In this document: piece by piece, positions 1-58,005 of the stretch
Numbering within the stretch: the stretch's first letter is position 1
Layout: each line of letters opens with the position of its first letter
From: a virus
Taxonomy: Duplodnaviria; Caudoviricetes
Strand: one strand, 5' to 3'
Virus record (IMG/VR): IMGVR_UViG_3300032213_002204
Location: 1 to 58,005 of that record
DNA: 58,005 nt
The notes under the pieces: generated by a model
What the model saw: the letters and a program-made list of their open reading frames with translations, nothing else
Told to the model about the DNA's origin: nothing
Databases searched by the model: none
Translations under genes and position numbers: made by a program

Positions 1-353
1 CTACTGGGTTGCTTTTATTTTTACAAATAGAACCTGGGGGGGCCCCGCGAAGCGGGGGGGGACCAGAATAAGAATCAGCGCAGCAGTCCTGATAAAGGGC
101 TATTGAGTAAAAATTTATTTTTTACGAATAGGCCTAAGGCTGTGAGCAGGATTTCATATTATATGTCATTATAAGAAAAACATATAGAGAGTATATCAAT
201 ACACTCATTTGTTTTTCGCCGGCATATAACAATGAAACTCCCAAACTTATTCCAAAAAATATCATCACATCCACGTTGTAAACGCTGGATAACCTATGAT
301 ATACTAGATCCCAGCAAGGAAATCCCACTCAGAAACTCATAAAGGAGTACAAG

Positions 354-569
354 ATGCCTAAGCAGCATCAATCATCTTCCATGAAGAAAGTCTTGAGAGA
401 ACTCGATAGACTAGGATTCATAGTAGAACGTAAGAAGTCCGGGTCCTATAGTATCTACCCTCCCTCCACGATACTAGGGCCTATGTATACGACTCATGGT
501 ACGGAATCCGCACTCCATCCAATGAGAAGAGACTTCAAACGCCTGTACAACGTTGAGCTATCAGTGTAG
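354..569 (+). CDS. HicA-like small protein (putative)
   Basis: 71 aa; AAGGAG SD; pattern MKKVLRELDRLGFIVERKKSGSY..YPP resembles the HicA fold, but the usual GSH His is Tyr. Confidence 0.4.
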   Translation: MPKQHQSSSMKKVLRELDRLGFIVERKKSGSYSIYPPSTILGPMYTTHGTESALHPMRRDFKRLYNVELSV

Positions 570-877
570 GATTCACCTACTCACTGGGTAGTTGTGGTAG
601 GGTTCAGGTGGTGTCCCTACTACAACTCCTGGTAAAATTGTTGGACAAACAAGTGATACCACCCCATCTCTAGGGGGAACCCATTATAAATCTATATAAT
701 CACCCCCCTCTGCACATCAGGAAATCATATTATGATTACCTACTTACATAGTCTATACAAGAAAAAGATATTACTTATCTTATACTCTCTCTCTATATAA
801 CCAGATTAAAAATTTACTTTGCCGGCGATTTGCTAAAAATCGACCGGCTTTATCTTTATATCCCGAAAGGATAGATT

Positions 878-1099
878 ATGTCCAAACTCTGTATAGAGTA
901 TCTTAAACTTCCCTTGGGAAGTAGAGCTCCTATCATTATGCGGTTCTGCTCATGGTCATGTGCTGAACACTACGCAAAATATGCTCAAACAAATATCTCC
1001 TACTTTCAGGAGAACTATGAACTTACACATAAAGTCGTATGTAGCTATGGCTCATGCGACAATATTATTCTTCCCGCCGACAACTACTTATCTGAATAA
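878..1099 (+). CDS. hypothetical Cys-rich protein
   Basis: ORF with GAAAGGA SD; FCSWSC motif. Confidence 0.5.
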   Translation: MSKLCIEYLKLPLGSRAPIIMRFCSWSCAEHYAKYAQTNISYFQENYELTHKVVCSYGSCDNIILPADNYLSE

Positions 1100-1108
1100 G
1101 GAGAAATC

Positions 1109-1432
1109 ATGTCACAAAACAATATGGTTAACTTCATTACTTTGACCGACCCCGACGGGGACAAGGTCGAACTCAACCCCGCTTTCATCACTATGATGAG
1201 AAGGGATACCTACGAACCTGAAGAAGGCGTCGAAATCCCCATGACAGCTATTTATACTTCATGGGGCTACAAAATGTTCTCTATGGAAACCCCAGAAGAA
1301 GTTGTCAAACTTCAGATGGACGGTATCCAGAACCTAATGAAATCCGTTTTAGAATCCAATATGGCTATATTCCAAAGCATGGATTCAGGCTTAGATATCG
1401 CAAGCCTACTTGAAGGAGATGAAGACGAATGA
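1109..1432 (+). CDS. FlbD-like protein
   Basis: AAGGAG SD; FITLTDPDGDKVELNPAFI...T.I...ETPEEVV resembles the FlbD family pattern; acidic tail. Confidence 0.45.
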   Translation: MSQNNMVNFITLTDPDGDKVELNPAFITMMRRDTYEPEEGVEIPMTAIYTSWGYKMFSMETPEEVVKLQMDGIQNLMKSVLESNMAIFQSMDSGLDIASLLEGDEDE

Positions 1433-1650
1433 TCACTCAAAAACAACTTACCCTTGCAGAGAAAGATCACTTTAAAGCACTTATGGTTAAAGTTATTCTT
1501 TGGGCCGAAATCAACGTACCAAATGAATACTCTTATAACTCCCGTGCTGCCTACTGGGGATCTGCTCTCCGAGCTCAGATCATTACCCAGGATGAATACA
1601 ACCTGGGCCGAAGTCACTACCGTAATCTTTGGGATTATGTAGGAGACTGA
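1429..1650 (+). CDS. hypothetical protein
   Basis: ATGA overlap with the upstream gene. Confidence 0.6.
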   Translation: MITQKQLTLAEKDHFKALMVKVILWAEINVPNEYSYNSRAAYWGSALRAQIITQDEYNLGRSHYRNLWDYVGD

Positions 1651-1652
1651 CT

Positions 1653-1988
1653 GTGCCCAGAAATGCAACAGCACTCAATGAAAAAGTCCACCGCAATCAC
1701 GCTATGTTTCAAGACCATGTATCTGGGAAATCTATTATTAAGATTGCCCGGATATATGGTCTAACATACGACCGTACACGATTCATTATTAAGGAACACA
1801 ATATGAGACAATACTTTGTCGCGGATTTAGCTGACGAATTCATTCTTTTCGAAGGTACTTCCGAAGAATGTGAAACGATTCTTGACCATTATTCTGGCAA
1901 TCTCAGTATCGTAGGATACCGAGATCTTACCCCAGCTATGGTCGAATCTCTCAAGCAACTCCGCAGTAAAACCAAAGAACAACTATGA
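1653..1988 (+). CDS. hypothetical protein with N-terminal HTH-like segment; internal start at 1803 likely
   Basis: GTG start after GGAG; GKSIIKIARIYGLTYDRTRFII is HTH-like; second SD (AAGGA) before ATG 1803. Confidence 0.45.
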   Translation: MPRNATALNEKVHRNHAMFQDHVSGKSIIKIARIYGLTYDRTRFIIKEHNMRQYFVADLADEFILFEGTSEECETILDHYSGNLSIVGYRDLTPAMVESLKQLRSKTKEQL

Positions 1989-2126
1989 CCAACAAAAATA
2001 CCCATGTATGGGTCATCCTTGATGAAACTGATTATCGCTGTATTAACTGCGATATCAGGCATACCCCTGCCAGAAACAATCAAGAATGCTCATACCTAAA
2101 AAAGCCTAAAAACAAGGAGGCATCTC

Positions 2127-2372
2127 ATGCCTAGCATAAATACAAGTCACCACTTAGACTCTCAAGAAATCCCACAACTAACTATCAGTACCCACTATGT
2201 CATCGACAAAGATGGTGTTGAGACTGAAAAGTTAAATTTTCATGTCTTTAAAATTCACACTACTCAGGGTGAATCTAACTACTTCCTTCATACAGATGAA
2301 CAACTTCAGGAATTCATTACGGAGTTGAAACATCTTGTTGAAACAAGAAGCAGAATTTCGGCATATCTCTAA
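2127..2372 (+). CDS. hypothetical protein
   Basis: AAGGAGG SD; TAATG coupling to the next gene. Confidence 0.65.
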   Translation: MPSINTSHHLDSQEIPQLTISTHYVIDKDGVETEKLNFHVFKIHTTQGESNYFLHTDEQLQEFITELKHLVETRSRISAYL

Positions 2373-2608
2373 TGAAAAAATATGACTTTTCATCTACTGA
2401 TTCCATAGTTGAGCAGGTTATTCTTAATAACACCTGCATACACTGTGGAGAAGCTAATCAAATAACTTTGGATGCAGTTGCATTAGCCAATTGGCGTAAT
2501 CGCGAACTCATTCAAAATGTATTCCCTAAATTAGATTATCATCAGCGGGAAATCATTCAAACTGGCATTCATCCTGAATGCTTTGATGCAATGTTCCCAC
2601 CAAAATAA
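2372..2608 (+). CDS. phage hypothetical protein with CxxC...HxxC
   Basis: CIHC ... QNVFP.L...QREIIQTGIHPECFD pattern. Confidence 0.6.
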   Translation: MKKYDFSSTDSIVEQVILNNTCIHCGEANQITLDAVALANWRNRELIQNVFPKLDYHQREIIQTGIHPECFDAMFPPK

Positions 2609-2619
2609 GGAGAACAGCA

Positions 2620-2907
2620 ATGACTACAGCTCACTGCTTTATCTGCAGCAATCACCTTAGCCAACAATGGCCTGAAGGCCTAAATACTGAACCCTCATAC
2701 GAGCCTTGGGAAGATGTCAAAAACGGCATTAGCTTAAAGCTCAATGTTGGTTATGGCTCTGACCATGATGGCGACTATGGTCGTATTCTTATCTGCGATA
2801 ACTGCTATAGTTCTCGCAAAGCAAACGTAATAGACCTAAAAAACTGGATTAACGATAGTATTAAAGATATACATTCAGATGACCTTGAGGTCATCGATCC
2901 TATCTGA
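2620..2907 (+). CDS. hypothetical zinc-ribbon protein
   Basis: AAGGAG SD; CFIC...CDNC. Confidence 0.6.
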   Translation: MTTAHCFICSNHLSQQWPEGLNTEPSYEPWEDVKNGISLKLNVGYGSDHDGDYGRILICDNCYSSRKANVIDLKNWINDSIKDIHSDDLEVIDPI

Positions 2908-2913
2908 TATACT
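2885..2913 (+). promoter_or_regulatory. sigma70/SigA-type promoter for tRNA-Arg
   Basis: TTGAGG-17 bp-TATACT with extended TG, 9 nt before the tRNA. Confidence 0.55.
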
Positions 2914-2922
2914 ATAGTCCGT

Positions 2923-2999
2923 GCTTCCGTAGCTCAGCAGGATAGAGCATCGGACTTCTAATCCGCAGGTCGTACGTTCGAATCGTACCGGGAGCGCCA
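2923..2999 (+). tRNA. tRNA-Arg(TCT), CCA encoded
   Basis: acceptor GCTTCCG/CGGGAGC, anticodon loop CT-TCT-AA, GTTCGAATC T-loop. Confidence 0.95.
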
Positions 3000-3286
3000 T
3001 GACACTTATACACTTAGACATAGCTATTGAAAATAGCACTGAAGTAAGACTAGGAGACATTCGTCAATGGATGAAGGAAGTGGACAAGTTTAACTTGCCC
3101 AATGACTATCCAGTATACGAATGTGCTTTAGCACTAGTCGTCGAAATACCAGAGCATAACATCATTCCATCGGAATGCATGGAATGCCCTCCAGAACAAG
3201 CTAATCATGATGTACTCATTGTATCTCATGATTGCGTCAATCCCGTTAACAATCTAGCCCAGGCATATGACCAGGCTATTGTATAA
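2999..3286 (+). CDS. hypothetical protein; ATG overlaps the tRNA-Arg CCA
   Basis: 95 aa ORF with a CMEC motif. Confidence 0.6.
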
Positions 3287-3372
3287 CAAAAAATATGAAA
3301 TATTTAAATTTCACCATAACTAAACAACCCTATCATTAATCGTATGCTAGTCTTAAGATTAGCATCAAAAGA

Positions 3373-3481
3373 GTTAATTAGTTTCCCGTGAGTTCTACTT
3401 GCCCCCCATGTAAAACTCGCAGTGAAAGTTTAGCCTCCTTTTAACTACACTGCTTTGGTCTCCAAGCGGGAACTGATTAGC
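3373..3481 (+). ncRNA. candidate structured RNA (4-way junction, C-rich loops)
   Basis: closing stem GTTAATTAGTTTCCCG/CGGGAACTGATTAGC encloses three hairpins in an ORF-free gap. Confidence 0.5.
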
Positions 3482-3522
3482 ATTATTCAGTTCACTAATA
3501 AAGGTGGACTGAAAGGACAATC

Positions 3523-3771
3523 ATGAATGATCTAACTTTAATGGAATCTGAAGCTGACGTCTACAAGGCCATCAGCAAATTAATGGATTTCTCTAAAACT
3601 TTAACTGACACCGTTCACCTCTTAAACTTTTCAAGTAAAGAGGAGGAGTCTGCAAAGTTCAGAAATCAATTCTATGAAGTTTTATGTAGCATTCACGAGG
3701 CTCAATTGTCAACAATTAAGCTATTCGAAATGCTCTGCATCGCACATGGAAATCCTCTGTCAAGATCTTAA
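3523..3771 (+). CDS. hypothetical protein
   Basis: GAAAGGA SD; 82 aa. Confidence 0.6.
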   Translation: MNDLTLMESEADVYKAISKLMDFSKTLTDTVHLLNFSSKEEESAKFRNQFYEVLCSIHEAQLSTIKLFEMLCIAHGNPLSRS

Positions 3772-3930
3772 AAATGTTGTACATACAAATTTATACATGT
3801 TGAACCCTTTACATACATAATATTATATAGGTTTGTAACCAACATGTTGCGTTATTGCATTATTATTACGTTTATTCTTTTTTTATGTTCATAAAATATA
3901 TAACTTTATATATGAAAAAATGAGGTAATC

Positions 3931-4149
3931 ATGACAAAGCAACAAAATATACAAGCATATATTGATACCATAATAGGAGGAACTGTTACAACTAAGTCGC
4001 TAGCTTTAGCAACTAGTTGTACCCTTCCTACTCTTTTAACATTTATCAGGAATAACTCTGATAGATTTAAAAAAGTCAAACATGGTACCTATCTAATACT
4101 ATCTCCATCTGTGTCTATTGACATTAATGAAGATATAAATCTCCGTTAG
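3931..4149 (+). CDS. small winged-HTH-like protein
   Basis: GAGG SD; VTTKSLA...FKKVKHGTYLI wing-like pattern. Confidence 0.45.
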   Translation: MTKQQNIQAYIDTIIGGTVTTKSLALATSCTLPTLLTFIRNNSDRFKKVKHGTYLILSPSVSIDINEDINLR

Positions 4150-4285
4150 AATTGGCACTTAGTCAATAAAAACGGTACTATATGTCTTATCGTCTAAATA
4201 AGACGGTAAGCAGGAGTGGCTGTGCATAAGCGGGCGGAACCCTTATGCCACTCATTGAAACCGATCCATTCTTACGGAGGTTAAC

Positions 4286-4447
4286 ATGTCAGATTATTTT
4301 ATGACAAATGGTTTTAAGCAGGATTTTACTAATCTTCTTAAATCTATATTATTAATCTCTAACAGGCTCGAAGACTTAACGAACGAAGTTCGTGCTCTTC
4401 GGGAGCAGAATGCAGTGGATCCTAACAAGGAGAAAACCACTGAGTAA
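4286..4447 (+). CDS. 53 aa coiled-coil hypothetical protein (not in the ORF track)
   Basis: GGAGG SD; MSDYFMTNGFKQDFTNLLKSILLISNRLEDLTNEVRALREQ... Confidence 0.6.
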   Translation: MSDYFMTNGFKQDFTNLLKSILLISNRLEDLTNEVRALREQNAVDPNKEKTTE

Positions 4448-4469
4448 ACCATTGTTACACCACCAAATA

Positions 4470-4650
4470 TGCTATACTAAGTACATGCCCCTCACGGGCA
4501 CGGGATACTAATTCCCACATGTAGCAAGGCAACTTGTGAAATGAGGAAAAACTTACCGCTGCCATAACTAGGCATGTAGTCCTTGTTTCGCAACCTGCGA
4601 TATACACTACTTGGAAGTTCCAAGGAGTGCTTACCGAAAGGAGCGAACCA
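4470..4650 (+). promoter_or_regulatory. extended -10 promoter plus structured ~165 nt 5' leader of the transglycosylase genes
   Basis: TGCTATACT at 4470-4478, then a run of hairpins including GCAA and GAAA tetraloops; the last one overlaps the SD. Confidence 0.5.
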
Positions 4651-5220
4651 ATGCAATTTAGGTTCATTAACATAATCAAGCAATTAAGAAACGATAAGAC
4701 TACTCTCGTCGCTTTCTTAAGTGTCCTAAGCATACTACTCATTACTCTGTTGACATCTTGTGGCAACAAAGTAGAAAGTAGTCAACCACCAATAACAGTA
4801 ACTGTCACTACAACTGTTCCAGTTGTTACAACGGTTCCTGTTCCCGAAACTACTTCGGCACCAACTACAACAATGCCTGATTTATCTGGCGTTGACTGGG
4901 TTGCTCTTGCAAGAGAGCAATATGGCAAGTGTGGCGAATGGCACGATCTTGCTATCTCAGTTGGCTGGCCTGAAGAAGAATGGAAACATCTTCAGCAAGT
5001 CATCTATCGCGAGAGCAGATGTCAAGCTGAAGCTTGGAATGGTTCAGATGGTGGCTTAACCCAAATCAACAGAATCCACACTCAGTGGCTTTCTGATATG
5101 GGTTACAAGTTTCCGGACGACATGTTTGACGCAGAGAAGAATCTCACATTCGCATTTCGTTTATGGGAGACTTCTGGATGGAGACCCTGGAAATCTTCAG
5201 GATCAACATTTGGTGCTTGA
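4651..5220 (+). CDS. lytic transglycosylase (SLT/lysozyme-like) lipoprotein
   Basis: lipobox LTSC, T/P-rich linker, IYRESRC catalytic Glu, GGLTQIN, GWRPW. Confidence 0.85.
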   Translation: MQFRFINIIKQLRNDKTTLVAFLSVLSILLITLLTSCGNKVESSQPPITVTVTTTVPVVTTVPVPETTSAPTTTMPDLSGVDWVALAREQYGKCGEWHDLAISVGWPEEEWKHLQQVIYRESRCQAEAWNGSDGGLTQINRIHTQWLSDMGYKFPDDMFDAEKNLTFAFRLWETSGWRPWKSSGSTFGA

Positions 5221-5222
5221 TC

Positions 5223-5729
5223 ATGACTATCAACAAGATAGTCTCAATCATAACAGCAACATTATTGTCTGCTGTTATTCTAATCACCAATACCAATACA
5301 TCTAATGCCCAAGCCGTACAGACTACTAATCCTCCAGTTGACTTGTCTCAAGTTAATTGGACAGAATTAGGTAGACTTATTTATGGTAAATGTGGCGAAT
5401 ATCACGACCTTGCTATCCAAGCAGGATGGCCAGAATCTCAGTGGCCTACACTGAGTAAAGTCATGTATCGTGAATCTCGCTGCAATACATTATCCTTCAA
5501 TAAGTCAGACCCTAATGGGGGTAGTCGTGGCCTTATCCAGATCAATGGATTCTGGTGTAGAAAAAATCGTTACACTCCCAATGGTTGGCTACAAGACAAG
5601 TCCATCCTCAACACATGTGACGATCTATTTGATCCACTAACTAACCTGCGTGCAGGGTGGTCTATGTGGCAATATAGTCAGGAACATAATCGTTGCGGAT
5701 GGAGACCATGGGCAACTAGATGTAAGTAA
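5223..5729 (+). CDS. secreted lytic transglycosylase, paralogue of the upstream gene
   Basis: signal peptide; YGKCGEYHDLA..GWP, MYRESRC, GLIQING, GWRPW. Confidence 0.85.
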   Translation: MTINKIVSIITATLLSAVILITNTNTSNAQAVQTTNPPVDLSQVNWTELGRLIYGKCGEYHDLAIQAGWPESQWPTLSKVMYRESRCNTLSFNKSDPNGGSRGLIQINGFWCRKNRYTPNGWLQDKSILNTCDDLFDPLTNLRAGWSMWQYSQEHNRCGWRPWATRCK

Positions 5730-5760
5730 AATTTTTAACAAATAATTATACCCAACAAAG

Positions 5761-5797
5761 AGGGGAGCTAGTTCCGAAAGGGACTGCTCCCCTTTTC
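5761..5797 (+). terminator. intrinsic terminator
   Basis: AGGGGAGC/GCTCCCCT stem, GAAA loop, T-run. Confidence 0.75.
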
Positions 5798-5801
5798 GTT
5801 A

Positions 5802-5812
5802 TTCATACAAAA
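5802..5812 (+). promoter_or_regulatory. recurring intergenic motif TTCATACAAAA (also at 6279, 8865, 10457, 41102)
   Basis: five exact intergenic copies, all in the same orientation. Confidence 0.6.
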
Positions 5813-5838
5813 AAAAACTAGAAAGGTTCTACAATATT

Positions 5839-6270
5839 ATGTTTGCTTTCGTCATGATCTTAGCCTTTGCTTCTGCTGTAGTTGAGCTTACCTTTGCTTC
5901 CAAATTTCCAGTTTGGAGAAAAGCAGCTAAACGCAACAAAGCTATTAACCTTGCAATCTCAATTGCTCTTTCATTTGTCTTAGGTATTATGTTTGGTGCA
6001 GCTGGTCTTATCACCATGGCTGCTGCAATCATTTCTACCGTACTTGTTATTCCAGGTTATGCCTTTCTTGAATGGGCATATGATTCCCCACAGGCTCAGA
6101 CTCGTGGAGGTAATCAACTGAAGTATTTCTCAGACAAAACTAAGGAAGTTGTCTCTGACACTTTCAAAATTATTTACAAAATTCTCAGAGTTATTACTTT
6201 CCCAATTTGGGGAAGTCGAATTGCTCGAGATAAATATCGCAATTTCAAATTACGCACCCCACAAAACTAG
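5839..6270 (+). CDS. membrane protein
   Basis: about three hydrophobic helices; GAAAGG SD. Confidence 0.65.
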   Translation: MFAFVMILAFASAVVELTFASKFPVWRKAAKRNKAINLAISIALSFVLGIMFGAAGLITMAAAIISTVLVIPGYAFLEWAYDSPQAQTRGGNQLKYFSDKTKEVVSDTFKIIYKILRVITFPIWGSRIARDKYRNFKLRTPQN

Positions 6271-6317
6271 CTTTATTGTTCATACAAAAAAGCAGGTAAC
6301 TGCCTTAAGGAGGCTTT

Positions 6318-8864
6318 ATGGAAGAAATCTATACACCAAAAGTTCGCTTACAAGCAGAAGTCGATGGACCTTTACGCGGTGGCGAACGCTACCAATTTGG
6401 TTTCTATGACGCTGGTACCCTGCGTCAATCGATTGACACTATTGGGTTCGGAGGGTATAAAGTTTATACCATTCCGGTTCCCAATACTGAACTTCAGTTT
6501 CAAAAAGTTTCCGAAATGATTAATGACCCTAGCGTTCAATATGCTCTCGTAGATAAAGACAAAATTGTTTTTGTTGTTATCGAAAACTCTCCAGGTTGGA
6601 TGAGCTCTATTAATGCTATGGGTTATGAAGTCCATTCAGGACCCAAAACTAATAAAAGATTGAAATCATTCCATCGTCCAACTTTGTTGAACGGTCACTT
6701 TGATAATCTTAATATTAAAATTGTTGAGCCTACTGATTATTCTCGTTATAACTTCTTTGATGAGAATGATGACTGGGGCGTATCGTCCGAATACCGCAAT
6801 CCTGAAGTAATCGACAGATTGCTTGATGGCGGTTTCGTTATCAGTCGTCGTCTTATCCAGGAATCCGTAAAGAATATTCCCTTCCATACTCCCGATAATT
6901 CTCTCGAGGATCATGATTATTATTATGATCCTCGTCTTTATCAGAATATGGTTCAGGAACTTCTTAACTCTACTGTAGTTAATGCCCGCATTATTTACAA
7001 AGATGGATTCCTCAAAGGCAATGCATTCGTAGCAGATCTGCCAGAAGGCATTGACGTTATTACGGCTCGTACTAATATCAAACAGGAAATCACATATCCT
7101 AATGGTTTTCGCTTTCAAGCAGAACCTCAAGGCCCTAAGTCTAGAGTCATCACTGACGATCAGACTGTTATCAATCTTCCTAAACTATTCCGTAAGAGCG
7201 ACATGGAAATGTGGCTCCGCGAAGAGTACAAGAAGATGTTCGAGATGGCAACATCTGGAAATCTTCTAACTAATTGGAAGTATATCTATCAGAGAATGTG
7301 GCGTGAAACAGATACTGCTGAAGACAATGAAGCAAGAGCACGCATGGCATATGTGGGCTATCGCTGGACTGCAGCAGGATTTAGCATTACACAATCTCCT
7401 TGGCTCTTTGAGACAATCTCTACTAGCCACGCTAAGCCTTTGCAGAAGGCAATCATAGTTCCATGTTCAGTCTATGAACAGATCATTCCCGAAAGTCTTG
7501 CTCGCATGGCCGGACATGACCTATTCATTGAAGAGGGAACTATTGTTCGTAGTAACCAACTTGGTTGCCACGTTGTCAATGACATTGACTGGCTGGAAAT
7601 GTATGAAAGCCATGGTGGAATGGATGAGGATGACTTCTTCAAGTTGTTCTATCGAACAATGCAAGGTGGCGAATTCGACACCGAAAAAGTAGTCATCGTT
7701 GCCCGTTCTCCAAATGGCTATGGTGAGTATTCTATCTTCCGCTATGTTGAAGGCTCTTGGGCTCCAACATGGCACATGGCAGATGGAACTCCCGTTATGT
7801 TTCCCGAAGTAAATGGCAGATCATGGCCTAAGCGACTAAGCGAAGTAATTGCTTCAGGCAAAGTAATCCATAAGGGATTACCTTCTGACTCACTTCCTAA
7901 GCCAAAGCGTTCTGGCCCATATAGTCAAGCTGATGTCATTCGTGATATCAAGATTGCTATGGCTGGCGGAAACGTTGGCGGATTTGTTAATGCGGCAATG
8001 GCTCACAGTATGGTGATTTCTAAGCACCGTCCAGAACAACTGTGTACATTGGAAACCGCAATTGACAAGTGCATCAACCCTGATGACACTGCTGACGTTA
8101 TTGCTATCGATGAAGAAGCTAGATTAATGATGCGTGAAGTAATTAGTTCAGGCAAACCTATTGATCAAGACTTCTGGTATTCCCGCGGAATGAAGCGCTT
8201 TCTTAAGCGTGGTGAAACTGTTGAACTTTATGATGGTAAAATTAGTCAATTATATACTCTATGTAATGACTATTATCATCGTTATGTAAACAGCATTCGT
8301 CAATGGTCACAGCAAAATGCTCGACCTGACGATATTGTGCATAAACTTGGTGCACGTTTACGTCATCAAGCTTATCCAGTTTTACGTCAATTCCGCATGG
8401 ACCTATACAATACCAACTCCACTGAAGTAACAAAGAGTTCTGGAGCTATCCAGCGTAACTCTTGGGAAAACTTGTATGTAGGAATTGCAAATAAGATTAC
8501 ATCATATGAACGCATTATTGATTCATATGATTTTGTTATTGCTCTCTATTCCGAATCAATTAATAATCCCACTTCATCTGGAAAGATTACTGATCAGATC
8601 GTAATGAACAGATTCGTATTCCCATATCTTGAAGAAGCTCTTCAGTATTATGGGTTAGCCGCATCTGTTAAACGCGAATTGAACAATAATCGTTTACGTA
8701 TTGTTAATGAGCGTGTGACTAGTTGGATTTGGCAGGATTCTTCTGGCGAAGACGTAGAGTATACTGATCCGCTTGCTTTCCAAGCAGCGCACGCAGAGGA
8801 CTCTCCGATCATCTTCGTCAGTGCAAAACCTGCTCCAAGAAAACTTACACAATCGTTATACTGA
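6318..8864 (+). CDS. single-subunit two-barrel RNA polymerase-like protein (YonO / eukaryotic-RdRP-like)
   Basis: LLDGGFVIS, ARII...FLKGNAFV...NIK, GGMDEDD, ARSPN, NVGGFVN and TAIDK correspond to RdRP/YonO-family motifs; AAGGAGG SD. Confidence 0.7.
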   Translation: MEEIYTPKVRLQAEVDGPLRGGERYQFGFYDAGTLRQSIDTIGFGGYKVYTIPVPNTELQFQKVSEMINDPSVQYALVDKDKIVFVVIENSPGWMSSINAMGYEVHSGPKTNKRLKSFHRPTLLNGHFDNLNIKIVEPTDYSRYNFFDENDDWGVSSEYRNPEVIDRLLDGGFVISRRLIQESVKNIPFHTPDNSLEDHDYYYDPRLYQNMVQELLNSTVVNARIIYKDGFLKGNAFVADLPEGIDVITARTNIKQEITYPNGFRFQAEPQGPKSRVITDDQTVINLPKLFRKSDMEMWLREEYKKMFEMATSGNLLTNWKYIYQRMWRETDTAEDNEARARMAYVGYRWTAAGFSITQSPWLFETISTSHAKPLQKAIIVPCSVYEQIIPESLARMAGHDLFIEEGTIVRSNQLGCHVVNDIDWLEMYESHGGMDEDDFFKLFYRTMQGGEFDTEKVVIVARSPNGYGEYSIFRYVEGSWAPTWHMADGTPVMFPEVNGRSWPKRLSEVIASGKVIHKGLPSDSLPKPKRSGPYSQADVIRDIKIAMAGGNVGGFVNAAMAHSMVISKHRPEQLCTLETAIDKCINPDDTADVIAIDEEARLMMREVISSGKPIDQDFWYSRGMKRFLKRGETVELYDGKISQLYTLCNDYYHRYVNSIRQWSQQNARPDDIVHKLGARLRHQAYPVLRQFRMDLYNTNSTEVTKSSGAIQRNSWENLYVGIANKITSYERIIDSYDFVIALYSESINNPTSSGKITDQIVMNRFVFPYLEEALQYYGLAASVKRELNNNRLRIVNERVTSWIWQDSSGEDVEYTDPLAFQAAHAEDSPIIFVSAKPAPRKLTQSLY

Positions 8865-8876
8865 TTCATACAAAAT

Positions 8877-8918
8877 TGTGGGGGGTCGGCCCTATCCGAC
8901 CTCCCACATTCTATTTCT
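8877..8918 (+). terminator. GC-rich hairpin, probable terminator
   Basis: TGTGGGGGGTCGG/CCGACCTCCCACA stem followed by a T-rich tract. Confidence 0.6.
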
Positions 8919-8936
8919 TAAAAAGGTAACATTAAC

Positions 8937-9473
8937 ATGCAACCTATTAACAAATTTTTATATACAAATTTTAATTGTCCTTATCATACCTTTTCTGGTC
9001 TTACTTCTATAACTAAACAACACTTGCTCCAAGCTGGTTATTTAAATTTTTACGAATGCATTACTGCATCTCTCGATAGTTTTGACTACTACCGTATTCC
9101 TGGATCATCTTATCGTTCTATCTTAAAATGTTTATCAGTTTATAACTTACAAATTGGAATGTCTTCTCAAGAACTTTCCCATGCATTACGTAAACATTCA
9201 AGAGATCACTATAACAATAAAATAATTCCACGTATTCGTGAAGATATTCGTCAAGACAATCTCCGCAAAGAAGAACTTATTCGCCACCAAGAATATCGTA
9301 AAACTGTTTTAGATATTCTTTATTTAGAGTTTACTTATGGCTCTAAGCTTCTTGAGGAAAATTTAGATTCTGATACTCTTTATGAATATTTTAATTATGT
9401 TCATAAATACAGAATATATCATCCTTCTAACTATGATTATTTAACTTATAATCGTCAATATAATTGTTGTTAA
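8937..9473 (+). CDS. protein with an RNAP alpha-CTD-like N-terminal domain (putative)
   Basis: LTSITKQHLLQAGY...SYRSILKCLSVYNLQIGM aligns by eye with the alpha-CTD LTVRSANCL...SLTEIKDVLASRGLSLGM. Confidence 0.4.
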   Translation: MQPINKFLYTNFNCPYHTFSGLTSITKQHLLQAGYLNFYECITASLDSFDYYRIPGSSYRSILKCLSVYNLQIGMSSQELSHALRKHSRDHYNNKIIPRIREDIRQDNLRKEELIRHQEYRKTVLDILYLEFTYGSKLLEENLDSDTLYEYFNYVHKYRIYHPSNYDYLTYNRQYNCC

Positions 9474-9492
9474 TAAATAAAAGGAAATTGTA

Positions 9493-10383
9493 ATGTCAAA
9501 TAAAGTTTATTATTTTAGCAAACAAATAAACAACATTGTTCTTTGTCAGGGATGTGCACATATTGTCTTTGACGAGATCTTGCACGAAGCCAAAACAATA
9601 AAAAACACTATTCAAAAAAATCAAACAATTCTTGATTTTAACTTGTATAAAATCCAAGCCACTCATACAGATGCACCCTGTCAAGGGTCAGCTGCTGTTT
9701 ATGGAACCAATGGACATCCCTGTCACATGTCTCAAGTTGAAACTGTAGTTGAAGACATTGTTTATTTATATGGAGCAAATTTACTTCAAAATTTTGTATG
9801 TTTTTTTAATCCAGTTTCTTCAAACTATAATCAAAACAATTATGACATTGTTCCAATTTATACTTTTAAAATTAACACTCAGCACGCATACGCTCAGAAT
9901 TTAATAAATAAAGAAAAATTACTTGAAAGATGGAAGATAGACAAGTTTGCTGAAGAAAACTATACCTGGAATATCTGTGCTGTCTGTTTAAATTATCTTG
10001 GTCCAATTTGGCTTAATTATTTAGATCAAGTTTTTAAATGTAATTTGCAAACTCAAATGATTTGTTCTGATGCACTTCACCGATTAATTCAAGATTCCAT
10101 TACCGAATACAAAAATAATAATTATTTAAATTATGGAGTTTGTAGTTATGGAAATTGTATGGCAGACTATGTACAATCTTTGCCAGATTCTGACGATCCC
10201 TCATTCAAGGACGCATCATACCAGCTTCATTATAGCAATTTTGATAAAATCAATACCTTTAAAAATAATTTAAATGAGGCTAGTCAAATTATTCATCCTC
10301 AAAGTTCTCAAGAAACAATTGATTATTTTAGACTCAAAGATAAAGAAATTATTTCTTCTGTTATATATAAAGCTACTTTATAA
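9493..10383 (+). CDS. hypothetical Cys-rich protein
   Basis: 296 aa; CQGC and CAVC. Confidence 0.65.
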   Translation: MSNKVYYFSKQINNIVLCQGCAHIVFDEILHEAKTIKNTIQKNQTILDFNLYKIQATHTDAPCQGSAAVYGTNGHPCHMSQVETVVEDIVYLYGANLLQNFVCFFNPVSSNYNQNNYDIVPIYTFKINTQHAYAQNLINKEKLLERWKIDKFAEENYTWNICAVCLNYLGPIWLNYLDQVFKCNLQTQMICSDALHRLIQDSITEYKNNNYLNYGVCSYGNCMADYVQSLPDSDDPSFKDASYQLHYSNFDKINTFKNNLNEASQIIHPQSSQETIDYFRLKDKEIISSVIYKATL

Positions 10384-10402
10384 CCACATCAATTAATATA
10401 CT

Positions 10403-10452
10403 AACCCAGTAGTAATGAATCTTCTTCATTGCTGCTGGGTTATTATTTTTTT
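10403..10452 (+). terminator. intrinsic terminator
   Basis: AACCCAGTAGTAATGAA/TTCATTGCTGCTGGGTT stem then T-run. Confidence 0.7.
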
Positions 10453-10499
10453 ATAGTTCATACAAAAATGCAATATTATAAATTAAGAGAGGACATCTT

Positions 10500-11108
10500 A
10501 TGGAAGAATATATTAGAACTATTCCCCCGCAAACCCAACAAGTTATTATTGATTATCTTAATGAATCAATTTATCCTGAAATGATCATTAACCCCCAAGG
10601 CGCAGCTAAGGGTCGTCGTCAGCTCTGGATCCAGACTGCACCTCCCTTAACAGCTACTACTCCTTGGCACGTAGGATATCAAGACGAACGAATTATGAAC
10701 TTCGTTCGCTCTATTGCACCCGAAGGATTTACTCCTGAAGCTGTGCTTGTTACCAAAGGTGGTAACATTAGACGACACCGTGATGCGCGATACGCTGACT
10801 ACCGAGGTATGTCTATTAATCTTGGTAAAGTAAGCTGGTACTACGAGCGTTCTAACGATCAGTACTTTTGGCAACCCGGCATTCCTGAGTCAGTCCCTGC
10901 AGGACGTTATGATTTAACCGGAGGAGAGGTATTTATGTTTAACACTAAGAACCCTCATTGGGTCGAAAACGCTCATCCAGATCGTTGGAGTCTTAATGTC
11001 TGGCAAATCTCTAAGAATACCCGTGATGACTATAATCAATTTATGGATCATCGCGCCAATGGAACTCTTACAGAAGAACAATTAAACTATAAGGTAGCAG
11101 GATACTAA
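10500..11108 (+). CDS. 2OG-Fe(II) oxygenase (AlkB-like fold)
   Basis: IRRHRD (HxD), HWV distal His, RWSLNVW. Confidence 0.7.
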   Translation: MEEYIRTIPPQTQQVIIDYLNESIYPEMIINPQGAAKGRRQLWIQTAPPLTATTPWHVGYQDERIMNFVRSIAPEGFTPEAVLVTKGGNIRRHRDARYADYRGMSINLGKVSWYYERSNDQYFWQPGIPESVPAGRYDLTGGEVFMFNTKNPHWVENAHPDRWSLNVWQISKNTRDDYNQFMDHRANGTLTEEQLNYKVAGY

Positions 11109-11109
11109 A

Positions 11110-11589
11110 ATGAACTTTGAAAATTATATACCCACTAACTTTGATCATGATAAAATGAACGCTTTTAAATTTCTATATCTCTATCGTAGAAAGCAAGCTA
11201 TTCTTGTAGATCTTTTAAAGGTTTGTGACTTAACAAATCTTGAAGATCTTCAAAATAAAAAACCATTCATTAGATCCTACCAGTATATCCAACGCGAAAC
11301 TGGAATGTCTGATGAAGAATTAAGCGAAGCAATATCTATTGGTCTCTGGATTGATGAATACATTAGCTTATCTGAAATGTCTGAAGAAGAATTTCTTAAG
11401 ACTACTTCGGAACTAGAAGCTGATTATGATATTCCTGAAGATATTACTGAAGATCTTCGGGAGCTTCATGAGCAAATTTCTGAAATGCTCCAACATAAAA
11501 ATCAAGATAAAGAAATCTTTAAGGAAATTATAAATGAAAATTATAACGATCAAGAAAAATGGCCAAACGGCCTCCCTCCGTACTCGTAA
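11110..11589 (+). CDS. acidic hypothetical protein
   Basis: 159 aa ORF. Confidence 0.6.
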   Translation: MNFENYIPTNFDHDKMNAFKFLYLYRRKQAILVDLLKVCDLTNLEDLQNKKPFIRSYQYIQRETGMSDEELSEAISIGLWIDEYISLSEMSEEEFLKTTSELEADYDIPEDITEDLRELHEQISEMLQHKNQDKEIFKEIINENYNDQEKWPNGLPPYS

Positions 11590-11737
11590 TAGAGTTAATG
11601 ATAATGGTCCTGATTTTGAGTTTATTGAAAATTCAAATCGACCGGGATCCATTCTACTAAAAAGCCTTAAAACAAATTGGCTTGGATGGCTCCCTGAAAA
11701 TGAAATTATTATATCAAAAAAACAGGAGGTCTTATGA
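11534..11737 (+). CDS. hypothetical protein
   Basis: AAGGA SD; coupled to the next gene. Confidence 0.5.
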   Translation: MKIITIKKNGQTASLRTRNRVNDNGPDFEFIENSNRPGSILLKSLKTNWLGWLPENEIIISKKQEVL

Positions 11738-12054
11738 CCAACGCTATCGATCTCATGAGCATGCAAGCACTCTTGCCAATGCGCTCATCTTATATCTCTA
11801 ATATAGTCATTGAAGTTCCACGAAATGAAACTATTATTCATAAGATTGGAAAGGTAACAGGAAAGATTGTAAGATTCTTTCGTAAGCCACAGACTAGAGC
11901 TACAGCAATGCTTAGCTACTGGGGCGTAGAAACAGTCTTATTCTCAATCATCATGTTAACTGCTCCATCATCTATTGTCTTTGCTAGTGCCTTGTTCCTA
12001 TATCTTTATGGAACATATGCTTTATTCTCAGCAATTAATGTTTTAACAAAGTAA
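11734..12054 (+). CDS. membrane protein
   Basis: AGGAGG SD; two C-terminal hydrophobic helices. Confidence 0.6.
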   Translation: MTNAIDLMSMQALLPMRSSYISNIVIEVPRNETIIHKIGKVTGKIVRFFRKPQTRATAMLSYWGVETVLFSIIMLTAPSSIVFASALFLYLYGTYALFSAINVLTK

Positions 12055-12058
12055 CACT

Positions 12059-12655
12059 ATGACCTACATACTTCAAGACATTAAAGATTTATGCCCAGTT
12101 ATCGATGAAGAACTTCTTGTTCTTCGCGGTACACTGGAAGAAAATGTTTCTCATGGTTACGATTATCGTCCCATGGTTACTTTCTTTAAGTTCCCAGATG
12201 TAAGACAGTGTGCTGTCGTACCTAATCCTCAAGTGGAATTTACAGATACTTTAGCAAGAATTGCAGAAGCATTATATCTTTATCCTGCGTTGGACTCCAG
12301 CTATGCTGTAGTCTCTCTTTTATCTGAATTACATGATGATGATAATAATAAAACCGCAGAATGCCTGAACGTATTTGTTCTAGAAGAGGATAGTGCGCAT
12401 ATGATTAATATGCCCTATACTGTTTCTGATAAAAACGTAAACTGGCTATATGATAAATTCAGTTCTGTTAATGTATCCAATCATGAATATGAAGGAATCT
12501 CAAAGGAAATGATTAACATGTTTTACATGTTCACACACCTAGAGCATCCTCTATACACCGTTCAAGAAATCTTATCTTTCCTTGGAATTTCTGGCGCTGG
12601 CGTCCATGTATTCCCCGGTGTTAATGTTTCTTATTTTAGCGTGGCCCACTCATGA
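12059..12655 (+). CDS. hypothetical protein
   Basis: 198 aa ORF. Confidence 0.6.
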   Translation: MTYILQDIKDLCPVIDEELLVLRGTLEENVSHGYDYRPMVTFFKFPDVRQCAVVPNPQVEFTDTLARIAEALYLYPALDSSYAVVSLLSELHDDDNNKTAECLNVFVLEEDSAHMINMPYTVSDKNVNWLYDKFSSVNVSNHEYEGISKEMINMFYMFTHLEHPLYTVQEILSFLGISGAGVHVFPGVNVSYFSVAHS

Positions 12656-12844
12656 ACAATAAAAAACAAAAAGACTACACTGCAATTACACATTGCGGTT
12701 CTATCAAGTATAAAAAAAGCCATTACATCAAAGCTACTATATCTTCAGATTCTCAATTTGAAGATAAACTAGAAAAGCTTATGTCTTGCGAACATACTCA
12801 AATTAATATAGAATACGTATAACATATCCTGAAAGGGGGACTAC

Positions 12845-14518
12845 ATGTTATCTTTAAGACCTTATCAAGAAGAAGCATTAAAATCAATTAATGATTTTTC
12901 AGAAAAAGGAATTAATAAACAGCTTGTAGTCCTTCCAACAGGCGCAGGTAAAACTGTTATATTCTCACACCTCCCTCAGTTCAAAAAAGACAGTCTCCCT
13001 ATGCTTGTCTTAGCACACCGTGCAGAACTATTATATCAAGCTAAGGAAAAAATTAGCTGGTCTAATCCTGAACTTGATATTCAAATCGAGCAAGCAGATA
13101 ACATAGCAGGATACTGCGATGTCGTGGTTGCCTCAGTCCCAACTTTGGGACGAGCAGAATCAGAACGTATCTTAAAATATCCAAAAGATTATTTTAAATC
13201 TATAGTTATTGATGAAGCACACCACGCTGCTGCTCCTACATATCGGCGCATTTTAGATTACTTTAATGCACCATTTGTACTCGGAGTTACAGCTACTCCT
13301 CAAAGATCTGACAACACTCGCTTGACAGATGTCTTTGATGAAATAGTATACTATAAGACAATACAAGATCTTATCGAGGATGGTTACTTATGTACATTAG
13401 TCGGTTATCGAATCAAGACAGATACAGATATATCTGGAGTTGCAACTAATGAAGGAGATTACGTTGCGTCTCAGCTGGAAGATGCTATTGATACCCCTGA
13501 GCGTAATGCTCACATTGTTGCTGCTTATAATAGTCTGGTTCCAGAATCCAAAGCAATTGTATTCTGCGCGGGTGTCAAACACGCGAACAACTTGGCCACA
13601 TCCTTTGCGTCCGCGCAAATAAAAACGGAGGTAATCCTAGGTGCTACTGACTCAGATTCTCGTAGAGATATTCTGGCGCGTTTCCAAATGGGTACAACAA
13701 AAGTTCTCATCAATGTTGGCGTTCTTACGGAAGGGTTCGACGAACCAACCGTAGAGACTATCATTCTAGCTAGACCAACTAGATCTACTCTATTGTATAC
13801 ACAGATTGTTGGTCGAGGTACTAGACTTCACGAAGGGAAGCCGCATTGTACCGTCCTAGACTTTGCAGACACCACAAGAGGAAAGAAGCCTATTGGCCTT
13901 CCTTCTCTTCTAGGCCTGCCTCCCGAATTCGATTTACAGGGACAAGACCTTATCGAAGTAGCTAAAAAATACAAGGAGCTCGAGGACTATTGTCCAGGCG
14001 AAGCCGTTCGTGTATTAGACCCTAATGATATAGAGTTAGCTTATAAGAGAATTAATCTCTTCATGCCACCCCCACCAAATGAATTTGTTCAACAATATTC
14101 TAGATTTGTGTGGGCTGAAGTTGCCGAAAACGACTATCATCTTGGCGTGGATAATTATAATTCATTTAGAATATACACTGACACACTAGGTAGATGGGTC
14201 GTTGAACATCGTCAGCGTACTTCAGATGGAGTTCAAGTAAAACTTTTAGGACATCCTGAAGATATGCGTGATGCATTTGTCCGTAGTGACAGATGGATCA
14301 TGGCAAAGTTTGATACCAATCTTATTGAATCAGACGCTGCCTGGCGTGCAGATGGTCCAACTGACGCTCAAAGAAAACTCTTAAAGCGTATCGGTGTACC
14401 CGTTACTTCTGATATGACTAAGGGAACTGCTAGTCAAATTATTAGCAAATACTATGAAGCTAATCCTAGACCAGCATGGTTAGATAAAAGAATTAAAACA
14501 ACACGCTCTAAGTGGTAA
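12845..14518 (+). CDS. SF2 DEAD/DEAH-box helicase (Irc3/ResIII-like)
   Basis: LRPYQ, PTGAGKT, IDEAHH, TATP, LTEGFD, QIVGRGTR. Confidence 0.95.
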   Translation: MLSLRPYQEEALKSINDFSEKGINKQLVVLPTGAGKTVIFSHLPQFKKDSLPMLVLAHRAELLYQAKEKISWSNPELDIQIEQADNIAGYCDVVVASVPTLGRAESERILKYPKDYFKSIVIDEAHHAAAPTYRRILDYFNAPFVLGVTATPQRSDNTRLTDVFDEIVYYKTIQDLIEDGYLCTLVGYRIKTDTDISGVATNEGDYVASQLEDAIDTPERNAHIVAAYNSLVPESKAIVFCAGVKHANNLATSFASAQIKTEVILGATDSDSRRDILARFQMGTTKVLINVGVLTEGFDEPTVETIILARPTRSTLLYTQIVGRGTRLHEGKPHCTVLDFADTTRGKKPIGLPSLLGLPPEFDLQGQDLIEVAKKYKELEDYCPGEAVRVLDPNDIELAYKRINLFMPPPPNEFVQQYSRFVWAEVAENDYHLGVDNYNSFRIYTDTLGRWVVEHRQRTSDGVQVKLLGHPEDMRDAFVRSDRWIMAKFDTNLIESDAAWRADGPTDAQRKLLKRIGVPVTSDMTKGTASQIISKYYEANPRPAWLDKRIKTTRSKW

Positions 14519-14538
14519 TTTGATATACTTGTTATATC

Positions 14539-15030
14539 ATGACCATTACTTATAGCCATAATAAATATTCTTCAGTCCATCCTAAAATTACTCCCGAGTA
14601 TTATAAAGCTTTACCAACTCACAAACCCTTTGTTAAAGCCTTATACATATCCTGTAGTGATGGCTATGTTCCATATGCCATTACTGATTCCCCTAATAAT
14701 ATTATTCAATTAATATTTCAAGATAAACAAGTTAGAGTATTAAACCCTAATCCTTATTATCATGTTTATTTTGATTATCTTGAGCAGTCTCAAATAAGTA
14801 GATTTAACTTTACCGCCTCTACATTGCTTCGTAGCAGTTACCTAACTTCTTTAGGAATTGTTACTACTGATGCTATATATGGAGACGTTCTTATTTTTGG
14901 CTCTTATGATTATAATCTTCATACTATTGATGAAGAAGATCATTCTGTTCCCTACGAAGTAGTTGAACAGGTATTGCGAATAGATGCACAGAAATCTATG
15001 TATCAAAAAACATTACCTGAAATTATATAA
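14539..15030 (+). CDS. hypothetical protein (weakly DUF3846-like)
   Basis: IYGDVLIFG...SVP; TGATATACT at 14521 just upstream. Confidence 0.5.
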   Translation: MTITYSHNKYSSVHPKITPEYYKALPTHKPFVKALYISCSDGYVPYAITDSPNNIIQLIFQDKQVRVLNPNPYYHVYFDYLEQSQISRFNFTASTLLRSSYLTSLGIVTTDAIYGDVLIFGSYDYNLHTIDEEDHSVPYEVVEQVLRIDAQKSMYQKTLPEII

Positions 15031-15106
15031 TAAATAATATTTATAATAGAATATACAAAGACGTAGGGGGAGAAACACAACAACAATAAAATAGAAGGTT
15101 AAAATT

Positions 15107-15370
15107 ATGTCATTAGCAATCGTCATCGGTTCTGAACCAGAGCACATCGCAAACATTGAAGATACTGTAAGTATCTTAAAATTTACTAGAACTCTTGTAT
15201 CAGACGGCGCAATTAGTTTACCAAATGTATATATGAATGATTCTCCAGCTCAATTTGATTCTGATTATCTTTCAAAAATTATTGATTGGTACACAGGAAT
15301 TTATACACTACTTACTGATCCCTCAGCTATAATGAGTGATCAAGAAGATTTTGATAGCTTCAGCGTATAA
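15107..15370 (+). CDS. hypothetical protein
   Basis: GAAGG SD. Confidence 0.6.
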   Translation: MSLAIVIGSEPEHIANIEDTVSILKFTRTLVSDGAISLPNVYMNDSPAQFDSDYLSKIIDWYTGIYTLLTDPSAIMSDQEDFDSFSV

Positions 15371-15398
15371 CTCATTATATTGCGATGAACAGCATCAG

Positions 15399-15484
15399 GC
15401 CCTGGTGGCGGAATAGGCAGACGCGGGGGGCTTAAACCCCCCTTCCTTACCAAAGGAGTATGGGTTCAAGTCCCATCTTGGGCA
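15399..15484 (+). tRNA. tRNA-Leu(TAA), no CCA
   Basis: GGCGGAATAGGCAGACGC D-arm, GGGGG/CCCCC anticodon stem, long variable arm; one T-T mismatch in the acceptor stem. Confidence 0.9.
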
Positions 15485-15487
15485 CTA

Positions 15488-15537
15488 GGGTGACTCAGAG
15501 TTCTTACCCCTTTCTGACTCTGGGTCATCCGCTTTTT
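15488..15537 (+). terminator. long hairpin with T-run after tRNA-Leu
   Basis: GGGTGACTCAGAGT/ACTCTGGGTCATCC stem, pyrimidine-rich loop. Confidence 0.55.
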
Positions 15538-15569
15538 AAAGTAAATATCACAACCGTAAAGGAAATATC

Positions 15570-15866
15570 ATGAATGATAATAATTTAGAAGAACAATCAG
15601 GACCATTAACAAATCAGGAAATTGCATACTTTTTGCGTCACAAAGAAGTTACCGACACTGATTCACCAAAACAGTCTCAAATGGAAATGGCCGAAGATCT
15701 TATAAATGAGATATGTGCTGACATTGACGAGCTAGAAGAACTTGATCCAATGTTTTTATTGGACATGCTTGGAATTCTTGGACTATCTTTAACTGTTAGC
15801 TCCGAAGCCTCTGAAGCTTTTGTTGAAGAATGCAGAAAAATGCGCAAAACTGCAAAAAGCGTTTAA
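15570..15866 (+). CDS. acidic hypothetical protein
   Basis: AAAGGA SD. Confidence 0.6.
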   Translation: MNDNNLEEQSGPLTNQEIAYFLRHKEVTDTDSPKQSQMEMAEDLINEICADIDELEELDPMFLLDMLGILGLSLTVSSEASEAFVEECRKMRKTAKSV

Positions 15867-15887
15867 GCTTTAAAGTTAATTACGTCC

Positions 15888-15964
15888 GCCTCTTTAGCTC
15901 AGCTGGTTAGAGCAGCGGACTTTTAATTCGTTGGTCCAGGGTTCGAATCCCTGAGGAGGCACCA
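15888..15964 (+). tRNA. tRNA-Lys(TTT), CCA encoded
   Basis: acceptor GCCTCTT/AGGAGGC, anticodon loop CT-TTT-AA. Confidence 0.95.
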
Positions 15965-16128
15965 TGAACAAAGCAACTATTAAACTAGTTACTGATTTAG
16001 TTGATAAAGCTCTTAATGAAATTTCAGGTAGAGAAATTGTCTCTACCGCAGAAATGACTGATCTATTACTTGATATTAGATTGCACATTATGCTTGACCA
16101 AGAGTTAACTACTCCAACTTATCAATAG
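15964..16128 (+). CDS. 54 aa hypothetical protein; ATG overlaps the tRNA-Lys CCA (not in the ORF track)
   Basis: MNKATIKLVTDLVDKALNEISGREIVSTAEMTDLLLDIRLH...; AGGAGG lies 4 nt upstream, inside the tRNA. Confidence 0.7.
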   Translation: MNKATIKLVTDLVDKALNEISGREIVSTAEMTDLLLDIRLHIMLDQELTTPTYQ

Positions 16129-16206
16129 CTTTTAAATTTAATAATAATTTTTTAGGATTAATTCTATACAGAGATATGAAATCCAAATTGATCTACATGG
16201 AGTACG

Positions 16207-16404
16207 ATGCAACCTGATTCTAATATTACCCAAGAAGAACTAGTAATAGTTGCCGAACTCCAGCAAATTCTACACAATATCAGCAATGCCCTTGATCAGT
16301 TACCTGTTCATTTAAAAGAGCATATATTATCTGATATTGAAATATTTAATCAAGAATCTCAATCTTTTAATAGTGCGTTAGATTCTCTAAATACTAAAAA
16401 CTAG
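16207..16404 (+). CDS. hypothetical protein
   Basis: GGAG SD. Confidence 0.55.
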   Translation: MQPDSNITQEELVIVAELQQILHNISNALDQLPVHLKEHILSDIEIFNQESQSFNSALDSLNTKN

Positions 16405-16489
16405 GGCAGCGGTCGTTTCGTACCACCATGCAGTAACTAACGTCAAGTGAAGTGGCCCTATCAAGGCGTGACAGTCGGAGAGACGATAT

Positions 16490-16563
16490 GGGGCGTTAGC
16501 TCAGTTGGTTAGAGCAAGGCACTCATAATGCCTGGGTCGGGGGTTCAAGTCCCTCACGCCCCA
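16490..16563 (+). tRNA. tRNA with CAT anticodon (elongator Met or Ile2), no CCA
   Basis: GGGGCGT/ACGCCCC acceptor with a paired 1-72 (so not initiator); loop CT-CAT-AA. Confidence 0.9.
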
Positions 16564-16663
16564 CTGGGTATTAATGTGAAACCCTAAAAATAAGAATGGT
16601 TAAATCAATTACGGACACATATCATTCGTATCATATTAATACCCACCTTTCAAGGAGACGAAG

Positions 16664-16795
16664 ATGTCACTCGCCAAATTTAGAAAAATCTTTAAAGGCA
16701 ATGCAGAAGTTAGTATCCCTAACCCTCCAAAGCCAACTGAGTCTAAGCCTCAGGATAATAAAGACGACGCTAAAGATAAGCCATACACAAAGTAG
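16664..16795 (+). CDS. 43 aa basic hypothetical protein (not in the ORF track)
   Basis: AAGGAG SD; MSLAKFRKIFKGNAEVSIPNPPKP... Confidence 0.55.
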   Translation: MSLAKFRKIFKGNAEVSIPNPPKPTESKPQDNKDDAKDKPYTK

Positions 16796-16915
16796 TCTAC
16801 CCTTGAAGCCATCGGGTGCTTGTCGTAAAGTAATTATTTTTTATAATCAGATTCCATTTGTGGTGAGTGTTATAAGAAGTAAAGACCTGCAGACAATACA
16901 ATTCAATGGCTTAAC

Positions 16916-16987
16916 GCCGGGTTAGCTCAGTGGTAGAGCAACGCACTTGTAATGCGTAGGTCCTCAGTTCAATCCTGAGATTCGGCT
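16916..16987 (+). tRNA. tRNA-Thr(TGT), no CCA
   Basis: GCCGGGT/ATTCGGC acceptor; ACGCA-CTTGTAA-TGCGT. Confidence 0.92.
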
Positions 16988-17110
16988 CTAGTAGTAGCTA
17001 ACATCCAGTACTCTACCAGAGATGCCGGGGCAACGTAAATCGTGTATAATGTTAGTGGACCCATATCTCCAACACGACTACTACTTTTATTCTGAAAGGA
17101 TAAATACAAA

Positions 17111-17539
17111 ATGAAAAAAATTATTATAGCCACATCTATTTTATTAACACTTACAGCTTGCGGAAGCAAGACTGTATACGTCACCAGCACTGAAGCGCCT
17201 GAGACAACAGTCAAGGTTGTCAAGACAACTGACGCACCAATTGCCACCTCACCAATGGACACTTATGCTCCGCCAGTCACATGGACAGACGAAGACGAGT
17301 TCATTGCAGACATCTACAACGAAAACACTGGCCCCATTTACCTTGAAGACCAAGACCTGATTGACACAGGATATGCCGTTTGCGAAGGATTGCGTAGTGG
17401 CATGAGTGGCTACGACGCCATTAATGCAATCACTTCATCAGCCGAAGGCAATGCTGCTGTAGAAGAACTCCTTATTAATGTTACAGCATCCGCCGTCATT
17501 AACTTTTGTCCCGAACAACAATATAAATTTAATGAATGA
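17111..17539 (+). CDS. DUF732-family lipoprotein
   Basis: lipobox LTAC; DEDEFI...GYAVCEGLRSG...AVINFCPE. Confidence 0.8.
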   Translation: MKKIIIATSILLTLTACGSKTVYVTSTEAPETTVKVVKTTDAPIATSPMDTYAPPVTWTDEDEFIADIYNENTGPIYLEDQDLIDTGYAVCEGLRSGMSGYDAINAITSSAEGNAAVEELLINVTASAVINFCPEQQYKFNE

Positions 17540-17757
17540 GAGATTTTGCAATGACCACTAGAGATACTTATGACATTTTGTCTTATGAACAAGAGCAAAA
17601 CCAGCCCGTAACTGGAATAAACATTCAAATCAATACCCTAATTGATGCAATGATTGACGCTGAAAAATGCTTGTTCCACAATAGTGACTCTAACTTAATG
17701 CCTGTCAATGATTCAATTTTGAATATAGACATTAAAGCTCAACACCCTAGAGGATAA
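17536..17757 (+). CDS. hypothetical protein
   Basis: ORF track; start uncertain. Confidence 0.4.
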   Translation: MRDFAMTTRDTYDILSYEQEQNQPVTGINIQINTLIDAMIDAEKCLFHNSDSNLMPVNDSILNIDIKAQHPRG

Positions 17758-17761
17758 TTAT

Positions 17762-18226
17762 ATGGATCCGTTATTAGATATCTTTAATTCTTTTTTGTCA
17801 GAATATACCAAAACAAATGGATGGGATAGTCCCGCTTCCGTTTGGTTCTGGGATTACGATTCTTCTCAATGGAATTCTATTGAAGAATCTTATCAGGATC
17901 CATATGATTTAATCCCAACGCTTGTCGTCCATGGCTACCATGGTGCAGCTATGTTTGTAGTCCATGGATGGGCAGCTCCCTATAGTGAATATGAATATGA
18001 TGAATATGGAGAACCCACTCGTCCATCTAAGCATCCTGAGAGAATGCGAGTTCGTTCTTTCACTTATCTCAGTGGTGAAAATATTTTAAATTCATATCAG
18101 ATTATGGGCAAACCTATTGAAGAAGTTGAAGCTGAACCCGAAGGTGCTATTATTGATAGCATCATTATTGCCATCCACAAAATGAAAAAATACTTAGCTA
18201 AGGAAGTTTACAGTGAACAAGATTGA
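17762..18226 (+). CDS. hypothetical protein
   Basis: GAGG SD; GWAAP...RPSKHPERMRVR. Confidence 0.65.
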   Translation: MDPLLDIFNSFLSEYTKTNGWDSPASVWFWDYDSSQWNSIEESYQDPYDLIPTLVVHGYHGAAMFVVHGWAAPYSEYEYDEYGEPTRPSKHPERMRVRSFTYLSGENILNSYQIMGKPIEEVEAEPEGAIIDSIIIAIHKMKKYLAKEVYSEQD

Positions 18227-18692
18227 TTCTATTTTAAATAAAATTCTTTATGCTGTTGCTGTTTTATTTTTTCTTATAGCAGCTATTATACTTTTAACTG
18301 GCTGCGCAGTTACTCAAAGTGATACAACTACTACCTTGAAACCTATGCGCCCCACCAATGTTACTGTAGTTATTACTGATCCACAAATTATTCCATCATT
18401 TTCTGGAACAGTCAATAATACTTATATTCAAACTGTTGAGTTTTTTTATCAGGGAACTCCACCAGTTTCTGATCAAGTTATTATGGAATTCGGTGAGCAA
18501 TGGTGTGATCTATTGATAGATGGCATGCAGCCCGATGATGTTATTAACAGAATCCATGAAGGCGCTATTGATAACGACGATGCTCGTATGCACTTTTCAA
18601 TTGTAAATGCTGCTATACTAGAGCTTTGTCCCAGCCAATCCCATAAGTCTGAAGAGATCGCACTTAGATCTTTTCTTCCTAAGGAACAATAA
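18213..18692 (+). CDS. DUF732-like lipoprotein
   Basis: lipobox LTGC; FGEQWCDLLIDG...AAILELCP. Confidence 0.7.
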   Translation: MNKIDSILNKILYAVAVLFFLIAAIILLTGCAVTQSDTTTTLKPMRPTNVTVVITDPQIIPSFSGTVNNTYIQTVEFFYQGTPPVSDQVIMEFGEQWCDLLIDGMQPDDVINRIHEGAIDNDDARMHFSIVNAAILELCPSQSHKSEEIALRSFLPKEQ

Positions 18693-18952
18693 TGATTATT
18701 GATTTATCCAATGATGATCCTATGATTTTAAATCAAAACCGATCTGGATTTTTATTTGATCAAAAAGGATTAGCTCATTTTTTTGATAATCTCGACTATG
18801 CAGAAGATAACGCAGAGTGGCCTGAACATACTGGACCCTTTTATCTTTTGTATTCTAATAACTCAAATTCAGTTCCCACTATGATGGGAATTGAAATTTC
18901 TGATGTTCAATCTATTACATTCAATCGAATACGTGGGCTAGAAGAAATCTAA
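18692..18952 (+). CDS. hypothetical protein
   Basis: TAATG coupling. Confidence 0.6.
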   Translation: MIIDLSNDDPMILNQNRSGFLFDQKGLAHFFDNLDYAEDNAEWPEHTGPFYLLYSNNSNSVPTMMGIEISDVQSITFNRIRGLEEI

Positions 18953-18961
18953 ACTCTTCTA

Positions 18962-19036
18962 GCCCCTGTCGTCTACCGGTTAAGACAACACTCTTATAAA
19001 GTGTTTAACGGAGTTCAACTCTCCGCGGGGGTACCA
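18962..19036 (+). tRNA. tRNA-Ile(TAT), CCA encoded
   Basis: GCCCCTG/CGGGGGT acceptor; ACACT-CTTATAA-AGTGT; CGGAG-TTCAACT-CTCCG. Confidence 0.85.
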
Positions 19037-19308
19037 TGGATCCATTACAATACTTTGATGAAGAATATTCTTCTATCAACTCTTCTATTAATAATATAAC
19101 TTCAATAGTTATTCAGTGCAATGATAATGTCTCTGAAATATTGAAAATCCAAAAAAGACTCCAAACTATATCTAACAATAAAAACATAGACTCTAAGCAG
19201 CTAAAAGAAATTTTAGATATTATATCCTCATTAGCTCAATTGTCTGGCACACTTTTGGAGTGCACTCAAAGCATTAAGTCAAACATTACTTTTGACACCA
19301 ATAATTAA
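19036..19308 (+). CDS. hypothetical protein; ATG overlaps the tRNA-Ile CCA
   Basis: 90 aa helical ORF. Confidence 0.6.
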   Translation: MDPLQYFDEEYSSINSSINNITSIVIQCNDNVSEILKIQKRLQTISNNKNIDSKQLKEILDIISSLAQLSGTLLECTQSIKSNITFDTNN

Positions 19309-19343
19309 TTTGCAGACAATCTCTATGAAAGAAATTAAACTTT

Positions 19344-20105
19344 ATGACTTACCTCAGTAATGATAGCGATCTATTTGAATATGATCCAGAAGAAGATATT
19401 TCTACTCCAGACCTAGAAGAGATTAAAGATAATACTACTAAAAAAAAAACGAATGTTGACGATTTTCTTTCTCAACACAAAGATTTACTAGGTGTCTTAC
19501 AGACTTCTTCTGAACAATTATTAGACGAAAATAAAATTCGTTTAGCTACAGGCCTCCATGCAGCGACTTCTCGCTTCTTCGCTAAGATTGGACCGCCTAC
19601 TTTTGACAAATCAGTTTCAGTTGTTTTAGATAAGTTATCTAATGGAGATTTTTCTTTAATAAATACTTACTACCGGACAGAAGCTTTAATTATACAAAGA
19701 CTTTTATTTATTAGTTTAATGAATACTATTCTTGGTCTTGATTCTGATGAAAAGTCTGAAGATTCTTTTTCTGTAAAAAATCTTCTTGAAGCCTTGGAGT
19801 TTGAAAATGTTGACGATCATATCAAAATATTTTATCAGACATCCCTTAGCATCTGTCAACATACTTTAGTTCACGACAGAATTGTTTATCAACATCTTGG
19901 TGATCGCTTAAATATGCCCGTCAATCCAGATCTTATTGATCCACATTATTCTATTGATATTACCAAGTTAAATAATCCAGTAGTTAATGACTACGCAGAA
20001 AATGCCTATGCCTCAATCATGACAAGCATTGCTCAAGATGGTGTCCTTGAAAAACTCAAAGATACTTTCGGAATACAGATAGGTTATTACTCTAATGAAA
20101 AATAA
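19344..20105 (+). CDS. hypothetical protein
   Basis: 253 aa ORF. Confidence 0.7.
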   Translation: MTYLSNDSDLFEYDPEEDISTPDLEEIKDNTTKKKTNVDDFLSQHKDLLGVLQTSSEQLLDENKIRLATGLHAATSRFFAKIGPPTFDKSVSVVLDKLSNGDFSLINTYYRTEALIIQRLLFISLMNTILGLDSDEKSEDSFSVKNLLEALEFENVDDHIKIFYQTSLSICQHTLVHDRIVYQHLGDRLNMPVNPDLIDPHYSIDITKLNNPVVNDYAENAYASIMTSIAQDGVLEKLKDTFGIQIGYYSNEK

Positions 20106-20550
20106 ATTTTTTAAAAAGATACCTAAATTATTTTGGACCGTATCGAGCCTTGCTGCAGTAGCTGCAATTAACTATGCCTTAATTCCTACTCCATTTGTTT
20201 TTATTGCCCTTATGGTGCTTCTTGTCCATGAGTTGGCTCATTACTTTATGGCTAAAAAATTAGGAGCAGAAGTTACTCTTCCTGTATTCATTCCTTTACC
20301 TTTTATTGCCATAGCCTTTACCAAGATTAAAGGTTTATCCAGTAAATCAAAAATGAAAGTTGCATTGACGGGACCTATTACTGGATTCATTACGGCCTTA
20401 TTGCTTGTTATCCTTAACTCTATATTTAAAATTATATCTCCCGTAGCTTTGATTGTCTTAGCTATGGGTGAAATATTATTTAACTATATCGGCAATGACG
20501 GTAAGAAATATCGTTCTGCAAAGAAAGACATTATATTATGCACTTGTTAA
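20095..20550 (+). CDS. minimal M50 (site-2 protease-like) membrane metallopeptidase
   Basis: LLVHELAHYF (HExxH), VALTGP, distal NDG; hydrophobic. Confidence 0.75.
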   Translation: MKNKFFKKIPKLFWTVSSLAAVAAINYALIPTPFVFIALMVLLVHELAHYFMAKKLGAEVTLPVFIPLPFIAIAFTKIKGLSSKSKMKVALTGPITGFITALLLVILNSIFKIISPVALIVLAMGEILFNYIGNDGKKYRSAKKDIILCTC

Positions 20551-20759
20551 TTTTGCCATTTGTCCTAGCTGGTTTATCTGCGAAAATATTTAATAAAAAA
20601 TTAAATAAAAAATCTCATCCAGAAACCTCAGAAAAGCAGTTAGATATTATTATCTCTAGTTTTTTTACTGATATTACACCGACTGATTTTGGAGATTTTA
20701 AAGATGACAAGAAAGATAAGACGTCAACAAAAAAAGCAAGAGCTTCAATCGAGAGTTAA
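20538..20759 (+). CDS. hypothetical protein
   Basis: hydrophobic N-terminus. Confidence 0.45.
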   Translation: MHLLILPFVLAGLSAKIFNKKLNKKSHPETSEKQLDIIISSFFTDITPTDFGDFKDDKKDKTSTKKARASIES

Positions 20760-20961
20760 TTCTTTTCTTGAAGATTCCTATTTTGACATTCAGGGTTTAT
20801 CCCCTGGATCATTAGGCTCAAGCATAGATGAGCAATATCTAGCTAGAGTTCTTACAAAGTTAGCGATAGGATCTGCCACAGTATGGTGGTCTTTACTAGA
20901 AGTTAAAGATTTTCTTATACTTCGCAAAAAGTCTAAAGGATTAAAAAATGACCCATTCTGA
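20689..20961 (+). CDS. hypothetical protein
   Basis: ORF track; probable start at MTRK after GGAG. Confidence 0.5.
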   Translation: MEILKMTRKIRRQQKKQELQSRVNSFLEDSYFDIQGLSPGSLGSSIDEQYLARVLTKLAIGSATVWWSLLEVKDFLILRKKSKGLKNDPF

Positions 20962-21352
20962 AAACTCCCCTAAACCATCTAATACTTCTATAGATTCTTT
21001 TAACTTTTCTTTTTCCCTTCTAGATAAAGCTCGTGAAGATATACAATCTGATTATGATTCTTTATCTCAACGCATTGAGACTATTGTCGATTCTGAAAAA
21101 TTTTATGTAAATAACTTTCCAGTTCTTAAACAAATTCTTATGATTGGCGCTAAAAAGAATGATCTTAAAAAATTATCTAAAGCCCTTTCTAGATTGTCCG
21201 AACTTGTTGAAATACATTCTCAGCTTGAAGACAAACTAAGCGTTATGAATACTCTTGCTGATCAACCTCATTGGTTCACTTCTACCTTTGGTGATTTCTC
21301 TAAAGAGATTGATGCTGGTATTGAAAGTATATTTAGAGACTTAGAAGATTAA
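20948..21352 (+). CDS. coiled-coil hypothetical protein
   Basis: AAGGA SD. Confidence 0.6.
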   Translation: MTHSENSPKPSNTSIDSFNFSFSLLDKAREDIQSDYDSLSQRIETIVDSEKFYVNNFPVLKQILMIGAKKNDLKKLSKALSRLSELVEIHSQLEDKLSVMNTLADQPHWFTSTFGDFSKEIDAGIESIFRDLED

Positions 21353-21384
21353 TTTTATTATTACTGAATAGGATTTTATTTAAT

Positions 21385-22779
21385 ATGCAAAATGTTAACT
21401 ATACATTTATTAACAACGAAGGCAACTTTGTCTTTCGTTCTAATATCAATTCATTTGGCTTAGACCATGTAACTGATAAAGACGTTACTTCTTTTTATAC
21501 TAATTTTTCTTCTTCATCTTATTTTGACACTGGCTTATTGCCTGTGGATGGTACTGGTTTACTCTCTATTAGAAAAGCTGGCAATCACACTCAGATTGCT
21601 TATCAGCATGCTCCCGGTAAATACTATATTAACTGGGGTTCCTATGAAGGCGACCATGAAGCTAGGAAGTATTATGTAGCTCAGCCTTACCGTATTGTTG
21701 TTGCTGACTTACTTAATGGCAATATATATGGCGCTAGAACTTACTACAGTCCAACGCCCATCACCTATCCACAAGCTCCTCTGTATCATGTTAATCTTCC
21801 CAATATTAACTGTAAAGGATATAGAGGAAATAGCGTTGGATGGATATGCCTTTATCATAATGAAGATATCTCAGCTTATCCATTCAATGAAAAACTTGTT
21901 AAAATCTTAGATCGCTGCTCAGGTACTGAAACCTATAATGATAATAACATGAGTGAAACTGATGGTCCATGTTTTTATCGTGAAAACTATAAGCCTAATT
22001 ACTTAACTAATCCTCAATATTGGCAAGACTATTCAGACCAAAATGGTTATGAATGGACTTTAGATCCAGAACTTTGGATTCCAATTCTAGTCGAAGGCAG
22101 AGACAATCAAGATAAACATTATTCTAATGGCCAACCTTTGACATTCGCTGATGCAATCATTGGCAATTACCAATGTTATTACACCGACAATTTAATTCCT
22201 AAGCCTGTCAATCGCATCGTCAGATCAGATTATTCTTTAAATTCTAATTTAGTTTTTGAATGGTTCAGAAACTCTTACAATGAATCGCAACAATCACAAC
22301 AACCTCAACCGTCTATAGATCCTTACTCTAGTAGTTTAGCTGTTAAAGAAACTCTTTCTTTGGCTGCTCCTGCTTTTGTAAATCAACAAGACGAAGACGA
22401 AGATGAACAAGAGGATGAAGACTCTTGGTATTGTGAATCTTGTCATGAAACTTTTTCTGAATCTAATCATAAACCAGTACTTGATTACAACTCAAGATAT
22501 ACTTGTCAAGACTGTATTGATGAGTCTTATTCATTTGCCGTGAATACTCAATCCTATCATCATGATGATGATGTTTTATGGCTTAGTCTCAGTGAAGTAT
22601 ATATTTTCCCTGATACTTTAACATATGCCCTTGAATATAAAATCTGCACTATTTGCAGTCAAGGAATGTATTACAATCATAAAGACTTTAATTCTTTTAT
22701 GCCACTCACAGTTACGTATCCTGATACATGCCAAACTTGCATTCATACACTGACCAATCCTTCCGAACAACTATTTTGA
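21385..22779 (+). CDS. prokaryotic E2-like protein (Prok-E2 family D / PRTRC-B-like) with Cys-rich C-terminus
   Basis: QPYRIVV...PLYHVNLPNIN...GWICL; acidic linker; four CxxC pairs; adjacent to JAB, E1 and Ubl. Confidence 0.65.
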   Translation: MQNVNYTFINNEGNFVFRSNINSFGLDHVTDKDVTSFYTNFSSSSYFDTGLLPVDGTGLLSIRKAGNHTQIAYQHAPGKYYINWGSYEGDHEARKYYVAQPYRIVVADLLNGNIYGARTYYSPTPITYPQAPLYHVNLPNINCKGYRGNSVGWICLYHNEDISAYPFNEKLVKILDRCSGTETYNDNNMSETDGPCFYRENYKPNYLTNPQYWQDYSDQNGYEWTLDPELWIPILVEGRDNQDKHYSNGQPLTFADAIIGNYQCYYTDNLIPKPVNRIVRSDYSLNSNLVFEWFRNSYNESQQSQQPQPSIDPYSSSLAVKETLSLAAPAFVNQQDEDEDEQEDEDSWYCESCHETFSESNHKPVLDYNSRYTCQDCIDESYSFAVNTQSYHHDDDVLWLSLSEVYIFPDTLTYALEYKICTICSQGMYYNHKDFNSFMPLTVTYPDTCQTCIHTLTNPSEQLF

Positions 22780-22818
22780 TTAATCAAAGAACTAGAAAAC
22801 ATTATAACAGGAGAAAAA

Positions 22819-24489
22819 ATGTCTGAACAAATTTCTTTTGATGACCTTCCCGTCATCTGGATGGAAGATGGTCTTCCTTGTTTCATGGGAGACCGTGCTG
22901 ATATCTGTGACCTCGCAGAATCCTTTGGATTTAATATATACTATCTATTAGCTAATCAAGCTAAAGAGGTCAAGCCTACACCTCCTCCGTCTAACACCAC
23001 TTATGGCAAACCCGCTGCTACTGCCTTGGCTGTTGCTCCTCCTACTTTTGTGAGAAATTCTCAAATCTATCGAGTAGTTAATAACTTTGTAGGTAGAACA
23101 GTTACTGTTTGTTCTCCTTCTTTTCCTCAATCATTTATTGATGTTGAAGAAGAAGCTACTTATTCGATGCCTGCTATTCCGCATATCTTAATCGATAAGC
23201 TAGATCAGTTCTTTAGACTCGTTGATGCACAACACGGTGCTGAATCTATTGTCATGCTTACCTATGACACCACTAAAGAAGGATCAGAAGGATGGGGCAT
23301 TCTTGTTCCCGATCAAACCAATACTTCTGTTCACTGTAATTATGATCCAGACAGCATCGCTCAAGTTAAGCCTGATGAAGTTATGATTGTAGGATCAGTT
23401 CACAGTCATCCTGGAATGTCTGCGTATGCTTCCGGAACAGACCATGCTGATCAAGCAGATTTTGATGGAATCCATATTACTTTTGGCTGGCAAAAGACAG
23501 TTAACAATGGTGCTACTCAATACTACGCTGAACTTCAAATGGCTGGCAAAGCCTATAAGCTTGACATCGAAGATGTCTTTGAAGAATATATTATTGAAAA
23601 AGCTCCTGATCCTGAAGTAGTAGGTTGGACTGAAAAAGTAAAAAAAGCCAACCCCCCCAAAGCGGGGGGTTCGGTTACGGTAACTACTGGGGCGGCGTAT
23701 CAGGCCCCTCGTCCAAACACGAATCAAGGGACTCCGGCCTCTACGGTAGCTGGTACTCTCCCTAAGAATCAATATTATATAGATTATCCTTCTCATATTA
23801 AAAATATAACACATGATGTTATAGATATTGACAATGATAATATTCTAGTTTGCGAGGTTGTTGGTAACTATGAAAACAAAACCTACAATTGTCCAGGTTG
23901 CTTCTCCATTATTGCTAAGCATGATGTGTATGCTAGTAACTGTTGCCCTTTTTGCGATATACCCTTATCTGAACAGGATACAACAGCAGACCAAATAATT
24001 TGGGATATGTTTCAATATTGCAATGATAGAAAAATTCCCACTAATGCTTCTCTGTATTTACTAACTGCAGATCTTGACAATTCTCCAATGCTTCTTAGGC
24101 TTACTGCAGAAACAATGGACGCTTATTCAGATTCTGCTTGGATAGATATAGAAGATAAAGCTTTAGATGTCGATCCTAGGTTGACGCTCTGCTGCAGCAT
24201 GATTCCAGAAAACTGCATGTGCCCTACTCAGGTTGTCACTTATGACTCTATGGATTTTGATCAATTCATGGGCAAGTCTTCAGTTTATGTCGCTAGTTCT
24301 GCTTGTGAAGTATGCAATTATTACTACGATACAAATTGTCCTAGCTATAGCAAAGCTATTGTAGATTTTAAATCAAATACAAATCAATCAGACAACAAAG
24401 ATAAATACGAAGATTCTATCGATGGAGTCAATTGCGACTTCTTTTCCGAATACACCTATTCTACTTCCGAGGATATTTATAATTCATGA
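22819..24489 (+). CDS. JAB/MPN+ metallo-isopeptidase with Cys-rich C-terminal extension
   Basis: upstream Glu (AESIV), IVGSVHSHPGMSAYASGTD (HxHx7Sx2D), GIHITFG. Confidence 0.9.
   Translation: MSEQISFDDLPVIWMEDGLPCFMGDRADICDLAESFGFNIYYLLANQAKEVKPTPPPSNTTYGKPAATALAVAPPTFVRNSQIYRVVNNFVGRTVTVCSPSFPQSFIDVEEEATYSMPAIPHILIDKLDQFFRLVDAQHGAESIVMLTYDTTKEGSEGWGILVPDQTNTSVHCNYDPDSIAQVKPDEVMIVGSVHSHPGMSAYASGTDHADQADFDGIHITFGWQKTVNNGATQYYAELQMAGKAYKLDIEDVFEEYIIEKAPDPEVVGWTEKVKKANPPKAGGSVTVTTGAAYQAPRPNTNQGTPASTVAGTLPKNQYYIDYPSHIKNITHDVIDIDNDNILVCEVVGNYENKTYNCPGCFSIIAKHDVYASNCCPFCDIPLSEQDTTADQIIWDMFQYCNDRKIPTNASLYLLTADLDNSPMLLRLTAETMDAYSDSAWIDIEDKALDVDPRLTLCCSMIPENCMCPTQVVTYDSMDFDQFMGKSSVYVASSACEVCNYYYDTNCPSYSKAIVDFKSNTNQSDNKDKYEDSIDGVNCDFFSEYTYSTSEDIYNS
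23640..23765 (+). other. candidate -1 ribosomal frameshift cassette with a 39-codon alternative tail
   Basis: in-frame A AAA AAA heptamer; AACCCCCC/GGGGGGTT hairpin just downstream; -1 frame reads SQPPQSGGFGYGNYWGG...WYSP*. Confidence 0.6.
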
Positions 24490-25247
24490 ACTCACAACCA
24501 AAACGCTTTATACTAGTTGGAGCAGGTGGCATTGGCACTTGGCTTGCAGCAGGTCTTGTTAGACTTCTTGAATGGAAGTTTCCTGGATCTGCTCTTATCA
24601 TCGTTGACGGTGATACCTATGAGGAAAAAAATAAAGAACGACAAGACTTTACTAAGCTTGGCAATAAAGCCGTAGTTAAAGCTACTGAACTTGTTCCTCA
24701 ATTTCCCAAAACTACAATTATACCTGTAGCTAAATGGGTAGTGGCCGATGATTATTCTGGTGTCACTGACGAAGAAAGTCCTAAGATTACAGCTTCTCAA
24801 CTTATACGTGAAGATGATGTAGTCTTTGCAGTCGTTGACAACTTTGCTGCTAGAAAAATTATATTTGATGCTGCCGCTAAGTTGAACAATATTGACGTCT
24901 TTACTGGCGGTAATGATGATGACCTTTTTGGTTCTATCTATCATTACCAAAAGCGAGATGGTTACGAAGTAACCGTTCATCCAGCTGAGTTCCATCCAGA
25001 ATATCACAATCCTCCTGACAAGAATCCCGGTGAGCTTTCTTGCCAAGAGCGTTCAGAGATATCAGGAGGCACTCAACTACTTGCTACTAACATGGCTGTT
25101 TCAGCCTACATTCTAGGACGAGTTCAGAAAACAATCGTGTCCAATCAAAGTCCTGAAGAAACAGAGATTTTCTTTGATCTTGGTCTCGGTAAGTCCGAAC
25201 CCTATAATAGAACCACATCAGCTCTCAATCAACCAACCACAGTATAG
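24486..25247 (+). CDS. E1-like ThiF-family adenylyltransferase
   Basis: VGAGGIG, VDGDTYEEKNKERQ, VDNFAARK, candidate catalytic Cys in LSCQ. Confidence 0.92.
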   Translation: MNSQPKRFILVGAGGIGTWLAAGLVRLLEWKFPGSALIIVDGDTYEEKNKERQDFTKLGNKAVVKATELVPQFPKTTIIPVAKWVVADDYSGVTDEESPKITASQLIREDDVVFAVVDNFAARKIIFDAAAKLNNIDVFTGGNDDDLFGSIYHYQKRDGYEVTVHPAEFHPEYHNPPDKNPGELSCQERSEISGGTQLLATNMAVSAYILGRVQKTIVSNQSPEETEIFFDLGLGKSEPYNRTTSALNQPTTV

Positions 25248-25260
25248 TTAGGAGAATATC

Positions 25261-25515
25261 ATGGAAGCATCAAACGCATCGAACGCTCAGCCAAATCGTT
25301 CAACTGGTATGGCGAATATTCGCTATGGAGTTTACAACCAGCCCAGTAACATTGGTGGAAAGTCCATTCGTGAAGTTCGCGAACAGTTCAGCAAAATTTG
25401 GGGCATTCCCTCTGACGCAGTAGCTTACTGCGGCAAGGACAAGCTCGACGAGAACGCGGTTATTCAGCCAGGTCAAAACGTAGAGTTCCACCGCCGTGCA
25501 GGCGAAAAGGGCTGA
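25261..25515 (+). CDS. ubiquitin-like (beta-grasp) modifier protein
   Basis: GKSIREVR...GIP......LDENAVIQPGQNVEF pattern; exposed C-terminal RRAGEKG; follows E1. Confidence 0.85.
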   Translation: MEASNASNAQPNRSTGMANIRYGVYNQPSNIGGKSIREVREQFSKIWGIPSDAVAYCGKDKLDENAVIQPGQNVEFHRRAGEKG

Positions 25516-25528
25516 TTAACCCATATTC

Positions 25529-25568
25529 GGGGGAGGGTGCTGCTGGCATCCTCCCCCATATTTTTTTT
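25529..25568 (+). terminator. intrinsic terminator after the Ubl gene
   Basis: GGGGGAGGGTGC/GCATCCTCCCCC stem, then ATA and T8. Confidence 0.75.
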
Positions 25569-25603
25569 ATAAAGCCTACAGTTAGTTTGACGGTGAAAAA
25601 ATT

Positions 25604-27214
25604 ATGTTTGACAAAATTAAATTAGGTTATCCTAATATCTGGATTAAGGATTCTGATTCTTCCAGAATTATAGATATCATTACTACTACTCTTCCTAGAG
25701 ATTTTTATACTATTGATTTCCTTTCTGGATTCTCATTGTATTCCAATAATGCTTGGAAGACTGTCTTGGTAGAAAATCCAGCCTTTCAGTTAACTGGCGA
25801 AGACCAGTACATTTCCACCTTTGACCCTCAGGTTTCCTTAGATTATTTATTGCATAATCCTGACCGTCCCAAGAATCCCACAACTCTTATTATTGATGTC
25901 GTAGGTAAGCCCGACTCTGCTTTGGAAAACTATGGTTTATTTCTAAGTCATTTGAAATCTAAATATCGTCAAGCTTTTTGGCAAGATGACATGAGTCTTC
26001 TTCCACTGCAGTTTATTTTTATTTCAACACAGGATTGTCCGGAAGACTATCTTCCTTACTTTAATGTCAATGAAGACGTTATGCCCAATCCTCAAGAGCT
26101 AGCTACTATTGTTACTCATATTAATGAATCTGCACATGACCGCCTTCTCAATAACACTAGCGTCAAAGACGTTGTTAATGCCGGCATTGGACTCACCGAG
26201 TCTCAATTCATTGATCTTTGCTTAACGTCTATCGTTAATACTTCTCAACTTGATCCTAAATTCATTTACGATCAAAAGATGGCCAGCATTAAAAAGAATG
26301 GCATTCTAGAAATTATTAAACCCACTACTTCTTTTGCTGATATTGGTGGACTTAATAATATTAAAGATATCATTCGTCGAACCGCAGTACTCTGGAACGA
26401 TAAAGATCGAGCCAAATCTTTTGGAGTTACTCCTATCCGTAGACTTCTTATGGTTGGAGTTCCCGGCACTGGCAAATCAGCTATATGCCAGGCCACTGCA
26501 AATGAGCTTGGCTTAGACTTGGCACGTACAGGCATCAGTCAAGTTATGAACTCTTTCATTGGTCAATCAGAGGCCAACATGCGTGCCGTATTCAAACAGA
26601 TTAGACTTATGTCTCCCTTATGTGTTTGGATTGACGAGTTCGGTCGTGATCTTTCCGGCGGATCTAGTTCTTCCCATGTAGATGGTGGCACTACTGATCG
26701 TGTTCATGGTGAGTTCTTAACTGGTCTTCAGGAACTTCCAGAGGAAACATTCCTGCTTTGTGCAGCCAATCAACTAGAAGCTCTTCGTCCAGAAATGTTA
26801 CGCGCAGATCGCTTTGACAAAATTATGTTTGTTGGACTTCCTTCTCATGAAGAGCGTAAACATATTTTTCATATTCACTTAGATAAAATTGACACTGATC
26901 ATGATTATGATTATGATTCTTTGGCCGAAGCTTCTAAGTATATGACTGGTGCTGAGATTCTTTCTCTTATCCGTGAAACAAAATTCTATGTAGTTTCAGA
27001 ATCTCTTCGCCCTATAACTACCAAAGATATCCTTAGTTTTATTCCTAAAACCAAAAACACTATTTGGCTCAAACATAATGACATGGTTATGTCCATGTAT
27101 CAGTATGCCTTAGAGCAGTGGGATTGGGCCTCGACAGAACAAATGGAAGATGCTAGAATCATACTAGGAAAGTCTTCTGTTAAAAAACAAACGTCAACAA
27201 TTGCTTGGAAATAA
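25604..27214 (+). CDS. classical AAA+ ATPase (Ycf46/Cdc48-like)
   Basis: SFADIGGL, GVPGTGKS, FIGQSEAN, WIDE, AAN...PEMLRADRFD, TGAEI. Confidence 0.92.
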   Translation: MFDKIKLGYPNIWIKDSDSSRIIDIITTTLPRDFYTIDFLSGFSLYSNNAWKTVLVENPAFQLTGEDQYISTFDPQVSLDYLLHNPDRPKNPTTLIIDVVGKPDSALENYGLFLSHLKSKYRQAFWQDDMSLLPLQFIFISTQDCPEDYLPYFNVNEDVMPNPQELATIVTHINESAHDRLLNNTSVKDVVNAGIGLTESQFIDLCLTSIVNTSQLDPKFIYDQKMASIKKNGILEIIKPTTSFADIGGLNNIKDIIRRTAVLWNDKDRAKSFGVTPIRRLLMVGVPGTGKSAICQATANELGLDLARTGISQVMNSFIGQSEANMRAVFKQIRLMSPLCVWIDEFGRDLSGGSSSSHVDGGTTDRVHGEFLTGLQELPEETFLLCAANQLEALRPEMLRADRFDKIMFVGLPSHEERKHIFHIHLDKIDTDHDYDYDSLAEASKYMTGAEILSLIRETKFYVVSESLRPITTKDILSFIPKTKNTIWLKHNDMVMSMYQYALEQWDWASTEQMEDARIILGKSSVKKQTSTIAWK

Positions 27215-27223
27215 GGAACTATA

Positions 27224-27859
27224 ATGTCTGAATCATATGATAATATTGATGAATTTCTTGCCACTCTAGATAACGATGGAGCTAAAGAAACTTTAAAAAA
27301 TATAGATAATAAAGATTATCAACAGGATCTATATAAGAAATGGTTTAGATCCAAGACCCAAAGCGGATTCTTGGCTATTCGTCCTTGGCATCAAGCTTTA
27401 AAGATGAAGATTGATATCGGCAAAACTTCTTCAGAAGGAAAGCTTCAAAGCAGCACTGCAGTCTTTGTTGACTCAGTCGACTTTGCTGCCTATTTGCGAA
27501 GCGTAGCTAACGGCACAGCTACTGTAAATTATCCTCAAAACGAAAGAACAGGAGCTCCAACTAATGAAGCTTTTGTTTCTTATGGTGGTGCTACTATAGA
27601 CGGTAAGCCTGTTTCAAGAATATTCAAAGCTCATTACTGGCAGTCCGCTGAGACTACAGACGAAACTGCTTTTGTTTGGAAGTGTGGCCACTTTGCTGCC
27701 CGCAAATCTGATAGCGGAGCTTTTATTCCTGACATGAAGTCTCCTTTATCTATTGATCAAATTAAAGTAACTCGTCAAGACATATGCTCTATTGCATATC
27801 TTATGGATCTTTCCATGAATTCCCATGTCACTAACAATCAAGATTGGTATGAAATATGA
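27224..27859 (+). CDS. hypothetical protein
   Basis: AAGGA SD; 211 aa. Confidence 0.7.
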   Translation: MSESYDNIDEFLATLDNDGAKETLKNIDNKDYQQDLYKKWFRSKTQSGFLAIRPWHQALKMKIDIGKTSSEGKLQSSTAVFVDSVDFAAYLRSVANGTATVNYPQNERTGAPTNEAFVSYGGATIDGKPVSRIFKAHYWQSAETTDETAFVWKCGHFAARKSDSGAFIPDMKSPLSIDQIKVTRQDICSIAYLMDLSMNSHVTNNQDWYEI

Positions 27860-28242
27860 GCGATGACAATGAACACCTAGATCAGCATACTGCTGAATTC
27901 ATGACTAAGTTTTTCCAAGATATCATTGGGGGCTTAGCTTCTCAAATAGAAGATCGTCTTTCTGTCTTGGAAACTTCTATTGAAGCTATTGAAAAGCAAA
28001 TTGCAACTTTAATTATAAGCTATGGCGAACAAGCAGTTTTTACTGAAGCTCTTGTTGGCCAAATGGCTTTCGCTTCCGATGAAGCTCGTAAAGCATTCCA
28101 TGAGGCATTGAGTGAATCTCGTAAAAATATGTTGGAGGTTATGCAGAATGCATCCAAAGGAATCTTGGCTGATGAGAATCCAGGAGTTGCCTCAGCCCTT
28201 ACAAACATGGCTACAGAAAAGTTATCTGACACAGACCTCTGA
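27856..28242 (+). CDS. coiled-coil hypothetical protein
   Basis: ATGA coupling. Confidence 0.65.
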   Translation: MSDDNEHLDQHTAEFMTKFFQDIIGGLASQIEDRLSVLETSIEAIEKQIATLIISYGEQAVFTEALVGQMAFASDEARKAFHEALSESRKNMLEVMQNASKGILADENPGVASALTNMATEKLSDTDL

Positions 28243-28435
28243 TGGTTCTTGTGTCTTATTCGTAACTCTTTCTAATCAAGATTTTTTAAACAACTTTTCA
28301 TACTTAAGTCAGATATATCCTTTAGTTAAAGATATATATCCTGACGCTACATCACTGTATGTTACTTTCAGTTCTTTCCAGGATTTTATTAAAAGTGGGA
28401 AAATGGAAGTCTATTCTATCGAGGCAACAAAATGA
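28112..28435 (+). CDS. hypothetical protein (true start probably about 28208)
   Basis: 3' part fills the gap and is coupled to the next gene. Confidence 0.4.
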   Translation: MNLVKICWRLCRMHPKESWLMRIQELPQPLQTWLQKSYLTQTSDGSCVLFVTLSNQDFLNNFSYLSQIYPLVKDIYPDATSLYVTFSSFQDFIKSGKMEVYSIEATK

Positions 28436-28983
28436 CCATCATTCATCGATTCTCTGATTTGCATGAAATAAATAATTATATTTCATCTTCTATACATAAC
28501 CATTCTATGGTTCAATTACATGTTAATAATATTCAAGAGTATGCAGAAAGATTTTCTTTAAGTCCTTCTCTTATTCATGATATTCAAAACAGTAGTTATG
28601 AATTAATAACTTATCATTTATATATAGGATCTAAAACTTCTTATCGCAAGAATGTTCATAGCAATATTCCTAATGTTCTATATAAGAAGATATATAACTG
28701 TTTTAAATTAAATGGTTATATTCGTGAGGCAAATGGTACCTGCGTAGTTCTTTGTCTTAAGCCGATTACTCAAGAAGTCTATGATCAGATTTCTCATTCT
28801 TCTGATCTAGACAATCAAAAAGTTTTAAATCAACTTATAGATAACTTCTCAAATGTATCTGCTGATAATCAGTATTACATTGATTACATTAAAGCTCTTG
28901 AAAGCAAGTGCGATATTCTTTCTTTTGAAAATGAGAATTTAAAAACTCAAATACATAACACTAAAATATCTACATGGTATTAA
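28432..28983 (+). CDS. hypothetical protein
   Basis: 183 aa; C-terminal coiled coil. Confidence 0.65.
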   Translation: MTIIHRFSDLHEINNYISSSIHNHSMVQLHVNNIQEYAERFSLSPSLIHDIQNSSYELITYHLYIGSKTSYRKNVHSNIPNVLYKKIYNCFKLNGYIREANGTCVVLCLKPITQEVYDQISHSSDLDNQKVLNQLIDNFSNVSADNQYYIDYIKALESKCDILSFENENLKTQIHNTKISTWY

Positions 28984-29963
28984 ATTTTGAACTTCATACA
29001 TTAATGCCTTTTCAAAGTCTCAATATATTTAAACAGGAGATTCCTTTTATGTCTACTCATTATATTATTAATCAATTAAGTTCTACTTCTTTATCATTTA
29101 CTTTTCCTGTTTTAGTTCACTCGGAATCAAGTTCTGATGAGCCACCTAGTTATACCATTTATATTAATCATATGGAATCTATTCCTGATGGTGAAATAGT
29201 TTGGGATTATTTTGGATCCGGCGAGACTTACTGCAATTTAAATAAAGTAAATCTTATTCAGGCTAAAGACAATTTTTCTCAGTTGTATTCTAAGTATATG
29301 ATTGCTCATACTAGATTAGGACTTCAACCCCAAGTAGTTGGCCTAACTCCTTACGAATTTGCCCGTTCCGTTGAAGCTCCTTCTGGAAATTTAGCTTGGT
29401 CATTTACTTTGTCAACATTCTTTATTTTTGAGAAAAAAGCTACTGATGACGCTATATGCATCTATCTAACCAGGAAAAACGAAAAGACTACGCTTGTCTC
29501 CAAGCATTATCGTTTTGCTAACATTCCTAATAATGCATGCAATTGCTCTAGTCCTTCTGTTCCGAATTCTCAAACTAAAAATGTTTCTTGCCATTTTAGT
29601 TCCCAAAACTCAGACTGTCCTTTTTATGAGTATGATTCACAAATAGTTTATTCTCAGGATGTCACTCCAATTAACTCATCTCAAGTTTCTTCTTTTGATT
29701 TAGTTTATTATTTATCTATTCAAGGATTTCATACTTTTAAAATTAATAATTCTTCTCTTGGCGTTATTGTTAATACCCTAAAGTATCCATCTACTTTTTC
29801 TTACGATGATTCTTTAGTTGAAGCTATCTCAATTTTCAACCAATATTTGGACAGCTATTCATCTTCTGATTTTTCACTCTCTGAAGTCACAAGAGATACA
29901 CCTCAAGATACAAGCAAAGACATCGAAAAATCTAGCTATATCACTTCTCTTATTTCCTCTTAA
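28974..29963 (+). CDS. hypothetical protein (probable start MSTH after AGGAG)
   Basis: ORF track; CNC...CH...C cluster. Confidence 0.65.
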   Translation: MVLNFELHTLMPFQSLNIFKQEIPFMSTHYIINQLSSTSLSFTFPVLVHSESSSDEPPSYTIYINHMESIPDGEIVWDYFGSGETYCNLNKVNLIQAKDNFSQLYSKYMIAHTRLGLQPQVVGLTPYEFARSVEAPSGNLAWSFTLSTFFIFEKKATDDAICIYLTRKNEKTTLVSKHYRFANIPNNACNCSSPSVPNSQTKNVSCHFSSQNSDCPFYEYDSQIVYSQDVTPINSSQVSSFDLVYYLSIQGFHTFKINNSSLGVIVNTLKYPSTFSYDDSLVEAISIFNQYLDSYSSSDFSLSEVTRDTPQDTSKDIEKSSYITSLISS

Positions 29964-29974
29964 GGAACTACAAC

Positions 29975-31564
29975 ATGCCTAATATATATAACGAAAAGCT
30001 ATATACTACTATTGATAACGTTAACACCAAATCTTATAGTGTATCTACATCTTATGATCCAGTATTTAAAGAAGTTGCTTTTGTAGCTAAAAGATTTCCC
30101 CAGCTTTCATTTGAAGAAGCTTCTCTTTATCATACTTATGCACATGGTCAACATTTGGCTAATCTTGAATTTTCACAAATATCTGATGCCAATTTGCTAC
30201 CTCTTCTCACTGTATCAATTCAAGAAAAACTTTCTTTTGATACTAGTGCACTTATAGCGCAAGCTAATAATAATTCCACTACCCCTGTTATTTCAGATAC
30301 ATACCCTATAGCTACTCGATACATTGACACTAATGGCACTTATTACATTGAGCGACCACCATTCCAAACTGAAGTGGATTACAAAATAGGGGGCGCTAGC
30401 TCTAGAACCAAAAGAAGACTTACCAATATAAAGGTATGGATTCCTTGGACTCTTTTTGTTATTAATCCTAAAACTCAAAAAAGTGCCATGTACTTTTCCC
30501 ATAAGTCATTGACCAATATGGAAGATGTATACTTTGCTACTTATCTTCCTAATACTTATCAAGATGGCAGTATTTGTTATTCGCATAGCATTTCTTCAAT
30601 GCCCGAATATAATGAATTTTCTTCTTTGAGCGTTTCTCAAGTCTATGCTTTTTATATTAATGAGTATTTTGCTGGAGCATGGAACTCTGATTTATCTAAT
30701 CCATGGTCTACAGTGTTTCCTAAGGTATACACAATTATTCGTGATTATTTTCCCGAAGATAAAGATTCTTATCCGATGATGAGAAGATTGTTTGATCCTT
30801 CGGTTGAAGAACTACTTAATATATTTGGAAACAAAACTTCCTATATTAATTCAATTATTTCTTCAAAACAAAATAATTCAGTTAAATCCCTGGCTCACGC
30901 ATCTGCTGTTCCTTTAGAATATTGTGATAGCACTTACGCTCACCACTATATTCTTACGATCTTATCTACTTTTTCTCTTGAGGAAATACTTAATTTACTA
31001 GAAGAGTATTCTTCTATTCACACTCTTGTAACAAATGATTCTGATCATCCATACTGGAAATATTTTAAAAGATATTTCTATCAATATAAAACTAACTTTC
31101 AGCATTATGGCTCTTTCTCAAATGTATTAGAAACTGTACTTGGAAGCTTTTCTTCTTTGTCTCCTACCAATTCAATAGTTGAGATACCTCATGTTCTAAG
31201 AACTTTTGCTTCTGAAAATGAAATTACTGCGCCATATAATTTTATTGACACCCGCTTATTAATTATTAATAACGTTTCCGATACTAGCTCTTGGTCTTTT
31301 AGTCTTAGCTCCACTGCCTTTGATCAGTCTTACTGTTATATACAGGATAACTTTACTCCTTATGAGTACAAGAAGTTATTAGATAAAATCATTAACGATA
31401 GTAAAATAGATCCTCACGCATGTTCAAATAACATTTATTGTTATGATTTTTCGACTAAAGAAATACATGTAATTCCTTATTCAATTCAAACTTACATGGA
31501 TCTACTAAAGCTTTCTATCAATAATCAACTAGATATTGTAGGTTATATTAATGCAACCGTCTGA
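29975..31564 (+). CDS. Prok-E2-D-like protein (paralogue 2)
   Basis: IERPP...IPWTLF...MYFS...LPNTYQDGSICY...WNSDL. Confidence 0.55.
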   Translation: MPNIYNEKLYTTIDNVNTKSYSVSTSYDPVFKEVAFVAKRFPQLSFEEASLYHTYAHGQHLANLEFSQISDANLLPLLTVSIQEKLSFDTSALIAQANNNSTTPVISDTYPIATRYIDTNGTYYIERPPFQTEVDYKIGGASSRTKRRLTNIKVWIPWTLFVINPKTQKSAMYFSHKSLTNMEDVYFATYLPNTYQDGSICYSHSISSMPEYNEFSSLSVSQVYAFYINEYFAGAWNSDLSNPWSTVFPKVYTIIRDYFPEDKDSYPMMRRLFDPSVEELLNIFGNKTSYINSIISSKQNNSVKSLAHASAVPLEYCDSTYAHHYILTILSTFSLEEILNLLEEYSSIHTLVTNDSDHPYWKYFKRYFYQYKTNFQHYGSFSNVLETVLGSFSSLSPTNSIVEIPHVLRTFASENEITAPYNFIDTRLLIINNVSDTSSWSFSLSSTAFDQSYCYIQDNFTPYEYKKLLDKIINDSKIDPHACSNNIYCYDFSTKEIHVIPYSIQTYMDLLKLSINNQLDIVGYINATV

Positions 31565-32750
31565 AATCTCCTTTTTGCGCAATGCTCATTATTCTTTTGG
31601 TGATACGTCTGCTGTCTTGATGGCGGAATCCCAAATCATTGATACAGTATCCCATGCCTCCGTTGAAATTTCTTCCGAAAATGAGCAAGTACTTTCTCGC
31701 TTATCTTCATTTATTATGAATTTAAATTCTGATAATATCTTTTCTAAGGATACGGGCATTATGCCTCCCGGAGTTCTTCATATTGATTCTAATCTTATTA
31801 TCTTTGAAAGACCTCCTCAATATCAAAACATTCAAATAATTCCTCAAATCGTTGATCATATAGATTACGACAGGCATGACACTAAGCTTTACAGACTGCC
31901 AATTCCCTGGCAGTTGTATGTGTGTACCTACAGTATTTATGGTGGTAGATACTATCCTAATTCTGTAAGAATGTATTTCATGAATTCATCCATAACTGGA
32001 TCTGATATCTCAAATCATAGAGTGTATCTTCCCACTCTTCCCAACTTTTATACTTCAGGCCTTCTGTGCAATCCCATGTATGCCTCCATGGAAGATGTTG
32101 AACGCTATGACAATAGCATAGCTGGAGTTATCCAAGCTTCCTATGACTGGATCTGGAATAGTGGAACTAATCTAGATTTAACAATGAATATTGTTGAAGC
32201 TTATTTTCAGTTACTCCCCCTAAAGGCCGAGGGCATTCCTACTGTCTTTGACAAAGACTTAACCTCCTCTGCTTCGCAGGTTCATATATCTTCTTACTTT
32301 TTAGACTTTTCTTCTATTGACTTTTTCTTTAAGCTTTGGGAACAGTTTAATATTCATGAAGTTAGTTCTTTAGCTTGGCCTAATCCTTCTACTTCGGACA
32401 GAGTTGCTACCGAAGTTCGCAGCGTTGGAGAATCATTTCTTCAAGACTTTTTTGCAGAAAATAATATAACAGATCCTCCTTATCGTGTTGAAACTAGTGA
32501 ATGCGATTGTCAATGTGATGACGAAGAATGTGACTGTGAATGTGAATGTGATCTAAGTGAACAAAATGTTTACCTTTACAATCAAGCCCAATATGGAAGA
32601 TACGTTCGTTCAAGACTTTCTTCTATGACAACATGTGGTAAAGTTCTAGATCACATTCGTGCTGCCAATCACGCTTCCAATGCGTATGATGAATATACTA
32701 TATTGAATATTTCTCGAGCAATTATTGCAAATTCATCACTTACAATTTGA
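31551..32750 (+). CDS. Prok-E2-D-like protein (paralogue 3) with a Cys/acidic tract
   Basis: MPPGVL...FERPP...LPIPWQLY...MYFM...LPNFYTSGLLCNP...TNLDL. Confidence 0.6.
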   Translation: MQPSEISFLRNAHYSFGDTSAVLMAESQIIDTVSHASVEISSENEQVLSRLSSFIMNLNSDNIFSKDTGIMPPGVLHIDSNLIIFERPPQYQNIQIIPQIVDHIDYDRHDTKLYRLPIPWQLYVCTYSIYGGRYYPNSVRMYFMNSSITGSDISNHRVYLPTLPNFYTSGLLCNPMYASMEDVERYDNSIAGVIQASYDWIWNSGTNLDLTMNIVEAYFQLLPLKAEGIPTVFDKDLTSSASQVHISSYFLDFSSIDFFFKLWEQFNIHEVSSLAWPNPSTSDRVATEVRSVGESFLQDFFAENNITDPPYRVETSECDCQCDDEECDCECECDLSEQNVYLYNQAQYGRYVRSRLSSMTTCGKVLDHIRAANHASNAYDEYTILNISRAIIANSSLTI

Positions 32751-32775
32751 CTTCACTAGTATTATTTGCTACTAT
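32747..32775 (+). promoter_or_regulatory. sigma70/SigA-type promoter
   Basis: TTGACT-17 bp-TACTAT with extended TG. Confidence 0.65.
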
Positions 32776-32809
32776 ATAATTATATAAACACCGATAAAGG
32801 TAGTAAAAA

Positions 32810-33106
32810 TTGAATAAAATAACTAATCAAGAACCTATTTTTACTAGGTCTGAAGTATCACAAATTCTTAATGTCACTACTCTTACGGTTTCTAATCGTG
32901 AGAAAAATAAAAAGTATCCTCTTCCCCGTAGAGATTTAAATAATTATAGAATCTATACCTTGAATGATGTTTTCAATCTTCAATTGATAACCTATAGTCA
33001 CATCGACCCAAAGCCTATCATATCAATTTTATACGATAAGGGTTACAGTGATATAAAAGCTTTAGGTCAGATGATTGACTCTGCCCTTTCTAAGAGAACA
33101 GGATAA
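32810..33106 (+). CDS. MerR-type HTH DNA-binding protein
   Basis: FTRSEVSQILNVT..TV...E......RDLNNYRIYTLNDV. Confidence 0.8.
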   Translation: MNKITNQEPIFTRSEVSQILNVTTLTVSNREKNKKYPLPRRDLNNYRIYTLNDVFNLQLITYSHIDPKPIISILYDKGYSDIKALGQMIDSALSKRTG

Positions 33107-33109
33107 TAT

Positions 33110-33337
33110 ATGTCAGAAGACAAAAAACATTTACTTGTTGATGAACAACCTGATTTAGTTTCTACTGATATAATAACTGAATTAAAGTCAGGAATATATA
33201 ATCTATTTGTTGCTTTATTTAATCATCAAATAGCATTGCATGGTCCAGAAAAAGCTTTAGAGTTATCTATCCAGTATCTAAAAAATATTATAGCTAACTT
33301 TGAAAATGCGTTACAACAACCAGATGAGGAGAAATAA
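33110..33337 (+). CDS. hypothetical protein
   Basis: AGGA SD. Confidence 0.6.
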   Translation: MSEDKKHLLVDEQPDLVSTDIITELKSGIYNLFVALFNHQIALHGPEKALELSIQYLKNIIANFENALQQPDEEK

Positions 33338-33763
33338 ATGTTAGATCCACAAAACTTAATTAATATTACCGGAGGCCTTATTGCCGATCCGGAAATGGTT
33401 AATGGTAAAATTTTTAAAGCTAGAATTGGTGTCGATTATTCTGGATCAGAAAAAGACTCTGATAATAACTCAGGATACTTTGACATCGTTTATTACTTGA
33501 AGGACAAAGATGGCTTTGTCAGCAAGAATGCTAGCTTTGTTAATGGTCAGCTTGACCAGAGTAAATTGAAAAAGGGTTCAACAGTTTCGATTGTTGGTCG
33601 TTTAGTTCAGGAACGCTGGAAGCAGGATGAGCAATCACGTTCACGTATTGTTATCGTTGTTGAGCACTTGACCTATTCTTCACGTGGCTCAAAGGGAACT
33701 TCAGATTCCTCTAAGGAATCAGCTCCTGCTCAGGCGTCTGCCTCTATTCCTTCAAGTTTCTGA
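33338..33763 (+). CDS. ssb: single-stranded DNA-binding protein
   Basis: INITGGLIADPE...LKKGSTVSIVGRLVQERW...RSRI; C-terminal Phe. Confidence 0.88.
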   Translation: MLDPQNLINITGGLIADPEMVNGKIFKARIGVDYSGSEKDSDNNSGYFDIVYYLKDKDGFVSKNASFVNGQLDQSKLKKGSTVSIVGRLVQERWKQDEQSRSRIVIVVEHLTYSSRGSKGTSDSSKESAPAQASASIPSSF

Positions 33764-34518
33764 TGGAAGAGTTCAATGAGCTTGAGCTAAAGGAACTCAT
33801 TGATTTTGCACTGTCTAAAGCTGACAATTCTCATCCATTTGGAAACTCTGGAAGCTATTTAGGTTTAGCTGAAACGGATATTTTATCTTTTGTTTATTCT
33901 CGTTTAGAAAATAAAATGGCTATATCTCAGATGGCTGAATTATTTCATGATATACGAAATGATATTTTATCTCGAAAAATTTCAACTAACATTCGAGACT
34001 TACATACGATAACTAAAAACTGTCGCAAATGTAAGATCGACGCTACTCCAGAGCTTCCAAAATGGAATGTAGAAAATCCCGATGTAGTGATTGTATTAGA
34101 GTCACCTTCAGTCTCACCTGATGCGATTACCCTTATGATCACTGCATTCAAGAACGCTGGCTTTAACTCTGATCAACTATGTTTAACTTATGTTAATAGA
34201 TGTCCAATTAGGCGTAAATTTGAAAACGAAGAGATAACAAATTGTTCTCCATATTTACATTTGGAATTACAGCTTCTTAATCCTAAGTTAATCATTTGTT
34301 TAGGCGGACTTCCTTCTTCTGTTTTGTTTGGTACTCAAATAAAAATAAAAGACGTCAGAGGTAACATAACATGGTTGGGTTACTGGCCTATAGTTTCTAC
34401 TTACTCTCCTATGTATGTTTTAAAGTCTGGCGGAAATACTCCCAATCAGTTCTCTGCCGACATTAAACAAGCTTATGATTTCGTTGTTTCTAAGAGCAAG
34501 GTCGAAAATGACAATTGA
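33763..34518 (+). CDS. uracil-DNA glycosylase family 4-like, degenerate
   Basis: CRKC, TYVNRC, EI..CSPYL..ELQLLNPKLIICLG; ends TYSP rather than TYHP. Confidence 0.75.
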   Translation: MEEFNELELKELIDFALSKADNSHPFGNSGSYLGLAETDILSFVYSRLENKMAISQMAELFHDIRNDILSRKISTNIRDLHTITKNCRKCKIDATPELPKWNVENPDVVIVLESPSVSPDAITLMITAFKNAGFNSDQLCLTYVNRCPIRRKFENEEITNCSPYLHLELQLLNPKLIICLGGLPSSVLFGTQIKIKDVRGNITWLGYWPIVSTYSPMYVLKSGGNTPNQFSADIKQAYDFVVSKSKVENDN

Positions 34519-34885
34519 TATCTGGACTTTGTCCTCAATACAAAATTTATCTGATGGTGATATAAGTTCTTTTCAAGAAATAGTTCTTCGTGATGTAAAA
34601 GCTAAATTTCTTACTTCTGAAGAACGAACAATACTTGTTAATAATTTAGATCTTTGGCTATTCTGTTTGCGTAATCTTCGCAAGGAAATAGAACTCCAAC
34701 TTACTCAGTCTAAAGTAAATGTTCGCGAAGAAGTTAGACAAATGCAGATTGACTCATTTTCTTCTGACGAAATAGAATCTTATATTATTTCACAAAGTAA
34801 ATGGCGCAGTAATGCAATTAAATTCCTTACTGCTATAGAACGTAAAAACTTATATGTAAAACTTCTTGTAGACGAACAAGATTAA
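34475..34885 (+). CDS. hypothetical protein
   Basis: ORF track; probable start at MTID. Confidence 0.6.
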   Translation: MISLFLRARSKMTIDIWTLSSIQNLSDGDISSFQEIVLRDVKAKFLTSEERTILVNNLDLWLFCLRNLRKEIELQLTQSKVNVREEVRQMQIDSFSSDEIESYIISQSKWRSNAIKFLTAIERKNLYVKLLVDEQD

Positions 34886-34886
34886 T

Positions 34887-35333
34887 ATGAATACATCTCT
34901 TTTCCATATTCTAAGCAATGTCCATTACTTAGAATCGACATTAGATGAAAGTGATTCATATTTCTTTTTGCAGGAATACTATACAGAAAATTACATGCAG
35001 TATAAGTATTCTGCTCCTGACATATATTCATTTGATGAGTTCGATATAATGTGCAATAACTTTTGTATGTTTTATGGCAAAGTGAAAGATTCTTCTGGAA
35101 ATTCTTTTTCTAGTCCAATATCTATCAATAGATTCAGATTCATTTTACTTGAAGATGGATCTTACTCAAACTATTATACTATTAGACGTAAAGCCGGATA
35201 CGTAGTAGAAGGTATGTACTGGTCTAATGGCATGTGCTATCAGGTCCGAGAAGACAAGTCTCACGACTTTTCTATATATCAAAAAGTTCTTTTTCTTGAT
35301 AGCTTAACCAAGAATCTTTACCAATATCCTTAG
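34887..35333 (+). CDS. hypothetical protein
   Basis: 148 aa ORF. Confidence 0.6.
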   Translation: MNTSLFHILSNVHYLESTLDESDSYFFLQEYYTENYMQYKYSAPDIYSFDEFDIMCNNFCMFYGKVKDSSGNSFSSPISINRFRFILLEDGSYSNYYTIRRKAGYVVEGMYWSNGMCYQVREDKSHDFSIYQKVLFLDSLTKNLYQYP

Positions 35334-35342
35334 GAGTATAAT

Positions 35343-35600
35343 ATGACTATCCACGCCTCTAGCGATTTTGATAGTTCTTTTATTAAAACTATTGGTTGGG
35401 ATTCTCTTAATAAGAATCTTATGGTTCACTTTAAAAGTGGTTCTTTCTGGATATATCATAATGTTCCTAAAGCAGATTATCTACAGCTCATTGCTGCCCC
35501 CTCGGTGGGCCAATATTTTAATAAAAATATCAGAGATGTCTATTCTTCCCAGAAGTTTAATATTCAAGACTTACTTCCTTTAGAACACTTTTCTTTGTAG
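35343..35600 (+). CDS. KTSC domain protein
   Basis: SSFIKTIGWD...L.VHFKSG..W.Y.NVP...Y..L..APSVGQYFNKNIR. Confidence 0.9.
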   Translation: MTIHASSDFDSSFIKTIGWDSLNKNLMVHFKSGSFWIYHNVPKADYLQLIAAPSVGQYFNKNIRDVYSSQKFNIQDLLPLEHFSL

Positions 35601-35834
35601 AACTTTATTATTATGAAGAAAAAATATTCTAAAAATAGTAAATTTAGGCAGAGTTTTCCCGCTAAGCGTTACCCTTCCAAAACTACTTACATAGATACTG
35701 CCACTACTTCTGCAGACATACATCTTATTGCCTCTGAAGTTTTTGGATCTTCCTATTATATTAGTCATGATATGTTAACGGTTTTATAGATTTTGTGGTA
35801 TACTTGTATAACACTATAAGTACCAGGAGATATC

Positions 35835-36167
35835 ATGTCTGAAGAAAAACCTAGTGAAGTACCTTCTAAAGAGCTTGAGGTAGCGCCCAAAAAAGTTAAT
35901 GTTAAATCTCCCGTTCCTCACAAGCACAAAGTGTATAAGATTGTTTGGCGCGATGCCTTTTCCGAAATGGACGAATGGCATGACACATCAACTGTTGATA
36001 GAGAAGATTATCTTTGCGAGACTATTGGCTACTTAATTGTCAATAACGGCAAGAAGCAATATTATACTATGGCTTCTACTATTACTGCAGATGGCTTTTT
36101 TTGTTGTGTTATCAACATACCTAAAGCTATGGTTATTTCTAAGCAAAGAATTAATATTACTATTTAA
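35835..36167 (+). CDS. phage hypothetical protein
   Basis: AGGAG SD; IVWRDA...CETIGYL...IPKAMV; TGGTATACT at 35796. Confidence 0.65.
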   Translation: MSEEKPSEVPSKELEVAPKKVNVKSPVPHKHKVYKIVWRDAFSEMDEWHDTSTVDREDYLCETIGYLIVNNGKKQYYTMASTITADGFFCCVINIPKAMVISKQRINITI

Positions 36168-36180
36168 CGAAAGAACTTTT

Positions 36181-36582
36181 ATGAACGAAACTTTAACTTG
36201 TACGGTTTGTTCTAAAAAATGGAAAAGAGAAAAACTTCGTGGCCGTAAACCGCTTTTATGCCCTAAGTGCGTAAAAGATCAAAATATACCTTTGCCCGAA
36301 ATTTCTTCAAAACCTTTACCTATTCCTTTGGTTCAATCAGATGTCAAGAATGATTTAATTACTTCTTCAGATTTTACACTTACTCCCGGCAAAGTTTATA
36401 CTGCACTTCACCCTAAGCCTTCTAACTACAAGGACCTTCTCCAGCAGACCAGAAATGGATCAACATGGAAATGTCCGAATTGTAATCATATATTAATACT
36501 AGAAATACCTGTCTCGGACATTCCCACTCATCGCTGTACTCCAAACATGGTTAGCGTAAAATTATATGAGAGAATAAAATGA
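36181..36582 (+). CDS. zinc-finger protein
   Basis: CTVC..CPKC and CPNC..HRC. Confidence 0.65.
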   Translation: MNETLTCTVCSKKWKREKLRGRKPLLCPKCVKDQNIPLPEISSKPLPIPLVQSDVKNDLITSSDFTLTPGKVYTALHPKPSNYKDLLQQTRNGSTWKCPNCNHILILEIPVSDIPTHRCTPNMVSVKLYERIK

Positions 36583-36875
36583 AGCAATACGTAACTAGGT
36601 ATCCAGAAATTAGAATTAAGAATAATTCTACAACCCACAGTATATTGGAATTTTCTAAGTTCTATGCTAGAAAAATTAAGTTCATTGATCTTCAGTATAT
36701 GAATCCTTCTAAGTATAAAACAGAAAAATCTATTCAAAGATCAATTCTGTCCTTAAAGCTTCATGCGCTTATAGATTGTTATGATGATGATTCCTGGGAA
36801 ATTACTTCTAAAGGAATCGCTGTTCTTTATGATATCACTAATAGGAAACCAAACTATCTAGAATCAAAGGATTGA
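36579..36875 (+). CDS. winged-helix-like hypothetical protein
   Basis: LI.......WEITSKGI wing pattern. Confidence 0.5.
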   Translation: MKQYVTRYPEIRIKNNSTTHSILEFSKFYARKIKFIDLQYMNPSKYKTEKSIQRSILSLKLHALIDCYDDDSWEITSKGIAVLYDITNRKPNYLESKD

Positions 36876-37032
36876 AATGAAAGAAGCCTTTTCATTAAAA
36901 TTTAAATTATTATTAAAAAAAATGATTAAGGCTATTAAAGAATTTCAACAGTTATTGAAACTTTGTGAGATGATTATATCTCTTATAGTTTTTTACCTAA
37001 CTAGAAAAAAAGTTAATTTTTCATAAATTTAT

Positions 37033-37105
37033 TCCGAGATAGCTCAGTTGGCAGAGCAGTTGACTGTTAATCAGCGGGTCGCAGGTTCGAGCCCTGCTCT
37101 CGGAG
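37033..37105 (+). tRNA. tRNA-Asn(GTT), no CCA
   Basis: TCCGAGA/TCTCGGA acceptor; GTTGA-CTGTTAA-TCAGC. Confidence 0.95.
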
Positions 37106-37126
37106 CACATTACTTAGGAGGTCCCT

Positions 37127-37642
37127 ATGGGAATGGACGTTTATGGCTTAAAGCCTAAGACTCAAAAAGGTGAATACTTTCGCAATAACGTTTGGTGGTG
37201 GCATCCTTTATGGAGTTATTGTTGTCATATTTCTCCGGAACTAGCTGGCAAGGTGCAAAATGGTCATGATAATTCTGGAGATGGATTAGATGCAGTCGAT
37301 TCTCGCAAACTAGGTTTTATTGTTCAACAATCAGTTACTAATGGCGCAGCCCAAGAATATGTTAATGAATATAATGAAGATACAGCTACCCTTCCTGACG
37401 AACCATGTTTTTGTGTCAAACAATCTTTAATGGATGTATTAGCTATGTCGGCAGATACTCCATTTGTAGAAGTATCAGGAATTCTAAAATCATCAGAAAA
37501 TAAAATTCCTAATCCCGAATGCAAAAATTGCAAAGGTTCTGGAATGCAGCGCAATTGGAATGCTAACTATTACATAGATGTAGATAACATCCAAAACTTT
37601 GCAGAATTTTTAATTGATTGCGGAGGTTTTCAGATATGTTAA
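37127..37642 (+). CDS. phage protein with a DnaJ-type CxxCxGxG motif
   Basis: AGGAGG SD; GEYFRNNVWWWHPLW...CKNCKGSG...FLIDCGGFQIC. Confidence 0.7.
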   Translation: MGMDVYGLKPKTQKGEYFRNNVWWWHPLWSYCCHISPELAGKVQNGHDNSGDGLDAVDSRKLGFIVQQSVTNGAAQEYVNEYNEDTATLPDEPCFCVKQSLMDVLAMSADTPFVEVSGILKSSENKIPNPECKNCKGSGMQRNWNANYYIDVDNIQNFAEFLIDCGGFQIC

Positions 37643-37896
37643 ATCATCCAGTATGTCCAAGATGTCTTGGCTATATTCCTAACAATCTTATTCCCGGACA
37701 ATACATGGGCGCTCTTTCCCGTGTAGTTAATGAGGAAATTTGTTCAGATTGCGGAGTAGAAGAAGCCGTAGTAGCTCTTATTCCTAGAGATCAATGGCCA
37801 GTTAGTCGTTATGACCACAAGTATACGTCAGATGCCCGCTTTCGCTGGCTCGAAAGAATCCATTTGGAGGAAGAAAATGAAGAGAAAGTCTCTTAA
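37636..37896 (+). CDS. hypothetical zinc-ribbon protein
   Basis: GGAGG SD; CPRC...ALSR...ICSDCG. Confidence 0.65.
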   Translation: MLNHPVCPRCLGYIPNNLIPGQYMGALSRVVNEEICSDCGVEEAVVALIPRDQWPVSRYDHKYTSDARFRWLERIHLEEENEEKVS

Positions 37897-37986
37897 GGAC
37901 ATGCCAATAATAGTTTATATATCACTTGCCTGTGTGGCGGTAGCTACTGTTGCCAGAGCTATCTATCGTAAAGTTAAAGATTACTG

Positions 37987-38232
37987 ATGGACTATCTTGC
38001 TATGAAGCAAGCGATGATTAACGCTCTTCAACAGCAAGTTGTAACACTTGAAAATAATATTAAATATTTATCTGATCTTAATGACGATACAGTTTTAGTT
38101 GGCAACTGCCTAGCAGAGTCTTTAAAAATTATCATTTCTGGAAAACATACTAGTGATGATTTAGAATATGCACAGGACGTTTTGCAGATTTGGAATGATC
38201 ACTATGCAGGCAATTGCGAAGACTGCAAATAA
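37987..38232 (+). CDS. hypothetical protein
   Basis: ORF track. Confidence 0.55.
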   Translation: MDYLAMKQAMINALQQQVVTLENNIKYLSDLNDDTVLVGNCLAESLKIIISGKHTSDDLEYAQDVLQIWNDHYAGNCEDCK

Positions 38233-38479
38233 AGACGCAATTAAGAGTATTGTAGACTCTAATCTTTTGTTGGGATTAGATGGCGCGCTTCAAAGAATTA
38301 CAATTGAGATATGCAAACTTTACAATGTCCCTGCCCCTATGCTGTCAAATGACAAATGTGCAGAAATAGTTAAATTCTTAGATGCTCATAATCTTTTTTT
38401 ATTAAGAGATTCTGTCAATACAGTTGCTAGGATACTCCCTATTACTAGAGTAACTATTTATAAGTATATGAGGATTTAA
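38168..38479 (+). CDS. YheO/DauR-type C-terminal HTH protein
   Basis: IVKFLD..NLFLLRDSVNTVARIL.ITRVTIYKYM. Confidence 0.75.
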   Translation: MHRTFCRFGMITMQAIAKTANKDAIKSIVDSNLLLGLDGALQRITIEICKLYNVPAPMLSNDKCAEIVKFLDAHNLFLLRDSVNTVARILPITRVTIYKYMRI

Positions 38480-38480
38480 A

Positions 38481-38759
38481 ATGAGAAATCGTCCCAAGAC
38501 TGGTTCATTCTGGTCTCGCACTTTAAGTGAAGCTAGAAATGCTAAAGGTTGGACTACGATACCCAGAACCTATAGCATGCGTACTGCTCGTCAATTAGCC
38601 TCAGATATTCGCTGCGCACATAAAAGACCAGCCTCAATAGATCTTGCTGGCGTTCGTCCCGGAGAGATTTGGGAAGCCAAGTGGAGAGCTCCCTATGATC
38701 AATCTAAAAGATATGATTGCACAGTCTCCATACGTCTGGTAGAATCATCTCCAGTATAA
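38481..38759 (+). CDS. hypothetical protein
   Basis: GAGG SD. Confidence 0.6.
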   Translation: MRNRPKTGSFWSRTLSEARNAKGWTTIPRTYSMRTARQLASDIRCAHKRPASIDLAGVRPGEIWEAKWRAPYDQSKRYDCTVSIRLVESSPV

Positions 38760-38768
38760 TACATAGGA

Positions 38769-39011
38769 GTGATTATGTTTCGTGAGCCATTTGAAGAACC
38801 TGACCAAGAAGATTTAATTTCTTCCGCAGAGGATGTTGTTTACACTCTTCTCGATGAGCGTGATGCGTTAATTAAAGAACGTGATCTATTTAAAAAAATA
38901 GCTCATGATCTTTATATGGCTATGGCTAGAATAGACATGCCTCGGCAGTATCGCGAGAAATGCATTCCTGCTATGAATTCCTATCTGGAGGCATTCAGTG
39001 GAACACAGTGA
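38769..39011 (+). CDS. hypothetical protein
   Basis: AGGAG SD. Confidence 0.55.
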   Translation: MIMFREPFEEPDQEDLISSAEDVVYTLLDERDALIKERDLFKKIAHDLYMAMARIDMPRQYREKCIPAMNSYLEAFSGTQ

Positions 39012-39180
39012 TTTTATTGAACTAGAATGTAGACGTTTTAATAAATGTAAAACACTCATTCAAATATCTGCCGTTGAATACGACAGACGTAAAGAAAAAT
39101 TTGGCGAAGACTACAAACCATGGTGCGGTCCCTGCACTTATGAAGAAGATAAAAAGTATCGCACATACCATTCAGACTAG
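38998..39180 (+). CDS. hypothetical Cys-containing protein
   Basis: GGAGG SD; GTG start. Confidence 0.5.
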   Translation: MEHSDFIELECRRFNKCKTLIQISAVEYDRRKEKFGEDYKPWCGPCTYEEDKKYRTYHSD

Positions 39181-39188
39181 GAGTCATT

Positions 39189-39278
39189 ATGAGTTTTTTC
39201 ACAGGATTCTTTTTTGCTACAACTATAATATTGGGTAATTTTGTAGTTATCAAACATTATTTAGATAAAGGCAAATAA
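39189..39278 (+). CDS. 29 aa single-TM microprotein
   Basis: AGGAG SD; MSFFTGFFFATTIILGNFVVIKHYLDKGK; TAATG coupling. Confidence 0.6.
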   Translation: MSFFTGFFFATTIILGNFVVIKHYLDKGK

Positions 39279-39496
39279 TGAATGAGTCACATTCAATTAT
39301 CCAAGATTTACAAGTTTCACTTTCCCGCGCACAAGAAAATTCAAAGTTTTGGGAAAGAGAATCTAAACGTTGGAAAATCGTAGCTGAAGAATATTTTAGA
39401 ATGTGGTATAACGACCTTAGCGGAATCATGGTTACAGACGAACAAGTTAATCATGAAATGTCTATGTTCTATCAAGAAAAATTTGAGGACGACTAA
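39278..39496 (+). CDS. hypothetical protein
   Basis: ORF track. Confidence 0.55.
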   Translation: MNESHSIIQDLQVSLSRAQENSKFWERESKRWKIVAEEYFRMWYNDLSGIMVTDEQVNHEMSMFYQEKFEDD

Positions 39497-39697
39497 ATGG
39501 CTTATGGTAAATATCCTGCTAAATATGAAAAGCCAAGAATTGTCACTGCAGATTATTTAGTTAGGAAATGGCAAAACATTGGAGTACTTGGTTCTCGTTT
39601 AGCCATGGCCATTGAATGTAATGCGCCGCAAAATGAAATTAATAAACTAGCTAAGCAGTACAATGAGATGTATGCTGAAGCCATTAATAAAACTTAG
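39497..39697 (+). CDS. hypothetical protein
   Basis: GAGG SD. Confidence 0.55.
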   Translation: MAYGKYPAKYEKPRIVTADYLVRKWQNIGVLGSRLAMAIECNAPQNEINKLAKQYNEMYAEAINKT

Positions 39698-39943
39698 GAG
39701 TATGTCATGAAAACATGGAGAGACATTGGTGCTGAAAACGCCAAAATTGCAAATGAAGAAATGCGCCTTAAGAGCGAAGCTATAAAAGCTTCTTCTCAAA
39801 CTGCCAGCCTTGCACAAATATGTGCAGATGTTTCAGATATTAAAGTTCTTTTAAAGGAATTAATTAACCATCTTAAAAGAATGTAATCATTTTATTGTAC
39901 AAACAAATAGATAGATAAAATCCACCTATAAGGAGATATTACC

Positions 39944-40285
39944 ATGGCCATTCAACCCAGCGTTGAAACTATGATCCAGTCCAATCCGAGGAAGTATGCT
40001 CTTGCAGAGCCATCAAAGCTTCTTACTCGCATCAAGGGTGAGCCACCCATGAATACCGGTAAGGGTCGTCGTCGCAATCCTGTTATTACCAATATTTACA
40101 ATGAGCTCATCACCAACCGTAATGAATGGTTCCACGTCAATATTCCGATAACATCGAAGCAGCAGCTTGCTTCACTTCGTTCATCCTTGTGCAGCCGCGC
40201 ATTGAAAGACAATTTGACTCTTTCAACATCTTCACTCTTCAATGAGGCAACAAAGATGTTTGATCTTTGGGTTACCCTTAGCTAA
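39944..40285 (+). CDS. basic hypothetical protein
   Basis: AAGGAG SD. Confidence 0.7.
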   Translation: MAIQPSVETMIQSNPRKYALAEPSKLLTRIKGEPPMNTGKGRRRNPVITNIYNELITNRNEWFHVNIPITSKQQLASLRSSLCSRALKDNLTLSTSSLFNEATKMFDLWVTLS

Positions 40286-40453
40286 TATCATTTCTCAGGG
40301 TTACTATCTTCATTGAATCCTTAAATTAAGGAAGGTGTACCTTGGAAAAATATTACATAGAAGTAACAAGATTAGTGTGCATAGAAGCGCAAGATCTCAG
40401 TGAGGCAACTACTCTTGCGCTCTACGCCACTCAATATCCTGACGACTTAGAAG

Positions 40454-40789
40454 GTGTTCATTATGTCAACTACAGATTCCACCATTCATCCAGTTATTTT
40501 GACTTGGATGGACAAAGCGATATGTAAAAATGAAGGCTCTTTGTTTTTCCCTTCATTGTCAGAAAGACCTCAGGCCCGCAAAAGAAGAGAGACTGAGGCA
40601 AAGCTCATTTGTGCACAGTGTCCAGTTAGGGTTGAGTGCAGAGACTATGCTCGAACCAATGGAGAGTATGGAGTCTGGGGCGGAGAATCTGAAATGGACA
40701 GAGAAAAACTTGGATATGCACTACCTCCAAAGTATGTTGCTCGTTCCCGCAAAGTTCGTCAGCTTCAGCAAAAAGATGATATAATATAA
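40454..40789 (+). CDS. whiB: WhiB-family transcription regulator
   Basis: W...AIC...FFP...AKLICAQCPVRVECRDYA...YGVWGG. Confidence 0.93.
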   Translation: MFIMSTTDSTIHPVILTWMDKAICKNEGSLFFPSLSERPQARKRRETEAKLICAQCPVRVECRDYARTNGEYGVWGGESEMDREKLGYALPPKYVARSRKVRQLQQKDDII

Positions 40790-40792
40790 CTC

Positions 40793-41091
40793 ATGCATTC
40801 GGAATTTTTTAGAGGACTATTTACAGGAATGGAGATAATGATAGCCAGCTGGGTTGTCATTAAAGTTCTATCTAAATTTTTCCCTAATGACCCAGAGGAG
40901 TAATAATGGGTGATTTTATATTTGGCCTATTCTTGGCAACGATGATGATATTTATTCCTTGGCTATTTTTTGGTAGAGATTAAACTATTATGACCAGTTT
41001 ATTTTTTATCATTCCATTATCTATTGTTTTTTTTACTTTAACCATTGGAACTCCAGCTTTAATTATCTGGTATTTTTTTGGTAAAGATTAA
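40793..41091 (+). CDS. three tandem single-TM microproteins (40793-40903, 40906-40983, 40990-41091)
   Basis: 36, 25 and 33 aa hydrophobic ORFs; the first starts 7 nt after TGATATAAT; the last two end WLFFGRD and WYFFGKD. Confidence 0.55.
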
Positions 41092-41149
41092 TTTTTTATC
41101 GTTCATACAAAAAAGAGTTTTTTAATATAGACCTTAGATCGGGGCCCCA

Positions 41150-41503
41150 ATGGGAATGTTTGATTCAGTATATGTTGAATATGATCTTCCAGAGATCCTA
41201 TTGGAAGACCAGGAAGTCTTGTTCTTCCCGGGACATGAGTACCAAACCAAAGATATGCACTGCATGCTAGATAGCTATTTGATATCTAGTGTAGGTAAAC
41301 TATTGTATCGAGAAGGTACTTGGTCTGGCAAGCGTGACCTTGAATTATCCGCATATAAAGATACTGAATTCCACGGAATCTTACACTTCTATTCTTCAGC
41401 TGTCTTAGCTAGTGGAAATAGATACTTTATTAATTACTTTGCGAAGTTCACAGATGGTATAATAGTGAATATCAAATATGAAGTAGAGGATTTAAACAAG
41501 TGA
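41150..41503 (+). CDS. phage hypothetical protein
   Basis: MGMFDSV...YQTKD.HC.L..Y...FHG...FY...AKFTDG. Confidence 0.7.
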   Translation: MGMFDSVYVEYDLPEILLEDQEVLFFPGHEYQTKDMHCMLDSYLISSVGKLLYREGTWSGKRDLELSAYKDTEFHGILHFYSSAVLASGNRYFINYFAKFTDGIIVNIKYEVEDLNK

Positions 41504-41727
41504 CATTTAATGAATGGCTCCAAATCGGCATTGATAACAGATGGTGTGGTCCGGCTATTTGCGAGACCCATGATAGCCTACCCCTTACGGAGGATGAGTC
41601 AGAGATGATATGGAGTGGAGATGATCCCTGTATCCACATTATACGCCTCTATGAGAGCCCCGAACACGCTGAGGCTATAGAGCAGTCACATTCTCCATCT
41701 ATGTGGAGAAAACCCTATATAGGGTAA
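41500..41727 (+). CDS. phage hypothetical protein
   Basis: GAGG SD; WCGPAICETHD...GDDPCIHIIRLY. Confidence 0.65.
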   Translation: MTFNEWLQIGIDNRWCGPAICETHDSLPLTEDESEMIWSGDDPCIHIIRLYESPEHAEAIEQSHSPSMWRKPYIG

Positions 41728-41786
41728 ATTTGAAAAAAAATTTTGAAGGCCAAATTCGTTTTAGAAGAAAGTTTAGTTTTTGGAAA

Positions 41787-42395
41787 ATGAATATTAATAT
41801 TGAATCTTTAATAAATTTAAATATATTTACAACAAAACTGTTAGATATTGATAATAATTTTTTGTCTAAAAATATATTAGATAATTTAAACACCCCAAAT
41901 GTGCCAGGATTTTTAGAATCACATAATCATACTTATCACGAAGATACTATTTTAAATGAATCTGAAGAATTAAATAAATTAATAACAGAAATAGCAATTT
42001 TTGCAGGAGATGTAACCAGCAGGAAATATATTTTAGAATCAATTTGGGGACTTGTCTTAAATAAGGGACAGTCAGTTATGATGCACACACATAAATCCAA
42101 TAGGCATATGCACCCGGAGGAATATTATTCAATTGCATATTACCCACAGGTTCCAGAAGGTTCAGCTGACTTGATATTTTCATTAAATTATTGTAATATA
42201 ATTGAGGAAGTAAAAAGAATCAAGCCAGAAGAAGGTCTGCTAGTTATGTTTAATTCTTACATACCACACATGACAAGTGATCATAAGTCGCAAATTCCAA
42301 GAATTGTGATAAGTGCAAATATTGCACCGGAAAATCCAAACACAGAAATAGTACCAGATTGGTCTCCATATAAACTAAGGAATAGCAATGAATAA
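41787..42395 (+). CDS. 2OG-Fe(II) oxygenase-like protein
   Basis: W......HTH, SIAYY, PEEG.LVMFNSYIPH, RIVISAN. Confidence 0.8.
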   Translation: MNINIESLINLNIFTTKLLDIDNNFLSKNILDNLNTPNVPGFLESHNHTYHEDTILNESEELNKLITEIAIFAGDVTSRKYILESIWGLVLNKGQSVMMHTHKSNRHMHPEEYYSIAYYPQVPEGSADLIFSLNYCNIIEEVKRIKPEEGLLVMFNSYIPHMTSDHKSQIPRIVISANIAPENPNTEIVPDWSPYKLRNSNE

Positions 42396-42565
42396 CAATG
42401 TTATGTTTTGTTCAGATCCATATGCGCAAAGCGCAGAATATTATTATGATATTGATTTTAAATATAAAATAATAGCTATAGATAATCTAAATAATATAAT
42501 TGACGAAGCCGCAAAAGAATTCGTTATTCAATGCTCAAGTAACGCACTAGCCTAAGGTTGACCGG

Positions 42566-43246
42566 ATGTTTCTTTTGGATAATTTTATTAAAGATGATCA
42601 ATTAATCTCTGCTATTAAATCTGACAAAGATTTTTTTCCAGATACATCAGATGTAGATAATATTGGTCAATACAATAATCATTTTCATAGTGGTATGTCG
42701 TCATGTCACGCTCCCTACATGTTTTGGGATGGTTGGTGGTCTTCACCAGCTAATACCCTGAGGAAAAAGGTTATTGAAAAAATATGGACCCATACTGATA
42801 CCTTACCAATTTCAATAAAAGAAGTTTGTGGATTTGAGTATTGGTGTAGGACTTTTAAGGAAGGGCAATATTTAGATGTTCATGTGGATGAAGACACATT
42901 TGCCTACTCTAAAGATAAGACATTTAATGCCCCTGTTTATGGGGCAATTTGGTACGGTTTTTCAGAATGCCAAGAAGGTGGATTTTTAGAGATTCATAAG
43001 AATAGCATAGAAGGTTTTCCAAAAAATATATTAGAAAAAGAAAATTTTAATAACTTTATTTCTAGTGCAAATGAAAAAGAAAGAATAGCTTACGTTCCAA
43101 ATAGATTAATAACATTTGATGCCGGAAGACGCGTGCACGAAACTACCAAAATTGTTTCCGGAACTAGGCAAGTTATGGTTATTAATATTTGGCATAAGGA
43201 TTGTCCGCCATCGGCATTAAGAACCGGTGAGTTCTATTATGAATGA
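42566..43246 (+). CDS. 2OG-Fe(II) oxygenase-like protein
   Basis: GFEYW, HVDED, GGFLEI, PNRLITFD...H, R. Confidence 0.8.
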   Translation: MFLLDNFIKDDQLISAIKSDKDFFPDTSDVDNIGQYNNHFHSGMSSCHAPYMFWDGWWSSPANTLRKKVIEKIWTHTDTLPISIKEVCGFEYWCRTFKEGQYLDVHVDEDTFAYSKDKTFNAPVYGAIWYGFSECQEGGFLEIHKNSIEGFPKNILEKENFNNFISSANEKERIAYVPNRLITFDAGRRVHETTKIVSGTRQVMVINIWHKDCPPSALRTGEFYYE

Positions 43247-43757
43247 TGTATTTATTATTAATAACTTTTATAAAAACTGTGACGAAATTTTACAACATAT
43301 ATCTTTTAATCAGAATCTATACACCTTTCATCAAGGAGATAATGCCTATAATTACAGTAGTTTTCCAGAAACAAATGATATAGATTTAATTATTGATTTT
43401 TGTGATAGCATAAGGTATGAAATACAAGACAAATATAATGTTAAATTAAAAAGTAGGAATCATCTTAATGCGTTAATTTATTTAATCGGAGGGCAAAAGG
43501 GTCCACACACAGATGAGTACCATAATGCCGATGACTTAGTCAATAGAAAAAAAATACATGTATATAGTTCAGTTTATTACCCCAATGATGATTACGTTGG
43601 TGGTGAGCTATGTTTTCCAAATATTAATTTAAAAATTAAACCAGAAAAAAATTCTTTAGTTCTTTTCCCTTGCGAATATTTACATTACGTAGAGAAAATA
43701 ACATCAGGAAATAAAATATCAATCACTCACTTTTGGGAGCTTTCAAATGAATTATAA
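43227..43757 (+). CDS. prolyl-4-hydroxylase-like 2OG-Fe(II) oxygenase
   Basis: HTD, YPNDDYVGGELCF, KP..LVLFP...HYV. Confidence 0.85.
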   Translation: MSSIMNDVFIINNFYKNCDEILQHISFNQNLYTFHQGDNAYNYSSFPETNDIDLIIDFCDSIRYEIQDKYNVKLKSRNHLNALIYLIGGQKGPHTDEYHNADDLVNRKKIHVYSSVYYPNDDYVGGELCFPNINLKIKPEKNSLVLFPCEYLHYVEKITSGNKISITHFWELSNEL

Positions 43758-44322
43758 AGGATCTAGTGGACAAGAGCAATTTGTTCTAGAATTATTAAAC
43801 TATAAAAAAAATGGATACTATGTGGAGCTTGGAGCATTTCATTCCACGTTGGGTAGCAATACATATCATTTGGAAAATGATTATGATTGGAATGGTGTCT
43901 CTTTTGAAATAGACGAAAAAAGAAAAGAAGAATTTATTTCAAATAGAAAAAATCCATGTGCCGGAGACGCGTTAAAGTTTAATTATATATCTTATTTTGA
44001 AGAAAATAATTTTCCAAAACAAATAGATTATTTACAAGTAGACATAGATAATGGCTACGATATAGATTGTAAACCCTTTGGCAATCATTACACTACATTA
44101 TTAGGATTGATTAGTGTTCCATTAAGTTTGTATAGATTCACAATTATAACTTTTGAACATGACACAAATATGTACTTTAGAAATAAAGGAATGCGTGACG
44201 CGCAGAGAGAGATTTTAGACTGCCTAGGGTATACGCTTGTAGTGAGAGAACAGCACGAAGACTGGTGGGTAGACTCAAATGTAATACCAATTAATACATA
44301 CAGAAAATATCTTAGATCCTAA
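43747..44322 (+). CDS. FkbM-family methyltransferase-like protein
   Basis: GYYVELGA...SNTY.LE...WNGVSFE, IDYLQVDID, ITFEHD, EDWWV. Confidence 0.8.
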   Translation: MNYKGSSGQEQFVLELLNYKKNGYYVELGAFHSTLGSNTYHLENDYDWNGVSFEIDEKRKEEFISNRKNPCAGDALKFNYISYFEENNFPKQIDYLQVDIDNGYDIDCKPFGNHYTTLLGLISVPLSLYRFTIITFEHDTNMYFRNKGMRDAQREILDCLGYTLVVREQHEDWWVDSNVIPINTYRKYLRS

Positions 44323-45086
44323 AGGGACATGTCCTTGATAAGATTTGGCATCCATATTTTATGTGGATTTTCTTTTCCGACATACTCATCTCCATCAAAC
44401 GATACTCCATAGGAAGATACGCTCAAATAGGCGTAGCGTTCACCGCTTGTTACTGGAAGTACCTCATGTCTTCCTAGGTAATTAGATGGATAAATTGCAA
44501 CCGAACCAGCTTGTGGGCGGTACGTGTAGTCCATATTGGGAAAACGCAACTCCCCACCCTCGTAATGTTCTCCGCAGTTATTTAAGTATAAGTTTATACT
44601 CGTACTATTATATAGAGAAACTTGATTTCCCGGTATCTGACCCCATTCATGAGGCACTTGATCATCGCAGTGAGGACCTATTCTTTGGTCTACGGCATAA
44701 GCAGCTATGTGCCCATGGGGACGCCACCAGGAGGTAGTAGATGCGTCTGGGAAGATCTTACAGTATTGAACAAGGGCAGAATAAATTGCGCTTTCAAATA
44801 GGGAAATTAAATCTAACCACTCTTGCTTTGGTTTGTCTTGACAATTAGCTCCTTTTAAATCTAAAAATCTTTGTGGAGCCATCAATATATCGCTAATATT
44901 AAACTTAAAACCTGTTTTATTTTTAGCGTATTTTACGCCATCTTCTTCGTGAATTGTAAATGTTTCTTCTTGATTATCCTTTAGCCATTGTATATATTCT
45001 GTTAGAATTTTATTATCTACTGAAATAACATCAGTAAGTATAACAACGCCCATACCTATGTGTTCATGTTTCATAATATCACCCAA
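44319..45086 (-). CDS. 2OG-Fe(II) oxygenase (WWxxxGH paralogue)
   Basis: HCD, YLN, YEGGELRF, PSNYLGRHEV..V.SGERY. Confidence 0.85.
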   Translation of the reverse strand: MGDIMKHEHIGMGVVILTDVISVDNKILTEYIQWLKDNQEETFTIHEEDGVKYAKNKTGFKFNISDILMAPQRFLDLKGANCQDKPKQEWLDLISLFESAIYSALVQYCKIFPDASTTSWWRPHGHIAAYAVDQRIGPHCDDQVPHEWGQIPGNQVSLYNSTSINLYLNNCGEHYEGGELRFPNMDYTYRPQAGSVAIYPSNYLGRHEVLPVTSGERYAYLSVSSYGVSFDGDEYVGKENPHKIWMPNLIKDMSL

Positions 45087-45981
45087 AGTTTGTAACCTTA
45101 TATTGATCAGAATATTCTGAGTATCCTTTTGATTTTAAATAACGCCTATAATTATCTCTTAGATCCGGCATATATATATTTGTACCAACAGCTGCTGCTC
45201 CTGGATTTAATACTGGATCACACACTTCTTCATTCACACTTGGATTTGGAGTGCCTTGACTATACCAACCTAAGTACGAAAATCTAACTCCACTACCTAC
45301 TGGCTTTACTTCATGAGCTGCTATATAATTGGATGGAAACATTAATATATCGCCTGCTTTAGGCTTGTATTCTATATCCAAATAATTGAAATAATGATGG
45401 CCTTTCGTATAGTTATATTCATTAAGTTCACTATCTGTATCGACTGAATCATTTAAGTACACTAGCGAAGTAATAACATTTCTTAAGGCTAGCTCATGAT
45501 TTGTTTTATGGACACCATATATATATTCTGCGCTGATATCGGAATGTGAACCCAAATAAACATCTGGCCCATAAGACACTATATGACCTTTCACCTTCCA
45601 CCAAACGCAATTATAAGATAACGGAAACTGCTCAAAGTATCTCAATAAGCACTCATCTTTGAGTCTTTCAATTTCATTAAAAATAGATTTAATATTTGTA
45701 TCTTGTATCTGATGTATTCTAGACGCTCTTTTTGGCATTTCGTCAATTGAATTCTTAGTGAAGATGTACCCACTCTTGTTAAAGTAAATATCATTACCTG
45801 TTTCGGGGTCTACTCCAGGCTGATACATCTCTAAATGTTCATCTTTAATTAGCCCAGAGCATAGAGTGTATACATGATTCCAATCTAAATTAATAGCATT
45901 TTTGAAAACTATTACACCACCACCAAGATTAATTGGCTCAATATTATCTTCCTGCTGCATCAACATCTCTCTTTGTCCCAT
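45079..45981 (-). CDS. 2OG-Fe(II) oxygenase (WWxxxGH paralogue)
   Basis: HSD, YLND, FPSNYIAAHEV...GVRF. Confidence 0.85.
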   Translation of the reverse strand: MGQREMLMQQEDNIEPINLGGGVIVFKNAINLDWNHVYTLCSGLIKDEHLEMYQPGVDPETGNDIYFNKSGYIFTKNSIDEMPKRASRIHQIQDTNIKSIFNEIERLKDECLLRYFEQFPLSYNCVWWKVKGHIVSYGPDVYLGSHSDISAEYIYGVHKTNHELALRNVITSLVYLNDSVDTDSELNEYNYTKGHHYFNYLDIEYKPKAGDILMFPSNYIAAHEVKPVGSGVRFSYLGWYSQGTPNPSVNEEVCDPVLNPGAAAVGTNIYMPDLRDNYRRYLKSKGYSEYSDQYKVTNFG

Positions 45982-46837
45982 GACTATTGTATATTCTACT
46001 TACTGGAAGAAGTAGATCTTTATGATTGTCGCCATACTTGTTTAGTATGTACTCTTTATAATCTACATATAGATCTTTCATCCAAGTTTGCCCGCCGAAA
46101 AAACTTTGCGAGCTTTCCATTATGTCAATTCCTCGATCCTTTTGAGACGAACCCTGACCATAATATTCAAGAAATGCGTAGCGTGTACCATCGGTTACCT
46201 TGCCTACCTGATGTGTCCCCAAGTAATTGGCGGGAAACATTAACACATCACCAGCCTGTGGTGTATATTTAAGGTCAGCGTATGGAAAAGAAATTTCTCC
46301 GCCAACAAAGTTATCCTTATAAGATTCCGATGAGCTAGAATTAAAGTAAGTTATTGCAGCAAGAACGTGGAGTATGCCCAGCTGATAATCTGGTTCAAAA
46401 CCAGGTTGATAATTGATGTCATTATCGCAATGAATTCCCAAGTCTGAGCCCGGATCATAAGCCAACACATGACCAGCAGTTTTCCACCATAAGCATGGTA
46501 ATATTTGTGGATATATTTCTATATATTCTAGTAGGCATTGATACATACTGTTTTGACATTGTGTAAAGAATAATTTTTGTTCATCAGAAGAAAAGTAATT
46601 ATAATAATCAGTAATTCTACTGCAGTTTTTTGTTATATCTTCTTTGGAAAATCTATGGCCACTCTTATTTATGGCGTATAAAAAATTCTTATCTTCATCA
46701 TAGATATTGGTGTAATGATTTTTTATAGAATTTTCTTTTATAGATGAAAGAAAAGAAATTGGATTATATTCATTTAAATTTATTCTATCTTTGAATAATA
46801 CTATTCCATTAGGAAATGTCTGTGTCTTGTCCATCAT
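45944..46837 (-). CDS. 2OG-Fe(II) oxygenase (WWxxxGH paralogue)
   Basis: HCD, FVGGEISF, FPANYLGTHQV...GTRY. Confidence 0.85.
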   Translation of the reverse strand: MMDKTQTFPNGIVLFKDRINLNEYNPISFLSSIKENSIKNHYTNIYDEDKNFLYAINKSGHRFSKEDITKNCSRITDYYNYFSSDEQKLFFTQCQNSMYQCLLEYIEIYPQILPCLWWKTAGHVLAYDPGSDLGIHCDNDINYQPGFEPDYQLGILHVLAAITYFNSSSSESYKDNFVGGEISFPYADLKYTPQAGDVLMFPANYLGTHQVGKVTDGTRYAFLEYYGQGSSQKDRGIDIMESSQSFFGGQTWMKDLYVDYKEYILNKYGDNHKDLLLPVSRIYNSHGTKRDVDAAGR

Positions 46838-47831
46838 TCAATTCTTCAGATATATGAGTTGATCCATACTGCGCAACACAGCGACCTTGAAATACGGGAT
46901 TGATCCCCAGCTCTACTTCGTTCTTTGAATACAGTGAAAATTCAGACTTGCAATAACGCTCATAATCATCATAAATATTATTCATCCACATTCCAGGACA
47001 CCAATCAAAACTTTCATCTGGTTCAACTATATTGATATTTACCTTGTCATCCGGCGATCCTTGCCCAAAGAATGACAGATATGTGTATCTTCGCCCTGCG
47101 GTCATTCTAGTTACATCATGTGACGCAATGTAGTTTGTTGGAAACATAATGACATCACCACGTTGTGGTCTGTATTCAATATCCATATGAAAAAATCTCA
47201 AATGACCACCAACAAAATTGGTCCCATCTAATTGCGATTCGTCATCCACGCAATCATTTAGATAAACCAGCGCCCCACAAGTCTGGCGGGCAGCCATTTG
47301 CCCTCGCGGCATATAGCGAACGCCTCCGGTCACCTTGTAGTTAGTGTCGTTATCGCAATGTGAACCAAGAACTCCGTCATCCACATAGCGAAGAACGTGC
47401 CCACGATTACGCCACCAAACACACCCAACAAGCAGCGGGTAAATATCAATATAGCGGATCAGGCATTTGTAGATAGTTTCTTCTATATTATAAAAAAAAC
47501 AAGCAACATCTTCTGGGGTTGTTTCTTCAACTGGCCGAAGAATTCTTACTGGCGTCGCTGGGATGTCTTCTGGGCGATAGCGAAAACCATCCTCATTAAT
47601 GCCATACTTCTCGCCATCTTCCCCAACTATATAACTCCAGCGATTCTTGTGTGACTCGTCAGCCTTGCTGTCGATGTAATCGAACGCTGTTTTTTGGTCA
47701 AATTGTAAGACGTTTCTAAAAACAATTATCCCAGGACCCAGGATATCAATTTGATAATTTGATATTTCTAATATTTCTTTATCGCCAATATTGGGCGTAT
47801 CTGGATGAGGTTTCATTTTATCATCTAACAT
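46809..47831 (-). CDS. 2OG-Fe(II) oxygenase (WWxxxGH paralogue)
   Basis: HCD, YLND, FVGGHLRF, FPTNYIASHDV...GRRY; TGGTATAAT at 47865-47873. Confidence 0.85.
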   Translation of the reverse strand: MLDDKMKPHPDTPNIGDKEILEISNYQIDILGPGIIVFRNVLQFDQKTAFDYIDSKADESHKNRWSYIVGEDGEKYGINEDGFRYRPEDIPATPVRILRPVEETTPEDVACFFYNIEETIYKCLIRYIDIYPLLVGCVWWRNRGHVLRYVDDGVLGSHCDNDTNYKVTGGVRYMPRGQMAARQTCGALVYLNDCVDDESQLDGTNFVGGHLRFFHMDIEYRPQRGDVIMFPTNYIASHDVTRMTAGRRYTYLSFFGQGSPDDKVNINIVEPDESFDWCPGMWMNNIYDDYERYCKSEFSLYSKNEVELGINPVFQGRCVAQYGSTHISEELNDGQDTDIS

Positions 47832-47894
47832 TTTTATTTATTAACTCCTAATGTCTTACAATAAATTATACCATAAATCAGAGTGGATCTATGG

Positions 47895-48635
47895 TCAATT
47901 CTTGATAATTATATTATAACCATAGTTATTTGTCATGTGATACAAATTAATATCTTGATTATCAGTAATTGAAAATAGATTCATTATAGGATTTATATGA
48001 TACTCTTGATCGTAAAAAAGCGTGCCATCATTTATAGAAAAAATTATCATAATTCCGCCCTTATTTAAGGCTTTAATTAATTTCTCCTGTAATATATCAT
48101 TTATCAATATATCTACAGATGAAAATGTAATCATATCAAAAGTTTCTTCTTCTAAATTTTCTATATCTTGAAGATCGTATACATTGTATGATGAATTAAA
48201 AGGGTAATCATTATTTTTAAGTATAAAATTTTCAAAATTATATAAATATTTATTATTCACAAAAGATAATTCACACCCATCATTAGCAGCTGCCGCAACT
48301 AAACCAAAACTAGCACTAGGAGCATGTACTAATATTTTTTTAGGTTTTTTAATTTGATAAAACATTTGAGAATAGTGTTCCAAATAAACATATAGATTAT
48401 CAAACCATTCAGAAGATGTTGTAGCAAAAACATCCTCTACATACAGGGTGGGGTCTGCACCGGTTGCTATTGCTCTTTTATCATAGGTTAATGTATCATT
48501 AAAAGCTTTTGCAGCGTTTGCAAAGTCTGAGTAAATTGTTTCATAATCTATCTCAAGTCTATCGATTAAATCAACTGATAAATTTCTAGCTAAAACATTT
48601 GATATTAAATACCTATTTCCTAATACCTGATCCAT
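47895..48635 (-). CDS. class I SAM-methyltransferase-like protein
   Basis: KPKKILV, ETFDMI, LNKGGIMII. Confidence 0.5.
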   Translation of the reverse strand: MDQVLGNRYLISNVLARNLSVDLIDRLEIDYETIYSDFANAAKAFNDTLTYDKRAIATGADPTLYVEDVFATTSSEWFDNLYVYLEHYSQMFYQIKKPKKILVHAPSASFGLVAAAANDGCELSFVNNKYLYNFENFILKNNDYPFNSSYNVYDLQDIENLEEETFDMITFSSVDILINDILQEKLIKALNKGGIMIIFSINDGTLFYDQEYHINPIMNLFSITDNQDINLYHMTNNYGYNIIIKN

Positions 48636-48949
48636 TACACCACCTGCTTAGCAAATTGCATCCAAGACCATAGTCTTCTGATGTTTGAAATTACATTTTT
48701 ATTTATTGATTTTAAATACATATCTGAACTTAAGTTTGGGTTTATTTCTCCTAAATCAGTATTTATTATTTTATTGTCATAATAAAATGTATATCTAATT
48801 CTTTCAATAATATCATCTATAGTTATAAAATATAAATCACTTTCATTAAAGCCAATTAGGTAAAATATATATAATATTTGTTCTTCCACATAATTAAGAT
48901 CACTATTAGGACTGTATCCTGGACTATTTTTTGAACAGACTCTTGACAC
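48635..48949 (-). CDS. hypothetical protein
   Basis: coupled ORF. Confidence 0.6.
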   Translation of the reverse strand: MSRVCSKNSPGYSPNSDLNYVEEQILYIFYLIGFNESDLYFITIDDIIERIRYTFYYDNKIINTDLGEINPNLSSDMYLKSINKNVISNIRRLWSWMQFAKQVV

Positions 48950-49215
48950 TATGAGTCCTTTTCCTTGTTCGGATTGATGGTGTCAATTTCGCCATTTTGT
49001 AGGATAGTACAAATATAACTTTGATTCTCAATGCTATTAACGCCATAAGTTTCGGGACTCCATTTGGTTATTGTATCCTGTTTTCCAGGAATGTCGTATG
49101 GTCCGTCTCCTAGTTCGTCTTGCTTTTGCTGCATTAATATACTCATATTAATGTTGATTTTTTCTGCGTGTTGTTTTAAGTTTTCTTTTTTAATTTTAAT
49201 AATTTTATTTTTCAT
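48949..49215 (-). CDS. hypothetical protein
   Basis: AAGGA SD; coupled ORF. Confidence 0.55.
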   Translation of the reverse strand: MKNKIIKIKKENLKQHAEKININMSILMQQKQDELGDGPYDIPGKQDTITKWSPETYGVNSIENQSYICTILQNGEIDTINPNKEKDS

Positions 49216-49228
49216 AAAAAATCCTTAA

Positions 49229-49447
49229 TTAGCTTTTAAGTTTATCTAAATTTTGTTTCATTCTCAATAAGCTTAAGAATGAATTATGTAATAAATCTGT
49301 TTCTTGAACAGGAATTTCATAAGAGTCAGTAAGATCATCTTCATCTACGCCTAACTGTATTGCTAATTGAAAAATGCTCTGCTCTAAAAAAATCATAGCT
49401 TTTTCTTTGGCTTTACTTTTTTGTTGTTCACTTAAAGTATTTGACAT
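49229..49447 (-). CDS. hypothetical protein
   Basis: GAGG SD. Confidence 0.6.
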   Translation of the reverse strand: MSNTLSEQQKSKAKEKAMIFLEQSIFQLAIQLGVDEDDLTDSYEIPVQETDLLHNSFLSLLRMKQNLDKLKS

Positions 49448-49459
49448 AATAACCTCTTT

Positions 49460-50338
49460 TTATCTAAGTTGATTTAACTTTTCTTTATTTTTTAATATCT
49501 TTAGGGAGATTTGATATGCTTGCATTATCTCATACCCAGCTGATGTATTTATCACGCCATTTTGAATGCACCATAACTTAAAAGCTATCGGCATTGGGGG
49601 GTCCGCTGATAGCGTGGATATGGTGTTGCCTTTTATATATTGAGCAACGTACATATCTGGAAGATTCATCAATGAGGTAACTACATCATCTTTTCCATTG
49701 TTTTCAAAATCCAAACCAACATTTATTAAAAATGTATTGCATAGTTTTGCAACAGGCTCTGTATTATTGCAAACCCTATATGCCCACTGCCATTCTAGCA
49801 TTAACTTAAATAGCTCCTGCAGAGTAGGCGCCATTGCGTATGGAAATGTTCCTATTATATTAGAGAAAAAGGAATCATCTTTTGCTTCCATATAAGTTAT
49901 AGTCAGATTTGGTGAGTCGCAGTAAATTACTTTAGTTTTACTCTGGACTTCCTTTGTTCCATTGTTTGATAATATATTTTTTTTACTTTCAATAATAGAA
50001 TCAAAAATTGTCCCATAATATTCCTCTATAACTGGACTAATTCTATGATTAGATCCAGTAAAGCATACCTCTTTTAAGGCTTCTTGTTGAGAGTTTTCTG
50101 GTATTGGCTCAGAAACTTCTTTATTTACCCAAATTTGGAAAGCTCTTTTTAATCTATTCTGAGTCATACCGTCAATGAGCGAAACTTTTTTTTCGATCTG
50201 TTCCAGCAAAAGTTCTGGATCATCAATATATGATAAATCAATATCATATATTGGCAGTATGTGGCAGATGTTGTTTATTAAAACTTCATTTGCCCTTTCT
50301 AAGTATTTTATTTTAGAGAAATTAGATAATGTTGACAT
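49460..50338 (-). CDS. hypothetical protein
   Basis: 292 aa ORF. Confidence 0.65.
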   Translation of the reverse strand: MSTLSNFSKIKYLERANEVLINNICHILPIYDIDLSYIDDPELLLEQIEKKVSLIDGMTQNRLKRAFQIWVNKEVSEPIPENSQQEALKEVCFTGSNHRISPVIEEYYGTIFDSIIESKKNILSNNGTKEVQSKTKVIYCDSPNLTITYMEAKDDSFFSNIIGTFPYAMAPTLQELFKLMLEWQWAYRVCNNTEPVAKLCNTFLINVGLDFENNGKDDVVTSLMNLPDMYVAQYIKGNTISTLSADPPMPIAFKLWCIQNGVINTSAGYEIMQAYQISLKILKNKEKLNQLR

Positions 50339-50377
50339 AATAAACCTTTTCGTTAAGTCTACTTAAGATAGTAACAG

Positions 50378-50998
50378 TTAACCTAGTATTTCGTCTATAG
50401 CTTCCCTAATGGTCCAACTCTCACCAGTAGTCAGTGGCACACTATCTAGTGGCATCGCTTGCCAGTTAAATCTAGTGATAACTTTACCACTTCTAGAAAC
50501 AATAAACTTTTCCCAATTATGAGGAATTCTTGCTAAGTAATCTCCCTCAAGATTTTGTCCATCCTCAGCCTCCTTGGAGCCGTCTGCTCTAGGTGCAGAG
50601 ATATTTCTTTTAACTTTACCCTTAAGGTAAGAGTACAATACATGCTCATCAGGACCATTGACTTTTATTTTTTCTGTTATAGGAAATGTAACAAATGGAT
50701 AATATTGTTTAATAAAAGATAATATTTCTTCATTTTTTCCCGGTTCCATTTGTCCAAACTGATTACATGGTACGCCAACCACGGAAAATCCTCTGTCCTT
50801 AAACTCATCATGGACTTTTTGCAGTTGCCAAAATTGTCTTAACGTTCTAGCATATGACCAAAACTTACTGCAGTGGGGAGTGTATCCATATTTAGAAACT
50901 ATATTAATAAATAATGTAACGCTGCCGTGAAATTGGTCAAGTAAATGTTCTTCTCTATTTAATCCTGATATTTGAATATCATATATGTTTTCCGTCAT
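50378..50998 (-). CDS. glutathione peroxidase family protein, atypical active site
   Basis: LFINIVSKYG, GFSVVGVPCNQFGQMEPG, VTFPI.EKIKVNG..EH.LY.YLK, NWEKFIV. Confidence 0.88.
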   Translation of the reverse strand: MTENIYDIQISGLNREEHLLDQFHGSVTLFINIVSKYGYTPHCSKFWSYARTLRQFWQLQKVHDEFKDRGFSVVGVPCNQFGQMEPGKNEEILSFIKQYYPFVTFPITEKIKVNGPDEHVLYSYLKGKVKRNISAPRADGSKEAEDGQNLEGDYLARIPHNWEKFIVSRSGKVITRFNWQAMPLDSVPLTTGESWTIREAIDEILG

Positions 50999-51279
50999 AC
51001 CTTAACTCTCCCATTTAAATTAACACTAGCAAAATCATCTATCATTATAGTGCCAATAATGATATCGTTATCAATATCACAATTAAAATATAGCTTACAT
51101 TCAAATGGAATGTCTGTTTTAATAATTCCATTAAAATTATTTTCTGATAAATTATAGGTAATAAAATCAGATGAACCACGCTCAATTGATACCGTACATT
51201 TTGTATCCGAGAGCGTTAAATCCGCCAACTCTTGACCAAATGGGGTTTGTATTTCAATTGCATATATATTAGTATTCAT
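50995..51279 (-). CDS. hypothetical beta-rich protein
   Basis: coupled ORF. Confidence 0.55.
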   Translation of the reverse strand: MNTNIYAIEIQTPFGQELADLTLSDTKCTVSIERGSSDFITYNLSENNFNGIIKTDIPFECKLYFNCDIDNDIIIGTIMIDDFASVNLNGRVKV

Positions 51280-51994
51280 ATGGAACCTTAGGTATTATCG
51301 GTTCATTCAATTCTATTAACCCGTCATGTCTTGGTCCAATTTCTTCACCCTTTTCATTTAGGCCAGTTCTGATACCATTCATCCATGTCCATGGTTCTTC
51401 TTTTAATTTTTTCATTTTTGCCTCACTATACGCTACCCTAGAGCTAATAAGCTCTGGTTTATCCCAGAGATTTTCCACATCAATAGACACATTTGGCAAA
51501 ACATTATTTGAATAGATGTAAAAAAATGCAAAGGGCATCCCTGCTGGGAATACTATTTCTTCTTTTTCCTTGGTAATCTTCCAGCTCATTTGCACTTCAT
51601 CAGGCCACCAGTAACTAGGTATGCTAGCCGTCAAGGGAGTGGCTCCATCTAAGAAATAATTGGGTGAACCAGTTAGCCACGTATCATATCCATGCTCAGT
51701 ATTAAATGCCCAACCAATATGAAAGTCTATCATACCAATTTTATTACAATTTGCGATAGTTCTACCTCTAAAAATATCTCCCTCTAATATTCTTGGAACA
51801 GCATTTCCACCATCCCATATCAGTTTAACATCCTGTTGAAGAACGACTTCCCAACCATTAACATTGGCAGCCGATAAGGGAAGGCATCTGTATGCATGTT
51901 TGTTGTAGGTGTCGTCCATCCAGTCTCTTTTTAGGCGTGACTGTCTAATCTCTGGAGAGATTTGATGCGTTCTAACTAGCGTTAACTTTGTCAT
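51269..51994 (-). CDS. DUF6065-family protein
   Basis: RDWMD.T..KHAYRCLPL..AN..GW, GSPNYF. Confidence 0.75.
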   Translation of the reverse strand: MTKLTLVRTHQISPEIRQSRLKRDWMDDTYNKHAYRCLPLSAANVNGWEVVLQQDVKLIWDGGNAVPRILEGDIFRGRTIANCNKIGMIDFHIGWAFNTEHGYDTWLTGSPNYFLDGATPLTASIPSYWWPDEVQMSWKITKEKEEIVFPAGMPFAFFYIYSNNVLPNVSIDVENLWDKPELISSRVAYSEAKMKKLKEEPWTWMNGIRTGLNEKGEEIGPRHDGLIELNEPIIPKVPYEY

Positions 51995-52719
51995 TTAGTA
52001 ATAAATTCCTGTGGAGTTATCGGTCCAGCTAAAGCTGATTGATTAATTGAAGGTTCATATGGTTGATTGTTTGACTGTCCAAAATCTCTAGTAAATCCTC
52101 CATACTTATGGGTATCATCATTGTAGTCGTACATAGTTACTGCAGAATATTTATGTCCACTAGTGACGGGGAGTGCTGCGTGTGCATAGATATACGTTGA
52201 TGGAAAGAAAACTAGATCACCATGTCCTGGTTTCCACTTAATATCTAAATGAGGAAACCATAATTCTCCGCCGTCATAGTTATCGTTTAGATAAAGAATG
52301 CTAGAAACAGTACATACATATGAGAAACCATGATCTGTGTGAACACTAAAGTGCTGATCGGGACCATATTTAACAAAGTTAATTGCTTCCATATAAGTCA
52401 TATTAATGTTATATTTAGATTGATAATAATTCAAATGAATTCGTTGAACATCAGCTATATCAGAATATATTTCAATAACTTCAGCAAAATTCGAAGGAGT
52501 GTTATTGATATATTTATGATCAAATTTAAAATCAACACAATCTCTATACTCTGGCATCTTAGTTCCCTCACCAACCAAGGCTTCATTCCACCTAAAGTAA
52601 GGGTGGGAACTATTTTTTAAAACTTTTTCCAGTCTAGAGCCATAGTCTAATTCTTTTGCTATTACACCCTTAAATAGCATTATCCCCATTTTTGGATCAC
52701 CCAAGAATTCAACAGTCAT
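51991..52719 (-). CDS. prolyl-4-hydroxylase-like 2OG-Fe(II) oxygenase
   Basis: KYG..QHF..HTD, YLNDNYDGGELWF, FPSTYIYAH...V.SG.KY; TTGCAC-18-TACAAT promoter at 52754-52783. Confidence 0.88.
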   Translation of the reverse strand: MTVEFLGDPKMGIMLFKGVIAKELDYGSRLEKVLKNSSHPYFRWNEALVGEGTKMPEYRDCVDFKFDHKYINNTPSNFAEVIEIYSDIADVQRIHLNYYQSKYNINMTYMEAINFVKYGPDQHFSVHTDHGFSYVCTVSSILYLNDNYDGGELWFPHLDIKWKPGHGDLVFFPSTYIYAHAALPVTSGHKYSAVTMYDYNDDTHKYGGFTRDFGQSNNQPYEPSINQSALAGPITPQEFITK

Positions 52720-52892
52720 TATATTTTTTCTCCTATTGTTTAGCTAGGAAATCATTGTAGCACAAGCACACACATAGGTGCAATATCTATTCCTCTATTT
52801 ATCATTAAACTTATGCCAAAAAATTAATGCAGAAACCTCGCTGCTTTCTAAAAAATCAAAAATAATTGTTAGATTTTTATGTTTTAGAAATT

Positions 52893-53525
52893 TCATAACA
52901 AATCAGTTACTGTATAAAATGATGGAGTTGTCCATCTTTCCCCTGAGATAATTTTCTTAACACCATGCAAATAATTAATATCACCAGGGTGAGCAACTGC
53001 TAAACCTGGTTCTGGTTTTATCACAATGTCATGTTCTGGATAATACAATTCGCCACCTTGAAAATTGTCATTATAGTAAATGAGGGAATTGAGGTCGTAA
53101 TCTGGGAAAGGATTGGGCGAGCCGTCATTCAATTGCTTGTCGGCATGTGGTCGTTGTTCTGTGCCAGGTGTCCACTTAATAAGAACTGGTGGCCTATTTG
53201 ATAGTTTTACTGAAAATTGTGTTTCTAAAACTTTTTGCATTTTGTTAATATAATATTCAATAATTTGATAAATATTATTATTTAATTTTTGGATAATGTC
53301 TCCACTGCATTGTCTGTTACGCCAATAATCGGCACTATAGAGGCATGTCCCGTCTTCAGAATATAGACTTTCGCCTGGGTCTACCCATTCGCTGATTGTA
53401 GGCAGGAAGTTTTGTATGGTTTTTAAATCTTCTTTGTCAACAAAATTTTTTATTATAAGAATATTATCGATACCACTACCAAAGTGGCCTGGATCTATTA
53501 AGGATTTTGCTACATTAATATTCAT
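52893..53525 (-). CDS. prolyl-4-hydroxylase-like 2OG-Fe(II) oxygenase
   Basis: HAD, YYNDNFQGGELYY, HGV..I.SGERW; TGATATTAT ends 7 nt before the ATG (leaderless-like). Confidence 0.88.
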   Translation of the reverse strand: MNINVAKSLIDPGHFGSGIDNILIIKNFVDKEDLKTIQNFLPTISEWVDPGESLYSEDGTCLYSADYWRNRQCSGDIIQKLNNNIYQIIEYYINKMQKVLETQFSVKLSNRPPVLIKWTPGTEQRPHADKQLNDGSPNPFPDYDLNSLIYYNDNFQGGELYYPEHDIVIKPEPGLAVAHPGDINYLHGVKKIISGERWTTPSFYTVTDLL

Positions 53526-53543
53526 GCCACATATAATATCATA

Positions 53544-55031
53544 CTATTTAAATGAGGGTGGGAAGAAAGGTGGAAAGAACGGTGGGAAAAAGGGTGGGAA
53601 AAAGGGTGGGAAAAAGGGTGGGAAATATGGTGGGAAATATGGTGGGAAGAAAGGTGGGAAATATGGTGGGAAATATGGTGGGAAGAAAGGTGGGAAATAT
53701 GGTGGGAAATATGGTGGGAAGAAAGGTGGGAAATATGGTGGGAAATATGGTGGGGCTACTGGCGTATGGGGGCCGCCGGTAGAAAATGTTCCACTACGTT
53801 GATAGAAATTATTATATGAATCAATTGATACATAATAGGCAGTGCCATTACTCAATCCAGTAATCGATACCGTATTGCTATTATTTAATCTATCCCATGG
53901 TAAGCCTACATTAAGCGTATAGCCTGCCGTTATTTGCAATGTATACGTAACTTGGTCGGTCGTTGTGTAAATTCTGTATCCGCAACCAGCGTTCAAATTT
54001 CCGCCATATTGGCTGTCTGAGGTTAGTTTATTCCCAGTATCTAAACTGACTGTTATTTCAGCGTTGCCTGCAGTAGCATTGAAGCCGCCAGTAATTTGGT
54101 CTGGTTGTTTGAGCGGAATGATGCTGTTTGAAGAAACCTGTCCGCTTGCTGTAAATGCATTGTTGTATGTGTATATTTTTGCCCAATATGAAGTGCCTGT
54201 AGTTAGTCCTGTGATGGTTGCACTAGTTCCACTTGTTGCCGTCCAGTATGTTGTTGCACTGGTTGTCGTTCCATAGAAAACATAATAGTTTGCGGTGTCA
54301 CCACCACCACTACTAGCAGCGGTCCATGTCACTGTGAAACGACCGGTATTGGTCACCGTAGAGTTTGCTGAATCTGAAACGTTATATCCACCACTTGAGT
54401 CAGTTATTGCAACGTTTGTTGCGTTTGTTGGCGTACCAAGACATGAGGTTGCTGTTCCGGTCGTAGTTCCAGCACTAGAAAAAAGCGAGTTGTTTGTTAC
54501 GACCTTAAAGTAATATGAGTTTCCAACAATAAGGGGGATAGTGGTAGAAGTGGAGGCTGTCGTCGTGTACAACGTCGTTGGGCTTGAGGTAGTCCCATAA
54601 TAAACACTGTAAGTTACGCTCGCAGCACCACCACGACCAGCATTGTCAGCACTCACTGCAGTCCAACTAACCCCAATATTGCCAGACGATGGTCGCGATG
54701 TCGATAATCCAGTTACGTTTGCCGGGGTTGTCAAAGCAGTGACAGCATTTGAAGCACTAGAAGAATCCGATACGACGCCAGTATTCGTGGTTGCCTTAAC
54801 CGTAAACGTGTATGAAGTTCCAGAAGTTAACCCACTGACAGATATAGGACTGGATGCTCCACTGCCAGTATGTCCACCAGAAGAAGTGACCGTATATGAG
54901 GAGATGGTTCCTTTGCCCGCATATGTTGGGGCAGTAAAGGGTACGCTAATAGTTAATACGCTTCCAGCATGCGAAGCGGTACCAATAGTTGGCGTGCCTG
55001 GTTTTTTCCCACCAGAATCAATTAGGGCCAT
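53544..55031 (-). CDS. fibronectin type III repeat protein with a C-terminal PP(F/Y)F repeat (probable virion surface protein)
   Basis: about four FN3-like units (VSGLTSGTSYTFTVKA, ITGLTTGTSYW, ITGLSNGTAYY); TTGCAC-17-TATAAT promoter at 55074-55102. Confidence 0.8.
   Translation of the reverse strand: MALIDSGGKKPGTPTIGTASHAGSVLTISVPFTAPTYAGKGTISSYTVTSSGGHTGSGASSPISVSGLTSGTSYTFTVKATTNTGVVSDSSSASNAVTALTTPANVTGLSTSRPSSGNIGVSWTAVSADNAGRGGAASVTYSVYYGTTSSPTTLYTTTASTSTTIPLIVGNSYYFKVVTNNSLFSSAGTTTGTATSCLGTPTNATNVAITDSSGGYNVSDSANSTVTNTGRFTVTWTAASSGGGDTANYYVFYGTTTSATTYWTATSGTSATITGLTTGTSYWAKIYTYNNAFTASGQVSSNSIIPLKQPDQITGGFNATAGNAEITVSLDTGNKLTSDSQYGGNLNAGCGYRIYTTTDQVTYTLQITAGYTLNVGLPWDRLNNSNTVSITGLSNGTAYYVSIDSYNNFYQRSGTFSTGGPHTPVAPPYFPPYFPPFFPPYFPPYFPPFFPPYFPPYFPPFFPPYFPPYFPPFFPPFFPPFFPPFFPPFFPPSFK
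53550..53753 (-). repeat. 17 x 12 bp coding tandem repeat (PP[FYS]F) with a 36 bp higher-order period
   Basis: (PPYF PPYF PPFF)x4, then PPFF x4 and PPSF. Confidence 0.97.
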
Positions 55032-55151
55032 AATGAAAAATCCTTATATTTTATTATAAATTTATAACGTATAATTATATCAGTAATTTACTTTAAGTGC
55101 AAGCTTATTTAAAGTAAATAGTAATTTTATGAAACTTTTAATAATTTTCTA

Positions 55152-58004
55152 CTACGCCGAGAGGTCGCCCGTTACGACCCAAGTATTGGTGGCACGTTTA
55201 ATCAAGGTAACAGCAGACCACTGGGCCCTAAGTTTGAGCCCTGGCGTACCATTGATAGTGGAAGTTTCTCCACCGCTCGTGGTTCCAGCAATAGTTGTTT
55301 GACCTGAACCAGTTTGCAAAATCATAATCTGTGTTCCGATAGGGAAGGCTATTGAATTATTTGTTGGCACAGTCAATGTGTTGGGCGAACCACCACCAAC
55401 CTCAACTAATTTATCCTTATCTGCCAATACCAATGTATACGAGGCTCCTTGTGCATTTGTTACCAATGTTGATGAAGCAAACTCACGTGCCGTGACACCA
55501 TCACCAACAATAATTTTGTCAGCGGTTGTATCCCACGCTATTCTTCCATCCGTCGTAGACGTTGTTGCTGACAGCGTCAATATGGGAGATGCAATTGTTG
55601 GGTTTGGACCGAACGATGTCAGGCTTGACGCTGTAACGCCGGAACCAAGTGTTGTCGCACTTAATACAGTAGTTCCATTTATTTCGTATACTTTGCCAGT
55701 AAGTAGGTTGAAGTCCTCGGATGATGTCCACGCTGACGTAAGGCTAACCCAGTTAAGCGTCTTGTCCGTGCTTCCTCTAAGCGTAATACCACCGCCATCG
55801 GCAGTCACGTTTGTGGGAGTGGTAACTGAACCGAGTTCAATATTTTTATCATCGACACTTATTGTTGTCGAGTTAATAGTTGTCATCGTGCCTTCAACAG
55901 TGAGGTTGCCCTTAATGTTGACTGTCGCGCCAGTCGTACCACTACCAAGATTAATTGTTGCGGTACTGGCACCGATAGTTAATGTTGTCGCGGCACCAGC
56001 GAAGTTTATGGTTGTTGCCGTTGTATTGATTAAATCAAATGAACTACTAGGAGTTGTTAGGCTAGTCGTAATTGCTGGTGATGTACCGAATACAAGGGCA
56101 CCAGAACCAGTCTCATTAGAAATAACACCAGCAAGTTCTGCGGAGGTGGTTGCCGCAAAGGCACTTAATTTATCTGTTGTTTTTGCGTATGTTGCGTCGT
56201 AGGCCTGAACGTTCGTGCCGATAACAAGACCTAGGGTGGTTCTTGCAGCACTAGCGTCTATATCGTCAATTAGGGAACGCCCAAATGTAGTAAGGGTTGT
56301 TGTGCTGGCAGTTCCAGAACCAGTGAAATATGGTAAGGCATCTGCGGCACTTGTCAATCCTGCGATGGCTAGAAGGTCTGCATCATAAGCCTGGACGTCG
56401 GTACCGATAACGATACCAAGTGTCGTGCGCGCAGTTGAAGAATCCGCATCATCGAGAAGGGTGCGGGCAAAAGAAGTTAACGTCGTTGTACTAGCACTTG
56501 ATGTTCCAGTAAAATATGGGAAAGTGTCACTAGCAGCACTAACGCTAGCAAGGACAGCAAGGTCTGCATCATAAGCCTGGACGTCGGTACCGATAACGAT
56601 ACCGAGCGTGGTTCTTGCAGCGTTGGCATTGGCGTCATCAATCAGCGAACGCCCAAATGTGGTGAGCGTGGTGGTGGCAGCGGTTCCAGAACCAGTGAAG
56701 TATGGCAAAGCGTCTGCGGCGCTTGTTAATCCTGCAATGGCTAGAAGGTCGGCGTCGTATGCTTGAACGTTCGTGCCAATAACAAGACCTAGGGTTGTCC
56801 GTGCGGTACTGGAGTCTATATCGTCAATTAAAGAGCGTCCGAATGTAGTGAGGGTCGCAGTACTGGCGGTTCCAGAACCAGTGAAATATGGCAATGCATC
56901 TGCTGTTGAAGTCAAACTTGCGATGGCAGCAAGTTCGGCGTCATACGCCTGGACATCAGCGCCGATGGCTAGACCGAGCGTGGTGCGTGCAGCACTGGCA
57001 TCTACATTACCAATTAAAGAACGCCCGAATGAGGTAAGGGTTGTAGTACTAGCAGTTCCAGAACCAGTGAAATACGGCAGAGCGTCTGCGCTTGAAGTTA
57101 AACTAGCAATAGCGGCAAGTTCTGCATCATGGGCCTGAACGTCAGTCCCAATGACCAAGCCGAGGTTAGTGCGAGCGCCTGCGGCATCCGTAGCACCGCT
57201 ACCGCCATTAACAACAGCGATGGCGGTAGCACTCCATGTGCCAGTAGTAACGGTACCAAGGGTAGTGATTGTTGATTGACCAACGTAAGTGGAAGCGATA
57301 TCTACGCTATCGGCGTTAACAGTAATTCTGTTGGTCGTACCAATAACATCAATACTGTTTCCAGTTTTGGTCAAACCATCTCCAGCTATAACTGTTGACG
57401 TTCCAGTAAATTGCGTAAATGTTAAATCATCAGTTCCAAGAACGTGTACACCAGATGCACCAGATCCTTGAGATGTTAAAACAAAACCTTGGTTTGAATT
57501 AATTGATCCGCTAATTACAAAAATAGCGTCTCCAGCTTTAACTTGTCCAGTAACACTGTTATTAGAATCTGTAGTCCTTGTTAAAACCCACGCAACACTA
57601 ACTGATCCTTGATCTGTCACTGAGTATATTCCATTGTATGTGGCGTTAGCTTGGTTTTTAACTAGAACTCTATCACCAGTAGTTGCATTTGCTCCGTCTA
57701 TGATAAGTCTTGCATTGGCCGTTGCAGTTAACGTTGCCCCTACGCCAGCGGTACCATTGCTATAGCCAGGCGAATTGGGAAGAACTCCATTAGTTGCATA
57801 CTTGGCTGCTTCGTGCCAATTAATTCCTGATGCAATAGAATCAACATATGCTCTAGTGGCAATAACATTAGTGTCAACATCTCCCTGTGGCCCAGTTGCT
57901 CCTTGGGGACCTGTAGATCCCTGAGATCCCGTTGAACCTTGGGGGCCTGTTGCACCTTGCGCTCCTTGTGAGCCAACTGCACCTTGAGGACCGACGTCTC
58001 CCTG
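55152..58004 (-). CDS. tail fibre protein, 5'-partial, with collagen-like and 62 aa repeats
   Basis: the frame stays open to the window edge: G-X-Y (GPQGA...) repeats, ATRAYVD, GDRVLVKNQ...NGIY, ADALPYFTG repeats, C-terminal YTLVLAD...WVVTGDL. Confidence 0.88.
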   Translation of the reverse strand, partial: QGDVGPQGAVGSQGAQGATGPQGSTGSQGSTGPQGATGPQGDVDTNVIATRAYVDSIASGINWHEAAKYATNGVLPNSPGYSNGTAGVGATLTATANARLIIDGANATTGDRVLVKNQANATYNGIYSVTDQGSVSVAWVLTRTTDSNNSVTGQVKAGDAIFVISGSINSNQGFVLTSQGSGASGVHVLGTDDLTFTQFTGTSTVIAGDGLTKTGNSIDVIGTTNRITVNADSVDIASTYVGQSTITTLGTVTTGTWSATAIAVVNGGSGATDAAGARTNLGLVIGTDVQAHDAELAAIASLTSSADALPYFTGSGTASTTTLTSFGRSLIGNVDASAARTTLGLAIGADVQAYDAELAAIASLTSTADALPYFTGSGTASTATLTTFGRSLIDDIDSSTARTTLGLVIGTNVQAYDADLLAIAGLTSAADALPYFTGSGTAATTTLTTFGRSLIDDANANAARTTLGIVIGTDVQAYDADLAVLASVSAASDTFPYFTGTSSASTTTLTSFARTLLDDADSSTARTTLGIVIGTDVQAYDADLLAIAGLTSAADALPYFTGSGTASTTTLTTFGRSLIDDIDASAARTTLGLVIGTNVQAYDATYAKTTDKLSAFAATTSAELAGVISNETGSGALVFGTSPAITTSLTTPSSSFDLINTTATTINFAGAATTLTIGASTATINLGSGTTGATVNIKGNLTVEGTMTTINSTTISVDDKNIELGSVTTPTNVTADGGGITLRGSTDKTLNWVSLTSAWTSSEDFNLLTGKVYEINGTTVLSATTLGSGVTASSLTSFGPNPTIASPILTLSATTSTTDGRIAWDTTADKIIVGDGVTAREFASSTLVTNAQGASYTLVLADKDKLVEVGGGSPNTLTVPTNNSIAFPIGTQIMILQTGSGQTTIAGTTSGGETSTINGTPGLKLRAQWSAVTLIKRATNTWVVTGDLSA
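56194..57176 (-). repeat. five full and one partial 186 bp (62 aa) repeats
   Basis: ARTxLGLVIGTDVQAYDA.L.AIA.LTSAADALPYFTGSGTA.TTTLT.FGRSLI; first to sixth copy offset is 930 bp. Confidence 0.92.
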
Positions 58005-58005
58005 C

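Follow-up and report, generated by a model that had tools for sequence, protein, structure and literature searches.

The locus examined here raises the question of whether two overlapping phage genes, lying downstream of genes for an E1-like enzyme and a putative ubiquitin-like protein (Ubl), encode E2-like enzymes. Prokaryotic Ubl conjugation is known mainly as anti-phage defence (Bil, CBASS Cap2) or from mobile-element cassettes of unknown role. The two genes, termed A and B, lie within the window (the whole 58,005-nt stretch of viral DNA that was analysed). The initial annotation had proposed that they encode tandem E2-like proteins with different appended domains, and that the gene at 21385 (termed X) encodes a third relative.

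A and B Share a Conserved Core

Gene A (29975..31564, + strand, 529 aa) and gene B (31551..32750, + strand, 399 aa) are open reading frames in the same direction that overlap by 14 nt. Full-length homologues were collected for both (56 for A and 57 for B), reaching down to 17-24% identity, and Pfam domains were assigned to 0/56 of the A homologues. AF2 models of the full-length proteins, built from separate alignments, have a pLDDT of 84.3 for A and 80.0 for B (pTM 0.76 for the latter). In the A model an N-terminal alpha/beta domain (residues ~1-99) precedes the E2-like core (~100-252), helices run on to ~345, and the C-terminal part is helical plus alpha/beta. B starts with a disordered N-terminus (residues 1-40), followed by the E2-like core (~42-226) and a helical C-terminal region that is broken by a variable acidic, partly Cys-rich linker (~305-344). 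The Cys-rich stretch of B (~318-335) was considered as a zinc site and rejected: only 18 of the 57 relatives have at least four Cys there and model confidence is low, so it is read as part of the variable acidic linker.

BLASTP aligned A with B at 27.7 bits (E 6e-4, 26% identity across 133 columns), and a profile-profile comparison of the A family (56) with the B family (57) gave 98.4% probability and E 8.1e-15 over 160 columns, a likeness beyond chance. The common core comprises about 155 residues; its conserved part is encoded at 30272..30730 (+ strand, residues 100-252) in A and at 31728..32216 (+ strand, residues 60-222) in B. All of the shared motifs quoted in the initial annotation are present: IERPPFQ, WIPWTLFV, AMYFSH, LPNTYQDGSIC, and WNSDL in A (ERPP at residues 126-129, PW at 157-158, LPN at 191-193, WNxDL at 236-240, and Cys201 with its codon at 30575-30577, + strand), and FERPPQY, PIPWQLYV, RMYFMN, LPNFYTSGLLC, and TNLDL in B (ERPP at 86-89, PW at 119-120, LPN at 163-165, NLDL at 207-210, and Cys173 with its codon at 32067-32069, + strand). 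As had been proposed, A and B are genuine paralogues that have a core in common and differ in their flanking domains.

A joint core alignment of 44 sequences contains nine invariant columns: the E, P, and P of ERPP, the P and W of PW, the N of LPN, the C, and the N and D of NxD. Among 232 core-profile matches the Glu, the second ERPP Pro, the Pro and Trp of PW, the LPN Asn, and the NxD Asn and Asp are found in 232/232, the Cys in 231, and the first ERPP Pro in 228. Ser replaces Cys in one near relative of B (P0058, 83-84% identical), and the Pro of LPN is variable within the B family. The position of the His in the HPN motif of E2s is taken by Leu, Tyr, Phe, Ile, or other residues, and there is no invariant His in the core in either the 44-sequence alignment or the 232 matches. 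The Asn and Cys form an Asn-x7-Cys element, placed beyond the last core strand in both AF2 models. In public data the core domain falls into 1,425 clusters at 50% identity.

Genes Surrounding A and B

Upstream of A and B, a JAB/JAMM metalloprotease-like protein (22819..24489, + strand, 556 aa) carries the motif HSHPGMSAYASGTD and a Cys-rich C-terminal part. It matches Pfam Prok-JAB at E 3.1e-5 (24.3 bits, slightly under the 25-bit cut-off), and the JAMM motif is present in 24 of its 25 distinct homologues, the exception being a truncated frame. The next gene (24486..25247, + strand) encodes a 253-aa E1-like ThiF-family adenylating enzyme with one ThiF domain (Pfam ThiF 5.7e-12, 45.7 bits). Its sole invariant Cys is Cys186 (GELSCQ), and S185-C186-Q187 is invariant in 21 sequences of 67-97% identity. 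The 84-aa product of 25261..25515 (+ strand) has no family match in Pfam, PHROG, or NCBIfam; it ends in EFHRRAGEKG right at the stop codon, and the C-terminal Gly is invariant in all 22 distinct homologues. From its position, its size, and this Gly we regard it as a putative Ubl. A complex prediction with the E1, the Ubl, and residues 40-300 of B gave a median score of 0.50, against 0.62 for the control with the E1 replaced; this weighs on neither side of the question of binding.

Fourteen nt past the Ubl stop codon there is a terminator-like hairpin (25529..25557, + strand), GC-rich and followed by a T-run, with a 13-bp stem containing nine G-C pairs. Most related loci have strong hairpins of differing sequence at the same place. 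The hairpin splits the X-JAB-E1-Ubl unit from the genes running from the AAA+ ATPase to A and B. The ATPase (25604..27214, + strand, 536 aa) is of the classic Cdc48/PAN/FtsH type: it matches Pfam AAA at 1.1e-22, PADLOC IetA at 3.5e-28, and NCBIfam CDC48 (2.2e-36) and PAN (7e-32), the last two each under its cut-off, and the assignment leaves out the N-terminal ~230 aa.

Between the ATPase gene and A lie four ORFs on the + strand: u1 (27224-27859), u2 (27856-28242), u3 (28432-28983), and u4 (28974-29963). The first two are conserved (each in 37/38 related loci), and u3 (19/38) and u4 (22/38) are fast-evolving. They had been suggested to encode adaptors or substrates; this idea gained no backing, as Pfam, PHROG, PADLOC, and NCBIfam gave no matches and no family search returned a function. 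For u1 there is a weak Atlas lead to Whirly (0.83).

Distribution and Synteny

The order X-JAB-E1-Ubl-AAA-(4 ORFs)-A-B is constant wherever a contig reaches far enough, and the carriers are uncultivated phages of ~180-270 kb. In 38 loci anchored on B, both A and B were found in 38/38 and the E1 and Ubl in 34/38, the four misses being due to a contig end; in loci anchored on the E1 with at least 6.5 kb downstream, A and B were both found in 46/46. Thus every related contig extending far enough carries E1, Ubl, A, and B, which agrees with the co-occurrence that the initial annotation asked to have checked. The neighbouring HTH, SSB, and UDG genes are also present in 38/38, and the entire region is syntenic in the clade; the co-occurrence of A and B with E1 and Ubl is therefore weak, non-specific evidence of shared function. 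Searches of GenBank phages by blastn (A-B DNA) and by tblastn (X) gave no match. The E1 retrieved just two distant ThiF genes, one of them in Bacillus phage vB_BceM_WH1, which has a JAB-ThiF pair without A, B, or X. The sole hint of a host is a Cyclobacteriaceae MAG contig. Identity to the window copy ranges over 17-81% for A, 24-84% for B, 46-87% for X, 67-97% for E1, and 61-96% for Ubl in sequence sets that differ from protein to protein; A and B diverge much faster than E1, Ubl, and X.

X Is a Distant Third Candidate

X (21385..22779, + strand, 464 aa) is a third, distant E2-like candidate with 460 homologues and a C-terminal region containing four CxxC pairs that are invariant or near-invariant. 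It had been thought to share the LPN...G..C core of A and B: LPN (residues 138-140) and G-x-x-C (Cys155) are indeed present, but the distance from Asn to Cys is 15 residues (N140...C155) versus 8 in A and B. By hhalign the X family aligned with the A/B core at 45-47% probability (E ~2e-4) and its profile also aligned with that of the B family; there was no profile-profile signal with the A family. Of 47 X ORFs, the A/B core HMM matched 19, and it matched no family besides X. The window X gave nothing usable in Pfam, PHROGs, PADLOC, or NCBIfam, and Prok-E2_D matched 0/45 of the X relatives; an Atlas lead for X points to Prok-E2_D clusters. This weak remote homology suggests that X is a third, more distant paralogue of A and B, as had been proposed.

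Evidence for a Divergent E2/UBC Fold

In VIA-align, residues ~100-345 of the A model match E2/UEV chains; among 48,161 chains, both models retrieve E2/UEV chains nearly exclusively. The top structure matches are Ubc8, UbcH7, UbcH5c, Pex4, and UBC9, and the matches include PDB 7to3, 8hsb, and 9eav (CBASS Cap2/Cap3 and Bub), with scores below those of the eukaryotic E2s. Both models show the UBC alpha/beta fold at low scores only. Against BFVD, Foldseek found four matches at E 1e-3 or better, all of them uncharacterised proteins of uncultured phages (438, 241, 621, and 461 aa). The elements of the B model follow the order helix, beta-meander, LPN loop, Cys, short helix, helix, NxD loop, helix, which is collinear with that of the UBC fold. 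In E2s the conserved Asn of HPN stands 8 residues before the catalytic Cys, a spacing equal to that in A and B, and a loop bearing Asn/Asp follows helix 2. By this motif spacing and element order, Cys173 and Cys201 would be the counterparts of the catalytic Cys of E2s.

Sequence families give a fainter signal of the same kind. The window A and B have no family match in Pfam, PHROG, PADLOC, or NCBIfam, and Prok-E2_D (PF14460, gathering threshold 25 bits) does not match them at E up to 1. Among their relatives, Prok-E2_D is the sole Pfam family that matches more than one member, in 9 of 57 B relatives (best E 0.0015) and 1 of 56 A relatives (E 0.042). When applied to five whole phage records it scored in three, with one candidate apiece and only A or B homologues (B homologues twice, E 0.002 and 14.8-14.9 bits; an A homologue once, E 0.026). 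All of these scores are at or below 15 bits and none reaches the threshold. UQ_con, Prok-E2_A, and Prok-E2_B each matched 0/5 of the phage records at E up to 10; UQ_con matches 1/56 A relatives at E 0.17, and the other Pfam families do not recur. The Prok-E2_D search called for by the initial annotation thus gave sub-threshold matches among relatives of A and B, and was blank for the window A and B and for X relatives. We conclude that A and B are nearest in sequence to bacterial Prok-E2_D, yet outside every curated family. A divergent E2/UBC fold is the best reading of their core, on the basis of the structure matches and the sub-threshold Prok-E2_D signal; three independent lines point to this fold, the Asn-to-Cys spacing among them. 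The E2-like identity proposed for A and B is borne out to this extent, with every Prok-E2_D score below threshold.

The same fold evidence would serve equally if A and B had a UBC fold but did not carry Ubl, acting instead as E2-variant-like adaptors or decoys (for example against host Bil or CBASS-Cap2 defences) or in other Cys chemistry. A and B evolve faster than E1, Ubl, and X, a pattern that fits variable partners, the terminator-like hairpin sets them apart from X-JAB-E1-Ubl, and X by itself would complete a Bil-like four-gene set. Inactive E2 variants usually lack the Cys. The core matches of A and B keep the Asn in 232/232 and the Cys in 231/232, together with the invariant Asn-x-Asp loop, and this retention points to catalysis. 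We consider such a non-carrier role unlikely.

It is similarly improbable, in our estimate, that the E2 resemblance is spurious and that A and B have a separate alpha/beta fold, either as a new Cys-dependent enzyme or as a structural or replication-associated protein that stands near E1 and Ubl only through early-region synteny. Foldseek against PDB retrieved nothing at E 1e-3 or better with the A or the B model, and PDB sequence profile searches with the A-family, B-family, and A/B-core profiles gave chance rows or none. Every Pfam match is sub-threshold, the models have six or seven strands versus four in canonical E2s, the conserved ERPP and PW have no E2 counterpart to our knowledge, and HTH, SSB, and UDG co-occur with the block as strictly as A and B do. 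Against this, two independent models retrieved E2/UEV almost exclusively, the one recurrent Pfam family is an E2 family with whole-record matches confined to A and B homologues, neither the other E2 families nor any other Pfam family recurs, and the Asn-x7-Cys spacing is as in E2s. That A and B are not real genes, or share their motifs by chance, is ruled out by the 56 and 57 full-length homologues, the 1,425 core clusters, the conserved synteny, and the confident models.

Comparison with Known Systems

Prok-E2_D is the only curated family repeatedly matched by A and B relatives. Unlike its members, those relatives score below the gathering threshold and the window A and B match nothing; A and B, at 399-529 aa, also carry sizeable additional domains and further strands, and we know of no ERPP, PW, or NxD among Prok-E2_D features. 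Iyer, Burroughs and Aravind (2006; PMC1779556) describe bacterial E2-like proteins in E1/E2/JAB/Ubl operons, whose partners are those found here (an E1-like protein, a JAB protein, and a Ubl whose C-terminal residue is Gly), and report that operon classes 6c and 6d lack the classical E2 His. The loss of this His in A and B therefore does not exclude them from the E2/UBC superfamily. The present block differs from those operons in being phage-encoded, with three E2-like copies per genome.

The X-JAB-E1-Ubl unit would correspond to the E2, JAB deubiquitinase, E1, and Ubl of BilABCD, with X as the candidate E2 by weak remote homology and the 84-aa protein as the putative Ubl, and the Ubl C-terminal Gly is conserved in both. 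According to Chambers et al. (PMC10557695), Bil needs no E3 and is a bacterial anti-phage defence with a multidomain E1 (IAD, AAD, CYS) and an E2 containing a conserved Cys with a nearby His; in contrast, the block described here is phage-borne and core to its clade, its E1 is a 253-aa protein with a single ThiF domain, and the A/B core has no invariant His. The gene order also differs, and the phage adds two E2-like genes and an AAA+ ATPase.

A link to CBASS Cap2/Cap3 and Bub is given by the weak match of the phage E1 to PADLOC E1-E2 models (E 6.5e-5). In those systems each E2 is tied to a single E1 and a single substrate, by fusion or by specialisation, unlike those proposed here, and the phage block has no CD-NTase or Bub-type partner. 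Eukaryotic UBC E2s (UQ_con, PF00179) provide the best structural matches of A and B and likewise occur as several E2-like genes beside one E1 (in the phage, also one Ubl); A and B differ from them in lacking the HPN His, in the longer beta-sheet, and in the near absence of UQ_con matches, and the phage block has no recognisable E3. The PRTRC cassette of plasmids and ICEs resembles the block in its JAB (PRTRC protein A, TIGR03735, E 5.5e-4) and E1 (PRTRC ThiF, TIGR03736, E 1.1e-6), these being the best or near-best NCBIfam models for the two proteins at scores far from the cut-offs (19.6 versus 101.8 bits for JAB; 28.2 versus 144.75 bits for E1). A, B, and X match no PRTRC model, and no ParB partner was seen.

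Proposed Function and Implications

Our main reading, to which we give a probability of roughly 0.55, is that A and B are divergent E2/UBC paralogues in a phage E1-Ubl-JAB-AAA+ block. Each retains an Asn-x7-Cys loop that resembles an active site and, between the two helices after it, a second loop with an invariant Asn-x-Asp. The extra domains differ: A has an alpha/beta domain at its N-terminus and a long C-terminal region, whereas the C-terminal region of B is helical and contains an acidic linker. We infer catalysis, Ubl transfer, and substrate fan-out for A, B, and X as follows. The C-terminal Gly of the Ubl would be adenylated by the E1 and taken onto Cys186, and the Ubl would then move by transthioesterification onto C155 of X, C201 of A, or C173 of B. 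The differing appended domains may steer it to different phage or host targets, the JAB protein could remove or edit the conjugates, and tagged proteins may be processed by the AAA+ ATPase.

The constant company of A and B (an activating enzyme, a putative Ubl, and an enzyme for removal) suggests that the phage brings its own protein-tagging system with several tagging enzymes. A stronger form of the proposal is possible though doubtful: a complete Ubl cascade of eukaryotic style in the core genome of the clade, with one E1, one highly conserved Ubl, three E2-like proteins that differ in target, a JAB deconjugase, and a Cdc48/PAN-like AAA+ ATPase acting on tagged proteins, in which A and B would be fast-evolving, target-facing E2s that serve host takeover or help to build the apparatus of replication or assembly.

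In the openly accessible literature covered, we found no account of such a phage module. Here the toolkit of the prokaryotic Ubl systems, with three E2-like genes, belongs to the conserved core of ~200-kb phages that form a widespread clade. If the proteins are active, the module would be a virus-side Ubl system and a natural case in which several E2s share a single E1 and a single Ubl with no recognisable E3; A and B would then stand for a large branch of the E2 superfamily that lacks annotation and could be given a family model of its own.

Results

Genes A and B share a strongly conserved core

The two tandem E2-like ORFs, A (29975-31564, 529 aa) and B (31551-32750, 399 aa), are co-directional and overlap by 14 nt; their boundaries are exactly those of the initial annotation, and every motif listed there was found in both proteins. 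BLASTP aligned A with B at 26% identity over 133 columns (E = 6e-4). A collection of 5.8 billion proteins yielded 56 full-length homologues of A and 57 of B, none with a precomputed Pfam domain, and profile-profile comparison of the two family alignments gave 98.4% probability (E = 8.1e-15) over 160 columns, matching residues ~89-252 of A with ~50-222 of B. In a joint alignment of this core (44 sequences from the window and IMG/VR loci), nine columns are invariant: Glu-x-Pro-Pro, Pro-Trp, an Asn, a Cys eight residues on, and Asn-x-Asp. The Glu, one Pro, Pro-Trp, Asn and Asn-x-Asp were kept in all 232 core-profile matches with E <= 1e-5, and the Cys in 231 of them. The only member of the B alignment with Ser at the conserved Cys173 is P0058, a 403-aa homologue 83-84% identical to the window's B; the Ser may reflect either a sequencing error or natural Cys-to-Ser variation. 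Core-domain sequences are numerous: 1,425 clusters at E <= 1e-3, 615 at 1e-10 and 303 at 1e-30 among 1.84 billion representatives. The proposal that A and B carry different appended domains was borne out at the sequence level, since sequence comparison detected no similarity between their flanks outside the core.

The core resembles E2 enzymes in predicted structure, sequence and motif

Curated libraries (Pfam, PHROGs, PADLOC, NCBIfam) did not place the window's A or B, PDB sequence searches with A, B and core profiles were blank, and Foldseek against the PDB found no match for either of the AlphaFold2 models, both of which were confident (A, pLDDT 84.3, pTM 0.68; B, pLDDT 80.0, pTM 0.76). When five whole phage records of the clade were searched in six frames, Prok-E2_D gave one candidate in each, with a score in three. 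Judged by coordinates and frame length, two of these matches lie within B homologues (E = 0.002; 14.8 and 14.9 bits) and the third within an A homologue (E = 0.026). Prok-E2_A, Prok-E2_B and UQ_con gave nothing in these records. Prok-E2_D was also the sole Pfam family to match more than one B relative (9/57, best E = 0.0015); among the 56 A relatives it matched one (E = 0.042), as did UQ_con (E = 0.17). The suggested comparison with Prok-E2_D thus gave recurrent matches in B relatives, but all Prok-E2 and UQ_con scores are sub-threshold, which excludes A and B from these families by Pfam's criterion.

In the E2 signature HPN...Cys, the Asn and Cys are spaced by eight residues, as in the A/B core, and E2s bear an Asn/Asp-containing loop beside the active site, at a position comparable to the invariant Asn-x-Asp loop, which sits after the first long helix downstream of the Cys. 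The A/B Cys is thus inferred to be the counterpart of the E2 catalytic Cys. The HPN His is missing from the core, a loss also described for bacterial E2-like proteins by Iyer et al. (2006; PMC1779556). Structure, sequence and motif are three mutually agreeing lines, and we put the probability that the core has an E2 fold at about 0.8. Overall, the E2-like reading has moderate support.

Protein X is a probable third relative

X (21385-22779, 464 aa), the third E2-like candidate, has 460 homologues and belongs to a family much better conserved than A or B (46-87% identity to the window copy in 45 sampled sequences), with the invariant motif H-x-N-L-P-N-x-N-C...V-G-W-I-C. It was the best non-self match of the core HMM in the window (E = 0.0014; next ORF, 0.22). 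In 4,887 frames from 50 related loci the same HMM gave 110 matches at E <= 1, namely 91 A or B, 19 of the 47 X homologues present, and no others. Profile-profile comparison scored X against the B family at 47.5% (E = 1.9e-4) over 108 columns and against the A/B core at 45.2% (E = 2.2e-4) over 101 columns; both alignments are collinear and place LPN on LPN. Cys155 of X pairs with the A/B Cys via a 7-residue insertion. The initial annotation had grouped this protein with A and B by its LPN...G..C core: LPN and Cys do align with the A/B core, the Cys by way of the insertion. Compared with only the A family, X gave no profile alignment. Direct matches to the Prok-E2_D Pfam model were absent from all 45 X relatives scanned; in the ESM Atlas, X adjoins phage clusters with Prok-E2_D on 13-20% of members (score 0.94), which we treat as a lead only. 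X is probably a third, distant paralogue of A and B.

The C-terminal part of X (residues ~346-464, window 22420-22779) has four CxxC pairs (C350/353, C374/377, C421/424, C449/452), with five of the eight Cys invariant and three near-invariant; these might build a pair of zinc ribbons, or else a RING-like binuclear module attached to the E2-like domain. Directly upstream of X, two ORFs are conserved in many related loci, 20948-21352 and 20095-20550 (+), the latter a small membrane protein with a peptidase M50 family match (E = 5.5e-7, 29.6 bits).

Partner genes and gene order

The JAMM motif of the JAB protein (22819-24489) is intact and recurs in 24 of 25 distinct homologues, being absent only from a truncated frame. 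The protein scored 24.3 bits against Pfam Prok-JAB, marginally below the cut-off, and its C-terminal part (23800-24489) is Cys-rich. E1 (24486-25247) is a 253-aa ThiF domain, 67-97% identical throughout the clade, with one invariant Cys in GE[LM]SCQ. The putative Ubl (25261-25515, 84 aa) had no family match and ends in EFHRR[AS]GEKG directly at the stop codon in 22/22 distinct homologues. The AAA+ ATPase (25604-27214) is of the Cdc48/PAN/FtsH type. All four partner proteins look functional. On the + strand, 14 nt past the Ubl stop codon, lies a strong terminator-like hairpin (25529-25557; 13-bp stem, 9 G-C pairs, then a T-run), and equally strong hairpins of other sequence occupy the same place in most related loci. 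The shared position points to a conserved terminator or attenuator, or to an mRNA-stabilising end of an X-JAB-E1-Ubl unit; X-JAB-E1-Ubl may thus be one transcription unit, and AAA to A-B another unit or read-through.

The four ORFs u1-u4 (27224-29963), between AAA and A, had been considered possible adaptors or substrates, a label left without support by the lack of any functional signal. The first, u1 (27224-27859, +, 211 aa), is strongly conserved across the clade and belongs to no known family; in the closest named Atlas cluster, 17% of members carry Whirly (ssDNA-binding) (score 0.83, below the lead threshold). No genes of the block evolve faster than the last two, u3 and u4.

The 38 IMG/VR loci recovered with the B alignment share the gene order X-JAB-E1-Ubl-AAA-u1-u2-(u3)-(u4)-A-B-HTH-ORF-SSB-UDG. 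All 38 contain A and B; E1, Ubl and AAA occur in 34/38 (the four misses end at a contig edge <4.5 kb upstream of B), and JAB in 33/38 and X in 30/38, counts likewise limited by locus edges. From an E1 anchor, 46/46 loci with at least 6.5 kb downstream have A and B, and the other 4 of 50 end earlier; the two sets overlap heavily. The expected co-occurrence of A and B with E1 and Ubl held in every locus long enough. This synteny is clade-wide and implies no specific functional link, since HTH, SSB and UDG co-occur as strictly.

Source contigs reach 180-268 kb, one with terminal repeats. Searches of GenBank phages (blastn with A-B DNA, tblastn with X) found X, A and B in none. One block copy (L043) was found on a 22-kb contig assigned by binning to a Cyclobacteriaceae (Bacteroidota) MAG, a weak host hint and the only one; another (L046) is on a 34-kb IMG/VR contig labelled GVMAG (giant-virus MAG), so binning of the clade is evidently inconsistent. 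A 267,766-bp IMG/VR contig carries two diverged whole X...UDG blocks ~215 kb apart (L015/L065 and L029/L077), with B homologues of 356 and 393 aa; other clade contigs are ~170-216 kb, and this one may join two related phages as a chimeric or concatenated assembly. The cultured jumbo Bacillus phage vB_BceM_WH1 (L042, record positions 182508-184817) has a JAB-like gene, gp215 (Prok-JAB E = 0.0029; 4e-5 by phmmer against the window's JAB), immediately followed by the ThiF gene gp216, with no A, B or X homologues near this pair.

The window is phage-like, with a tail-fibre-like protein, phage-type DNA helicase, SSB, UDG and many 2OG-Fe(II) oxygenase paralogues. The oxygenase expansion is unusual: at least 9 ORFs on both strands of 41703-53525 match these families, and a glutathione-peroxidase-like gene (50378-50998) and a DUF6065 gene (51269-51994) are neighbours.

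Discussion

A and B are paralogues that share an invariant Asn-x7-Cys and a UBC-like predicted fold, and their genes constantly occur alongside those for an E1-like enzyme, a small protein ending in Gly and a JAMM protease. Among known systems, bacterial E1/E2/JAB/Ubl operons (Prok-E2 families, Bil, CBASS Cap2/Cap3) come nearest; in fold, the nearest are eukaryotic E2s. Unlike the bacterial operons, the present genes are phage-encoded and part of a conserved core; they include three E2-like genes and an AAA+ ATPase, A and B have no conserved His near the Cys and carry large lineage-specific extra domains, and on score they fall outside the curated families. Here E1 consists of a minimal ThiF domain, whereas that of Bil is multidomain (PMC10557695). 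No description of a phage module of this kind was found in a search of abstracts and open-access literature.

Divergence of A and B is far more rapid than that of E1, Ubl and X. This fits target-facing components, and it fits equally well the alternative that A and B stand outside the Ubl cascade; we lean only slightly towards a true Ubl-carrying E2 activity. If A and B do act as E2s, Ubl would be adenylated by E1, loaded onto E1 Cys186 and handed to the Cys of X (C155), A (C201) or B (C173). The distinct extra domains of the E2-like proteins would then select targets, as in the fan-out suggested initially, JAB would reverse the Ubl mark, and the AAA+ ATPase may handle the conjugates.
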